DNA of 59,511 nucleotides, filler included, from Sphacelaria rigidula (GCA_964200075.2; 5 parts of 5 records of this genome joined end to end with filler, not necessarily neighbours in it); one strand, 5' to 3'. Counted from the first letter of the whole stretch, positions 1 to 59,511 are shown. Notes: generated by a model not told the origin, from the letters alone. Made by a program: numbers and translations.

Positions 1-160
1 TTTCCATAAATAGCGTTGCGTCGGCGAGGTGGCTGGTTCCCGTACGGAACGTTCCCGAAGTGACAAATCGTTCACGAGAGGAGCCTTGGATTTTTGGACC
101 GCGCTGAACTCTAGATTGTCCGATACCTTCAACAGGTAAATTCGTCCGTCATCTGCGTAG

Positions 161-508
161 TGTTGTCGTCCCATCTATTCTGGATGCCGGTCTACATCTT
201 TCGGTATATGTGGGCGCGCCAGCCGGGGTCACAAAAGGAAGATCAACACCGTTTTTTTTGTTTTTTGTTTTTTTTTAGTACTGCACCGTCCTCCTGCGGT
301 GCCTCCCTTTATTTTTTATCGCGAGAGGGGTTCCGCACTCCCTTTTCCTCGTCGACCGTCAAGTCGAATTCCGGGTACCCACAGCGTAGTCGCTCTCCAC
401 TGTTGGGCATGGTGTGAGGAAAAATCCCAGATCGCTCCGAGATTTGAATCCACGACCCAACCGTCAAAAGGTTCCGAGGTTACCAACTAAGCCACCGGGG
501 CGATCGGC
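161..508 (-). mobile_element. tRNA-derived SINE, family A, copy 1
   Basis: Minus-strand head GCCGATCGCCCCGGTGGCTTAGTTGG (A box) and GGATTCAAATC (B box); ~350-bp body colinear with 20019-20375; ends in a GACGACAACA tail. Confidence 0.8.
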
Positions 509-841
509 TATAGTGAGTAAGTGTTGGTGTGCGTTCCGTACCAGCATCCAACATCCTTTAAGCTAGGTTGCCTAGCATTCCAATTTTCAAATTGGTTGTT
601 GTCTCAGGCTATTCCAGATTCGGCAGTGGATTTCTGTGACAGAAAAACAAGCAGAAATTTTCAAAAACTGCTAAAAACGTGACTCCATTATATGGAGTAC
701 AGGCTACTACACTGAACACAAGACAATACATCAGTTCTGCAGTGTTTTTTAGAACCTGAACACGTTCCCTTGTTGCAAAATTAGTAGTGTCCAGCTGCTG
801 CTGCTGCTGCTCTACTACTACGGATGAACACGCCCTCGAGG

Positions 842-1071
842 TAGGGCATGCCGCAGCGCGCACACCCACAACACAGCTCACACGCACACATAGACTGACG
901 AACCACCGCTAGCTAGCCGCAAAAGCAGCAGCAGCAGTACTGTAGTACGGAGACCGCCGCTGAACTTATCGCACGCGCTTCACGTGCCTAGCAGGCAACT
1001 GAATCATCACGTACTCTTGTGTGTTTGGATCAATTGTTGTGTGTTCGGATCAAATGTTTGTAGTGAAGATA
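842..1071. repeat. Left arm of a ~230-bp inverted repeat (partner 1467-1781)
   Basis: Reverse complement aligns to 1467-1781, e.g. CTTCACTACAAACATTTGATCCGAAC..CAAGAGTACGTGATG..GCGATAAGTTCA..GCGGCTAGCTAG..GGCATGCCCTA. Confidence 0.85.
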
Positions 1072-1466
1072 TATTTTATATTCCGGGTGTGTTCGCCGCT
1101 ATCTCTCTGTCCTTCGCCGCGTTCATTGTGCTGGTGTGTTGGTGGCCGGGAAAAATAAGCGCAGTCTTGAAAACCCTTTCGATGGCGACATCAGCGAACC
1201 ATCTGCTGTCGTCCTGATGGCAGAAGTTACTTGTGCTCACGGCACGGCTTTCAGAGCAGTTCATGCCAAGATCCCGCACAGTATTCAATATTGTCTGTAT
1301 AGCGCACGGTACTGTCTACTGTCTACTACTACTTTCTGTCTGCGGTTAGGGGCAATGCTACGCGGCACTCTCTATACTAAATACTAAAAACAATTGATCC
1401 AAGCAAAAAACAATTGATCTTGACACACTAGAGTGCGTACTTCAGTTGCCTGTATTGTCTCTGGAG

Positions 1467-1781
1467 TATACCTTCACTACAAACATTTGATCCGAACCCA
1501 CAACAATCGATCCAAACACACAAGAGTACGTGATGGTTCAGTCGCCTGCTAGGCGCGTGAAGCGTGTGCGATAAGTTCAACGGCAGTTTCGTTTCGGTCG
1601 CCAGCAAGGTAAGTGTTGGGTTGGGTTTCCTCCTTCCATCAAGGAAAAAACAAAACAAAACGGCAGTTTCCGTACTACAGTACTGCTGCTACTGTTGCTT
1701 TTGCGGCTAGCTAGTGGTGGTTCGTCATTGCATGTGTGCGTGTGAGCTGTGTTGTGGGTGTGCGTTCTGTGGCATGCCCTA
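1467..1781. repeat. Right arm of the inverted repeat; carries an 80-bp insertion
   Basis: Matches the reverse complement of 842-1071 apart from the insertion at 1591-1670. Confidence 0.85.
1579..1670 (+). mobile_element. 5'-truncated retroposed insertion with 12-bp TSD
   Basis: AACGGCAGTTTC at 1579-1590 and 1659-1670 flank 68 bp ending in an A-rich tail (GAAAAAACAAAACAA); the left arm shows the empty site. Confidence 0.8.
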
Positions 1782-2082
1782 TGTGCCTGCTTTGTTTCGG
1801 GTGGGTGGGTTCGAAAATGGTGTGCCGGCTCTGTTGTGCACGGGCGGATTCGAGAATGGTGTTGGTATGACCGGCGGGTCTGCACAAATTCGATGTGGGA
1901 CTAGTTCTAGACTGCTGGCAGGTTCTGTTTTTTGGCCAGCGCTGGCGTAAAAACGGCGGGTGCTCTTTTTGGGACAAAAGCGACGGAGAAGGGTCGAAAA
2001 GCACTTTTCAACAAATTGTATTCTTCTATAACAACTTTTCATATTTTGTATGCATTTGTTTTACTGTAACACTGTCGTATGG

Positions 2083-2137
2083 TTACAGCTTCACGTCGAT
2101 ATCCTACGCAGGGATATCAAAGGCTTCAGTGGCAAGT
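2083..2137 (-). repeat. Short copy of a dispersed repeat, probable LINE 3' end with stem-loop
   Basis: TTACAGCTTCACGTCGATATCCTACGCAGGGATATCAAAGGCTTCAGTGGCAAG matches 3534-3651 and 52681-52793. Confidence 0.65.
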
Positions 2138-2463
2138 TGAATGCATCCTATTCCGCGCGAGGTGAATTTGGAACATGCTGACTCTATGCAGACGAGAAAT
2201 TCGTAATACATGCTACGATGAGTGGTATTGTCACACCCATTATTGTAGTGTTTGTTGTATCTTTGAGTGTTCATGCGGTCGTGGAATTCACGACTCCAAA
2301 TCCACATGTGTTCCGCGACGTCACTCGTATCAGCCCTTTGACCGCCTGAGGAGGTGGCATACTTCCGTTCTGGGGCCTCCTTGTAGGAGCACAAGTGTCT
2401 GGGGCTTGCCGTGCAGCCCTAAACCTTTGAGGACCGGATTCCCAGACACTGGTGTTTGCACGC

Positions 2464-2539
2464 AGGGACGTTTTTGTGAATCGACATCAATTTTAATCCT
2501 TTTCAAATAATGATGATACCGATTCACAAAATGGTCCCT
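2464..2539. repeat. 76-bp hairpin or mini-MITE
   Basis: Arms AGGGACGTTTTTGTGAATCGACATCA and TGATACCGATTCACAAAATGGTCCCT, 22/26 complementary. Confidence 0.6.
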
Positions 2540-3132
2540 CCGACACCCCGAGTAGCCCCGATAACCGTTTTGGCTATAAAAAATGTACCCTTGTCGTAGT
2601 ATTACTCATGTGTTGAATCGGCGTCATTGACACAAGAAAAAATAGGCCACACGATGCCGATTGAATAGATCGCCAACCCTGGCAGCGGAGGGGTTAATCC
2701 CCGATACAAAGAAAATGGGTATGTCGCACAACGCAGCAGGCGAACACACGACACAGGGTTGGGCGGGAGTAAGCATTGATACACACCCAACGCTCACCGA
2801 GCGACTGCCAGTGGTTCGCCAAAAAGCCTTATTTTGTTTATTAACAGACCATCAGTCAATACGTCGTTTGACTTATTTACTTCAACCCTCCTTTGAACCA
2901 AAAACGAGTGGGATATTTATAATTGCCGTGCTTAGCTTTTGCAATATTCAGACATGCTAAAGAGTGTTCCATCCATCAGTAGAACGTAAACAAACGACGT
3001 CTTCCAATTATTGGTCGATAGCCGACTAAATGCTAGACACAACTGGCGAGAAAGTTGTCATATATCTTCATTCAGCACCATGTCAAATAAGACCCTCTAC
3101 GACCACCACCCACCCCATCTTGTAGACCACGT

Positions 3133-3389
3133 GAAGGGTGCTACGGTAGGGGTACACAAATATTTTCTGAGGTTAGAATAGGTAAGAGCCTCTTATTTCA
3201 TCCGAAACACGACTTATGAAAATATGCAAGAGCACGCCAGGATTACTATTCCAATGTGCTGGGGATATCCCGAATTAATCTGCAAACGGAGATGTCCTGA
3301 TCCACATTCTTGTGCGTCTAGAATTGTTAGGAGCCCCTGAACCAGACAAAATTTCGCGAAAAAAGTGCACCCCTACCGTAGCATTGCCC
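3133..3389 (+). mobile_element. 257-bp Sola2-like MITE, copy 1
   Basis: TIR core TGCTACGGTAGGGGT(G/A)CAC at both ends; 4-bp TSD ACGT (3129-3132 and 3390-3393); interior matches 27722-27964 and 57847-58103. Confidence 0.9.
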
Positions 3390-3533
3390 ACGTGGCCAAG
3401 ACTTATTAAGGACGGAAAACAGCATCAATAGAGTGTACTTTTGATAAGCCTGGGGAAGTGCGGAGGCGTACAGTACTCTGGTGCTAGTGGTGACATTTGG
3501 GTTCGCGGTTTTGACGTCAATAAATTACACATA

Positions 3534-3651
3534 TTACAGCTACACGTCGATATCCTACTGAGGGATATCAAGGGCCTCAGTGGCAAGCCACTACAGAAAG
3601 CATATCGGGCCTCGTGGAGGGGCATTAGTTTCGGAACTGAAGCGATTCATT
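3534..3651 (-). repeat. Probable LINE 3' end (hairpin GATATCCT-ACTG-AGGGATATC)
   Basis: Closely similar to 52681-52793 (AGAAAGCATATCGGGCCTCGTGGAGGGGCATT..TCGGAACTGA); three copies share one boundary and vary at the other. Confidence 0.65.
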
Positions 3652-5437
3652 CACTAACTGATCGCTTTTCACTCTCAATCGTATCCTCTACTCTTAATCT
3701 CACCAGAGCATTGTTGGAAGTGGATTTCACGATGATGATTGGGCTTCGTGGAGAACATTGCGCGATGGTACGATGGTGTGTACGTGTGTGCTGACTCAGG
3801 AATGTCGTAGCCGGGTCTTCAAGGTTGGCCTACAGTACTCGAATTCAGGGAAGCGTTGCTTCCTTCGGCGTGCGACCTCTCTCTACAGGAGGATTCGATG
3901 GCTACATATGTGAGACGACTATCTGTCCTCTCCGGGGGGAGTGCGGCTCATGCATAAAGAACCCTCCCTTGGAATGTTTCACACCCTCACGATGTTCCCT
4001 TGTGGGAGGCATATAGCCGATGCATAAAGGACCTCACCACGGAATGTTTACACCCTCACAATGTGGATCTCTTTCTTGGAAATGTTTCTTCAAAACTCGT
4101 GTACTTCGCGATTGCTGGGGACGGAGGCGGGCGACTATCTGAACAAGAGCCCCCCACCGCTCCTGCTCGCCTTCGGCTACATCACCCCGTCCACGCAAGT
4201 ATTTGCAGAGATACACAGCCCAACGTCCAGGTCAACTTTCGAACAATGTGTACGTGCATGTTTGTGGCATCCTTTGGGGTCAACACCTTTTTGGGTTAAG
4301 AACACAAAACAACATCGAGTGATCCTACCGCAGGTAAGGGGATGCTTGACCGAGCGGAAAAAGGGGCTCGTCGTGGGTGTATTGCACAGCTCAGACACTT
4401 CTTGCGGGCTTTTATGTAATCAAAGTGCCGTGAAGCTGTATGTACGCGTGCCTTATGTCGATACCAGGACCATGGAATTGAGATTGGCTGCTTGGATTGA
4501 CGCTTCGATATGGCCCCTTTATGAAATGTCCGGGCCTAAAATGTGCACAATTTTTTCTCGAATGTATAGGAACGCAAAATAGATGTTTCAGCAATGCCAG
4601 AAGGGAAGTTAGAGGAGGGGTCTTGACATTCACTTGTACCGTCCCCCCCTCTGCCCCCCCCCTGCCTGTGACGGTGTTGAAGGATTGTTCACTGAGTACA
4701 CCAGTCACACATTCAAGCACAACCTGTAGGCACGCCGTTATTCCCAGTCAGGATGGCGTTCTCAGTATGCTGCTCTGTACCCAGATTCCTAGATTGTGTA
4801 ACGTGTTCATTTACATTAAGGACAGCTACGCGTATCGAATCGAACTTTTCAGAACTACTTGATTGAGCCAATTTAACTGAAGTACGATTCGACGGGTATC
4901 GAAATCTTACCGAACGTTCAGCTGATCGCAACTTCTTGCTTAAGGCGGAGAGTCGCGAGCACATTTTTGTCTTCACGCCCGAGCGTTCAGTGATGAAGCC
5001 GTTCTCTGTTTCGTGCAACCCTGAGCAGAGTGGGTTGAATAACCACCCTCCGACGGAGGTCTGCACGAACTAGTGAATGTTATTTCAGCTCTAATTGCGC
5101 CGTTCATCTTCTTTCTCAGGTTCATCCGCAGCCTGGAAAACTTCCTGTATTGATGTCCGAGGAAGTTTAGCGCCGAGGATCGCTCTAGCTGACCCCTCAA
5201 AACTGAAGTATTTGGAATCGGTGCATTTCCCCCCCCCCTCCTTCGCCCGCTCACACGAGTCATTAATGCATTGATATCAACTGATAATTTCGGACAAACC
5301 AATATCATGTCTCCCGTCGAACCCCGTCACCCTTTCTCCCTCTCGCGCGCCCTCCTTCCCCTACCCACCAATCCTACCGCGACGACGCAAGGTGTGGCTA
5401 AACGCTCAATCCGGGCGGGAGGTTCCACGTGTTTTGC

Positions 5438-6024
5438 GACACTTTTTACGATAGCCCCCCCCCCCAAAAAGTGCCTGATTTAGGGGGTTGAAATGTTCAC
5501 GTAAATTGAAATGGAAGAAGCCGAGCACAACGAGCAGCTGAGAATACCCACGCTTGAGTTTGTTCCCGCCAATATCGCCCATATGAGGTGCTTCATGCAG
5601 CCTGAACCTATACATCGGGCGCTGTATGACCATGTTTTTCGTGACACTTTTGGGCTGCACACGCGGCGATTTGGCTACCTCCAAAATCCCTCCAGGTGGA
5701 TAAACGTTTCGCGCCTCTGGAGGAAATGAACGCCTTCGGAGGGATGCACGGCCCTCCAGACGAGATTTTTCGGTTTCCTCGAGAGGGTTCGAAAGCCTCC
5801 GGAGGCTTATTTTTGCCTCTGGAGGACCGCGCAGACCCCAAAATTCATCCGGGGAAGTGCGCGGCCCTCCAGGTCGGTAGTGTTTGGTTCCCTCCAGAGG
5901 GATTGAAGGCCTCCGGAGGCTTGTTTTGCCTCTGAAGGGCCGAGCATCCCTCCGGAGGCATTTTTGGAGGTAGCGAAAATGACCGCGTGTGTGGTTTTAG
6001 GGGAGGGCCATCGTAGAAAGTGTC
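5438..6024. mobile_element. MITE of the 4-bp-TSD clan, interrupted by a nested element
   Basis: TIR GACACTTT(T/C)TACGAT(A/G)GCCC; flanks TTGC/TTGT; interior 5500-5657 matches the reverse complement of ~36735-36900. Confidence 0.7.
5658..5991. mobile_element. CACTA/EnSpm-like non-autonomous element nested in the MITE
   Basis: TIR CACACGCGG..ATTT..GCTACCTCCAAAA; 2-bp TG duplication; many subterminal CCTCC(G/A)GAGG palindromes. Confidence 0.7.
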
Positions 6025-7913
6025 TTGTACCGGTGTCAGTAACTATTCCCAACGACGTTTCGCAAATAGGGCGTCGCTACCTGGTATTGACGGCCCGTGC
6101 CATCTTTGAAGGACAACAGCAAACCGTGGCGGTAGATTAGCCAATCCTTTTCGTCCTGGACAGCACCAACAAAAACGGGTAAAACATCACCACCGATTGT
6201 CAAGTTTGAAAACAACGGTGAATATTTTGTGGTGAGTCTTTTCTCCAGGGAAATATATTTGCGGGGGGGCACGGCAGCAAAACATAACGGTGCGCATACT
6301 AAACAAACATATGTGGACAACGCAGCAATCGTTCCTAACGGCGACAAGCACTGAACAAGTGTTCGAGTCGACTATTCACAGTGAGCACCACGCTGAGATA
6401 AACCGAGGTAGCGTTAACTCGAACCCGCTACAAGAGCAAACTGTGATTTGGTGTTGGCTACAGCCCTGTTGGCGCCGCATGCTCTTGCCACGTAGATATA
6501 TATACGGTATACAATTTCTCCTGCCTTGTAGTATCTATTCTTGAAAAGCACTCACGTTTGGATCACAAAATATCTACTAGTGAGATATGAGTCCACTACA
6601 GTGTTGGCCAACCCGTGAGATGGCCCGCGCATCCTGAAGTACAATATACACCAGCCTCCAAATGCTGCGCTGGCAAGACACAACAAAATGAACGTGGTAT
6701 CTGTGGCGTAAGAAACTCGACCTAGCGCTGGATCTGTCCCCATCATTTGGGCTGGGTCTAGTCCTTTACGACGAGTCTCACCGGATCCCCGTGAAAATGG
6801 ATTACGACCCAATTGATGGGAGCTTCTGCGAAATAGGTTCAAGCCCATCACGGTAAACTATACTATTTTTCCGGGTTATACCACGCAATCATTCCATCAC
6901 CTGTGCGACCTCGATGCGGCTGATTACCATTACCCTGCACCTGCGTGTTTAGCGGTACAGAAGATATGCAGCGTTTGAGTTCAGAAACAGTATGTAGACG
7001 AGAGAGGTATGCCAGCAGTTTGCTCAGCAGGAACCATTGCGTCGGCGTATCTTCCTGCAGCGGGGAATGGTGTGGAATACAAGCCACACGTCACATGGAC
7101 GAAGCGGTAGCAAAACCTCGGACGCTTGAATACCATCACATAAATAATGACACCCATTCATACAGTCCGTAGCATCAGTGTCGCCCATCTACTGTTGTAC
7201 GCCGCAGGAAATATGTATCACTCCGCCCTGTACCGCTGCCCAATGTGATACGTGGCAGAAATCAAGCAATGTCAAATGGATGCGCAATCCAATATTGTAC
7301 AAGATGACCGATCATCAGACTGCACATCATCCCAAACCCCAATACTTGTTAAACAAATCTGTCAAAAATTCTCGTCGCGATGAGCCGTCCAGCGCCGATT
7401 GATGAGAGAAACGATCTCGCCTCCGTCTTGTTTCAGCACTTGTTGGCAAGAATGACGGGGAGGATCACCTTGTATCTGGTAGCTGCGTCCATTCTAGCCC
7501 CCAAAATTTTGGATCTTCACGTGCGGCTCGAACCGCATACTCGGCCAAAGCAGGGCGGAAGCGTCTGGGAGTGAAGCTTCCGACAAATCCTCTTGGAATA
7601 TATCGCCCCAAGACCTTATCGTACGATTCCCACCTTTAACGAGAGACGTGCGAGACGTGTAAGCCGACCGGGGAAGCGCACCTGTCATGCGTCCGAATGG
7701 CATCGGTAGCTCTGTTGTTTTGTGGCGATGACTACTCTTCTGTAGGATTGTACATCCATTACTCCGATCACCCGCTTCCATGACATGCCGTTTCATTACG
7801 CGCCTTGGACAGAAACAGTGAACGGTGGCCCCACGCGGGGTCTGCGTACGAACGATACGTGACAGATACCGGTAAGCTACCACTAGGTAAGAATAGAGGA
7901 TCTCAAATGGTAC

Positions 7914-10900
7914 CTGACGAAGAAGGAGATGTGGTGGTCATTGGGAAATTGCCGAGAAACGAGCTGACCGAGTTGTACGCCGCTCGTCCCATCTGTATAG
8001 CATCGAGGAAATTACCAGGGTAAACTGTGCTGTCAACCACGTACATACAGAATATACTCGTACATGCTTAATGTTTGTACCATGTTGCCTACCAGCGATC
8101 CATTCCCCCCCCACCGTCAAACTTTGCAACTCTTTCCTTCCTCGCGATGAGTCCGGAGTGTCGAATGACTAATCTCTCCCGCGGGATACGCCCTACATTT
8201 GAGGATCGCGGATTGGATTATGACCATCAGCATTCCCGCATTACGTCAACTGTCGTCAAATATGTTTTTTTCGCTTCTCACGTCCTCATGTTTTCAACGA
8301 CGTAAATCAGGTGTAGTATCTGTCAGAGGGAACCCCTACACTCACATCTGCTTGGAGTTTGACCCGCAATCTGCCGCCCGGACTATTTGTATTCGTGCCG
8401 GTTAAACCACCCGGGCATGGCGGTAAGCATTGGAACCTAGTTACTACACAGTGGGACAACGAAAGTACACCGGGGGTGCTCGAGCTGTGGTACGGTACAT
8501 GCTACAGGAGGACCCATGCAACGTCAACGATGAGTGCTCCAAGTTCCGCTTTGAAACGAATATGCAAAGTGTGTGCTAAGGATTACTTCAGACACAACAC
8601 TACACCGAATACATGCTACAAAAGGAAGACATTTGAAAGGTCATACCATATAACACTCACGGGAAAAGTGACGCAAAAGAGCGTTGAAACAGAGCACGCA
8701 CGGATGTAATCCTGACAACAACTCGATTGGCGCCGAGTAGAACGCCTCTCGTGTGTCCTGCCGATAGGAGGAATACTTGCCCGTCGACCAGCCGTCGGTA
8801 GAAGGTCTGCGCTCATGGGTAGAGCCAACATGTACAGAGCCACGTACGCCCTTCGATGCCTTCGAAGAGTGCTCATGTTCTTCATGTGTTGGCGTCTTAC
8901 TAGTGGCGGCACTGGCAACCATATTCACCTGCCGCACAAAACCGGGCGACTTCTGGGTCAGGATTCGCTCGGTGGAGTTCGTTCGGTATTTGTTGTGCTT
9001 GTCTCTCAGGTCGACTACGAGTAGCTGGAGGACGAGATAGCGACTCTTGAGTGTGGTGAGCGTCGCGTAAGGAGCACATGGACGTGCAACATGGCAAACG
9101 GTCGAAAACGAGTAAATTCATGCGACCATAGGAACAAACTTTGTATGGCTTTATTTTCGTCACACTTTTTGATCCTTGCCTTTCTTCCCCCGAACGAGTC
9201 CACAGTCTCGAGAAATCGACCCCTCTCTCCCCTTGTACATGCCCGCGGTGGTGGTGTCACGAAGGGCGTTAGCAATCCCGAACCGCGTCGACTGTCGTGA
9301 AAAAATGTCTTTTACCACTCACGTCCTTACGTTTTCACCGTCGAAAATCAGATTCTTCTCAGAAACAATCGTATTCACGGGGATTTGAACCCTGAACAAC
9401 CCAGCTTAAAATGCAGTAATTGCACCACCAGGGTACAGCGGTATCCCTGCTTATCGTAAATACCGGCAACGTGGAACATTTGGTACCTGGTCACCGCCAC
9501 CCCATTCTGCTCCCGCCGCAGCTCTACTCTTAGGCTGGGTAGAAGATTGATCCGCGCGTGTACCGTCATAGTGGGGATTACTCTCGGGGTCAAGCACCTG
9601 CAGTTCTGACGGCATGTTCCATGCTTTCCGCTGAGCGAACCTTGTATGTTGACGCCCACCTCTACCTATTTTCACTGCGGCCATTACTGCGAGAGGAATT
9701 GATGCCTGAGGCAGCAACGGTGATCGTGACAAGGTGGCTGCGAGTTCGACTGAAGGCCGTCTGTTGATATGCGAGGTTACCGGCCTCTGATGCTCGTCTG
9801 TTGGTATCGGGTGCTGTCGACGACGACCGTGACTCGTTGAGGTTGATGGCCTGTGTTCGACGTGTGTCCATCTGCGAGCGCCATGGGATGGCTCAGGCCT
9901 CCCTTCAATAACACTGCACTGCGAAGGTGTTGACGTCACACTTCGACTTCTCGATGCCTTCGACCCGAGTTTTTGCACTGTATCCCCCTCTGCGTTGGAT
10001 GCTCCTCGAGATTGATGTTCGTCGGACGCCTTCGTGGAAATGCTCTCCGGGGAGACTGAACTCACCATTCCGGTGCAGCTGTTGCGAGCCCCGGCCTGAG
10101 GCTTGGCGATGACCACACCACCATCCTCTGGAAGTATGCCGTTCTTGCTTTCTTCGCTGCAATTGTTTGCATCAGGGATAACTGTAGAACTCGACCTCCT
10201 TCGACCTCTGCTAGTCGTTGGGGTGCTGTCGTGGTGACTCACACGTGCCGTGGTAGTTGTCGTGCGACCACCATCGCGCCCCCCGCCTGAAGAGCCATCG
10301 CAGATATGCAATTCAAGCAACTTCGATGAATCCGGGACAGGTACTATTCTACGTGCCCCTCACTGCCAAATGACACGATGGAAAATGGTCGACTCGCACG
10401 ACGACATTGTTTTCGCTCAGGCGACACTACGGCACATCGAGGTTGTTGTGTGGAAGTCTGTTTTGAGGAGGTTTTGTTTTGAGCAGTATACCTGCTTGTG
10501 CTGTGCCTCATTGTTTACTTTCGAGTTTCCTTGCTGCGCGGCGTTTCCTACTTTCTAATGTCACGCTGTAGCTCTGTTGGAGCGATCATTATAAATATAA
10601 GTACCGGTTTACATGTTATGTATACATGTTATTCGTTGATCGTTGCAGATGACGACGCGTTTATTGTGGGCAATGGTACAACACTACCAAGTAGTAATCG
10701 AAAGCTCGAAACCTGTGGCCATCCTGCGGCTTGAGCGCTTGAACCGTTCTTGTCCGCATACTATCTATCTAAACCCTACCCGTTTGAGACGTTGGTGCGC
10801 ATACAGCTTAGCTCACCTATTCCTTGCCGCTTCGCACGCCCATGACTGCGAGACACTCTAGTGTCCATAATTTCATCGCGTGCGTCCAACGACTGGTGCT

Positions 10901-11595
10901 TTTCTCGAGAATTTTTCTGCACCAAGACCCTGCGCTTGCAGGAGGTTTTGGAGCCACGCTCATGCCGCTCTAGACGTCCGTTCTTCACAGCAAATGGATC
11001 GACATCCGTATCTCTGAACCATACCGCGCAATACAGACGGGCCGCGAAGTGGATTGGGGGTTGATTCGGGGCGATTGCGGCTATTATTCTTGAAGTACTG
11101 AACCCACAATAACTTGAAATACTGGACTTGCACGCTGCGCTTTTCACGGAGTGTCCAACCGCGGTACACTGCACGCACCCAGTCCAGGTTCATAACACCA
11201 TGGCGTGTTGTCCATTATCATGTCCAGACAGATGTGTAAATACCAGTTATGTTGAGCGTTTCTTTGTTTTACAACACCTCTCACCGAAATCGCCGGATGA
11301 AGATAGGAGACCCCGGCACCAGCAGTGCGGCGGATCGCGGTGGTCTACCCTTTGCTAATCGTTGCCCCGATATGCTCAACAAGCGACTCGATGGTGGCCA
11401 TGACTTCGTTGCCGCTTCGGGGGGGAAAAAAGGGTCCCGGTGAACGTCTTCAGGGCCGTTCGAGCCTCGAGCAAATTGGGAATCATTTCCACCGACCTGC
11501 AGCGCAAGGACCAAGAGCTGTAGTAGTGATGGCGGTATCTCGTCGTGGCCATCGATCGACGTCGAACAATAAAAAGTGCCGCCGTTCTGGCTACT
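7914..11595 (-). CDS. Partial multi-exon gene, uncharacterised Ser/Arg-rich protein. Exons ~11595-11285, 11097-10817, 10343-9487, 8928-8781 (GC donor), 8024-7914; further 3' exons likely in 6580-7840 but unresolved
   Basis: Five open exons joined at phase-matched junctions (phases 2, 1, 0, 1), including the 289-aa ORF 9451-10320; no domain recognised; start of the first exon uncertain. Confidence 0.65.
8175..8416 (-). mobile_element. tRNA-derived SINE, family B (degenerate), intronic
   Basis: Body TCGCGGATTGGATTATGACCATCAG..CACGTCCTCATGTTTTCAACGAC..AAATCAG shared with the copies at 9225, 17618 and 36576. Confidence 0.6.
9225..9433 (-). mobile_element. tRNA-derived SINE, family B, intronic
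   Basis: B box GGGTTCAAATCCC on the minus strand; body CGCGTCGACTGTCGT..CTCACGTCCTTACG..AAATCAGATTCTTCTCAGAA. Confidence 0.65.
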
Positions 11596-11824
11596 GTGGC
11601 TAGTTTCTCAGACCAGATCACTCGTCCATTTTTCTTTTTTTCGCGAGATATGGTGCTGTTTTTACATGGGCCGTGCGAATACAACTAATCAACCAGTCGG
11701 TTTGGGTAAGAGTACCGTGCCATACTCCATAGGTTGCACACTGTGCTGCCGACTATAGTGTTACGCCGAGGGTTAGTGTCATGTTTCCCACCACCACCCC
11801 CAAAATGAAGACGCGACGGAGTCT

Positions 11825-11924
11825 NNNNNNNNNNNNNNNNNNNNNNNNNNNNNNNNNNNNNNNNNNNNTTAATTAATTAANNNNNNNNNNNNNNNNNNNN
11901 NNNNNNNNNNNNNNNNNNNNNNNN
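11825..11924. other. Artificial contig linker
   Basis: N44-TTAATTAATTAA-N44, stops in all six frames. Confidence 0.98.
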
Positions 11925-11926
11925 AA

Positions 11927-11928
11927 TG

Positions 11929-12017
<89 letters not shown>

Positions 12018-12088
12018 AAGAATAATAAGAAAAATAAGAATAATAATAGTAATAGTAATAAAAATAATAATAAGAAGAAGAATAATAA

Positions 12089-12119
<31 letters not shown>

Positions 12120-12156
12120 AAGAAGAAGAAGAAGAAGAAGAAGAAATAATAATAAC

Positions 12157-12216
<60 letters not shown>
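11927..12216. repeat. (AAT)n/(AAG)n compound microsatellite at a contig end
   Basis: Directly visible. Confidence 0.97.
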
Positions 12217-12218
<2 letters not shown>

Positions 12219-12261
12219 TGAATTCTGTCTCAGCTCAATCCCCGCGAAAACGTCGGTGAAC

Positions 12262-15200
12262 CTGAAGTTTATGCTGCAATGCTCCGTGTCACCGCATATC
12301 GTGGGTCCAAGCGCTCTTCGGACGTGCTCCAATACGTAGGCCTCGTCTTGACCAGGAAGGGTTCGGCAATCTACCGTCACCTGTTGGAGAGGATGGCCGA
12401 CGAACCCAAACCAGACATTGTGTGAGAAAGTGATTCCTTGACAGAAACCTGAGGGAATTTGTCTCTTCCACGTGGTGCTTCCCACAACGGGATGTATACT
12501 TCCTCTGTCCCATAAGTAAAGTCCGTTATGGGGGATAGGCCATACCTCGCCAACGGAGGTGCTCACGATGTTATGGTGAGGCTCGTTCAAAATATATAGT
12601 TGTGGAGATGGCCACTGAAAAAATCAAAAATATAATAATCGACCCACAACCTTAGAATGATTGGGTCAAACATGGCCAAATTTCGACCAAATTCCGTCCA
12701 ATCTGTACATTTCCGGCCGAATTTCGACGAATTTGGCTTGTTTTGAAGTAATTGGAGGCTGTAATGTAAACGAGTGGTTTCGGGCTTCCCGTGACTATCG
12801 TATGTCAGCAATTAACCCGGGAAAAAGAGCCAGTTCTGCTGTTTTCGCGATTTTTGCCGTTTTTCGGGTTCCAGGGGTCTTCTCTGTGTTCTGGTAAAGG
12901 GGCGAAATATGGCCATTTGGGGGGCGAGTGATCCTTTATCGGCTGTTCGGGCACGCTGGCTGCTGTGAAAATAGACGAAAAAAACGCATTTCAACTGAAA
13001 AAAAACTGAATATTAAAAAAAAAACTGTCACCTACGGCATTGGACACGGTCAAGGGTCCCTGTGATCATGACGGACTTTACTCATGGGACAGAGGAAGTA
13101 TGGCTCAGCTCCTTCGGCGAGGGGGCAATCTAACGTTCTACTACTTCGCGTGTCCCGCGCCCCGTACCTCCAGTATTGCCAACATGCCACAGGGTACAGT
13201 ACCACTCAATGTGTAACATTCTGCAGTATCTACCACGACATGTTTTCGGGGTGAACAACCCTACGTTTCCTCTGAACCAGCGAGCGCAACCACTTGAATT
13301 CGAGCTGAGGTAATAGCTGAAGCGAGAAGGCATTCCCACTCCGGTAATGTGGCGGGCATCTCATGCCAGCCCGGATTTGAGCACCTTACCGCGAGCCTCA
13401 CCACCGCAACTCTGCCCCCAGCATTGATAAATCGCATTTCGGCCACACGAGCCTCGAAACTGCCCTGAGTGCACTTGAAACCTCCATCTCCGTGTCAAAC
13501 CCGAACGGTCTTCTTTTTCTCACATAACACTGCCCATGCTGTGTTCAGTACTTCAGGGTCAACCCCAGTTTATCTTGGCAAGAGTTTTTCACTGCTCTTG
13601 GCTTCAAGAGTGCCTCGCACTGGACCAACTCTTTTTTATGGCTTCATCGATGGGGCTGGAAGGGTACACAACCAGCCGTAGTCGTGCGGCGTCATGGGAG
13701 AGTGCATGTCCCGCACGTGGTCCGCAGTTCGTGGCACACCGAGTGCACGCCCTGACGGCAGCATCGAAAAAAGTGGCAAAATGAAGTATGCTTTTTCCAG
13801 TTTGGGGACAAGAGACTGCCCATTTTGTTCACAAGTTGAGTTGAAAATTTTGACCTTCGCGACTGGCCAGGAAGGCGTGCAACGTACTCTGGAGTAGTTG
13901 CACCATTGCAGGGATTCTGCTTGTCGCGCTGCACTAGATTGTGGTAGTGTCACGTGCCCCGGGGACACTTTTTTGTCTAAACCAGCGGAGCCAGTCTCTA
14001 TCTCAACGGGAGATCGAGGTAATCCTTCGACATGTCTGGATGAACAAAAAATATTGCGTTCCTCACCAGGAACGTCATTATTTTCACTCCTGACTAACGC
14101 TCAACATGCCCCCAAAAACCCACACTAACGGACCGATTCAGCGCTTCAGGGTATGTCGATGATGCTCGAGCATCACTCCGGTCGAACGATCCGTGGAGGT
14201 GTTTACCTTGCAGCATGCATCTTCTTGTGGCGCACAACTCGCGGTTCTTGTGCCCCGCCTCACGCCCTCGTGGTGATGAAAAACGCCTCCGCCAAAACGT
14301 CATGAAACGTTCCTTTTTCTGCACACTTCAACCCATTTTCGTCAAAAACATGCGCGACATACCCTACGAAACGACTCTGCGCCTTCCGATCTTCTGCGCT
14401 TTTCGGTCTCCTGTTTTCATGATTTCCAAGTCAAACTTATACTGCATATGTTGTGTGGTTTCTTCGTCATTCAGTCACTCAGACCAATACCCTTCCAAAC
14501 TGAAATAACCCGCAAAAGACAAGCATGATGAGAACCACGGCACTCACCGTGCATACACCCGGAATAACATTTCCCTTGACACCTCCGACGAGGGCGTTGG
14601 GCGACAACGTCATCCGCGTGAGAGCATTTCCCACTGGAGCAACAGGGCTACCAGCCCTTTGAAGCAAAGCCAAAACCGCCGGTAAGAGGTGCGAGAAGGT
14701 GAGAAGGAATCCCAAGAGACCTGGGAGCTGCAGCGCTTCAACAAACGCCCGCCATTCTGAGGGGAGACCACCGACAGAAGAGCCGAGCATGAGGAAAAGA
14801 TCGCAAGCAAGCACGAGAAACGACGAAAGAAAAAGAATATCACTTCGTGGCGATATGAATTGAATTTTACCAGTGCTTTCGGTACACACGAGCCGGTGCA
14901 TTGCCATACGCGCCAAGAGCACTTCGCGGAGTCTCTAAGCGATAGCGAGCCCTGGCTCATGTGAAATCGCGTTGGTCACCCTCGTCATTGTTGTGTCCAC
15001 TTCGTCATGGCGGTTGGAGCCTAGGGGACGGAAATGTTGCTCGGCTCCGTCGAAAGCCTGCCATTTTGAGATGAAACGACTAGGGACACGAGCGGGAGGG
15101 CGGCCGGTACAACGGTATGTGTTCGACCCGTTGCTATGTTCCGATACCAATATCCGAAAAATGTATATCCGTGGCTCGCTTATTTCACGCTGTGTACGGA

Positions 15201-18200
15201 AAGCGCATTTGTTCATCCGCGACATATTTCCAGGATGACCAGACGGCACGCTAAGTGGCCTGATCCCCAACGCAATTTGTCGGCAATCCACGCTAAAATC
15301 TCGAAGGTAGGTTCGACAACTAGAGAGTAGGGCCGAAGCCTCCGGATCAGCCGGTCTTCCGTGGGAGCCCAGTGTTCTCGCTCATGTACATGCCTATAAT
15401 GGAAAAATAAAACAGCCACTAGGAAAGTATGCTTTAAAGGGGATTCTAAGGGGATCGACGCCACCGATGATCGGTAATGAACGATCGGATGTGAGACCCG
15501 CGGTAAAATACCGCAGGCCAGGTCATTATAGTAGTCAACATTTAAAGTTCACATTATCGACTGAAGGTAATTGTTTCAGATTGTTCGGTTATCACGACTT
15601 ATCGCGGTTTATGTTTGATAAATGATACCCCCCTCTGGAACCGAGAGACATGAGTACCTGCGACCAGCTTCAAGTGAGATACGGACAACCCGGTCTTTGG
15701 GAGCCCTACGAGTGTACAACCCCCCGTTCTCGCTCTTTGATCTTTTCGCTCGAACGAACCCACCTGAATTGTTATAATGAACAATTATTTGCCTCCAGTT
15801 TTTCTATTTTCGCGATATCCATTGCGCTACAGTCGAAACAAACGTGTTTTTGGGGCATGTGCGGTCAATAACACCCCCTCGGTGAACAGGTTCTTACTCC
15901 GTACCTTCCCGACAACACAAAGTTGGGAAATGTGTCCTGTGCACGGCCTGATTCCTTTTCCAACGCGTACCGACTCTCAAACTCTCGAGTAAAGGTGAAA
16001 CATCTTTCTTGGAAAAATCCTGATAGGGAGACTGTCATAGTTTAAGTTCGACTGCTGTATCACTCGACAGATTCACGGACGCTGCTACTGCAGCATGTGG
16101 AGTCCACTCCATACTGAGTGGGGGATATGAGGGGCGAAGGGAGTAGGGAGAGCGCACCTATCTAGGACAGTCCTGCAGCATGTCATATTGTTATATTCCA
16201 CGGCAATAATTTACCGTAAACCCGGCCGGGTACGTCCATGGCAACAAGAAGTGGTATATCTCTCAGCTATTGCACCACACCAAACATTGTTATTTGATTT
16301 GATTGATTGATTGTGGCACCATAACTGACCACCCATGGGTCCAGCCGTGGTCGCATGATAGACGTACCCAAGAAAAGCAAAACTGAAACACGTTGTATAA
16401 ACCCGAAATTGCCGGGGGGGGGGGGGGGGAGTCGGTTACTCTAAATCCAAACAATTAGGCCGCCAGGTGTAGGCAGACTTCCGGAAATGAATTTTAGTCC
16501 AAGTGTTGCAAGTATGCTCCTGGGCCCGAGAAGAATGACTTACACGGTGTTCGAGAGAGACTGATACGAGTTGATCGCGAGCCAGAAAGATCGAACTGAT
16601 TCGGAGATTGAAAAGCAACAGTGAGGCCGTTGATTTCGAAGTTACCTGGGAACTACGGCGCGCCCTGTCGGGAGGGTGTAGGAAAAGACCAGTTCACCAA
16701 ACCAGTTGTCATTTTTACTTTACATGATTCCTGCAGCTATTGCAGCCGCTTGCAAAGGCCCTCATACTGCCCGTATGCTGTTTTTTTGCCGATGTCCAAT
16801 TTTTTGTGCAAGGTTAGAGAAGGGGGAGGGGGGAAGCGGGGTGCAATACCCCAACTTGATGGTAACAATGTTACTTTGCGACAAGAACAAAAGTGCACAT
16901 GTTGGTCCGTCGATATCGTTTTTCGCGTAACAAAACGGTTATACGGATAATTTTCCACCTAGGAAATGACTTGCTCTACTGTCCAAGAGGATTCCGACGC
17001 ACTTTGGCGCTATTTGGTGCGCGCAGTTTGACTCCGAGTCGGATAAACGAATCACGCAAAACCGCACGAACTGTCCTGATTCCGATTCCCTCAGGAGACT
17101 TCCGGCAACCAGCAAGTTTTACACGAAGTTTTCCTCGATCAAAAGTCGAACGGCGTGCACCGAAGTTCTCCCCTCCGAGACTAGAGCACTTTCTCCGGTG
17201 GCAGTGTCTTCCTCACCGTCGTTTTACCCGATAAAATGCTGTCGAAAGGCCAGAATATGTATTTCTCGTCGAAACAACACACCGTCCCCATGAAAACGGC
17301 GGTATAAATTACCCATCGATTAGGAGTGATATTTCCGGGACACTTGCGTCCCCGGGATAAACGGTGAACATCCCATGGTAGCACGACACGTCACCAGCCC
17401 AATGTGGCGGTGCTCCATCCTACGCCAGTATGGCGGAGTCCTTTCGAGAACAATAGTGGGTCAGACTTGCGGCAGTGCATTCTGGAGTGCACGATGGTGG
17501 CGCATCGCACTCAAAGGGCGTCACGCTTTCTTGGACCCCACGAGGCATGTTTTGATCATACTCTAAACGCGTGCCTTTACTCGGGTCGAGTCCGCAGCCC
17601 CAAGGGATCAACGGAACTCTTCCCCGGTATCTGCACGACATTTTACTATCGCGGATTGGATAATGACCATCAGTACACTTGCACCGTCGACTCTCATCAG
17701 ACTTCCCGTTGCTGCCCGTGTCCTCATGCCTTCGACGACAGGAACCAGATTCTGCTCAGAAGCACCGCATCCGTTGAGATCCAAACGCCCAATCTTCCGC
17801 CTTGCCTCGTCGTTGGTGTGCTAGTCAGACCAGTGACGCACGGCGACCCCTGGAGGTGAACGTCGCCGCAGTCAGCGCAGTACAGCAATCTCTCAGTACA
17901 CAGCAATCTCTGTCTTTCTCTGTCTCTCTATCTGTCTCTGTCTCTGTCTCTGCCTCTGCCTCTGTCTCTCTCTGTCTCTGTCTCTGTCTCTGTCTCTGTC
18001 TCTCTCTGTCTCTGTCTCTGTCTCTACATATCTCTCTATTCTCTGTCTCTCTGTCTCTCTGTCTATGTCTCTGTCTCTGTCTCTCTGTCTCTGTCTCTGT
18101 CACTGTCTCTGTCTCTGTCTCTGTCTCTGTCTCTGTCTCTGTCTCTGTCTCTGTCTCTGTCTCTGTCTCTGTCTCTGTCTCTGTCTGTCTGTCTGTCTCT

Positions 18201-21200
18201 CTCTCGCTCCGTTGTATGGAGGTGAGCATCATCGCAGTTAGCGCAGCACAGCTCCCTCTCTTTCTCTCTCTCCACCCCCCCGTTGATGGCGGTCTGTCTT
18301 ACTTTCAACGCTCCCCTTTTCCCCGGAACGAGATCCTATAGAGTCAAGGGCGGTATGCCTTACATTCCTCGATGCTCCCCTATTCTCTCCGGGACGGGTT
18401 CTTGTAGTCTCAAGGATTAACTTCGTTCCGCCTCGGTATTCGCCGTGCACCTTGTTATCGAGCATCGAATCGACATTTCTGCATTCTGTCTGCTTTCATC
18501 CAACTGCATTGACATTAACTCAATTCCTAAATCGCGTGCCAATCCTCGTTCCCTCCGGGAAGAAGGCCGTACTGTCGGGATTTTAGCCCGCAACATTCCC
18601 CCGAACTAGTCTTGACGTACCACGCTTACCGCAGGGGCGCGTTGGCGACAGCCGTACGATCAATATCAGGGATAGTATCTGAGTCGCATCGAATTTTGCA
18701 CGTTAACATTGAAAATGGTCGCGCCTTGGTAGCCGTCGTCATTGATCAGTCCATACCTCCGCGTTCGCGGTTGTAATTCCAGAAATTTGAAAAGCAAATA
18801 TAGCAACAAGATCGGATTCAGCAGGATGAGCTACTAGTGATTTCCTACATGGACGACGTATTCGAAGAATCGAACTATACTCATTCGGTATCTCGCTGTG
18901 TTGCACAGGATATTCGTATCCACGAACACATGCGATGCATTAATATGCGTGGAATATGTCCACACTCTGGACAATATGTGGTCAATAGCTGCAATAGAAA
19001 AAAAAAAAACTTGTGTGTGAAGTTAGGGTATTGCGACTATTGCGTATTGGTCCAGGGTGTGAAGTACGTCTGAGAAATGGTGAGATGAAAATGTGGGCGT
19101 CATACGACAATACTGTAACGCACACGCGACAAATGCAACCAACCCTTGTTTACGGTACGATACCACCCGACTCATACTTGCTGCGTTCATCCTGTTGTCG
19201 TCGAAAACGTTTTGTATCCCCCATGTACATGATACTCGAAGGGAAGAAAAATAGGGCTGCGACCTGGCAGGAGATGCCTTTACGAAAACTACCGCGGCAG
19301 TAACGATCCCCTTGCAAAGATCGCCTAACGTCCCTGGCACAGGGGATCCCCCAGGTCACACCGCCTTACGTAGTATGCTATTTCGCGTCACTTTCTGTTC
19401 ATGTTCGCCGCTCGACGGTGTCCAAAAAGGGGAGGATCCAAGGAGATGGTCAAAGGGTTCGTGAGAAACGAGAATCCCGGGAGTTCGTCGAAGGTTTCCG
19501 AAAGCGAAGATTCGAACACGGACCGGGAACGCTCGAAAACAATACGAACGCGAAAAACGTAGCATTTCGAGGCCACATATGAGTTGACTACGGAAGCATA
19601 CTTTTCCTGCGCGCATACATCCCATTCATCTCGCAACTTTCATATCTGCGCATTCTTTCCTCATTTGCATATTTGCAAAACGTTGACACGGACACACTAC
19701 AACCCTCCAAACACGGTGCTGAAATTTCCCTCTCCACTGACTCTCAACCGCGGGAAGCCCAACCCTATCTGCGCCAATACACCCACCAAGCCCTACCCCC
19801 CGTTTGTCTCTCCGGCAACCGATTTCCCGTCCTCTTTTACTGCCATCAAGGAAAATCAGGAGGGGTTGCGCTTGGTCGCCGGGTGCCTCCGACAACCGAT
19901 CCGCTGATCAGGCGAAATGCTTGATAAGTCCCTCGTGTTCGCCTTACACTGGCGACCAGTGTCCCCACAGTAACATTGATTCGTATGACTGATTGATCAC
20001 TGCACTGTCCAGTCACTGGCCGGTCGCCCCGGTGGGTCAGATGGTATCCTCGAAACCTCCTGACGGGTGGGTCGTGGGTTCAAATCTCGGAGCGATTCGG
20101 GATTTTTTCTCACACAATGCCCAACAGGGGAGAGCGACTGTGTCGTGGGTACACAAAATTCGACTCAATGGCCGACGAGGGAAAGGGACCGCTGGACCCC
20201 TCTCGCGATGAAAAAAAAAGAGGGCAAGCACCGCAGATGGAAGGTGGAGAACTAAAACAAACAAAAAGCAAAAACTCCTGTGTTGGCCTTCCTCCCACGT
20301 GACCCCGGCTGGTGCGCCCGTATATACCAAAAGGTGCAGACCGGCGTCCAGAATGGAGGAGACGACAACAACACACTCTGCATCTGATTCCGCAGGGATT
20401 CAGCCGTGGTTACATGAAAGACGTACCCGAGACGAAATAATACTGAAACATGCGCTGAAGAAAAGTGCACAATACAGAATTTGCGGCCCTGGGACTCAAA
20501 GCCGCAGCGAGTTACCGATCACTCAAAATACTCTTCGGCGTCCACGCACAGGACAGCCTTTTAATTCGGCGAGCGACCCACTCGCCGACGCTCATTCCCG
20601 CCTTGCTTACCGTAACGCGTACTCGATACTTGCCTGGCGTGATGACCGTGGGAGCCTCGTACCGAGCGATCTTTTGCACCACCTCAGCGGCGCGAACGAG
20701 CGCGTTATCTGCAGCTTTGGGTACAGAGCCGTGTCCTGGTCGCCCCCTTAAGCACACCTCCACGATTGCCGTGCCTGGATCACACGGGGCCGCATCGTAT
20801 GGGAGGGTACACCAACGAAACTGATACTGAACAACGAAGCCAAAAGTTAACCAACAGCTGCCGACGGGGTGAAACTTTAAAAAAGCTTGGTCGGAGATAC
20901 AACAAATGCAGACACGAACCCCCCCAAAAAGGCATGACCATCTATCTCTGACTGCCTTCGTGGACAGCGTATGGACGCCAAGTAGATGTTTTGAGTTGCT
21001 GTGTTTTTTCGCAGGGAGCTCGAAATCTTCTCGAAAGATGACATACATGTGCGCTTTGTCACGGTGTCTGAAATGCTGGATCGTGTTGTGCCTACTCATA
21101 CGGGTAGGAGCAATATGAACGTCCACAGCAGGTCGTGCGACTGGGGTGTCGTCTAGGGAGTCACACACGGCCTTCGAGATATACCAGCAGCAGAAATTCA

Positions 21201-23296
21201 CGGGTATGTCGGGTAGAGTACTTCCTACATTTGGCTATTTGGAAAATATCTAACTTCAAGTACCCAAAACTTGGGAGAGTGTTGATTTCGTACTCAACAA
21301 CACCCAGATACCGGGTAGAGTATTGCGATCGTGCCTAACCATACTCAATATTTGGGTAAAGGTTGAAAACCGGACCATCGCAAGCTAAAATTCGGCGAGA
21401 GTAAATACCCGGTTATTTCCCCTACTCAACACACCCTTGAAATAAGTCTCCATCGCAACTGGTACATGGAAACACAGACAAGAAAACGTGTTACAATACG
21501 TTCAACACCTGGCGCGTGCACTGTTACAAGATGCCTTCTGTATTTGGCCGATCATTTCTAACCCTCATATTTCGTGGTGATCTTACCTACTACATTGTCG
21601 TGTGCTCGGGCTTCGGCAAGGTATGGCGTTCGGCGTTTGTCCATAAAACAACGTGCGAGAGTTTTGCCGTGGACGAGTGCAGCAGCTCGTAGTGCAAGAT
21701 GTATTTGGCAGCGACAGATATAGAGCGACTTGCACCACACCGAAATGATTCGCACTGATATTTTGTTTTCTGGTAGGCAGCGAACTAAGCGCTACCAACA
21801 AACTGCTTCACAGTACTCAGCCAAAACTGGACATTAGAGCACCCGATGAACAGTCAGAAAGAGAGCACAAGATTTCAACATACGTCGACACTGCTACCAT
21901 AAAAGGATACTGGTGACCCGTCCGCCTTCGCCCGCCACAGCATTCCGCCACCCCTTAACACCCACACGAGTACACCCCTTCACACCCGGCAAAGAACAAC
22001 ACCGGGCAACCTAGGTGTGCACTCTCTCCGCCTCACCCTTTTCAGATGTGCTCTGGAAAAATGACAACGAAGGCCGCAGCTTAAAGTCAGGAATCGAGGC
22101 ACCCCCCAGTTCGGTGACGCAGAAATCGGCGGAGAACAGATCCTTTAGGCCAGGGTCGCTGAGAATAAACCTGTGTTGGGGATGTAAAGGATGGGTTGAG
22201 GTATTGGAGATTTAGCTCAGGCTCAGCAGTAGTTTGATCCTTCGACTTCGCAAGGATCGAGGATCTTCATCGCAGGGATGCCGTGCGTGGACAACGTACA
22301 AGAAACGCGTATCCCGTCGTTGTGGCACAAAATGGATCAACCTCGACGAATTTCGCCCAAAAATGTTTCAAGGCTGTGGTAAGTAATATGCGTAGGATTC
22401 GATTTATCAGCCTTAGAAGGGCAGCGTTTACGAGGGGGAAAGTTGAGTCGGGGCGAGGGGAAGCATTGCTCAGGGTGAATTTATTTTTAGACTTTGTGTC
22501 AAACTGGTATCAGCAGCTCCAGACAAGTCAATGTCAAGAGCTGTCCACGAGATTAGATAACCGTTCGCACACGAGACGATGAGCGAGGCATGTACTGGAA
22601 TGGCGTCAGCCTTGCTTCCATATTTGGCTGAGAGAGAAGCAATGTAAAAACGTCAGTTGCACGTATGCCAGAAACGTCATTCTGGGCAACATCAGGAAAA
22701 AACACACAATTTCAGGCGTTAATGATCAAGGGTAATATCTGCCGCCGGGTGCTCCTTATCGTTGTCCATCTCGAGCCGGTGTCGATGTACGAGCCCTAGG
22801 AATCACCATACCACGATGGATTACACGCGGTTGTCCATAAAAAAACTAGCATTCATTGCTGAGGTTGGGGACTGACGCCCATTCGTTGTATGCCTCCCCA
22901 AGTATGAAGTGTTCAATCGATCCTGTCCTGGGGTCCAGAAAACTCACTTTGCGCCGTCCTCACCCCCTTGCTCCTCGTCGCTAACCGCACAGAACAAGAG
23001 CGTCCCCTTTAGCTTTGCCCCTGTCCCAGAAGCATGAAACAGCACACTCAAATGATCGGAAACGTGCGAATCGTTAGCGTGCTCTACGGGCGTCAGTTGT
23101 TGCACAGCCTGGCATGCGTTTGAGTCTGTCGTCTACTGCAGCAGCTGATGTATTTTTAAATCGAAGTGGGCAAGCGCTGACGATTTCGGTAATGGCTCGC
23201 CCAAGTCTTGGTGTGGGTTGTGATGTATCCCTCACCGCTCTCTTTGATGTGAACGAACGTGACCGCCATCGCTGCCACCGTGCTGAGCATATCCAC
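12262..23296 (-). CDS. M20/M25/M40 family metallopeptidase, partial at both ends. Exons 23296-23236, 23020-22948, 22170-22037, 20774-20634, 14756-14548, 12380-~12262
   Basis: Spliced product [118 protein letters not shown] shows the M20 motifs DML, DEE, EKG, GHGS, NVIP and D.R.LPG in order. All five junctions are phase-consistent; the last donor is uncertain. Confidence 0.92.
12499..13098. mobile_element. 600-bp Stowaway-like (Tc1/mariner) MITE in an M20 intron
   Basis: TIR CTTCCTCTGTCCCAT(A/G)AGTAAAGTCCGT(T/C)ATG (~32 bp) with TA on both sides (12497-12498, 13099-13100). Confidence 0.9.
16088..16183. mobile_element. Small insertion with 11-bp TSD
   Basis: CTGCAGCATGT at 16088-16098 and 16173-16183 flank 74 bp containing the hairpin CCACTC-CATACT-GAGTGG. 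Confidence 0.55.
17618..17838 (-). mobile_element. SINE family B, degenerate copy
   Basis: TCGCGGATTGGATAATGACCATCAG..CGTCGACTCTCATCA..GTCCTCATGCCTTCGACGACAGGAACCAGATTCTGCTCAGAA. Confidence 0.6.
17906..18205. repeat. (GTCTCT)n microsatellite between ~40-bp direct repeats
   Basis: Directly visible; TGGAGGTGA..CGCAGT(C/T)AGCGCAG(T/C)ACAGC recurs at ~17851 and ~18217. Confidence 0.95.
20019..20375 (+). mobile_element. tRNA-derived SINE, family A, copy 2 (M20 intron)
   Basis: A box TGGGTCAGATGG, B box GGTTCAAATC, (CAA)n-like tail; colinear with 161-508. Confidence 0.8.
21199..21439. mobile_element. Degenerate MITE with CAC/CAA-GGG ends
   Basis: Ends CACGGGTATGTCGGGTAG and CTACTCAACACACCCTTG; flanks AAATT/AAATA; internal GGGTAGAGTA repeats. 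Confidence 0.55.
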
Positions 23297-23746
23297 CTTC
23301 GTTACAAGCAGACACGCAAAAAAGGAGGGCACGTTCCCGAAAAAAAAAAACCGAACAATGCCTCAGGCCGCACAAGGCACCCAGTACCCTTTCCGTACAT
23401 TTCACGGCCGCACATGATTGAAGCACTAGACCCGAACCCCGAAAGAGTAGAGCGGCACGTGAACTGCGCCAACTTAAAGAGAGGGTTTTGTAAGCTCAAC
23501 CCTTACACTGCCTTGAGCAAAGCTTCCTGAACGCTCAGCGCGCCTACCCCAACTGACCATGACTGCCGTGAGGCGGTCTAGTCTAGCTTCCGGGTAATCC
23601 GCACACGAACACGCTCGCGGGGTAAGTGTTGCGTGAGGCTTCCTCCTTCCTTCTGAGGCGCGCGCGCGCGAGGGGGGGGGGGGGGGGGGGCCACGTGTTG
23701 GTAAATGCAATATGAAAAAGACAATATACGCGACAGGCCAAAAAAA

Positions 23747-23846
23747 NNNNNNNNNNNNNNNNNNNNNNNNNNNNNNNNNNNNNNNNNNNNTTAATTAATT
23801 AANNNNNNNNNNNNNNNNNNNNNNNNNNNNNNNNNNNNNNNNNNNN
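23747..23846. other. Artificial contig linker
   Basis: N44-TTAATTAATTAA-N44. Confidence 0.98.
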
Positions 23847-23890
23847 AACCAATGGCCCAAAATACCCCCCCCCCTATCGTAGGATGACTC
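23847..23890. mobile_element. Right end of a Sola2-like MITE, cut by the contig end
   Basis: TACCCCCCCCCCTATCGTAGGATGACTC resembles the terminus at 37805-37833. Confidence 0.65.
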
Positions 23891-26576
23891 AAAAGCTCAT
23901 AGATGAACATCAGACCATCATGACAGCTGATGATATAAAGCCAGTACCGCCAAGACCCATCGATCTCAGAAGCGCGGACGCGGTTCCCCCATGAAAAATC
24001 CTGGGGTTCATTCATTTCGAGCTTACGTTGGGATAAAAACCCTGCCAACAGGAACGTTTGTACTACCTCATCTGGGACCGGATTGTCGACTACTAGACAA
24101 CTTCATGGTGAGTGCTTTCAAAGCTATACTCTATACTCGACTGGCAGACGGAAGAACGAACATTCCGTTGTTCCCGTATTAAGATCAAAGCATCGCATCG
24201 AAAACAGCAAGGCTCACAAAATACAACACACCGAAACAACACACTGTTTTATAGTCGGTGTGAAAGATTCTAGCCCGGTTCGAGTTCCTCACAACAAATG
24301 CAGTGTGCCACTACAAAGTGAAATGACAGTACTAGTTGAAACGGGAAATACCCCGTGAACAACAACAGCAGCTGTCGTGGAGCCGCTCATAATAACAGAG
24401 GAAGACACTTGATCATCTGATGTACCTAAAGCACTCACGCGCATCATTGCTTCAAGAACAGCAGGCACGTAGTCGACGAATAAAACGGAATGGTACAAAT
24501 CGCCAACCGGTCGAGTCCACATGTAAGTCATGTGGAAAAGTTATGATAATGATGAGAGACAAGAACGGAGAAACTTCATGTTATTCCGCACATGCGCACG
24601 CTATGTCAGGGTTGCCTACGCCGGGAAAACGGTCCACAACCGGCCAAAATTTGCCGATGGGACACGTTACGGTAGGATGGCTATACAAAAGAGCGCCGGA
24701 AAACCCAGTCGAATGAAAAACAACTTCGATGTCAAAAGCTGGAGTACTAAATATGTACTGTCCGTATTGGACCACCTCGCAAGGTATGCTTTGCTCATTC
24801 CGGTGCCGAAAAAACAGACCACATCAATATAGCCGAAACTATAATTGACAGAGTCTTTACTGCATTTGGCATCCCGGGATAAAATCTTTCCCGGTGTTCA
24901 AACACAGTCAAAATGTACTCTCGTACCCACCATACCAGGACTCAGGAAGGCCGAAACCGAAACTCCAATTTACATGGAGAGGACCTTTTATGGTAACCGA
25001 GAGACGATCGCCGGTTGTGCACATAATAAAAATAGGCGACGACTCTAAAGAAATGTCAGTACATCCCGCTCACATGAAGGAATATCACCCACGGAAAACA
25101 CCACCCGCATCAGATGTCGATAAATCGAGCGAGTTGTTCCTAGACAAACAGATACCTCTACCAGAGAGACCAAGCACACGAAACGTTGCCTACAATATAA
25201 CGTTACGCTGCCAAAAAAGTGGTAGGTCACGCGCCAGACCCAGGTCGGAGAAGTCGTTACAACGATCAATATCTGTTGAGACTCCAGGGCTACAGGCCAG
25301 CGGCTGACCTGACCTACCGTAGAATTGCTCAGCACCGGACTCGGAATCCAAAGGTACAGGGAAACGGGAATGGATGTGACTGTTTCACAGACTGTTTGAG
25401 CGTCCTAGCAAAACGCTCAAGGGTTGAGGAGTAACCTGAGGTCAACATTCGGAGATTAATGAGACTCAAAAGATACAGCCCAGCAGCTGACCTAACCTAT
25501 CGAGCTGACGAAACATCACAAAGTAGATACATCCTCGATATATACCGTCATGACATCGGGTTAGCAAAGCGCTCACATCCGAAGTCGAAATCCGAAAATA
25601 CCAGGTAACGGAAACGGATGTGATTGTTCAACAGACTGTTCGAGCGTCCTAGCAAAACGCTCAACGGTTGAGCAGTAGCCCGGGATCACAATTCGGAGGT
25701 CAAGGAGAGTCACAAGAGAAGAAAACGAAAAACGACGTTAGAACATTGCAGACATGAACGGAAAAATATCTGATATGTCAACGGTCTGGGGTGCAACTTC
25801 TCAAGGAAGATAACCTCTCAGCAATCGGGGTAGTGCTGATCATTTTGACGATGTTTAGACAAAAAAGCACAATGCTCACAGGCCGAAAACATCGTATCCA
25901 CCGCTTTGTTACTGACACGAGGACTTTGTACTATTTCGGTGTCAGCGGAACCGAAGGTATCCCAGAACCCGGACATGAGAAACCCAGGCGCCCGTGAACC
26001 GGTCAATGTCCCAGTGCCCAGGCACGTAGAAACAGCAGATGCATCCAGCACCAAAATGCAATGCATCTTGTGGATTATCACATGGGACACATGTATATGC
26101 CACAAAATGATATGAAGCCAAAAACATGTCGATGTTTCACCGAAGAGCACAACGCTCGCAAGATAAACATTAGACCCACCGCTTTGGTACTAACGCGAGG
26201 ACATAGTCCTATACTCCGGTGTCAGTGAACCGAAGGTATCCCAGAACCCGGGCAGGAATAATCCAGGCGCCCGTGGACCGATCAGTGTTCCAGTGCCGAG
26301 TCATGTCACATATGACAGCTACATGACAGAAACAAATATTAGAGGGTTTGGAATAGATGCACTGTTACTGACCAAAGGTAGCTGAGATTTACTGGGGGTG
26401 TTTAGTCAATACCACAGTATAGAGAAGGGCTACCTTTGCGATTAGTGGTGGCGTGACTCAATCAATGATTGTCACTCAAAGAAACCTCCATGATTATATC
26501 ATCAGCGAAGCTGATGACCGCCTCGTCCCACCAGCCATAGCCTCGATGGGCTAGAGGCGCATAAAGGGGGGGAATA
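23891..26576 (+). pseudogene. Decayed, internally deleted Ty3/Gypsy pol (protease, integrase pieces, chromodomain-like end) plus 3' region
   Basis: Fragments IDLRSAD..ILGFIHFELTLG..HLGPDCRLLDN (matches 58100-58330), KYVLSVLDHLARYALLIPVP, PKLQFTWRGPFMV and YLLRLQGYRPAADLTY; many stops and frameshifts; no RT seen; PPT AAAGGGGGGGAA at ~26563-26574. Confidence 0.85.
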
Positions 26577-27721
26577 TGTGGAGGATACCTCTTTGCAGTG
26601 ACATATCAGAGACCGATGCCACACATTTTGCAGACCCAGCGCAAGCAGGGTCAAGGTAGGAACGTTCCGGAAGGATCAGATTACCGAGGACCCTGTAATG
26701 CCGACGTAGCTAGACAACTTGGGGTGATGCCAGGAAGAGCCTAATATAGGACGGTCCAACATCCCCCAAGGTCTGGGTCGCCCCTGGCGCCCACTTCTCG
26801 TCTGACCCCACTTCTTTCCTACATATAAACAAGAGGAAATCATCACCAGCCTCGGAGTTCCTTCGGCATCAGGACGGCAGTGTCCCCCCGTAGGTCTATG
26901 ACTACTCTAGCGATACGCCTTCCTTACATATATAGCATTTAAACTTGCTTCTGCACCATCACGCGGCGAAACAGCATCATACTCCTAGAGGAAAAAGAAC
27001 ACGATACATGCTGGGATCACAACACTCCCCTTTTCTATACCATGGGCGCGGTTTCGGCCCAGGAATTCTCATTCATCGCACGATAGACCACAACAGCCCC
27101 GCCGCCGACCATACCGAGGTTGGACTTCGCCCACGAAGCATGGCTTGCAATAGCTACGTCCATGGGGTGCAACTTTAATGATGTATCAACTAGCGCTAGG
27201 CATCGTTGGACGAGGTCTTGCGATAGCGTATCACCACCGCCTTTACCCCTGGCGGCCCATCCAAGAAGTAGAAGACCGGAGCTCTGGATTGATCGGACCT
27301 GGCATAAAATAAGAAGGTCGACGGAGATATTTTCGCCATCACGTTGTCGAAGTCCAACATGCAGAGCGGATACGTCGTGACGACGGCGGTACAACAAAGC
27401 GAACGCTTTCCACGACGAGAAACAATAACGCGGAGAATCTCCAGCAGTAATATGGAGCGTTAATATTTTACAGCACTAGGAAACAAACAGTATATATATA
27501 TGCATATGTATAGCTTGAAGGAACGAAGAGTCTGAGTCGGCAAGCCGCGACGTGCACGACTACTACCTTCGTTTCGAGGGACGTTCGATGCTGACGACAC
27601 CCTCTCTCGCCTCCTACCAACGTACACCATTATTTTCTCGAACAACACCTCTACTTCCCCAAACAACACCGCGGTCTCGTGCTGCATGGCATGCACTACG
27701 GACTTCACCACCATACCACCG
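26577..27721 (+). mobile_element. Probable 3' LTR of the Gypsy remnant
   Basis: Starts TGTGGAGG immediately after the polypurine tract; non-coding with TATA-like motifs; 3' boundary approximate. Confidence 0.55.
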
Positions 27722-27964
27722 GAGTGATGGAATGCACAAATATTTTCTGAGGTTAGAATTCTTAGGAGCCCTAGATCTCATCCAAAACACGACTTACGAA
27801 AATATGTGAGAGTACGCCAGGATTACTGTTCCAATGTGCTGGGGATATCCCGACTGAATTTGCAAACGGGGATGTCCTGACCCACATTTTTGTGCATCTA
27901 GGATCATTAGGAGCCCCTGAACCAGACAAGATTTAAAAAGTGCACCCCTACCGTACCATTGCTC
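27722..27964 (+). mobile_element. Sola2-like MITE, copy 2 (left TIR partly deleted)
   Basis: GAGTGATG..GTGCACCCCTACCGTACCATTGCTC; flanks ACCG/ACCA; interior matches 3133-3389. Confidence 0.88.
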
Positions 27965-28023
27965 ACCAGGTACATGAGAATCGTACTTCAGGCGTCACGC
28001 CATCCGGCACAGCGTGTACGTAC

Positions 28024-31000
28024 CTGAGAAAATGACGCCATCGTACGGGCAATAACGTTTGCCACCTCTTCAGCCAGCGAAACGCGGGGTATTCCTCCTC
28101 CTCTGTTAAACTCGGCCAAAAGCTGATGACAACCAGCTTCTTGAACAAGGAGCGCCGATGGGTACCGCTTCATTCGAGCTAGAACTAGCCTCGCCCCACC
28201 AGCACTGAGGGTGGAGAAGATTGCACGCGGGCGTTCGGCAGAGGCGCGGAGACCCGTCAAGACGTTTACAGGGGGTGAACTTCACGTAACGTACGCCTTG
28301 CGCCGAGAATAGTTTCGTCAGAGAACGGTGCCGAAGCCCTCTTCTATCCAGGAAAGTTATTGAGCACCTGTTTGCCCACACCTGAGAGACACGATGTGCT
28401 TTTCGGTACGTTGTTGCTACATGCTCACAAGGTCTCAACTAGATTCCACGTCGAGAAAACATCGACGGTGAACCCGTTGCCCGCGAGAGCACGACACTCG
28501 ACGGATTGCATCCAGTACCCCGCAGGAACATTCCGTAGGCCACTCTTCTCACCGCTCAAGGGCACGCATCACAGTGCTCGCGGTGTCCGGCACCGTTGCG
28601 TCCCGAAGCCACGGAATTGTCGTAATCGTCTCGCTCGCCTCGCTGTACTCCCCCCAACCCCCATTATTAAACGCACGCACCCTATACCGCAGACCCAGTC
28701 CGGGTACCCGATGCGCAATGTTCACAGGCTTCGCCTTGATTTTGGGATACCACGGCGGGAAAACAGGCATCCACTGCGAGTTGTTCCTCAAAACCCCCAG
28801 AGATTGCACCTCGTACACCAGGGGCGGCGCACCGTCGTAGCGGGGATCTTCCCACGCCAACCGCACCGCGGTGCGGGTGACGTTTACTGCCACCGGCGCC
28901 AGAGGCTCGGGTGGGGGGCTTGGTGCGGCGCATGCCGTTGCCCTCGCGATCGTATATATATCCGGGCCTACAAGCACAGGCATCTGGGCTCGACCATGGC
29001 GCATTAATTTTTGAGGTTGGTAGCCGAAACCGTAACGTGAAACGACGCCGGGACCAAGGTAAGGGCGGTGAGGGTGAGGTCGCGTCTACGCGACGAGGTA
29101 TACAGGCGACGAGACTGACAAGTGCGCGGATGTATTTGAGCCGCCGGAACAAAGTCGGGGGGGGTGATGCCGCGGTAGCCCGTCCTTGGGAAGTGTAACG
29201 GGGACCGAGGCAAAATCTACATGTGAGGCGTTTTGATCCGGTTTCTGAAATCAGCTGTATCTGCACTCTTGAAACTCAATTCTCAGACCTGGTTTCTAAA
29301 ACCAGCTATATGGGTTTTTCATAGTAATTTATAAGACGTGGTTTCTGAAATCACCCATCATGTTGATGCGCTGTACGGCTATTTCTTCGTTACAGTTTTT
29401 TTACATTGCGAGGGGGGGGATGGGGGGGGTGTCTCATTTTGCCCTTGCGGGGGGTCTGTGGGGACATACACGAACATACGCCGCGAGAGCTTAGAGCCAC
29501 CACCAGAGCTTCCTCCCGCGTAGAGCAAAGGTCTCGATACATCGAGAGCGCGTCGTCAAACGGGAAACAACAAAATGTGGAATGATAAGCAGGTCACGCA
29601 ATACTTGATGACCGCAATGGTGTAGTTTCTCGCCTGCGTCCTTTGAAGTTTCGCTCTTTCCTGCTCTCTAATTCGCGCCGCCTCCTTCTCTTCGCGAGCT
29701 TTCTCTGCACGGGCTTTGGCTCCAAGCTTAGCCCGGCTCTCTCTTTCCTTCTTTGCGGCTTCCCTCCTGTCTACCTCGTTCAATTCCGGCCCCGGCTCTG
29801 CCGAGCCTTCCCTCGGTTGTTCAAACTTCTGAAACTCTCGACGGAGGAAGGTGTACAAATCTGCGATCAAAACGCGATCTTGGTGACCTTCTTTGATACA
29901 CTCGCCGCTGAGAGCATTCCTGAGCACTCTGCCGAACATGCTCATCTTCTCCTCGTAGATCGCTACGTCGAACATGGGAGCGCATGCCTTATTCAGTCCG
30001 TAAATCGAATCACTCCCTCTCTGGGTCGACAGCAGCGCACGCGGTTTGCGGTTTCCGATGATGTTACCGACTCCGCCGCCACTACCATCGCCAACGTCAC
30101 CCCGGGGTCCACGAGCGGAACGCGAGGCAGCTTTATCGACCGTTTTGCCGCTCCCATCCGCCTCTCCTTCTCCGGTCCGTCCGCCACTTTTGTTTCGGCG
30201 ACCGTGGTCGTCGTTTTTTTCGTATCGTCGTTGAAAGCTATCCACGAGGCTATTGCCATTTTTGGAGGCACCGCTGCTGCCGGCCCTGCGGTTGTCACTT
30301 CTACTACTGGTGTTTGTTCCGCTGTCACTGACACCGCTGCTACTGTCTCCTCCCCTGGAACTACCACTGTTGCTGCTATCGCCGTCACTATCACTGTCGC
30401 TGCTTTGGCTGACGCTGCTGTCATCCTCTATATCACTGGAGCCATCGGCTCTGTTTACTTCTTTTCGTTTTTCACCAACATCCCACGCAGCTGCCGCTTC
30501 TTTCCGAAGGATACCCAGGTCAACTTCGCGGGTCCCGCCGACTCGACAAGAGCCAATGATCACCGCGCCACAGAGTTGGGCGGAACGGCTGTAAAAATCC
30601 TTTGGGGGGTACAGGTGACGTGTTTTGAAACCTCCGTGCTCCTTTTCTGTATGCACTACGTCGAACACCACCACCTTGTGCCGGATCTGCGTGAACATTC
30701 GAGGAACCCATTACAGCGCCCAAACAGAGGGGAACATACGCGGCTACTCAGAGGAGAGGACGTGCTCCTACGGCGATATAACCGGAAGTGAAGACACATG
30801 ATGAGCTATACCGCTGTACGTGCCGGTCTTTCTGCCAACCTACGGTGGTGCCATGTATGCTGGCCGGCAAAAGTTGAAAAGCAGCTCGAGCCTAATGCAA
30901 CTTGGGAGGGTTTTGAGTTTTTATCCCGTCATGGTGCAGATACCGCCTACTGGTGGAGGGGTAGATTAGCATAATGTCTGTAGCGGACGCATCACCTTTC

Positions 31001-31115
31001 CACATCGGCAACACCGAGGTAGCTGTGTATGCCTGATGGGCAGAAGGTACGAAGTTAAATTCCGTCTCTATCACCACCGTGACAACTGAAAAAAAACTCC
31101 GAAGTGAAGCAGGTG

Positions 31116-31152
<37 letters not shown>

Positions 31153-33776
31153 CCAAAATGGTGGGAAAGTCTGCAAGCAGAGTCCACGAACTCACGAATA
31201 AGTCTTCTGCGTCGACTGTTAGCTAGGGCACCCAACACACGCAACTATGTGAAAAAAGGTGCACCAGTATCCTCAACGCTAGTGGAGGAAAAACGGGTAC
31301 CTCTTCAAACCTCATCTCATGAAAAGGTGGGCTCGAAGAGACTCATAAACGGGGCGGGGTGATGTGAATACCACCCTCTGTAAAAGGGGAAAATGACCAC
31401 AGTTGTCAATCGAGGATGTATCGCCTTCTCGCAGATGATTTCAACCCACTACTCCACCCAAACTCGCCCACGATCTAGTATCACGATCAAAGAAAAAAAA
31501 ACTTGAAATACCCACTGAGTCCATGCACACCTGGATATCAGCGATGGTCGAGGCTAGGGTTTCGAGTCGGAGCGCCGAATGGGCGAGCGCCTCCTTGCTA
31601 GTCCACTTGGTATCAGACGCCACGAGGTAGGTTCCCGCGATCGTTTTTCCCTTGCTGATCTCCGCCACGTGCGTGCACAGATACACAAACAGCAAGGCCT
31701 CTTGCGGATCGAAGGCCTCCTTCTCGTCATCATTGACGCTCTCATCTACCTCGAAGCCATCTATTGCGTCTTCATCGCGTCTGCGCTGCCGGGCCTTGGC
31801 TGCCTCCTCTGTCTCGTGTTGTACTCTGGCCATGGTCGTGGAGACCTTTCGCGACAATTTTTGGTGTGATCGTTAAATCTCCGGCTGCGAAGTGCGCATG
31901 GCACGTTCACTGCAAGATATACTTTTTTCACGCGAAACTCGAGTCCCGAACGTTTGAGCTGGAATAAGTTGACACGGCTGTGAACAAAGACGCGGTCGAC
32001 GGTGAGTTCTGCGGTGGGACAATACAATCCGCTGACAGAAAAAAGCTCTCCACGAAAGACCACCACAAAGACATACCGTACTGAGCCATCCAGCAGGCCT
32101 CTCATCTGCTCGCAACGCGTCTTGAAATGGATACTACCCTTTGCTCCAAGTGTCTGTAGAGAACAGGTCACCTCCTCGCGTTGATCGGTAAACCAAGTTT
32201 AGGTGAGAGAGCTATATAAATATAGATCATATTATAACTTGCTGGGTTCAATTTGGCAATGCGCCAACCGCTCAAGGCTTGTTACACGAGGAGCACAAAC
32301 TATGGATGAAATTGTGATACTACATATCGCCGCACGTAGAACCTAAATCAAGCGTGCAATCAATTATGCATGCATGCGACCGTACACATGCCGACGACCG
32401 GGTCAAGCTACAGGTTCCTCGAAAACAATATCAAAAGCCTGGAGACGTCCGCAGCGAAGGTCTTCGCAACCTCAGCGGAACGACCTCAGTGCAGTGTGCT
32501 CATGTGAAGCAATGGATCGCCCGAGTACGCAAGACCAGCTTTCAGTCATGTTCCAACCGTACTGCAAGTAAGCCTGCGAACGTACGTAACCGATGATACG
32601 GCACCAACGGTCGGCCTGACACTCAAGACCTCTCCTGGACCTTCAGCACTGTTATACTTGATGCATCCTCACCTGTGCCGCGACCGACACCAAGCTGGCC
32701 TGGAGTACTTCCAATGACCCGTCCTTCACGAAAAAACAGTTTTCTGGGGACATCGAACCGTGGGAAAAGAGACGGACGTCACCGCTGCCATAGCAAGAGT
32801 TTGGATATTTTCAGCGTGTAAGCACGGGAAGACAACCGTACACGTGCGGCGATTATTCTTCGAGTTGTCGGCTCTCGACACCAGCAGTGATCGATCGATT
32901 GACTGTCGCTCATTGACCGTTCCCGTAAGAGTTCAGCCGTGGGTCAAAGGATAGACGTATCCAAGGCAAAAAAATGGGAAGCACTCGTTCAAGGAAAATC
33001 CGAGGAAGGAGAACGATGGAGAGGAGAGAGACAGAGACAGAGACAGAGACAGAGGACAAACATTATCGTGAACTGCAAACGGGAAAATATACGAGAAAAA
33101 AACAAAAGGCAGGCTCTTACCAAACCATTACACAGCGGGAGGCCGTACACGGAACAGAGCAACCAAGGTCGTGGAAACAGGTTGCGGCTCAGACATCTGG
33201 ACCGTTTTCGTTTGCATGTTTGACGTTTTTTTTCCGTGCCGATGAGAGGCACTGCTTTCAACCGACTGACCTCATTTTTTCTTGTTGTTGTCGCTCATCG
33301 CGCGTACACATGTGCGAATACTTCTGGCAGCTCAAACCCCCGTCAAGACAAGCAAGGAAGATTGTTATGTTGACTTGCGATAGGACACGGATCGGGTGCA
33401 GCGTGTTCCCGCCCAAAAACGGATAAGGTGCGTCCGATGGAGGGGCTTGGGTTGAATGCACCATGTGCATCCATTTTTTGCCCACAGTTCCATGTGACCA
33501 GGGCTGGATCCCTGGGGGACCAACTAAAGTACGACAATCAATCGAATCAACCAATGATAAGTTCCACGTCTCTCGAGGTCACACCTTTTGGCTGAGTTAA
33601 CTTTATGTACGGTACATAACAGTTACTACAGGAACTCAGTCTCTCCACGAAACACAAAGATTCCAGCTTTTTTAACCCGTAGTGCCCCTGTGTCTCTCCC
33701 CTAGCTCACCCGACTCGAACTTCGAAAAGTACGGATGCTGGAGGGTGTCGCGAAGCATATCGTGGTCCGCATCCAC
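28024..33776 (-). CDS. Caspase-like (peptidase C14 fold, Cys-less) + fibronectin type III + ARM-like protein, partial. Exons 33776-33710, one unresolved exon, 32784-32673, 31845-31531, 30686-29634 (GC donor), 28983-28553, 28204-28024
   Basis: Motifs in order: DADHDMLRDTLQHP, PENCFFVKDGS, LLFVYLCTHV, GTYLVASDT, KVVVFDVVH, GAVIIGSC, SMFGRVLRNALSG..VLIADLYTFL, TQMP; then FN3 PPEP..VRLAWEDPRYDG..YEV..YRVRAFNNGGWGEYSEAS; then MKRYP..VQEAGC. The four junctions from 32673 down are phase-consistent; the 33710-to-32784 join needs an intervening exon. Confidence 0.85.
31117..31153. repeat. (AAC)n microsatellite, intronic
   Basis: Directly visible. Confidence 0.9.
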
Positions 33777-34104
33777 CTGTCACGCGAGAAATGGAGTACG
33801 GCAATACTCGTGCTTGTTGCTACGTGTGGGGAACAGAATACATGTTCGGCGATAGGTCATAGACACCGTGGCGTGCGGTGTTGGGCTGCCGTGTCCTGGG
33901 GTTGCGTATTGTCTTCGAACTTGACACCAGGGCTGCGATTTAGACCGCTAGCTATTGCCTGTCTGTTGAAGCATGTGGATATGCGTTCAATGCGCGGTGC
34001 CGCGCTCACGTATACCGTTTCCGCAAATTCAAGAACAAAAGGACTCTGTTTGTGTTCTCCGAAGCATTAACAAACGAGGGGAGGGGGGGGTAGGTGTGTA
34101 CTGA

Positions 34105-34460
34105 TGATATTACGGGGGGAAGGGTGGGGGCGGGGGTACTCATTTGTTGTTTGCCTTAGTCGTTTGACCATTGACCACGCACCCCTTTCGAGACGGAGCA
34201 CCCTTTCTACTCCTACCAGAGACGCATCCAATATTCCGGCGCTCATCACGTTTCTTCCATACACTACACGAATAACCTTTCACGTATCTTATCCCCCGTC
34301 CTGTTTTGCCGTCTCTGGCCACCATCTATTTCCTCGTATAGCCATCGTTTTCTACCTACTGACAAATGCATCAAACGATTTCATGCCGTCTTTGTTCACG
34401 TCCCGCATTTTCCCCTCCAGCACGTCCCGTTCCTCCTTTTATAGCTCACATTCTGCCACT
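34105..34460 (+). mobile_element. Partial copy of the 672-bp Sola2-like MITE family
   Basis: TCGTTTGACCATTGACCACGC..TTTCGAGACGGAGCACC..TAATGCATCAAACGATT..CACATTCTGCCACT shared with 37162-37520. Confidence 0.8.
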
Positions 34461-34920
34461 ATTGTGGGTGCTGTTATATACTGCTTTGAAGAATCACGGG
34501 GGGGGGGGGGGACTTGAGTGTCATGATCCTGCACGCAGTTTTAGCAGCGTTTAAATTTATTTGAGTTGGTATATTTTGATTTATGAGCAGCGTTCGAATT
34601 TGGTGATGTGGTGTATTTTGATGCTGTGACCAATTAGCTTGGCGCTGATCCCTCTTGCGTGCAGAACTGGGGGAAGGTTGATTTTTGATCATACACTCGG
34701 AAATAATGTTGCGGTAGTGGGGCTGTTGAACATTCAGTCGAGAGTGTTTTGATGTTCAAGCAACAACAAGATTATAGAAAGTGAACATTGGGGAAGGTTT
34801 TGCTTCGCGTTTCCACACGTTAAGCTTTTACTTCGCCATGTACTGTTTTGCTTCTCCGTGATGTGTTCATTGAAGGATGGGGGTTATGACCTATTTTGAT
34901 GAGTCATCTTCCACGCTTAA

Positions 34921-35018
34921 ACCTTAGACCGCGAGGTTAGTCTTCTGTTGAATCGGCATCAATTTCAAGTTATAAAAAATATGCATGATCCAGAAAGACT
35001 AATCTCGCGGTCTAAGGG
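34921..35018. mobile_element. 98-bp piggyBac-like mini-MITE or hairpin
   Basis: TIR (A/C)CCTTAGACCGCGAG(G/A)TTAGTCTT flanked by TTAA and TCAA. Confidence 0.65.
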
Positions 35019-35668
35019 TCAAGTGCTTCCGAAATGTTGTAATAATTGGTCAATATAGTTGAAGCACGATATTTGTCTGCGGATCCTGTCTTGAAGTATT
35101 GCCGCATTCCCCAGGAAAAGAATTCTGGTATACCTACATATTATGAGCACATAACCACAAGGATGCGCGTATGGCAGAACTATTTTTCTGGTGGAGTGTT
35201 GTTTCCGAGTTGAGAATATTTTCCCCAGGAGAATATTGTATTCGGCGCGGATTAAAAAGTTATTGAGATGAAGTAAGATTTCATTAAATACTTTCTTGAG
35301 GGGGCTGATTGTTTCTGAATTTATTTTGCTTTTTTTTTTTTTTTTAATATCTTTCAGGAAATGTTTGGCATTGAGAGGTTTGGGAGATTCAAGATCGATA
35401 CAGAAAGGAGGAAATTAAGGTTTGCTCGAGTGTTCTTTATTCTTGATAATTCTGAGATGATCAATCAATTAATCACCTATGTGACTTCTGCTCTCTACTG
35501 CTGTGCCACAGGGGCAATTCTGTACATCTACCTCCTCCTCCTCTCGATGACTGGTGAAAATCGCAGTTTCAGATTTTTCGAAGGGAGGGGGAGGGGGGGG
35601 GGGGGGGGGGGGCTTTTTTATTTGAAGGGGGGGGGGGGGGGGAGGGGGGAGAGATGGGTGGGGGGGCG

Positions 35669-35768
35669 NNNNNNNNNNNNNNNNNNNNNNNNNNNNNNNN
35701 NNNNNNNNNNNNTTAATTAATTAANNNNNNNNNNNNNNNNNNNNNNNNNNNNNNNNNNNNNNNNNNNN
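35669..35768. other. Artificial contig linker
   Basis: N44-TTAATTAATTAA-N44. Confidence 0.98.
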
Positions 35769-36160
35769 CCCCCCCTCCCTCCCCCCGTGTCTAGTTAATA
35801 TCAATTTGCCTCGGCGAAGCAGCGTCTGGTACCACCGAAACATTGACTCATGTGCCGGGAAAAAAAACACAACGAGTCCGTTGCTCTCTGACTGGGTATC
35901 TCCAAATCGGCAAAGCAGGGGGAGGGGGGTGAAGGGGCCGCGCATGTTACCGTATTGTTTTCCACCAAATTGCAGTTGAACTGACTTTTTATCGAGAGAA
36001 AACATGCATGGACGATGCCTGGACTAGGATAATCCATATTTGGCTCAAACAATTGCGGTGTGTGTATGTGCATGTGTGTGTCGGGGGGTACTCCTGATTA
36101 TGGGCGGCGGGGGATGTCTTCTAGGAAAAACGTTGCAAGCCTCGTTGAAGCAGTCAGTAC

Positions 36161-39100
36161 CTTTGACGGTGATGAGTGCGTGATCTTCTTCGGTCCCGCC
36201 TCCGGTAACAGCGAACTGTATCCACGTATCCGGTTGCTGGTCGCACAAGAAGTTCGTCCATACGTCCTCCCCTCCGCCGCAAGAACACGAGAAAACTTTC
36301 CCCTCGAACGAGCGAGCTTCTTCCTCAGTCAGCAGCAATGTCTCCGAGCTGCAGTTCGTTGCGCTGACAACCTGTGAGGGTGTGCGCGTGTGTAGTAGTG
36401 TGCGTCTCTTCTGTGTGCTTGGGGCTGTCAAAACGGTTACATCTTGTTGGTATGAGCGGGCATGGATTAAATTCTAGTCGTATGGTTCAGCCTGTTTTTT
36501 TTTTTTCACGGGCACGTATTTTCAGCTCCCCTCCCCCTCCTCGTTACGAGTTCGTGGTCTCAAGGCAACAACCCATTTTTCCCTCGGGACACGCCTTGCA
36601 TTTTGGTCTCGCAGATCGGATCATGACTAATACTTCCGCATCGCGTCGACTCTCGTCAAATATACTTATATTGCTGCTCACGAGTGATGCCGCGATACCC
36701 CTCCCCCCTCCCCCCTCCCCCCCCCCCGCCCAATCATCCCCAAATCTGTCACGAAGGAAAAGGCAATACAGTACATGATGGCTGGTTTCAGATTGCCTGA
36801 AGCACCTCATATGGGCGACATCGGCGAAAACGATCCCAAGCGTAGAAGTTCCCAGCTGCTCGGTGTGCTCGGTGTTTGTCATTCTAATGCGTACGTACAT
36901 CTCGTCTACTCAAACCAGCCACTTCTCCAGGGGGGAAGTGTCCTCATGATGGGGGGGGCCTTATCATGTATTGCTTGCCTTAGTCGTTTGACCATTGACC
37001 ACGCATCCCTTTCGAGACGGAGCACTCATGATGGGGGGGGGGGGGGCTATCGCGGTATGACGCTCACGTGCTCACGCTGTCAACGACAGAAATCAGATAC
37101 TTCTCAGAACAGCTTCAATTGCCTTTGCTGGGAATCGAACCCACCTTCTTTTCGACCTAATGAGTGACGCTGTGATAGGAAGGGGGGGGGGCGTACTAAT
37201 TTGTTGCTTGGCTCAATCGTTTGACCATTGATCACGCATCCCTTTTCGAGGCGGAGCACCGTTCCTACTCCTAATAGAGACACCTTCAACATTCTGGGGC
37301 GCTCATTGCGTTTCTTCCATACATTACACAAAACCTTTCACATATTTTATCCCCGTCCTGTTTCGCCGTCTGTGGCCACCATCTATCTCCTAGTGCAGCC
37401 ATCGTTTTCTCCCTACTGTCTAATGCATCAAACGATTCCATGCTATCTTTGTTCAAGCCCCGCATTTTCTGCTCTAGCACGTCCCGTTAATCCTTGTATG
37501 GTTCACATTCTGCCACTGCATGACTTCTGCTCGCTATTGCTTTGCCACAGGGGCAGTTCTGTCCATCTACTTCCTCCTCCTTTCGACGACTGGTATAGGA
37601 GGGGTCTTCTGGGCCGTTTCCTCCACAAAATCCACCTCAAATCGCCGTTAAAAGCTACAACGTCTGCTCGAACGCGCTTGTTACCAATAAGGTACATTTC
37701 ATTCATACCACGTAACACCGTTTTCAACCAAATACAAACGCACCGCGAGCGAGTAGTCAGGTCGTCTGACATACCTGTGGGCCTCTATTTTTCGTGAAAT
37801 CAAGTACCCCCCCCCCCTATCGTAGCACCACTCCAATCGGTTTCAGAAGTACCATTTTAAAGTAGACCACCGGTGTGCGTAGGTGCGTTAATATATGAAA
37901 ATGGATCCTAGTTGTTTCGCAGAATGGCGCGGTGGCGGAAGTGCGAGGCAAAAATATGTCACACAAGAGAAGCACACTAAGCATGGCACCACTGCAGGAT
38001 CGCCAACACCTGTTGGCTACCAACCAACGTATGGACGGTGAGCCCCTACAGAGATCCCAGCACGGCACAGCCAAAAGGCTACCCCCCCCCAAAGCACATC
38101 TGGCATATCTGGATCACTGGAACACAAGCAGTAGCACTATACAAGAAATACCGTCACAAACACCACCAAAGTATCACAGCATGCCGTAGAACCTGATGGG
38201 CAAATCAAACACGTAAGGATTGACCGGTGATTCCTCTAGTCTTCCGTCGGACGTCATTAATACCTTGACCGCCCACAGATGCGTTAATATGTGAAAGCGG
38301 CCATATATTCACTTGAAAAAGTGACAGCCTCGGACTCAGGTGTCCATCTGATGCCCTTGTGAGGGCCAACTGAATCGTGGATACGCGTCGCGTCATGCTT
38401 CGTAGAGGACACCCCTCGGCAGCTATCATATCCCACCTTCCCGTCGATGATCTTGTCGGGACAAACCGACACGTCGAGGCAACGGCCGCAGTCTACTCCC
38501 GCGAATCCGTCATCGCAGAGGCAATGCGCGCAGCTCAGGTCTGTGCCATTGCCCGATCCCCAGTACAAAGTCGAGTTGCCCAGGCACACTGGGTCTTGGT
38601 AGTCAAAGGCATTTGCGCAAGCTACGAGCGTGTAGAGTTGCGCGAGGCCGGTTTGAGGCAAAGCAATGAGGAGGGGGAGAGGGAGGGGGTTATTGGCTGC
38701 TGCTTTTTTTTCTCTTTTGTCACACCTTTATCCCCTTCTCGTCCTCGGGAATAACACAACAAATTGGACGTCTGTGATACTCGTTATCTTATGCTGTCAA
38801 GTATAATGACCGGATGGGGTTTTTTATCCCTGGAGGGGCGAAAAGTGAAAGAGGCACCCTGTGGCATATTGCTGCAAGTTATCGTGATCTATCGGCCCTG
38901 GCGAGTTTGCTGTTTTGGCTGCAGCATCTAGCTACAGGCTTAAGTGTACTTCGTGACGTGAGATTCATTTCGTGACGTGGGCGTGCGAAAGACGGTGATT
39001 TGCACAACGGCGCACTCTGTCGGCGTTGAGGAGCAGATGTATGCCATGTGACGGCCATCAACGGCACATGGAGCAGGAAGAGATGTCGTTAACAGCGTTG

Positions 39101-40261
39101 GATAGGGATCTAGCAACTTCAGATAAACTTATCGGGTCAAGGTAGCTCATTTCAAGACTCAACGGCAAACCTCGCGATACAGCGTAGTCAGTACAGCATG
39201 ACAGTGTGACATATATCATCAGGACAAGGCAGTGAGTCAATCACACCAATGTGTACCCGTCTATTGTGAATTGTAGTATCCTGTTCAGATTGAGGCTTGA
39301 GAAATAACTAGGGTCAGTTTTTGGAACGAAGCCTTCGGATAAGGAAGAACAATATGTTAAGGTTTTGCGCGGGAATTTCTTCTTCGAAGTTTTCTTCTCT
39401 GCAGAGTTCCCGGGCCTCCTTCTTGGTCGTGAGAGAGCCGCAGCATCATCTCACTTCACAGAGGAAGAGAACTAACAAAAACAAAACGCTGTTCTCGTAT
39501 TGCAACGGCAATGCAATCTCTGGCCACACGACCCTGCAAGCAATGATTTCAGTGGTAGCTCAGTGTCACATGAGTGACAAGGGGTTTTCGGCGGTCAGAG
39601 CTGTGAAAGCATATCTAATGGGCTAGCGTTGTGATTGAGAAAATGCGATGCCCTAATCTCGCGGTTGCAGTTGGTTTGAAAAGTGTGCTTCAATCTGATC
39701 ACAAACATGACGCATATGTACTCATACTCATTCACCTTTCAACTTGTCTTGGCTTGGCTTGTCTTTTATTTTGTTTTAGTTTTGGTCTGTTTCAGTTTGT
39801 TTGGTTTTATTCTGTCCTGTCTTATCTTGTTCTTTTCTATCCTATTCTGGCCTGTGGTATTCGTTATGTTTCCCTTTCTGTAGGCTCGTTTTTGTGTCCT
39901 GTTATCCTCGGCCCTTGTCGCGTCATCTTGCCGTGCCTTGCCTTGCCTTGCCTTATCTGTCCTTGCCCTGTGTCGACTTATGCGGCATGCCGAACTACGT
40001 AGTTTCTCCACTATTTCGCCTCCTATGGCGCACGTGATATGTAGCTGACGATTTTTCATTGTTCTTTACTTTCTTCTTTCGACCCGTACCTATATTCTTG
40101 TGTGTTCTATTTTGTCTCTGACGTGTGTGTGGAACCTCGCCCTTCGGGGCGCCGTGGTTTCATGCTCGTGTATGTATATTTTTTCTTCCGTGTATTCTGT
40201 CCTCTTGTGCCACGGCTCTGTGACGACGGGTGCTAGATTTCCGGAAAAGGGCTGATGTGAG

Positions 40262-40300
<39 letters not shown>

Positions 40301-42562
40301 GGATGACGACGACAACGACGACAAGAAATCCGTACATGAATGTATCTTATTTTTATTACCAGAACGGCAAAAGACGGATTGTCGAAATGTTGGCGCGGTA
40401 CTGACTGTACTGCGAACCACTATACTGCAGTGTAATGCTGTGCTGGGCATAGGGTACGGTGTTTACAGAGGGTCACAGACGCCGTCTGACTCACAAGCAT
40501 GAGACTGAAGGCCACGTAACACCTTACATTTTTTGCAATTTTGTTTTTTTTCGTTTTTAAGTTCACTCTGTTTGTATATTTTATCTCTTCGGTTTTCTCC
40601 ACTTTTCTTATTCTTCAGTGAGCGCTTCCATTTGTTTACCTTGAGTACGTATATTTTGCACACCTTGAACAAAATGTGATCAGTAGCTGCAATAGACAGA
40701 ACATGTACCAAGTAAAGTATTGGCCTATTCCAACTATTGATCATGCATTGTCCAAGGCGTGATATTATGTGACCACGGCTAGATCTCTCGAGGATCAGAT
40801 ACTATGCGGCAACCAATCAGCCAATCAATCAATGATTCAAAGCAATGGTGGGCCGCAGTACTTGATCGTTGGGCGGGAGGCGTTGTATTCATTGCATCGA
40901 CTACTCATGCTTACACTCAGTTTGACTGTGCAATCCTGGCGAGAGAAGCGCTTTCAAGGGAAAATATCCATCTCTCAGGGTGCCTCTTCACACGAACGCA
41001 CGGCCGCTCGCTCGCTTCTCGGTTTAGTTTCGAAACGGCAAACCACACGGCGATATCAAACGCACACGATTCTTGACGACTGTTGAGCGGAGCGGCTCCT
41101 TTTTTTTATGCAAAACCACTCGGCAAGCGCTCCGAGTTTTGGAGAGCTGGATGCTTTGTGTCCGCGTGAGCCTACTCTTATGAACAACCAAGCCCAGATT
41201 GTGTTGCCGGGGAGCAGCTTCGCCCCAAAGGGCAGAAGAAGTAACGCTGAACTTCCTGTGATGTGTTTTTTCATCAAAATTTGCTCATAGCACCCGGAAA
41301 ACCACTCCGGCCGATTACAGGGTGCCAGGTATAGGGCACGTATCGGTACAGGTTGGACCGCACTACCTGCCGTTTGTGGCTAGCATTTTTCATTCAACGT
41401 CGGTGAAGTTTATCTAAGCAAGCATCATCGCCCCCCCCCGCGTCGGGGACGGAGAAACATCGCAGGAGAAAAAAATACCATGGCATGATTTCTTCTTTTC
41501 CCTCTATAGCCAAAACAACCCCGCACTGGCTCTCAGGCCTTCATCTGACTGCCTCTCACACTTGCTTGAGAACCTCTTGTTGCCATGGGTTGCACGTTAG
41601 GACGACACGTGGCAAAGCCCTGGATTTGTTTCCCGTACGTGACGGTGTATATCACCCCCGGGTGTATGACTTGACTCTTCCAACCTCTATTCTCTCATCA
41701 ACTACGGCGGCCACGCCCCCCGAACGCCGTCATCATCAGAAAGATCTCGCCGATATCTGTCGGCAAATGGGTTTGTTCGGCAGTGCAAGAACACGTTCTA
41801 ATAGAGAAAATCGACGTTGATCAGGCGCAGAAAAACACGCGGGGATAGTCACCATCACCGACGGTACTGCAAACTAACAAGAACTAAGGAAGAGTGCCGG
41901 TAATCTCACAGAATCAAAGACGGCGAGATAAGCAGCAATGCGGGTGTTTTGGTTTCACAACTTCGTGTGTTGCGCAGAATTTCATTATTGGAGACAAATA
42001 CCGGCATTTCAGGGAGGCAGCCTTTCCACTTCATATATTACTGTCGTATGCGGCTCACATCGGTAAAGATGCCTGGTGTACTGACTCTGGTCAACTATTA
42101 TTGTATTTGTTTCATGGTACGCTGGGGAACACATGCCTGAGTACGCTGTACATTATGCAGTACGGTACAATAGGTGAAATTTTGGCTTCTTCTTGACCGC
42201 TGCGGTCAACGCAACATATATGTTGAAGTGCTAGTCGGCGACGCCTAGTTGAAACTCACCGCCCACACAATAACCATATGGAAATGACACAAGCAGGGCG
42301 ATAGGTGTCGGTACCTCAAGGAGCAGGCATTGGCGACGTTCCGCGCGATTCTGCTGGGCATACAGACGAGTTCAACCTAGACGGCTTCAATCGGTGTAGA
42401 AGAAACAAGACAAAACAACTGCTGAATCATCACTACACCTTCTCTTAGAGGCGAATCGGGTAACTCCGTCTCTAGCTCCTGGACTCCAACCGAGGCACCC
42501 CCAACATAATGAATAACCCACGCGAAAAAAATCAGCCCCTTGATGCCACCGCTAGCCCTCAT
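36161..42562 (-). CDS. Secreted or membrane Cys-rich EGF-like protein, 5' part. Exons 42562-42439, 38621-38437, 36371-36161
   Basis: Signal-peptide-like MRASGGIKGLIFFAWVIHYVGGA; EGF-like CLCDDGFAGVDCGRC..C; GT-AG junctions phase-consistent (1, 0); the gene continues off the contig. Confidence 0.8.
36682..37063. mobile_element. Sola2-like MITE with TSD TCAC
   Basis: Ends GAGTGATGCCGCGATACCCC and GGGGCTATCGCGGTATGACGC; TCAC on both sides; interior related to 5500-5657 and includes a piece of the 672-bp family. Confidence 0.75.
37162..37833 (+). mobile_element. 672-bp Sola2-like MITE
   Basis: Ends GAGTGACGCTGTGATAGG and CCTATCGTAGCACCACTC; flanks TAAT/CAAT. Confidence 0.8.
40020..40300 (+). 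repeat. Probable non-LTR element 3' end with (CAA)n tail
   Basis: Pyrimidine-rich stretch ending GGGCTGATGTGAGAAACAACAAC..; the microsatellite 40263-40300 is certain, its origin is inferred. Confidence 0.5.
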
Positions 42563-42890
42563 CGCCTGTCCCTCTTTGCTGCGCGTGGCGACAGCGGCTA
42601 GGACGAGATCGATTTCCTTTGGAACTAGTTCTAAATTAGGACTACCGTAGGGTTCTCAAACAGAAAATCAGAACCACGTAGTACAACACCAAAGTCGGAA
42701 ATAACGTAGAACATCTGCAGAGTTGGAATAACTTGCCTTTCACTGGCCAACACCAAAGTCGGTAATCCCACGGGCGATCGCAGGCTATACATGGTGATAT
42801 AACGTTCGTCAGGTGGATACGAATGTTCGATCACGACATCTGCCTTGTTCAATAATCTCAGCTCTAAAGTGTAGTCCACATAGGTTTAAC

Positions 42891-43175
42891 ATGATCTGGA
42901 TGAGAAGCAGATCTGTTGTATTTGCAGAACTACACGGCCGACGAGGACTGCGCAAACTGTCGGTGCCCTTCAGGCAGTGTACGCTTTCTGCTTCCACTGC
43001 GCATGCCAGCGATAGCGTGACGTCGGAAGTGGATATGGCCCGAGCGGAGGCATCGAAAGATATTGCTTGGGCGAAAACTAGGGGTGCGGCTGAGGTCCTG
43101 AGGCAACCTCCGTTTGCTGGTACGGGTGGGAGTTTTGGCGGGGATGCGCTGGAGTCTCTCGATGCTTATCTCCAG
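42891..43175 (+). CDS. First coding exon of a hypothetical protein (possible mitochondrial presequence); next exon may start at 44955
   Basis: ATG-initiated 95-codon open frame with an Arg/Ser/Leu-rich N-terminus, ending CAG|GTGTGC; candidate phase-0 continuation DATEEKTALAVCAAASRNG. Confidence 0.55.
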
Positions 43176-46100
43176 GTGTGCTGACTCTACTGCTGCCGAT
43201 GATAAATGCTTTGGTAGGTACCGTGTATGGAGGCATTTCGTGTATTTTTGACCGCTGAAGCTGACGGGATGATCTGCCTGTTCTTGTTTGCGCTGAAGTG
43301 TGGTGTACAATTTTGACACTGGAACAGTTTGTGCAGCATCAGTTTGATTTCTTGAAACAGGGAAATTCGATAGGGCACTTGAAGATAGCACCGTCGCGCC
43401 GGATTACAAAATATCTCGTAGCTACAACACGACGCGAGACAATTGACCCTTTACGCTCCCGAGGCCAACTGTTCCGAGAACCAGGCCGTGGCAGTCCATC
43501 GGGGATTAAGACGATTATCGCTGTAGGGTTCGATGGTCGCCAGTTAGCCGGGTGGACGCGAGATAGAACTTCTCGCGGGTCGAGTACGCCCGTAAGTTTA
43601 ACTCAACACACACAGGCCACGAAAATTGACATATGTTGCCCGTGTGTGTTTTAGGGGGGTGATATCCAGCGGGTGTTGCGCCCCCCAACTAGTCTAAACT
43701 TATTCTGCAGCACGAAGCTGGATAGCATCATCCCCGACCCAAAGTCCCTGGCTCATGGTGATGCAGGTGTCCTAGCGTGCCAGTCAGCAGCACCAGAAGG
43801 AAGAAAACCCATCGCGTGTCTGGCGAAGCAGCCATTCGGGGACCACAATAATTTGTGCAGGCGCTCTGACCCACGAGCTCTGCGGGACCTAGACGAGGAA
43901 GCGGTTGCGCCCGATAATCCGATCTTGATCCCCTGGGATTTCAATAATCTTTGCAGTGCATACTCTACAATTCGTGTCTGATCCGTAGGCCTTAGATCAC
44001 GCTGCACTCGATCCCTTACATATCGTTTTTGTTCACTCAATTTCTTCGAAATAATTGAAATGACCCCTAATAATCCATGGGAACCTTCGGCACAGGGCAG
44101 CTAGTGTCACGCCAGGGAAGCAGGGAGTGCATAGTACTATGCGAAGAGACTCGATAGGCACACACAGATCAATTGAAAGATCGACTGGAGTCCTTACCAA
44201 AGTTTTCAGCTTTTGAACGCCCAAAACTTGAAATTTCCCCCCGCGGAGGGGAGAGGTGTGCCTGGGTGCCCAAAATTACAGTCTACGGGTACCCTCGCTC
44301 GAGTTCTAGTTATCGCCCAATAAGGTCGCCGTAGCCTAGATTGTATGGTTGATTTGGCGCGGCTGTGAGACACTTTTTTGCCTACATGTTCAGAACGCAG
44401 AAGCCAATCGAGGTCGCCTCCCCTTTCCCTACTCCCAATTCGACAGACTCCTACTTGTGCGGCAGATGGTTGTAGCTGGGTTGCTGTTCATATCTAACGA
44501 CCGAAATAATGCACCCAAACAAGCGGAATGCACAACAGGTACGAGAAATTGGCAAATGTGGCTGTAAAGAAGCCAAGTTATTGACGATATTTTTGGAACT
44601 TCATTGATGGCGTCAAAGTCGACTTGTTCGACAAAAAGATTACTTCTTTAGTGCAAACCAAGGCCACCGTTGTGTAGCTAGGGATCCCGAGGAAGATCAG
44701 ATACTCGCCTTTCTTTATGAATAGCGTGAATGCACTGAAAAAGTAAGGTTGGCAATGTGACCCTTTCTCCCCATTTTTGTGGGGTAACTTGGTAGATTTT
44801 TTTCATTTTTGCTGGGGAAGACATGAATAGGCGAGTCTCCGGGGTAAAAGGTGACTGCTCCACAACGAAAAAGCCGTGTTGACCAATACCAGGTTTGACG
44901 GGATAATGCATCACTAGTATTCGTGCACACTTGCGAATTATGCCTCGTTGCCAGGATGCTACGGAAGAAAAAACTGCTCTTGCTGTCTGTGCTGCTGCTT
45001 CTAGGAATGGATGCCATTTGTCGCGTGGAGAGGAAAAGTGGCAAACAGGGTACACACATTGTAGACATACTTGATGCTGTGAGCTGCGGCCATGATATGC
45101 TCAAGACGTATAACGATATGCAGAGAAGTCCCCAGCCCTCGTTCAAAATTCCCAAGGCTGACCGTTATCCAGCTGCCAATGCCACGCCTGGTTTAGTGGT
45201 AGTCTGTTCAGTGTTTCAGGAGCTACTGCAGTTTGCGAGGGCTGCTGCGGCAGACCACAGTGCAGCACTTTTACCGATTGCGCTGACTGTACAATACTGA
45301 CAGCACTGCCGCGAAATTATGAATCACTACGCGTTAGTGTAGACGGCCCTTGTCACAGACAGCACCTTTGAGCTGCTGATGCAATTGAAAAAAGGTATGA
45401 GCCAGCCCTTCACGCCGTCTTTTGAGGGCACAAAATGGGGTTACATCGCCGGCAGTAGCAGAGGCACGAACTGACAGTCTACTAGAGCATTGGAGCGCTA
45501 GTTGTGTACGATGACAATGAGTGTGCTGTCTGAGCACCTAGGTGATACATCGTGTTTGGCTGATGAGCAGAGTGGGGTTGAGCTCTACGGTACAGTTGAC
45601 TTTTCAAATACCGCGTCTCGATTGTACTCCAAACATTCAACGCATTTTTTTCGACAGAAGAGGTTTGTCCAAAATCGCCGACATCTCGCTGGTCGACGCA
45701 GAGAGAGACGTTAACTATTATGTGGCGGGCACACAATTTTGGGATTGAAGTTCGGTCATCGTCTAGCCCTCAAAACGTCCATTTCCTTTGTCGGAAATAT
45801 CGTGAAATGCGACCAAAGTTATACTTGTCGTTCAGATTATAATGAAAAACAAGCGACTTTTTTTATGGGACTGCGACGCAGGTGCTCCTGAGGAGGACAG
45901 GCCCACCCCTGCAGTTACATGTACGTTGCTTGTGTGTGTGTGTCAGGTTGCGCCCGCCGTGCTCAGTTGACTGTGGGGCATGGCGGAATGTTTCCCTACA
46001 AATCTCAGACATATAGTCAAAACAGCACCCAACCATACCAGCACTCGTCGACAAGAGTGCGTACACCCGTAAGAAATACGCCACGCCGTTCACTTAGCTC

Positions 46101-46489
46101 TGTGCGTGTTGAGGGTATACACGCTGTTGAGGGTATACACGCACGGTCGCTGGCGTCTTCACGGCTACTGTACTGTTGAAGCACGTACTGTTGTACTCAG
46201 ATCGCAAATCGTTGCTGATCGCGGCTATGCACAAATATCTATGGCGCACGGCATATTGGTGGCAACGACCTTTTCCAAGCAGGCGTTGCCTCTCGACCAA
46301 AAACCACTATGTTAAATCCTCGCCAAAATCCCAGCCAACTGGTGGTGTACTTGGGATCCGGGCGCTTCAAATGTGGATTCATCAACGAGGAAGCAGTCCG
46401 ACGCAAGTTATGTGGACATGAGCGGTTACTGACTTCGTGATCAAATAGTTATTTTGTGCTCATCTACGTTAGCGCAATACATTTATATA

Positions 46490-46787
46490 GATTGATCGAT
46501 TGATTGATTTTCGTACATTAACTGCTCCCGGAGGGACCCAGCTGTGGTTATTATCCACGTGATGGACGGAAACACTTGCTGTCTCGAGGAGAAATCTCGA
46601 GAAGGGAGGTGAGTTGAAGTAGACAGGCAGGACAGAGAAATCTGAGGAAAGATAAATACAGCAGAAACAAAGAACAAGAACACTCACACAGTCACAAAAA
46701 GTAGCAGAGGTGAAAATAAGAGGAAGGGAAGGGAGAGAAGAGAGGAAGAAATAGCGCCAAGATGGATCAAGTACCGGTCCTCCTGGG
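46490..46787 (-). repeat. Probable LINE 3' UTR with (ATCA)n tail
   Basis: The end motif CCAC(A/G)GCTGG..AATCAATCAATC recurs at ~16290-16350, ~32890-32945 and ~33490-33550. Confidence 0.55.
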
Positions 46788-46882
<95 letters not shown>

Positions 46883-46885
46883 CAC
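46788..46885. repeat. (CAA)n(CTA)n microsatellite
   Basis: Directly visible. Confidence 0.97.
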
Positions 46886-47504
46886 TACACAACATGGAGG
46901 ATGGCCAGCCCCTGCCGCATGGCTTCACATCAAAACGCCGTACAGGATCAGGCCAAAAAAATAAATGAGAAGGGGGAGGAAGGCCGTGATCGTAGGTCGC
47001 GACTCCGCTTATCGGCAATCACACTGCTGGGACATGTACTCCCCCGCTGCCTCTGTAGCAGCAAACACTGCTGTAGCTTTGATGGGAAAACTGAACAAAA
47101 CGCAGGAAGGATGTTGGAGGGAAAACAAACAAGAAAAAATACGAACAGGGAACGAGAGGGGCAAAAGGAGAGAGTGACAGAGGGGAAAATTAGAAGCTGA
47201 AGGAGAGATAAAAACCCAGTAACGGAGAGCATGTCGCACTGGTACACCGTTCATCAACATTTCTACAGTTATCATCTGACGAAAGAAGTGGACAACCGAA
47301 AAACAGAATTTTCGGAGAAGTAAGAAACAGCTACTATGAACTAGCCTCAGTACAGTTTTGTTCCCGACGATTCTCCGGGGCTCCCAGGTAACTCCGATCC
47401 CACATATTTTGTTGGTACTGCTTTCAGTTTGGGTGGGAATTCGTCTCGGCGAAAGGTTTTGTTAAGAAGAAGTGATTTAGCGAGTAGGCATGAATCAGCC
47501 TCGT

Positions 47505-47590
47505 GCATCGTGGGGGGGAGCGTTCTCATGTGTTGCTTGCCTTAGTCGTCTGACCATTGACCACGCATCCCTTTCGAGACGGAGCACCGT
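47505..47590 (+). mobile_element. Left part of another 672-bp-family MITE, cut by the contig end
   Basis: TTGCTTGCCTTAGTCGTCTGACCATTGACCACGCATCCCTTTCGAGACGGAGCACCGT. Confidence 0.75.
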
Positions 47591-47690
47591 NNNNNNNNNN
47601 NNNNNNNNNNNNNNNNNNNNNNNNNNNNNNNNNNTTAATTAATTAANNNNNNNNNNNNNNNNNNNNNNNNNNNNNNNNNNNNNNNNNNNN
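47591..47690. other. Artificial contig linker
   Basis: N44-TTAATTAATTAA-N44. Confidence 0.98.
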
Positions 47691-48714
47691 CACTGCCTTC
47701 GCTCAGGGTCTTAGTGCGAAGGCCTCCCGCCCTGAAGGTGATTCCGGCCCTCCCCCCGCCGAACAGACCCTCCCCACGCCGTACCGACAAGACCGGTCAT
47801 GGCCTTCGTCGAAGGACGGAGAACGGAGGAGCAATAGTGGGACGCATTTATATGATGATAATAGATGTTTTGATATTGGTTGTTTGGTTTATTTTTCGTT
47901 GTTGGAAAAGGGGAAGACAAAATGGATCGAGACAATCATCCAATACCTCGGCAATTTTGGAATCAGACCATTGGCCGGCGCAAATGTTTTGAAATAAAAG
48001 GAATGAACAGACCAGCGGTCATTCGCAGTAGAGAAGCATACGCATATATTTTGTCGACCCCAGTGATATCCGTTATCGTCCGCGATCGAGCGGCCTGTGT
48101 ACTTGGTGGGAACGGTTTTCCCATCAAAGGGGACCTCATGGCACAGAGTTATAGGAACCTCCCACAAGGGGTGGGCGTGGTCATACGTCCGTCTTCCTGG
48201 GTGCTGCCAGCTTCCAGCGCTGAAGACGCTGAGGGGGTCGCATCCGATCTCAAGCTTTCAGCTTTCAGCTTCAAGCCTATAACCCTGTGCCTTGAGGTCC
48301 CCCATCATGGGAACAGTTCTCGACCACTACACTATACTCGGGAGGTCAATGGAAATCAGCGGGGCCGACATATAAATCTGCAGCATACTTGAGGCTGTGT
48401 TGGGGGTGCCAAAATATTGATGGCGAAGGGGTTGCGTCGTGGCGAGACAGTTTGACATGTCGGTTCGTCCGCCGTCATTGATGAGAGGTCGCGGGGAACT
48501 TAAAGGATATTGAGATGACACTGCGCCGAAACGACGAGGTGTGTGAATAGAGTTTGAGTTTATTCGGTACGATGATTGAAATCGGGTGGGCCGACACATG
48601 TGTGTGAAGCACACTTGTGGCTGTGGAGGAGGACCGAAAAGAGCAAAGGACGCGGGTGTGTGGCGATGCGACAGAGTGGCGGATCTTCCGTTTGTGTATT
48701 TTAGGGAGGTTGCC

Positions 48715-49045
48715 GACGATTTTTGCCGGATTTCGCCGATGAGATTGTGCTGTAGTAATATTATAATCATGTACAGCGGCATCGCTAGTAAGGTAAAATG
48801 TGCCTGAAAGAAGTGCGACTTTCAACGTGGGAAAATATGCACCGTAAAAGGGGCTAATCTCACGATGTTAGCGTCATAGCGACGAATTTTGCCGAATTTC
48901 GCCGATGGCGTTGTGTGGTGGCGATATAATAACAGTGTGCAGCGGCAGTGCTTTCAGGTATAATGTGCCCGAGATAAGTGGGGATTTGCACGTGTAAAAT
49001 GTGCACCATGAAAGGGATACATCTTGCGTTGTCAACGTATCAAAT
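48715..49045. repeat. Diverged ~166-bp tandem duplication
   Basis: GACGA(T/A)TTTTGCCG(G/A)ATTTCGCCGATG starts at 48715 and 48881; CCAATTCG tandems follow at ~49143-49177. Confidence 0.75.
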
Positions 49046-49841
49046 TAGGACTTCTATATTTCCGCCAATTCGCCGAACACAGCGAACGTATAGCGTCAGT
49101 GACCCTCGGATAGAATTTGCCCGAAATAAGAGGGAATATTTACCAATTCACCAATTCGCCAATTCGCCAATTCGCCGATCACAGGTCATGAGTGGGACGT
49201 CATCATGTCCTTCACTTGACCTGTCTACACGAACGCATGAATTGGCGTGAAATGACGTGACATTACAGCAAACAACGCGGTCGACAACCCAAACAGTAAG
49301 GATTAGTACGCCTCGACGCACGAGAGGCAGAGCAAGCGAAAGTCGAAGCTCTCGCAATTGTGCTGTGTCTCCGCCGTTTTATCCACGCTACGTGAGGTGT
49401 GCGAGGTCAATCGATTCCGGCATTTTGGTTGGTATCCAAGATGTGCGGTGTGCCGGGCGAGGCCATTTTCTCGAATAATTGAACTTAACCGAAACCTTTT
49501 CCTTTCTCTGATATGTCCCACTCACCTCTTTCTCGTCTTGTGTGCACGCGTGTCGCCTTGTGTCGATATTGGGTATAATATTCATGGTGCCTAAAATATT
49601 GCGTTGGTTGTCGTCCGTGATATCGAAGTACTCCCAAACGGATCGTATGATGGCCCTTTTGTTTCAGCCGTCACATGAAGAGTGGACGAATTGACGATCG
49701 TAAAAATATAGATTGGTTGTGCTCTGTCTGTGTTCGTTTCGTCAGGTTCGTGTTTCCGTCTGGTATCGGTTTTTCTTTATGATTGACAATGATGTAGTAA
49801 CAGGTCGTTGAAGTTGCACCCTGCATGATGGGGTTGCGATC

Positions 49842-50428
49842 ATGAACGGCCCGCCTGGAGCGGGTAGATACGTGTCATCGTGACGCGATTCATCGCTTCA
49901 CATGAGTCAGTTTTGTCGTGAGGCCTACACCCGAACAGCATCCACTTGAGCACAGGAATATTCATGTTTCATTTTTAATATCACCCCGCTGCCCCCTCCC
50001 TCTTCCCCCTTGGGCGCGCGATCATCTGTACAGTTGGTGATCCGCTTGTTCCAGATAACATGACGTGGTGTGCTCCTGGCGATGGACAACCCTTGCCGTA
50101 TGATCCGCTGTTCCCGGACAGCAACCCCGAGGAACCGTCATCGAAACTTACTTCGGAATGGTCCTGGGAACGTTCCTTGAATGATGGCAGTAAGCTGAAG
50201 AGCAATTATAGTCCCTTTTCTAGTGCCTTTTTTGAAGGGCGTCGGGAGAACAGCACCCCAGAGCAAAAGTGCGATGATCCTGATGCGAAGGCCTCCGGTA
50301 ATATGCTGGCACGATGTGCTGATGTGGAAAACAATCATGAGGACAGTCGAGGTGATGGAGCAGGGGGGTCAACACCTAAACGCGCGAAGTTGTCCTCCTC
50401 AGCATTTTCGTTCCCCGGAACTCTGTAG
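49842..50428 (+). CDS. Small hypothetical protein (~138 aa); exons 49842-49863 and 50034-50428
   Basis: Phase-1 GT-AG join gives MNGPPGAVGDPLVPDNMTWCAPG..TPKRAKL..; no domain recognised. Confidence 0.4.
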
Positions 50429-52222
50429 ATAGTTGTCCTGGGCGTGATTTGCGACGGTGGTTAGAGTATAGAAGGGTATGTTTTCTGTTGCCGAGGTGGC
50501 ATATGGAGCAGAAGTTCGATGTTGTTCTGAAGACACCTTATTCTTCATCCAGGAGGAGTACCACGCGATTGCGCGTGGTGGTTTCGGGGGATACTTGCGG
50601 TGTTGTTACCGTGTGTGCGACATTCCGCCGTCCCTCAGTACAGCTGTTCTCTGTTTCCTTTTCGGCTACCGAGCAAAGTGAACTTGTGATTGTATAGCGG
50701 AGATCGTGGGGCTGGGTTGCTTGTTCAGCGTGGCCTTGCATTTCAATCGTGCTGTGTATGCGCCCGTTCACTGCTTGGTAGCGTGTGTGTTGTTCGTGTG
50801 GAATATCTCTCGACGTTGTTTTAGGAATTTCATGTGTCGTCTTGTTATTTTTTGGCCAATACTGTATTCGCTGCGGCCTACGAACCCCGATGCCAACATT
50901 TGGAGCCCAAGGCGTGCACTGTCAATCTTGAAGCGCGGTTGTTTGTTCGTGTTGAAGTAAAATACGGTTTATGCACTTTCGCCACCAATGATGCCGCGTG
51001 CGGTGCGTCGCGTTCTACTCTTGCGTGAATGGTTGGAAGAACACTGCTTTCGTTTGTTTCGAAAATCAGAGAGCGTGTCGGCCGACTGCGTATCTTGTTG
51101 TTTTTTCGGCTCGTCAAGGAACACGGACTGTTTTCCAATAAATGACAGTGGGGTATCCCGGAGCATGGGCTGCGAGTATGCGATGTCGTATGCACGCGCG
51201 TGGTTGCGGAGACATTGCTTGTTTTCCGTTCTGACCTCAGTCGTGGTGAAACTCATGCGGGCACGGCAAAGTTGAGCTTTTTTAGATGTCGAATAGGTGC
51301 ACGACCTTGTCTGCGCTACGTCGATGTTACGTGCGTCATGTTGTGCGGGAACTGCGGTGACTTACGTTGCAAACCTGTGAATGATGGCACGGTAATTTCG
51401 AGGTATGAAGTTCTACACAGCTCAGTTTAATATTGCAGTGGTATGAAAGTTACGTTGCATCCTGCGTTCAGAGAACTTCATGCTTACGGGTGCCAGCTAA
51501 CGTTTTGCAATTCATCCCGTCCGATTTGAGTGCGTTTGTGAAGGAACGCATGGTTTACTCTGATCAAATATGCATATCCGGTGGCAATCGTGAGTTCGGG
51601 TTCTGTAGCGTGTCGGCGGACGAGCGTCGTGTGCCGCTCCACCATTTCAGTCGGACACGGACCTGTTTTGGGTTCCCCGTTAGCGGTCGAATATTTCGAG
51701 GTTTTACAGCAGTTTATCGTGGTATTCTTATAATTAGGTTGAACACGTAGCCTGTTTTACTTTTAAGCATGTCGCGTGAACACTTTTCGCCGTCAAGTTG
51801 ACACTCAACAGCGTAATCTCGTGGTGGCACGTGAGTGATATATACATATTTTTATATTATTCTTCTACTCAGTTCAAGAGAAGCATCAACTATCGATGGT
51901 ATGTGGATGGCGTTTCGGGCGCTACTGGGTTTGTTTTGGTCGACATGCGCGCCGAAGTCATGTCTATCATTTGAAGCAATGGTGTCATCAACACGATCGA
52001 TTGTTGGAAATATTTTTGATGCTATTTTTCAATGCGCGAGCGCCAGGTGTCCAGTCGGAACATGAAACGAACCAGCGAACGCCACGAGAGATGATGTCGT
52101 CCACTGGATATGCAGACAGACAGGTTGGAAGATAAATGTGGTCGTCGTTGGAACAATCGTGAGTTCAGCATCTTGTGCGCTGGTGCACGAAATAATCCAC
52201 AACAGAACACAACACACTGCTA

Positions 52223-52394
52223 TGCGTGAGGGGACCGCGCGCTCAGAGGACCGCATCGGATTTTAAACATTCTTATGGTTATGGTTGGGGCCAAGGGCGT
52301 GATCCCTCCAGGGACCGACCCGACTGGTTCTGAAAAACGTCGATCCTGAGGTGTTTTGAACCACGGTCCTTTGAGCACGCGGTCCTCTCACGCA
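52223..52394. mobile_element. 172-bp MITE, possibly Tourist/PIF-like
   Basis: ~31-bp TIR TGCGTGAG(G/A)GGACCGCG(C/T)GCTCA(G/A)AGGACCG; flanks CTA/TTA. Confidence 0.75.
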
Positions 52395-52680
52395 TTACAA
52401 CACACCAAAGGATTTCGTTGAGACTGAGTAGTGCATTCGGTTAAGAGCGTTTTCATGTTCACTCGAGATATTTATGCATCGCCCTGATTCCTAACCCTAG
52501 CGGTCGAAGGGTCAAGATTCCGGCTGAGTCGGTCGTTGAATGCATCTTCTGGAAGCATTCAAACGCCCATATACACTGAGAGTAAAGCACTGATTGATAG
52601 TGGCTTTGATCATTCGCTTTAACTTAGCCGGTTTTATATTCCGTGTGTGCTTTTCTTTGTCGCCATCACTTGCGTAAGCT

Positions 52681-52793
52681 TATAACTACACTTCGATATC
52701 CTACTCGGGGATATTAAGGGCCCCAGTGGCAACCTACGACAGAAAGCATATCGGGCCTCGTGGAGGGGCATTTCGGAACTGAAATGATTCATT
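52681..52793 (-). repeat. Probable LINE 3' end, copy 3
   Basis: Matches 3534-3651. Confidence 0.65.
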
Positions 52794-52874
52794 ATTTTGA
52801 GACCATTGGGGCTGAAAACGTACTAAACCGAAATTCAACAAGTGTACTCTTCTGTCCCATCCCTCCGGGCCTCA

Positions 52875-53743
52875 TTACGGAGCTCCGAACCACGCGCTTT
52901 TTTTACCCGAATTGATTCGAAGCCGCGTTGCGCGAAAACACCATCCCATCGCTCTTCTGACATCAATCGAGACGCGCTCAACAAGGTTCAGCTCCATTGG
53001 TTCTGATGGCATTGTGTTTCGCTTCCGTCTCTGGGCGCACTCGAGAACACTCCCAATTCGACCCTTTTTTGACCAGGGCGAGTCTTGATTAAACTTCTCA
53101 GACTTGAGTGTCGGAACTTCAATCGAGGCACTTTTGAAGGTTAGAGGCATTACACCCAGCAGCTGGCTCTCCGAATCACTGTAGGCACCCTCAAGAAGGT
53201 CTAACTTCATTACTGCTTTCTTCGCTTTCTTCGCTTGTGCGTGCCGACGCCGTCCGTAGCTGAGGTGGAGGGGGTGTTGAAGTACGTGATCGACATTCAC
53301 CGCCCTACACAGACCTCTTCATTCTGGGGGCATCTCAACAACGAGCTATCGGCCATCGGACACGCGATTGATCTGAACTAATCTCGGTTTCCATGTGGAC
53401 CAACGACGAGCGTACGGGTTCCCCTCATCGAAGAGTACAAGAGCGGTAGAGACGTTCACTCTTCGCTACCAACCGTACTACGAGCGAACTCAAATCGGGT
53501 CGTCACGTCGTGAAGTTTTGCCCGGAGAGCGGATAAGTAAAATAACAAGGATGGATCGGCCTGAAAATCGGCCTAAGCAGGAGCGACGAGAAGGTGAGCC
53601 TGGCTGTAGTCAAATCTGCAAGGAGTTCGCATCTGTGTTGATCTCCCTTCTGTCTTTCCTGTCTCGCCTCTTCTCAGTCTACTCTCGCCTCTTTCCAGAC
53701 GTGTTAGGTTATTCCTTTTTCGATTTTTCGTTCATTTCGAACA
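52875..53743 (-). mobile_element. 5' remnant of an LTR retrotransposon (Copia-like): ~270-bp LTR, PBS and decayed gag start
   Basis: TGTTCG start at 53743; PBS-like TGGTAGCGAAGAG at 53471-53459; disrupted ORF containing IEVPTLKSEK. Superfamily is an inference. Confidence 0.5.
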
Positions 53744-53934
53744 CTGCGATTTTAATCCTGTACAGAACTGATGACAACACGTTCCATTTCCATGAGTGCT
53801 GTCAACAGGCTGTGTGTGTTGTCATCCGACTTATGGTTGAAGCCAATCCACACCTGTTGGGTACAGTGCGGGGAAACAATCTCGCGTCTCCATCGCGGCA
53901 AATGTCTACTGCTATGTTGCGCTCAATCCCGTCA

Positions 53935-54735
53935 ACCGTGTAAAACTTCCACACCGGTACCCAACAGTTTTGTAAATCTTTTCTTTCCGGTGCCCGCCAG
54001 TTTTGTAGGATCTTTCAAGTCCATCATACCCCTGTTCGACAACTCTGTAAGGCCTGTAAGCCTCCCATAACCCTTACCCGGGTTCAACGTATACTCTTGT
54101 GCGTATATCCGATCAGGCAGAGTATGGGTATATGTCCGGGAGAGGTAAGCACTTTGGTTCAATCCCTACTTGTGTTCTGACAACTCGCACTTGTTCCTCA
54201 ACCTCCATCAATCAAACCCCCCTGGTATTCAACCCCATACACCTTTCGAGATAGTTCTTTTTAAAGTTCGGTACACAGAGGGGTTACGGGGTACAGTTGA
54301 GAGGGAAAGCAAAACATGGAAAGCAACGCAGACCGTCGGGGTGGACCAGTCTTAGACACGAGTAATGGATCGAGTGGAGGTCCTTCATCTGCGCCACCAT
54401 CGGTATCAACTAGCAGGGGGCAGGTCATCGAATTATGGTGTCCAATCCTATTTTGTATAGGGGCCGGTTTGTTGCATTCACGAGGTATCTTCACAAATGT
54501 CCTCCCCATCCGACAGTTTGGTGACTTCTGTAAGACTTTCATACCGGTACCCGAAAGTTCTGTAGCTTCTGTTAGACTTTCATTGGCCTACCCGATATTT
54601 CTCGTGGATTCCGGAAGACTTTCATTGCCCAAGTCGATAGCTCCATGACTTCAGTAACACTTGCATACCCCTACTCGACAAATCTGTGACTTCAGTAACG
54701 CTTTCCTAATCCCACTCGATAGTTCTGTATTTTCC
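53935..54735. repeat. Degenerate ~38-bp minisatellite in two blocks (53935-54130 and 54520-54735)
   Basis: Recurring unit like GACTTCTGTAAGACTTTCATACCGGTACCCGAAAGTTCTGT. Confidence 0.7.
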
Positions 54736-55689
54736 CACAACAGTCGGGTAAGGGTATAGGGGGGTGCCGCGCAGGAGCACCGCCCGAGGCAGAAGAAATT
54801 ACAGTGTTTGACGTATGTTCCCTGCAAAAGTTGTGAATAGTTGTGAAAAATGCGACCACTCACATCGACCTACTAAGAGGCTTGTACTGCTCGAAAATGT
54901 CTTCGAACGTGGTGAGCGATTCGAAAATCATCCATCTATAGTATGCAGCAGCAGACACTGTGCATGAGGATCTGAAGATTAAAACAAGTATGCCACGGCT
55001 GGCAGTACCGTGGGACAAAGGGCGCAAGTTCTCACCGCGGCTTGTTCAGTAGACTGCTTGTGTATTTCGTGATCGCCGGTTACCGTTGCTGTTTTGCGGA
55101 TGACGTACATATCTGCTACATCACTCCGAGGTGTAGTGGGTATGTCCTACATCATGTTCAGAACGCTCTTCGTGCAACTGACGATTGGGGTTTGGCGTTC
55201 GGCACTTCCGCATCAAGCGTCCCACCATAACTCAGTCACACTTCTTCATTTCTTCGTTTTCCTCATTCGACTGACCAACCAACGACCGACCCGCTGTCGC
55301 CGATAGATAAAAACTGCAGAACAACTAGGTACCAACGAAGTTTGTGGTACCTGTGCTGCTGTAGGCTGCAAACTTCAATCGTACATTCTGTTTATATAAA
55401 GTGTTTTGTGGAGGTCACGTATGTATGAGCGTAATGACATCCAAAATACACACGTAAGCCGGAGAAACAGTCACAGGAACGGGGCCCGCCAGTGACACAC
55501 ATGAGCGGACTCGAAATGTCCAAACCTGTGAAATTGGATCTTTAGCAAACCTAGGCAACGGGATATCCGGTAAAAGAGCTCGGAATAACAAGAGTCACCG
55601 CATGGATCCTGGTTGAACGGACCGGTACGCCGTACCGACCCGTTCACTCGTTCTTCTAGCCTACCCTTGACCACGGTCGAATCCTTGCC

Positions 55690-58600
55690 TAAACGTGAAA
55701 GAGAAAATCACGCCTCCCTTTGGAGATTCTTCGCAGCGGGGCACGACAACACTAAAACAAGCCGATACGCAAGAAAAATCAAGAGACAGTACGAGCTGGG
55801 GCGGTGGTAGCGTAGACAGCACCAACGAAGGGGGTAGATTCCATCACTTTGGCACAAACGGCGACAACGATGGGGACAGCGAGTCTGACCGGGAAGAGGA
55901 CACCCTCCACTCGACAACATCCAACATCCAACATCCACGTTCGATCAACGAAATGGCAGTGCAGTAAACAGCACACCACAAGCTAATCTAAGTAGCGAGA
56001 CCGTAGACACAAGTGTACCTCTTGCAGATAGGAGGAACTAACAGCCCCCAACGGGTAATCTCCAAGAATGCTACTCACAGTAACGCGTGCCCAAATGCTG
56101 AGATCCAACTAGACATGGACAAATTGTTCAACTTCCAAACAGACGCCCCCAACGATACCCCGCTACTCGCAGATTCGAGAAGACGGGAAATATATAACGA
56201 GCACACACCGCGATTCACCCTATAACAGTCAGACCTAGGCTCGAACTTGGCGTTACATGGACTAGCGGAAGAGGACATACCGACGATCATGCGCGAGTAC
56301 AGGTCGAGAGTGCAAATTAACTCACACGACCAGTGTAGTGCAGAGGTAATCGACTACAGATGCATCAAACATCTACAGCTACTACTCCGCGGTACAGGCC
56401 TTGACGCGTACTCAGACCTAGCAACTGGCGCACTAGAGTGGCGCACGGAAGCACAACTCGAGCAGATTCGAATGCAAGGCGAAGACGTACAGACTCGACC
56501 CCCAACATCTTGGAACGAGTGCGTGGACGCAAACACCAACCTGCACTCACCCCCAAACCGCATAGCCATTCTAGCAAGAGCCATAGCAGAACTGAAGTAC
56601 AAAGAAGGTCAGACCATAGATGCATATGCACTTGAAGTAGCAAAAACACACTCTCGTTTTTATACTGAAGCGGCCCGAGTGACACCGAAAGGCAGGGACC
56701 CGGTCAACTTTGCGCGAGAGGTTAGTCAGACAGCAGCTTTCGAAGCAGGTCTACCACCCCACATCAGGGCGGAAACAATCAGAGAGGACCCCACTCACAG
56801 TTTTCAGATAGCATGAGCACGAGCAAAGAAACACGAAACAAACAACTTGCGCCGCTCAACACCTGAAAACGAGGTCTCCGCTTCCCACGTTTCATCTGTT
56901 GCAAAAAATCCAACTGCACAGCTTGCGGAAACCGTAGCTGATGTGGACGGAAAATTGGACAAACTCCTTAAGGAGAGACATCGCAGTTCAGAACGAGGCA
57001 GATCGCACAAACGTACATAAACCTCGACAGAAAAGCAAGGACAAGCAGCTGGAACAAAATACGGCGGGAAACGTGTACGTTTTGGGCCCAGAAGCAGATC
57101 TAATAGCAAAAATCAGAGTACTACGAGATCCGCCAGTGGTAAAGAAGTTCAGGAAGAATGCTCGTATAAATTTTGTAGGTACAGAAAGAACCACGCGACA
57201 GAAACCTGTCAACAAGCCAAGAAGCACAGGGAGGCATTATCCGCCCTTGGCTTTTGAAGGTGCCCAGCACGGGATCCCTCGCCCAGCCAGGGTAAAGTAC
57301 CCTTAGCGAAAAGGGAAACTACCCTAGTACAGTCGACGTTTAAAACGAATCAGGTAGCACGCATGACGCTGACTAGCAATAAAACGAGGGAAAGCTCTCT
57401 GGCTAGTAGGGTCGGGAAAAGCATGCGACTTTTTGAAAGTACAGTGTCAACTGTGGTTGGATCGAAGGCAAAGCTCCACAAAGATGTAGCGAGAGTACAT
57501 GATAGAGTCAAGTAGAAGCTCAGAGTGAACAACACAAGTCAAGAAAGGGTGTCGTGTAGCCAGCTTTCATACTTGGAGAGTGTTCCACAAGCAGCTTTCA
57601 CAGCTCAACCGTCATGTAGTAACAATGCAAAACACCGATCGAAATGTCTGACTCCCGACGCTCAGGCGTTCATGGCTTTTCACATGTCTTCGTTGGCACG
57701 GTATTTGAAAGGACCTGTCACGATACATCCAGCCTCAGTAAGAGTCCAAGTACCAGCTAGAGTAAATGATAATGCGGTGATGGAAGGTCTGACCACAGAT
57801 TCAGCATCCGACTTACCTATCATTAGCTTAAAGTTTATCCGTTCGCGAGCAATGCTACGGTAGGGGTGCACTTTTTTCGCGAAATTATGTCTAATTCAGG
57901 GGCCCCTAACGATTCTAGATGCACAAAAATATAGGTCAGGGCATCCTCGTTTGTATATTCATTCGGGATACCACCAGCACACTGGGGTAGTAATCCTGGC
58001 GTAGTTTCACATCTTTTCATAGGTCATATTTTGCATGAGATAAAGGGCCCCTAAGAATTGTAACCTCAGAAAATATTTGTGCACCCCTACCGTAGCATCA
58101 CTCTCGCATCCTACTTTGAATATGTCGGACATGAACCCTGTCCCAAGCGGATCTTTGGATCTTAGAAGCGCGGACAACTCACCCATCAAAGTAGTGGGTT
58201 TCATTCGTTTCGACCTCACGTTAGGGAAAAAGACCCTACCAGTTGAAGCATCTGTTTCACAAGATCTAGGCCCCGATCACATGCTGATTGATAATTCGCT
58301 GATGGGAGCGTTTGGAGGTATTTTGGACTGGGCAGCTGAGACATTGTCGTGCCGAAATTCCAATGTTAGTCTGAAAGCTACACACAAGAGAAGAAACGAG
58401 CACGGTAAATCTACACGCAAAAGACATGAAACATGTTTCGTTGTTAGGGTAGAAGCTGCGGCGCAACGTGTCCCAGCATATCTCAGAAACAAATGTGTTG
58501 TTCCTCCGCAATCGGAAATGACTCTTCATGTAGAGTCAGACGAAACCCCTGAAGGGACAACGACGACGGTGATCATTGAGCCGCGGGTAGTCACGGAACA

Positions 58601-59435
58601 AGACGTTCAATCGTTAGACACACCCCAGGATTTAAAAAAACTGATCGTGGCTCGAACAGTCTGTATTTGGTCGGCGGTGAATAACACAGCTATGGTCCAG
58701 GTAGCCAACCCATCTAGGAGACACGTCCGTATTGAACGTAACACCCTGCTAGGGTACATTACACCTGAATCAGAAGCCAGAACAGCGAAAGTAACACACA
58801 CAAGCAGTGCAGTCACCGAGAACAAACAAAAAATCACTGGCACGCGCCAAGAGTTGGCAAAAGCGTCCGAAAAAGCTTTAGCAAAATCTACTTTGAAAGT
58901 CACAGAGAAATCAAAAACTCGATCTGTGTACGAAGTACCGAACAGTCTTTTCGCTCACAGCGCAGGAGTTAGGGTGCTGCGCGATAGGTGAAGCTGGATT
59001 CCCACGCCAGCAAGGTACACAGTCGGTCGACAGACAGCCTTACCGGGCCAACCCGCGAGTACAGGAAGTCATCGACAAGTGTGTTCACGAAATGGAAAGA
59101 GAGGGTATCATCGAGCAAAGGGCTAGCCCTTGGAGCTCGGCGGTAACAATAGTCGCTAAAAGCGATGGAACAGCTCGATTTTGCGTTGACTATCGATCTA
59201 CACTCAACAAAAGTCGGGTGCGAAAGTCATGGCCGATGCCTCAAATGATATCTCATATCGATATGGTAGCGGGGGGAAAATATATCTCTGTCTTTGATGT
59301 GCAGAATGCATTCCACCAAATCCCGATAGCGGAGGAAGAAAAGGAGAAGGCAGCCTTCGTTACGAGCAAAGGTAAATGGGTGTTTAATCGCCTCTTATTC
59401 GGAGTAGCGTCATCCCCATTTATTTTTTCACGAAT
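55690..59435 (+). pseudogene. Decayed Ty3/Gypsy gag-pol: gag, Cys/His knuckle, aspartic protease (MITE-interrupted), N-terminal RT
   Basis: Gag KEGQTIDAY..FEAGLPPHIR..PTHSFQIA; CSYKFC..H....C; protease TDSASDLPIIS..LRSADNSPIKVVG..MLIDN; RT from ~59000 PYRANP..SPWSSAVTIVAKSDGTARFCVDYR..FDVQNAFHQIP..AFVTSKGKWVFNRLLFGVASSP; several stops and frameshifts. Confidence 0.93.
57847..58103 (-). mobile_element. 257-bp Sola2-like MITE, copy 3, inside the Gypsy protease
   Basis: 25-bp TIR GAG(C/T)(A/G)ATGCTACGGTAGGGGTGCAC; perfect TSD TCGC (57843-57846 and 58104-58107). Confidence 0.93.
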
Positions 59436-59511
59436 AGAGGGAAATGTACCAATTAAGATACACTTAAGGCACCTGGCGGGAAAAACTCTATATCTTGGGA
59501 CCCATGGCACG

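What the first reader, a model, noticed from the sequence alone, without database searches (positions are those of the whole stretch)
28024..33776. Cys-less caspase-like pseudoprotease fused to FN3 and ARM-like repeats
Seen: spliced exons give, in the canonical C14 order, LLFVYLCTHV (the Y.SGHG strand, His kept), YLVASDT, KVVVFDVVH (the D.C strand, Cys replaced by Val), GAVIIGSC, SMFGRVLRNALSG..IADLYTFL and QMP. A clear FN3 domain and an ARM-like repeat follow. Known: clan CD C14 enzymes need a His-Cys dyad, and inactive homologues such as cFLIP and cyanobacterial pseudo-orthocaspases act, or are proposed to act, as regulators. Inference: an intracellular scaffold or sensor built on a dead caspase fold, an architecture I do not recognise from any characterised protein and a candidate stramenopile signalling or cell-death component.
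Basis: partly seen in the sequence, partly recalled or inferred. Interest (0 to 1): 0.78.

Follow-up and report, generated by a model that had tools for sequence, protein, structure and literature searches.

The report
Cysteine-less caspase-fold scaffold gene
This expressed brown-alga-type gene encodes a protein built on a caspase protease fold that has lost its catalytic cysteine and is fused to a fibronectin-III domain and armadillo-like repeats, so it most likely binds partners rather than cutting them.

Summary
A minus-strand gene of seven exons (33776..27035) reads in frame for 793 codons with a single terminal stop.

**Transcription.** RNA-like contigs remove intron 3 exactly. They also break at four further predicted exon ends.

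**Fold.** Pfam does not see a caspase domain, but four other tests do:
- Profile-profile alignment to true bacterial Peptidase_C14 domains gives 96% probability (E 2e-9); the reversed control gives 0.1%.
- NCBIfam NF047832 hits three orthologues at E about 1e-7.
- ESM Atlas returns only C14 clusters.
- For an AlphaFold model of the Ectocarpus orthologue's domain, 35 of 36 listed PDB matches are clan CD, though with weak E-values.

**Active site.** The catalytic His is kept (window residue 105). The catalytic Cys is Val (residue 162). Across homologues, 26 of 26 lack Cys and 20 of 20 keep His. Both S1-pocket Asp are kept.

**Other domains.** FN3 is confirmed by structure. The C-terminus is an ARM/HEAT-like solenoid, at lead level only.

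**Distribution.** Named orthologues are in Ectocarpus, Hapterophycus and Tribonema only (PX-clade stramenopiles).

**Gaps.** The 5' exons (IQ-like helix and strand beta1 in orthologues) are not in the window.

**Reading.** It is most likely a non-catalytic binding scaffold, a new variant of the known pseudo-caspase theme.

The parts
33710..33776 (-). Exon 1 of the part present in the window (5' exons missing). Encodes helix alpha1 (VDADHDMLRDTLQHPYFSKFES), including the first S1-pocket Asp (codon 33767..33765).
   Evidence: tblastn of the Ectocarpus orthologue. AG acceptor and GT donor. The Asp aligns with the conserved Asp of true C14 domains in hhalign.
32673..32743 (-). Exon 2: strand beta2 (NCFFVK) and the start of the long helix alpha2.
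   Evidence: tblastn; splice sites and frame. RNA-like contigs also run unspliced across both ends of this exon (records 6 and 7).
31531..31845 (-). Exon 3: charged helix and acidic insert, then strand beta3 LLFVYLCTHV. It holds an invariant Cys at -2 (31677..31675), the catalytic-position His (31671..31669) and Val in place of the usual Gly. The hairpin YLVASDT and helix alpha3 follow.
   Evidence: RNA-like contigs join 31531 to 30686 (records 4 and 13). His aligns with the His of S-G-H-G. His is kept in 20 of 20 homologues.
29634..30686 (-). Exon 4, in order: strand beta4 KVVVFDVVH with the S1 Asp (30662..30660) and Val at the catalytic-Cys position (30656..30654); the near-invariant loop GFKTRHLYPP; strand beta5 GAVIIGSCRVG; a roughly 150-residue Ser/Gly/Asp/Arg-rich insert; helices SMFGRVLRNALSG and IADLYTFLRREF; and a Lys/Glu/Ala-rich helical stretch. 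The donor is GC (29633-29632).
   Evidence: hhalign mapping. Motif counts. Contigs of two runs end at 29634 with 43 and 26 further letters (records 12 and 19). Insert composition.
28553..28983 (-). Exon 5: fibronectin type III domain.
   Evidence: Pfam fn3 at E 7.3e-5, 23.3 bits, below the 25-bit cut-off. It is 57% identical to the orthologue's FN3 region. In the orthologue's model that region matches solved FN3 domains at E about 1e-5 with TM 0.7-0.77. A contig ends at the GTGAGA donor at 28553 (record 11).
28024..28204 (-). Exon 6: first part of the C-terminal alpha-solenoid (ARM/HEAT-like).
   Evidence: A contig piece covers 28022..28204 and is flanked on both sides by letters that lie elsewhere (record 1). 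tblastn. ESM Atlas lists ARM_LRRK2, ZER1-like and STKLD1 look-alikes, TM 0.76 by query.
27035..27298 (-).
   Evidence: tblastn at 58% identity to orthologue residues 754-844. Frame and stop. RNA-like contigs cover 26989..27256 (records 9 and 17).

Best explanation
**What it is.** The locus is an expressed, multi-exon nuclear gene of a brown-alga-type stramenopile. It encodes a large protein with no signal peptide or membrane segment visible by eye in the full-length orthologues (not tested with a tool).

Its core is a diverged Peptidase_C14 (metacaspase/orthocaspase-type) caspase fold. The nucleophilic Cys has been replaced by Val, and the Gly after the catalytic His by Val or Ala, so canonical peptide-bond cleavage is lost.

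**What is still conserved.** These features are conserved out to Xanthophyceae:
- the His;
- the two Asp that form the basic-residue (S1) pocket in metacaspases;
- the loop K-T-R-x-L-Y-P-P just after the former Cys.

**Mechanism I commit to.** The domain acts as a non-catalytic peptide-binding module that recognises an Arg/Lys-containing segment. The following parts recruit or position partners:
- the coiled-coil-like stretch;
- the FN3 domain;
- the ARM/HEAT-like solenoid;
- in orthologues, the N-terminal IQ-like helix and a small beta-hairpin module.

This makes it an adaptor, or a decoy regulator of proteolytic or other signalling.

**Shown:** gene structure, transcription, homology and fold, residue states, domain order, taxonomic range.

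**Inferred:** loss of activity, peptide binding, scaffold role.
For: **Gene model and RNA.** Seven exons, 2382 nt, one terminal stop. Intron 3 is removed in contigs of two runs, and contigs break at four other predicted exon ends.

**Homology.**
- hhalign of the family against 11 true PF00656 domains from 3 bacterial genomes: global 96.1%, E 1.9e-9, 256 columns; local 92.0%, E 6.7e-7.
- The reversed control gives 0.1% or less, E 0.62-0.78.
- With the window protein as master: 86.4%, E 4.7e-6; reversed 0.1%.
- NF047832 'caspase, EACC1-associated type' is the only family hit for 3 of 3 full-length orthologues, at E 1.1e-7 to 4.4e-7.

**Fold.**
- In ESM Atlas, all ten best named feature hits are C14.
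- In 8 of 10 ESM Atlas structure rows the aligned part is PF00656; TM by query over the ten rows is 0.47-0.52.
- The domain model has pTM 0.66. Of its 36 listed PDB rows, 35 are caspases, MALT1, metacaspases, CHAT proteases or GPI transamidase.
- The BFVD top rows include giant-virus C14 proteins.

**Residues.**
- His aligns with His and Val with Cys.
- The Cys position is V 22, A 2, I 1, T 1 of 26. His is kept in 20 of 20.
- Both Asp align with the conserved Asp of true C14. Those are the residues that accommodate basic substrate residues in TbMC2, and they are also kept in bacterial pseudo-orthocaspases (PMC6426788, section 17 read).

**Other domains.** FN3; alpha-solenoid.
Against: **Weak or missing sequence and fold signals.**
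- Pfam Peptidase_C14 gives no hit at E up to 10 on orthologues or E up to 1 on exons.
- PDB sequence-profile searches find no clan CD protein.
- The NCBIfam score (about 30 bits) is far below the 140-bit family cut-off.
- Foldseek E-values for the domain model are weak: best 0.012, none at or below 0.001 in PDB. The model is of moderate confidence (mean pLDDT 66.7).

**Proxies and gaps.**
- The structure work used the Ectocarpus orthologue, about 46% identical to the window protein overall, not the window protein itself.
- Strand beta1 and the whole N-terminus are not found in the window.
- The runs are only guessed to be RNA.
- For four junctions the partner pieces were not shown.

**Function.**
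- Nothing tests binding or lack of activity.
- An invariant His with an invariant Cys two residues upstream could mean that some chemistry is retained.
- The homologue rows counted are partly close relatives, so the counts are not independent events.
Confidence: 0.62

Rival explanations
1. It is still an enzyme. The nucleophile has moved to the invariant Cys two residues before the His (C-T-H), or to the Cys of G-S-C-R. The protein would then be a caspase-fold hydrolase with a rearranged dyad.
For: - His is invariant in 20 of 20 homologues.
- The Cys at -2 is present in 19 of 19 rows examined with wildcards, Tribonema included.
- G-S-C is present in 29 of 30 rows.
- Both S1 Asp are kept.
- Known pseudo-orthocaspases usually lose both dyad residues, to Y/S or Y/N (PMC6426788 abstract), so keeping His is unusual for a dead member.
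Against: - Relocation of the nucleophile within clan CD is not known to me (recalled, not searched).
- The Gly after His, part of the oxyanion hole in caspases (recalled), is also replaced.
- The S-G-C Cys is a conserved non-catalytic position in metacaspases (recalled).
- No coordinates were available to measure the geometry.
Confidence: 0.07
2. The locus holds two genes or transcripts, a caspase-like protein and a separate FN3/ARM protein, and the fusion is a modelling artefact.
For: - The exon 4/exon 5 join was not displayed as a joint.
- It uses a non-canonical GC donor.
- Exon 4 has a stop-free extension past the donor.
Against: - Two contigs end exactly at 29634 with 43 and 26 further letters that do not continue into the intron.
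- Splicing there keeps the frame through to a single stop.
- Gene models from four Ectocarpus species (Esi_0002_0051, spp. 13, 12 and fasciculatus) and from Tribonema, plus two partial models, carry the same fusion with a conserved R-T-Q junction.
Confidence: 0.05
3. The caspase resemblance is chance or convergent. The N-terminal half is another alpha/beta fold.
For: There is no Pfam or PDB sequence hit, and the Foldseek E-values are weak.
Against: - Four different methods converge on C14.
- The reversed-sequence controls fail.
- The motif order and the H-to-C spacing match.
Confidence: 0.03
4. It is a decaying pseudogene or a transposon-derived fragment.
For: The 5' exons are not found in the window. 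High-copy repeats flank the gene and lie in its introns.
Against: - The reading frame is intact over seven exons.
- Spliced RNA-like contigs exist.
- Folded parts are strongly conserved against variable inserts.
- Depth in the DNA run over the exons is single-copy-like (about 26), against 1e4-1e5 over the repeats.
Confidence: 0.02

Closest known systems
Bacterial orthocaspases and eukaryotic metacaspases (Peptidase_C14, C14B type)
   Same: - The order of elements matches: beta1, the alpha1 Asp, beta3 His, the hairpin x-D, beta4 D-x-C-H, beta5 S-x-C, and the helix 'S-x-F-x-x-x-L-x-x-x-L-x-G'.
- The H-to-C-position spacing is about 57 residues.
- A His follows the Cys position, as in D-S-C-H.
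- Both S1 Asp are present.
- hhalign gives 96% probability.
   Different: - Cys is replaced by Val (Ala, Ile or Thr in others), and S-G-H-G has become C-T-H-V/A.
- There is a 50-residue acidic insert before beta3 and a 75 to about 290-residue disordered insert after beta5.
- It is not detected by PF00656.
- It is fused to FN3 and an ARM-like solenoid.
NCBIfam NF047832, 'caspase, EACC1-associated type' (bacterial)
   Same: It is the only curated HMM that hits the family. E is about 1e-7 over profile positions 3-69, and 0.022 over positions 46-139.
   Different: The score of 30 bits is far below the 140-bit cut-off. The eukaryotic protein has introns and a different architecture, and no EACC1 module was seen.
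Cyanobacterial and alphaproteobacterial pseudo-orthocaspases (PMC6426788; abstract and section 17 read)
   Same: Both have a p20-type fold with a substituted dyad and a conserved acidic specificity pocket, and both are proposed to be non-proteolytic.
   Different: Those carry Y/S or Y/N in place of H/C, whereas here His is kept and Cys is Val. The partner domains, kingdom and size differ. One Y/S example turned up in the Trichodesmium control set (L133).
Trypanosoma brucei metacaspase 4 pseudopeptidase (PMC3220528; only the listing abstract seen) and animal cFLIP (recalled)
   Same: Both are caspase-family proteins without the nucleophile that act through interaction with active relatives.
   Different: Those are single-domain or DED-linked proteins closely related to their active partners. 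This family has no close active paralogue in the searches made and carries FN3 and ARM modules.
RAPTOR (caspase-like N-terminal domain followed by armadillo/HEAT repeats and WD40; recalled)
   Same: It is a non-proteolytic caspase-fold domain combined with an alpha-solenoid in a scaffold that recruits substrates by a short motif. This is a functional analogy for how the protein may work.
   Different: No Raptor_N hit appeared in Pfam at E up to 10. There is no WD40, an FN3 is present, and there is no sign of orthology.

Membership tests
Peptidase_C14 (clan CD) homology and fold | Significant profile similarity to true C14 p20 domains | tested here: met
   hhalign against 11 PF00656 domains gives 96.1% (E 1.9e-9) globally and 92.0% locally. 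With the window as master it gives 86.4%. Reversed controls give 0.1% or less. NF047832 hits at E about 1e-7.
Peptidase_C14 (clan CD) homology and fold | Pfam PF00656 at or above its gathering score | tested here: not met
   No PF00656 hit on exon translations at E up to 1, or on six orthologues at E up to 10.
Peptidase_C14 (clan CD) homology and fold | Caspase/hemoglobinase alpha/beta fold | tested here: met
   For the orthologue domain model (pLDDT 66.7, pTM 0.66), 35 of 36 listed PDB rows are clan CD, with TM by target 0.50-0.56 for caspases but E no better than 0.012. ESM Atlas structure rows give TM by query 0.47-0.52 to C14 clusters. The test was made on the orthologue, not on the window protein.
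Active C14 peptidase | Catalytic His at the end of beta3 | tested here: met
   Window His105 (31671..31669) aligns with the His of S-G-H-G. It is kept in 20 of 20 homologues.
Active C14 peptidase | Catalytic Cys after beta4 (D-x-C-H or Q-A-C-x-G) | tested here: not met
   Window Val162 (30656..30654) aligns with the Cys. Of 26 homologues, 26 have V, A, I or T.
Active C14 peptidase | Gly following the catalytic His (its significance is recalled) | tested here: not met
   The residue after His is V 9, A 9, T 1 in 19 rows.
Active C14 peptidase | Proteolytic activity | not testable with these tools
   Needs a recombinant protein assay.
Metacaspase/orthocaspase-type (Arg/Lys) specificity pocket | The two Asp equivalent to TbMC2 Asp95 and Asp211 (PMC6426788, section 17) | tested here: met
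   The Asp of A-D-H-D and the Asp of D-V-V-H align with the conserved Asp of true C14 domains. The first is present in 6 of 6 database rows covering it and in the window. The second is present in 26 of 26 by motif.
Pseudo-orthocaspase (YS/YN variants) | Tyr and Ser/Asn in place of His and Cys | tested here: not met
   Here the pair is His and Val.
Fibronectin type III (PF00041) | Pfam gathering score | tested here: not met
   Window exon 5 scores 23.3 bits against a 25-bit cut-off. Orthologues score 16.7-20.8 bits.
Fibronectin type III (PF00041) | FN3 beta-sandwich fold | tested here: met
   In the whole-orthologue model, 80 PDB matches have E at or below 0.001. The listed ones are FN3 domains of Robo3, titin, myomesin, Eph and others, with probability 1.00 (one row 0.98) and TM by target up to 0.77.
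Armadillo/HEAT alpha-solenoid | Repeat-family HMM hit or fold match | tested here: inconclusive
   There is no Pfam Arm or HEAT hit. The model shows 7 helices with pLDDT mostly 83-93. ESM Atlas look-alikes are ARM_LRRK2, ZER1-like and STKLD1 (TM 0.76 by query), but TPR and adaptin rows also appear.
RAPTOR-type caspase-like domain (Raptor_N) | Pfam Raptor_N hit | tested here: not met
   No such hit at E up to 10.

The most novel reading that the evidence does not exclude
The former active site may still be a working site. His, a Cys two residues upstream on the same strand, and both pocket Asp are invariant from brown algae to Xanthophyceae. The family could therefore be a caspase-fold enzyme whose nucleophile has migrated from beta4 to beta3. 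The invariant K-T-R loop beside it would be an internal basic segment that sits in the pocket until the protein is switched on.
Probability: 0.06. Interest if true: 0.85.

Novelty: new variant of a known kind. Interest (0 to 1): 0.55.

Why it matters
**Annotation gap.** Brown algae are an independent multicellular lineage, and their cell-death and immune signalling parts are largely unknown. Their catalogued caspase homologues are four type III metacaspases (PMC3734836, passages seen). This family is invisible to Pfam and is annotated only as 'hypothetical' or 'FN3 domain-containing', so it is missing from such catalogues.

**What is unusual.** It shows a caspase fold recruited as a probable binding module in a large multidomain protein, with a dyad state (His kept, Cys to Val) unlike the described pseudo-orthocaspases.

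**What it opens.** It gives a concrete, conserved and expressed candidate for genetic tests in Ectocarpus. It is also a natural case for asking what a conserved His and specificity pocket do once the nucleophile is gone.

Tried and rejected
**Searches that gave nothing useful**
- Pfam on single exon frames and on six orthologues gave no Peptidase_C14, IQ, WW, Arm or Raptor_N hit.
- NCBIfam on the window's exons 3 and 4 alone gave nothing.
- PDB sequence-profile searches with A1 and A2 gave no clan CD protein; the top hits are low-complexity or coiled-coil matches.
- Foldseek with the whole-orthologue model was swamped by FN3 hits. A domain-only model was therefore made.
- A profile search of the 5.8-billion-protein set found no more distant or Cys-bearing relative: 29 hits among the 8000 candidates scored, all of the same family.
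- Earlier findings of the scan: nothing to show.

**Genome and run access**
- No whole genome is held for the window.
- No RNA holder is listed on record. Runs X1-X4 are RNA only by guess.

**5' exons**
- tblastn, three-frame reading, regexes and an HMM over all six frames found none.
- A weak match at 34714..34664 (E 27) was rejected, because no donor or continuation follows it.

**Rejected exon candidates**
- The stop-free frame 27460..27777(-), which looked ARM-like, has no orthologue match, and the last exon joins at 27298.
- The 145-codon frame inside intron 2 (31761..32198) has no Pfam hit and no orthologue match.

**Literature**
- No paper holds Esi_0002_0051, CBJ48320 or D7FPY8.
- No paper combines pseudoprotease or caspase-like with FN3 or armadillo.
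- Searches gave only the known pseudo-C14 cases.
- Supplementary Table 1 of PMC3734836, which lists the EsMC1-4 identifiers, could not be seen. So I could not check directly that this gene is not one of them.

**Not used**
- Complex prediction, because no specific partner is claimed.

Full report
**1. What is in the sequence**

The finding lies on the minus strand of a eukaryotic window (about 50% G+C, spliced genes). Their coordinates are:

| Motif | Minus-strand coordinates |
|---|---|
| LLFVYLCTHV | 31695..31666 |
| YLVASDT | 31629..31609 |
| KVVVFDVVH | 30677..30651 |
| GAVIIGSC | 30569..30546 |
| SMFGRVLRNALSG | 29942..29904 |
| IADLYTFL | 29867..29844 |

Guided by tblastn of the Ectocarpus orthologue and by splice signals, the gene model has seven exons:

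| Exon | Coordinates |
|---|---|
| 1 | 33776..33710 |
| 2 | 32743..32673 |
| 3 | 31845..31531 |
| 4 | 30686..29634 |
| 5 | 28983..28553 |
| 6 | 28204..28024 |
| 7 | 27298..27035 |

- Joined by coordinates, the exons give 2382 nt in one frame, with a single stop at the very end (793 codons).
- All six introns end in AG. Five begin with GT, and the intron after exon 4 begins with GC.

**2. Transcription**

No run is on record as RNA. Three small runs (X1-X3) nevertheless contain contigs that skip intron 3 exactly: 30686 is joined to 31531 in X1 record 4 and X2 record 13. The DNA-like run X5 runs straight through the introns at a depth of about 26 (tables 2 and 8).

Other contigs of X1-X3 stop exactly at predicted exon ends and carry further letters that lie elsewhere:
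- 29634, in two runs;
- 28553;
- both ends of 28022/24..28204;
- 31843, which is consistent with 31845 given a shared GT.

The partner pieces were not among the rows shown, so those four junctions are supported but not displayed.

Some contigs also cross the ends of exon 2 unspliced, and one lies inside intron 2 (records 5-7). This may be pre-mRNA, intron retention or DNA carry-over.

**3. Relatives**

- Exon 4 has only 20 hits at E at or below 0.001 among 1.84 billion representative proteins.
- The named relatives are:
  - Ectocarpus siliculosus Esi_0002_0051 (857 aa, 'hypothetical'; 'FN3 domain-containing' in UniRef);
  - models from four further Ectocarpus species;
  - Hapterophycus canaliculatus;
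  - Tribonema minus KAG5186720.1 (818 aa).
- These are Phaeophyceae and Xanthophyceae, the PX clade of stramenopiles. The rest are unnamed assembly fragments.
- The window protein is 46.5% identical to the 1051-aa Ectocarpus sp. model over 918 columns. It is 80% identical to an unnamed fragment, and 25-31% identical to Tribonema.
- The full-length Ectocarpus models start with an acidic stretch, an IQ-like helix and a small beta-hairpin module, followed by strand beta1 (FAVIITNQEF). The names are by eye; there is no Pfam hit.
- None of that is found in the window, by tblastn, regex or HMM over six frames. The gene is therefore 5'-incomplete here. The missing exons may lie outside the window or in a masked N stretch.

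**4. Is it a caspase fold?**

Plain HMM searches mostly fail:
- Pfam gives no Peptidase_C14 hit.
- PDB sequence-profile searches find no clan CD protein.

Four other lines agree.

(a) *NCBIfam.* NF047832, 'caspase, EACC1-associated type', is the only family hit for 3 of 3 full-length orthologues.
- E is 1.1e-7 to 4.4e-7 at about 30 bits, far below its 140-bit cut-off, over profile positions 3-69.
- An orthologue lacking the N-terminus still hits positions 46-139 at E 0.022. That stretch contains both dyad positions.

(b) *Profile-profile alignment.* I collected true PF00656 domains from bacterial genomes reached through 16S loci.
- There were 24 matches in 5 genomes. I took the best 16 and dropped 5 whose 15-residue extensions ran into a stop.
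- That left 11 domains from 3 genomes.
- hhalign of the family against them gives:
  - 96.1%, E 1.9e-9, 256 columns (global);
  - 92.0%, E 6.7e-7 (local);
  - with the window's own spliced protein as master, 86.4%, E 4.7e-6.
- Reversed-sequence controls give 0.1% or less, E 0.62-0.78.

(c) *ESM Atlas, residues 60-470 of the orthologue.*
- All ten best named feature hits are C14 clusters (score 0.93).
- In 8 of 10 structure rows the aligned part is PF00656; TM by query over the ten rows is 0.47-0.52.

(d) *AlphaFold plus Foldseek.* An AlphaFold model of orthologue residues 70-471 (mean pLDDT 66.7, pTM 0.66) has the expected strand/helix order.
- Of the 36 listed Foldseek PDB rows, 35 are clan CD. 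They comprise 11 caspases, 14 MALT1, 6 metacaspases, 2 CHAT proteases and 2 GPI-transamidase entries. The 36th is an integrin complex.
- E-values are weak (best 0.012, none at or below 0.001). TM by target is 0.50-0.56 for caspases.
- Against viral models, the best rows include giant-virus Peptidase C14 and metacaspase proteins, best E 7e-4.

**5. The active site**

In the profile alignments, L-L-F-V-Y-L-C-T-H-V lies on I-L-V-Y-Y-S-G-H-G-W, His on His. V-V-V-F-D-V-V-H-T lies on L-V-I-I-D-S-C-H-A, so Val162 of the window takes the place of the catalytic Cys. The AlphaFold model puts that Val immediately after strand beta4.

| Position | State across stored homologues plus the window |
|---|---|
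| Catalytic Cys | V 22, A 2, I 1, T 1 (Tribonema D-T-T-H); 0 Cys of 26 |
| Catalytic His | His in 20 of 20 |
| Residue after His (usually Gly) | V 9, A 9, T 1 |
| Residue two before His | Cys in 19 of 19 |

Many rows are close relatives, so these are sequence counts, not independent events.

The Asp of A-D-H-D and the Asp of D-V-V-H align with the two conserved Asp of true C14 domains. According to PMC6426788 (section 17 read), the equivalent TbMC2 residues Asp95 and Asp211 accommodate basic substrate residues. They also stay conserved in bacterial pseudo-orthocaspases.

The loop just after the former Cys, G-F-K-T-R-H-L-Y-P-P, is the best conserved stretch of the whole protein.

**6. The rest of the protein**

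- After beta5 (G-S-C-R-V-G, which aligns with the S-S-x of true C14) comes a Ser/Gly/Asp/Arg-rich insert of about 150 residues. Its length varies widely between species.
- The two C-terminal helices of the fold follow, then a Lys/Glu/Ala-rich helical stretch.
- Exon 5 is an FN3 domain.
  - Pfam is just below threshold: 23.3 against 25 bits.
  - The orthologue's model matches solved FN3 domains, with 80 hits at E at or below 0.001 and TM by target up to 0.77.
- Exons 6-7 form seven helices with pLDDT mostly 83-93.
  - The nearest Atlas look-alikes are ARM_LRRK2, ZER1-like and STKLD1-type solenoids (TM 0.76 by query).
  - TPR and adaptin rows also appear.
  - 'ARM-like' is reasonable but not proven.

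**7. How it most likely works**

- *Shown:* a conserved, expressed, multidomain protein whose C14-type domain lacks the nucleophile and the Gly of the S-G-H-G motif, but keeps His and the acidic pocket.
- *Inferred:* it no longer cleaves peptides by the canonical mechanism. It uses the old substrate groove to hold an Arg/Lys-containing segment, either of a partner or of its own K-T-R loop. The coiled-coil-like stretch, the FN3, the solenoid and, in orthologues, the IQ-like helix bring in or position other proteins.

Precedents:
- pseudo-orthocaspases (PMC6426788);
- TbMCA4, which interacts with an active metacaspase (PMC3220528, listing abstract only);
- cFLIP and RAPTOR (both recalled).

A role in cell death is only a guess from the family name.

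**8. Rivals**

| Rival | Confidence |
|---|---|
| Relocated nucleophile (the invariant Cys two residues before His) | 0.07 |
| Two separate transcripts | 0.05 |
| Chance resemblance | 0.03 |
| Pseudogene | 0.02 |

Evidence for and against each is given in the Rival explanations section.

**9. Novelty**

- Pseudo-members of the caspase family are well known, so the kind is not new.
- New here are the family itself, its dyad state (His kept, Cys to Val), its large inserts and its architecture. That architecture is an IQ-like helix, a hairpin module, pseudo-C14, a helical stretch, FN3 and an ARM-like solenoid. The family is undetected by Pfam and annotated only as hypothetical or FN3.
- Its range, as far as the searches reach, is restricted to the PX clade.
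- The full-text searches found nothing for the Ectocarpus identifiers or for this domain combination.
- The published Ectocarpus list holds four type III metacaspases (PMC3734836, passages). Its supplementary table could not be seen.

**Verdict:** It is a new variant of a known kind, of moderate interest.

Noticed in passing
window 29632-29633 (minus strand): The intron after exon 4 starts with GC, not GT (ACGCAG|GCGAGA). Contigs of two runs end exactly at 29634, so this looks like a real GC-AG intron.
   Followed up: partly
window 31761-32198 (minus strand, inside intron 2): A 145-codon stop-free frame lies here, and one RNA-like contig sits on 31947-32173. It has no Pfam hit and no counterpart in the orthologues. 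It may be intron retention, pre-mRNA or chance.
   Followed up: partly
window 27797-27935, 34117-34511, 34907-35301, and much of 23847-27006: These are very high-copy sequences, with summed word depth of 1e4-6e5 in the DNA-like run against about 26 over the gene. They are also high in the RNA-like runs. They are repeats or mobile elements flanking the gene. The frame at 24849-25307(+) looks by eye like a retroelement integrase tail but has no Pfam hit.
   Followed up: partly
window 31106-31164 and 33018-33062: Two microsatellites lie inside introns: (CAA)n in intron 3 and (GAGACA)n in intron 1. The read-laying tool skipped both as repeats.
   Followed up: no
window 11825-11924, 23747-23846, 35669-35768, 47591-47690: Paired 44-base N runs, each pair separated by 12 bases, recur every 11,922 bases. 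That is regular masking, not assembly gaps. One pair lies 1.9 kb upstream of the first exon found and could hide a short 5' exon.
   Followed up: no
window 20512-21234 (minus strand): A stop-free frame has a Peptidase M20 dimerisation-domain hit (E 2e-4, 21.7 bits, just over the cut-off). It is probably an exon of a neighbouring M20-family gene.
   Followed up: no
L133 (Trichodesmium erythraeum genome, C14 control set): One of the bacterial control domains reads H-F-S-G-Y-G and L-D-T-S-Y. This is the Tyr/Ser pseudo-orthocaspase pattern described in the literature. L124 and L135 carry C-Y instead of C-H after the Cys.
   Followed up: no
orthologues P0023, P0024, P0019 (N-termini): Upstream of the caspase-like domain the full-length orthologues have an IQ-like helix (L-I-Q-G-L-F-R-A-K-R / T-I-Q-G-A-Y-R-A-Y-R). 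A hairpin module follows that resembles a WW domain without its tryptophans. The model has pLDDT 82-89 there, but no Pfam family hits.
   Followed up: partly
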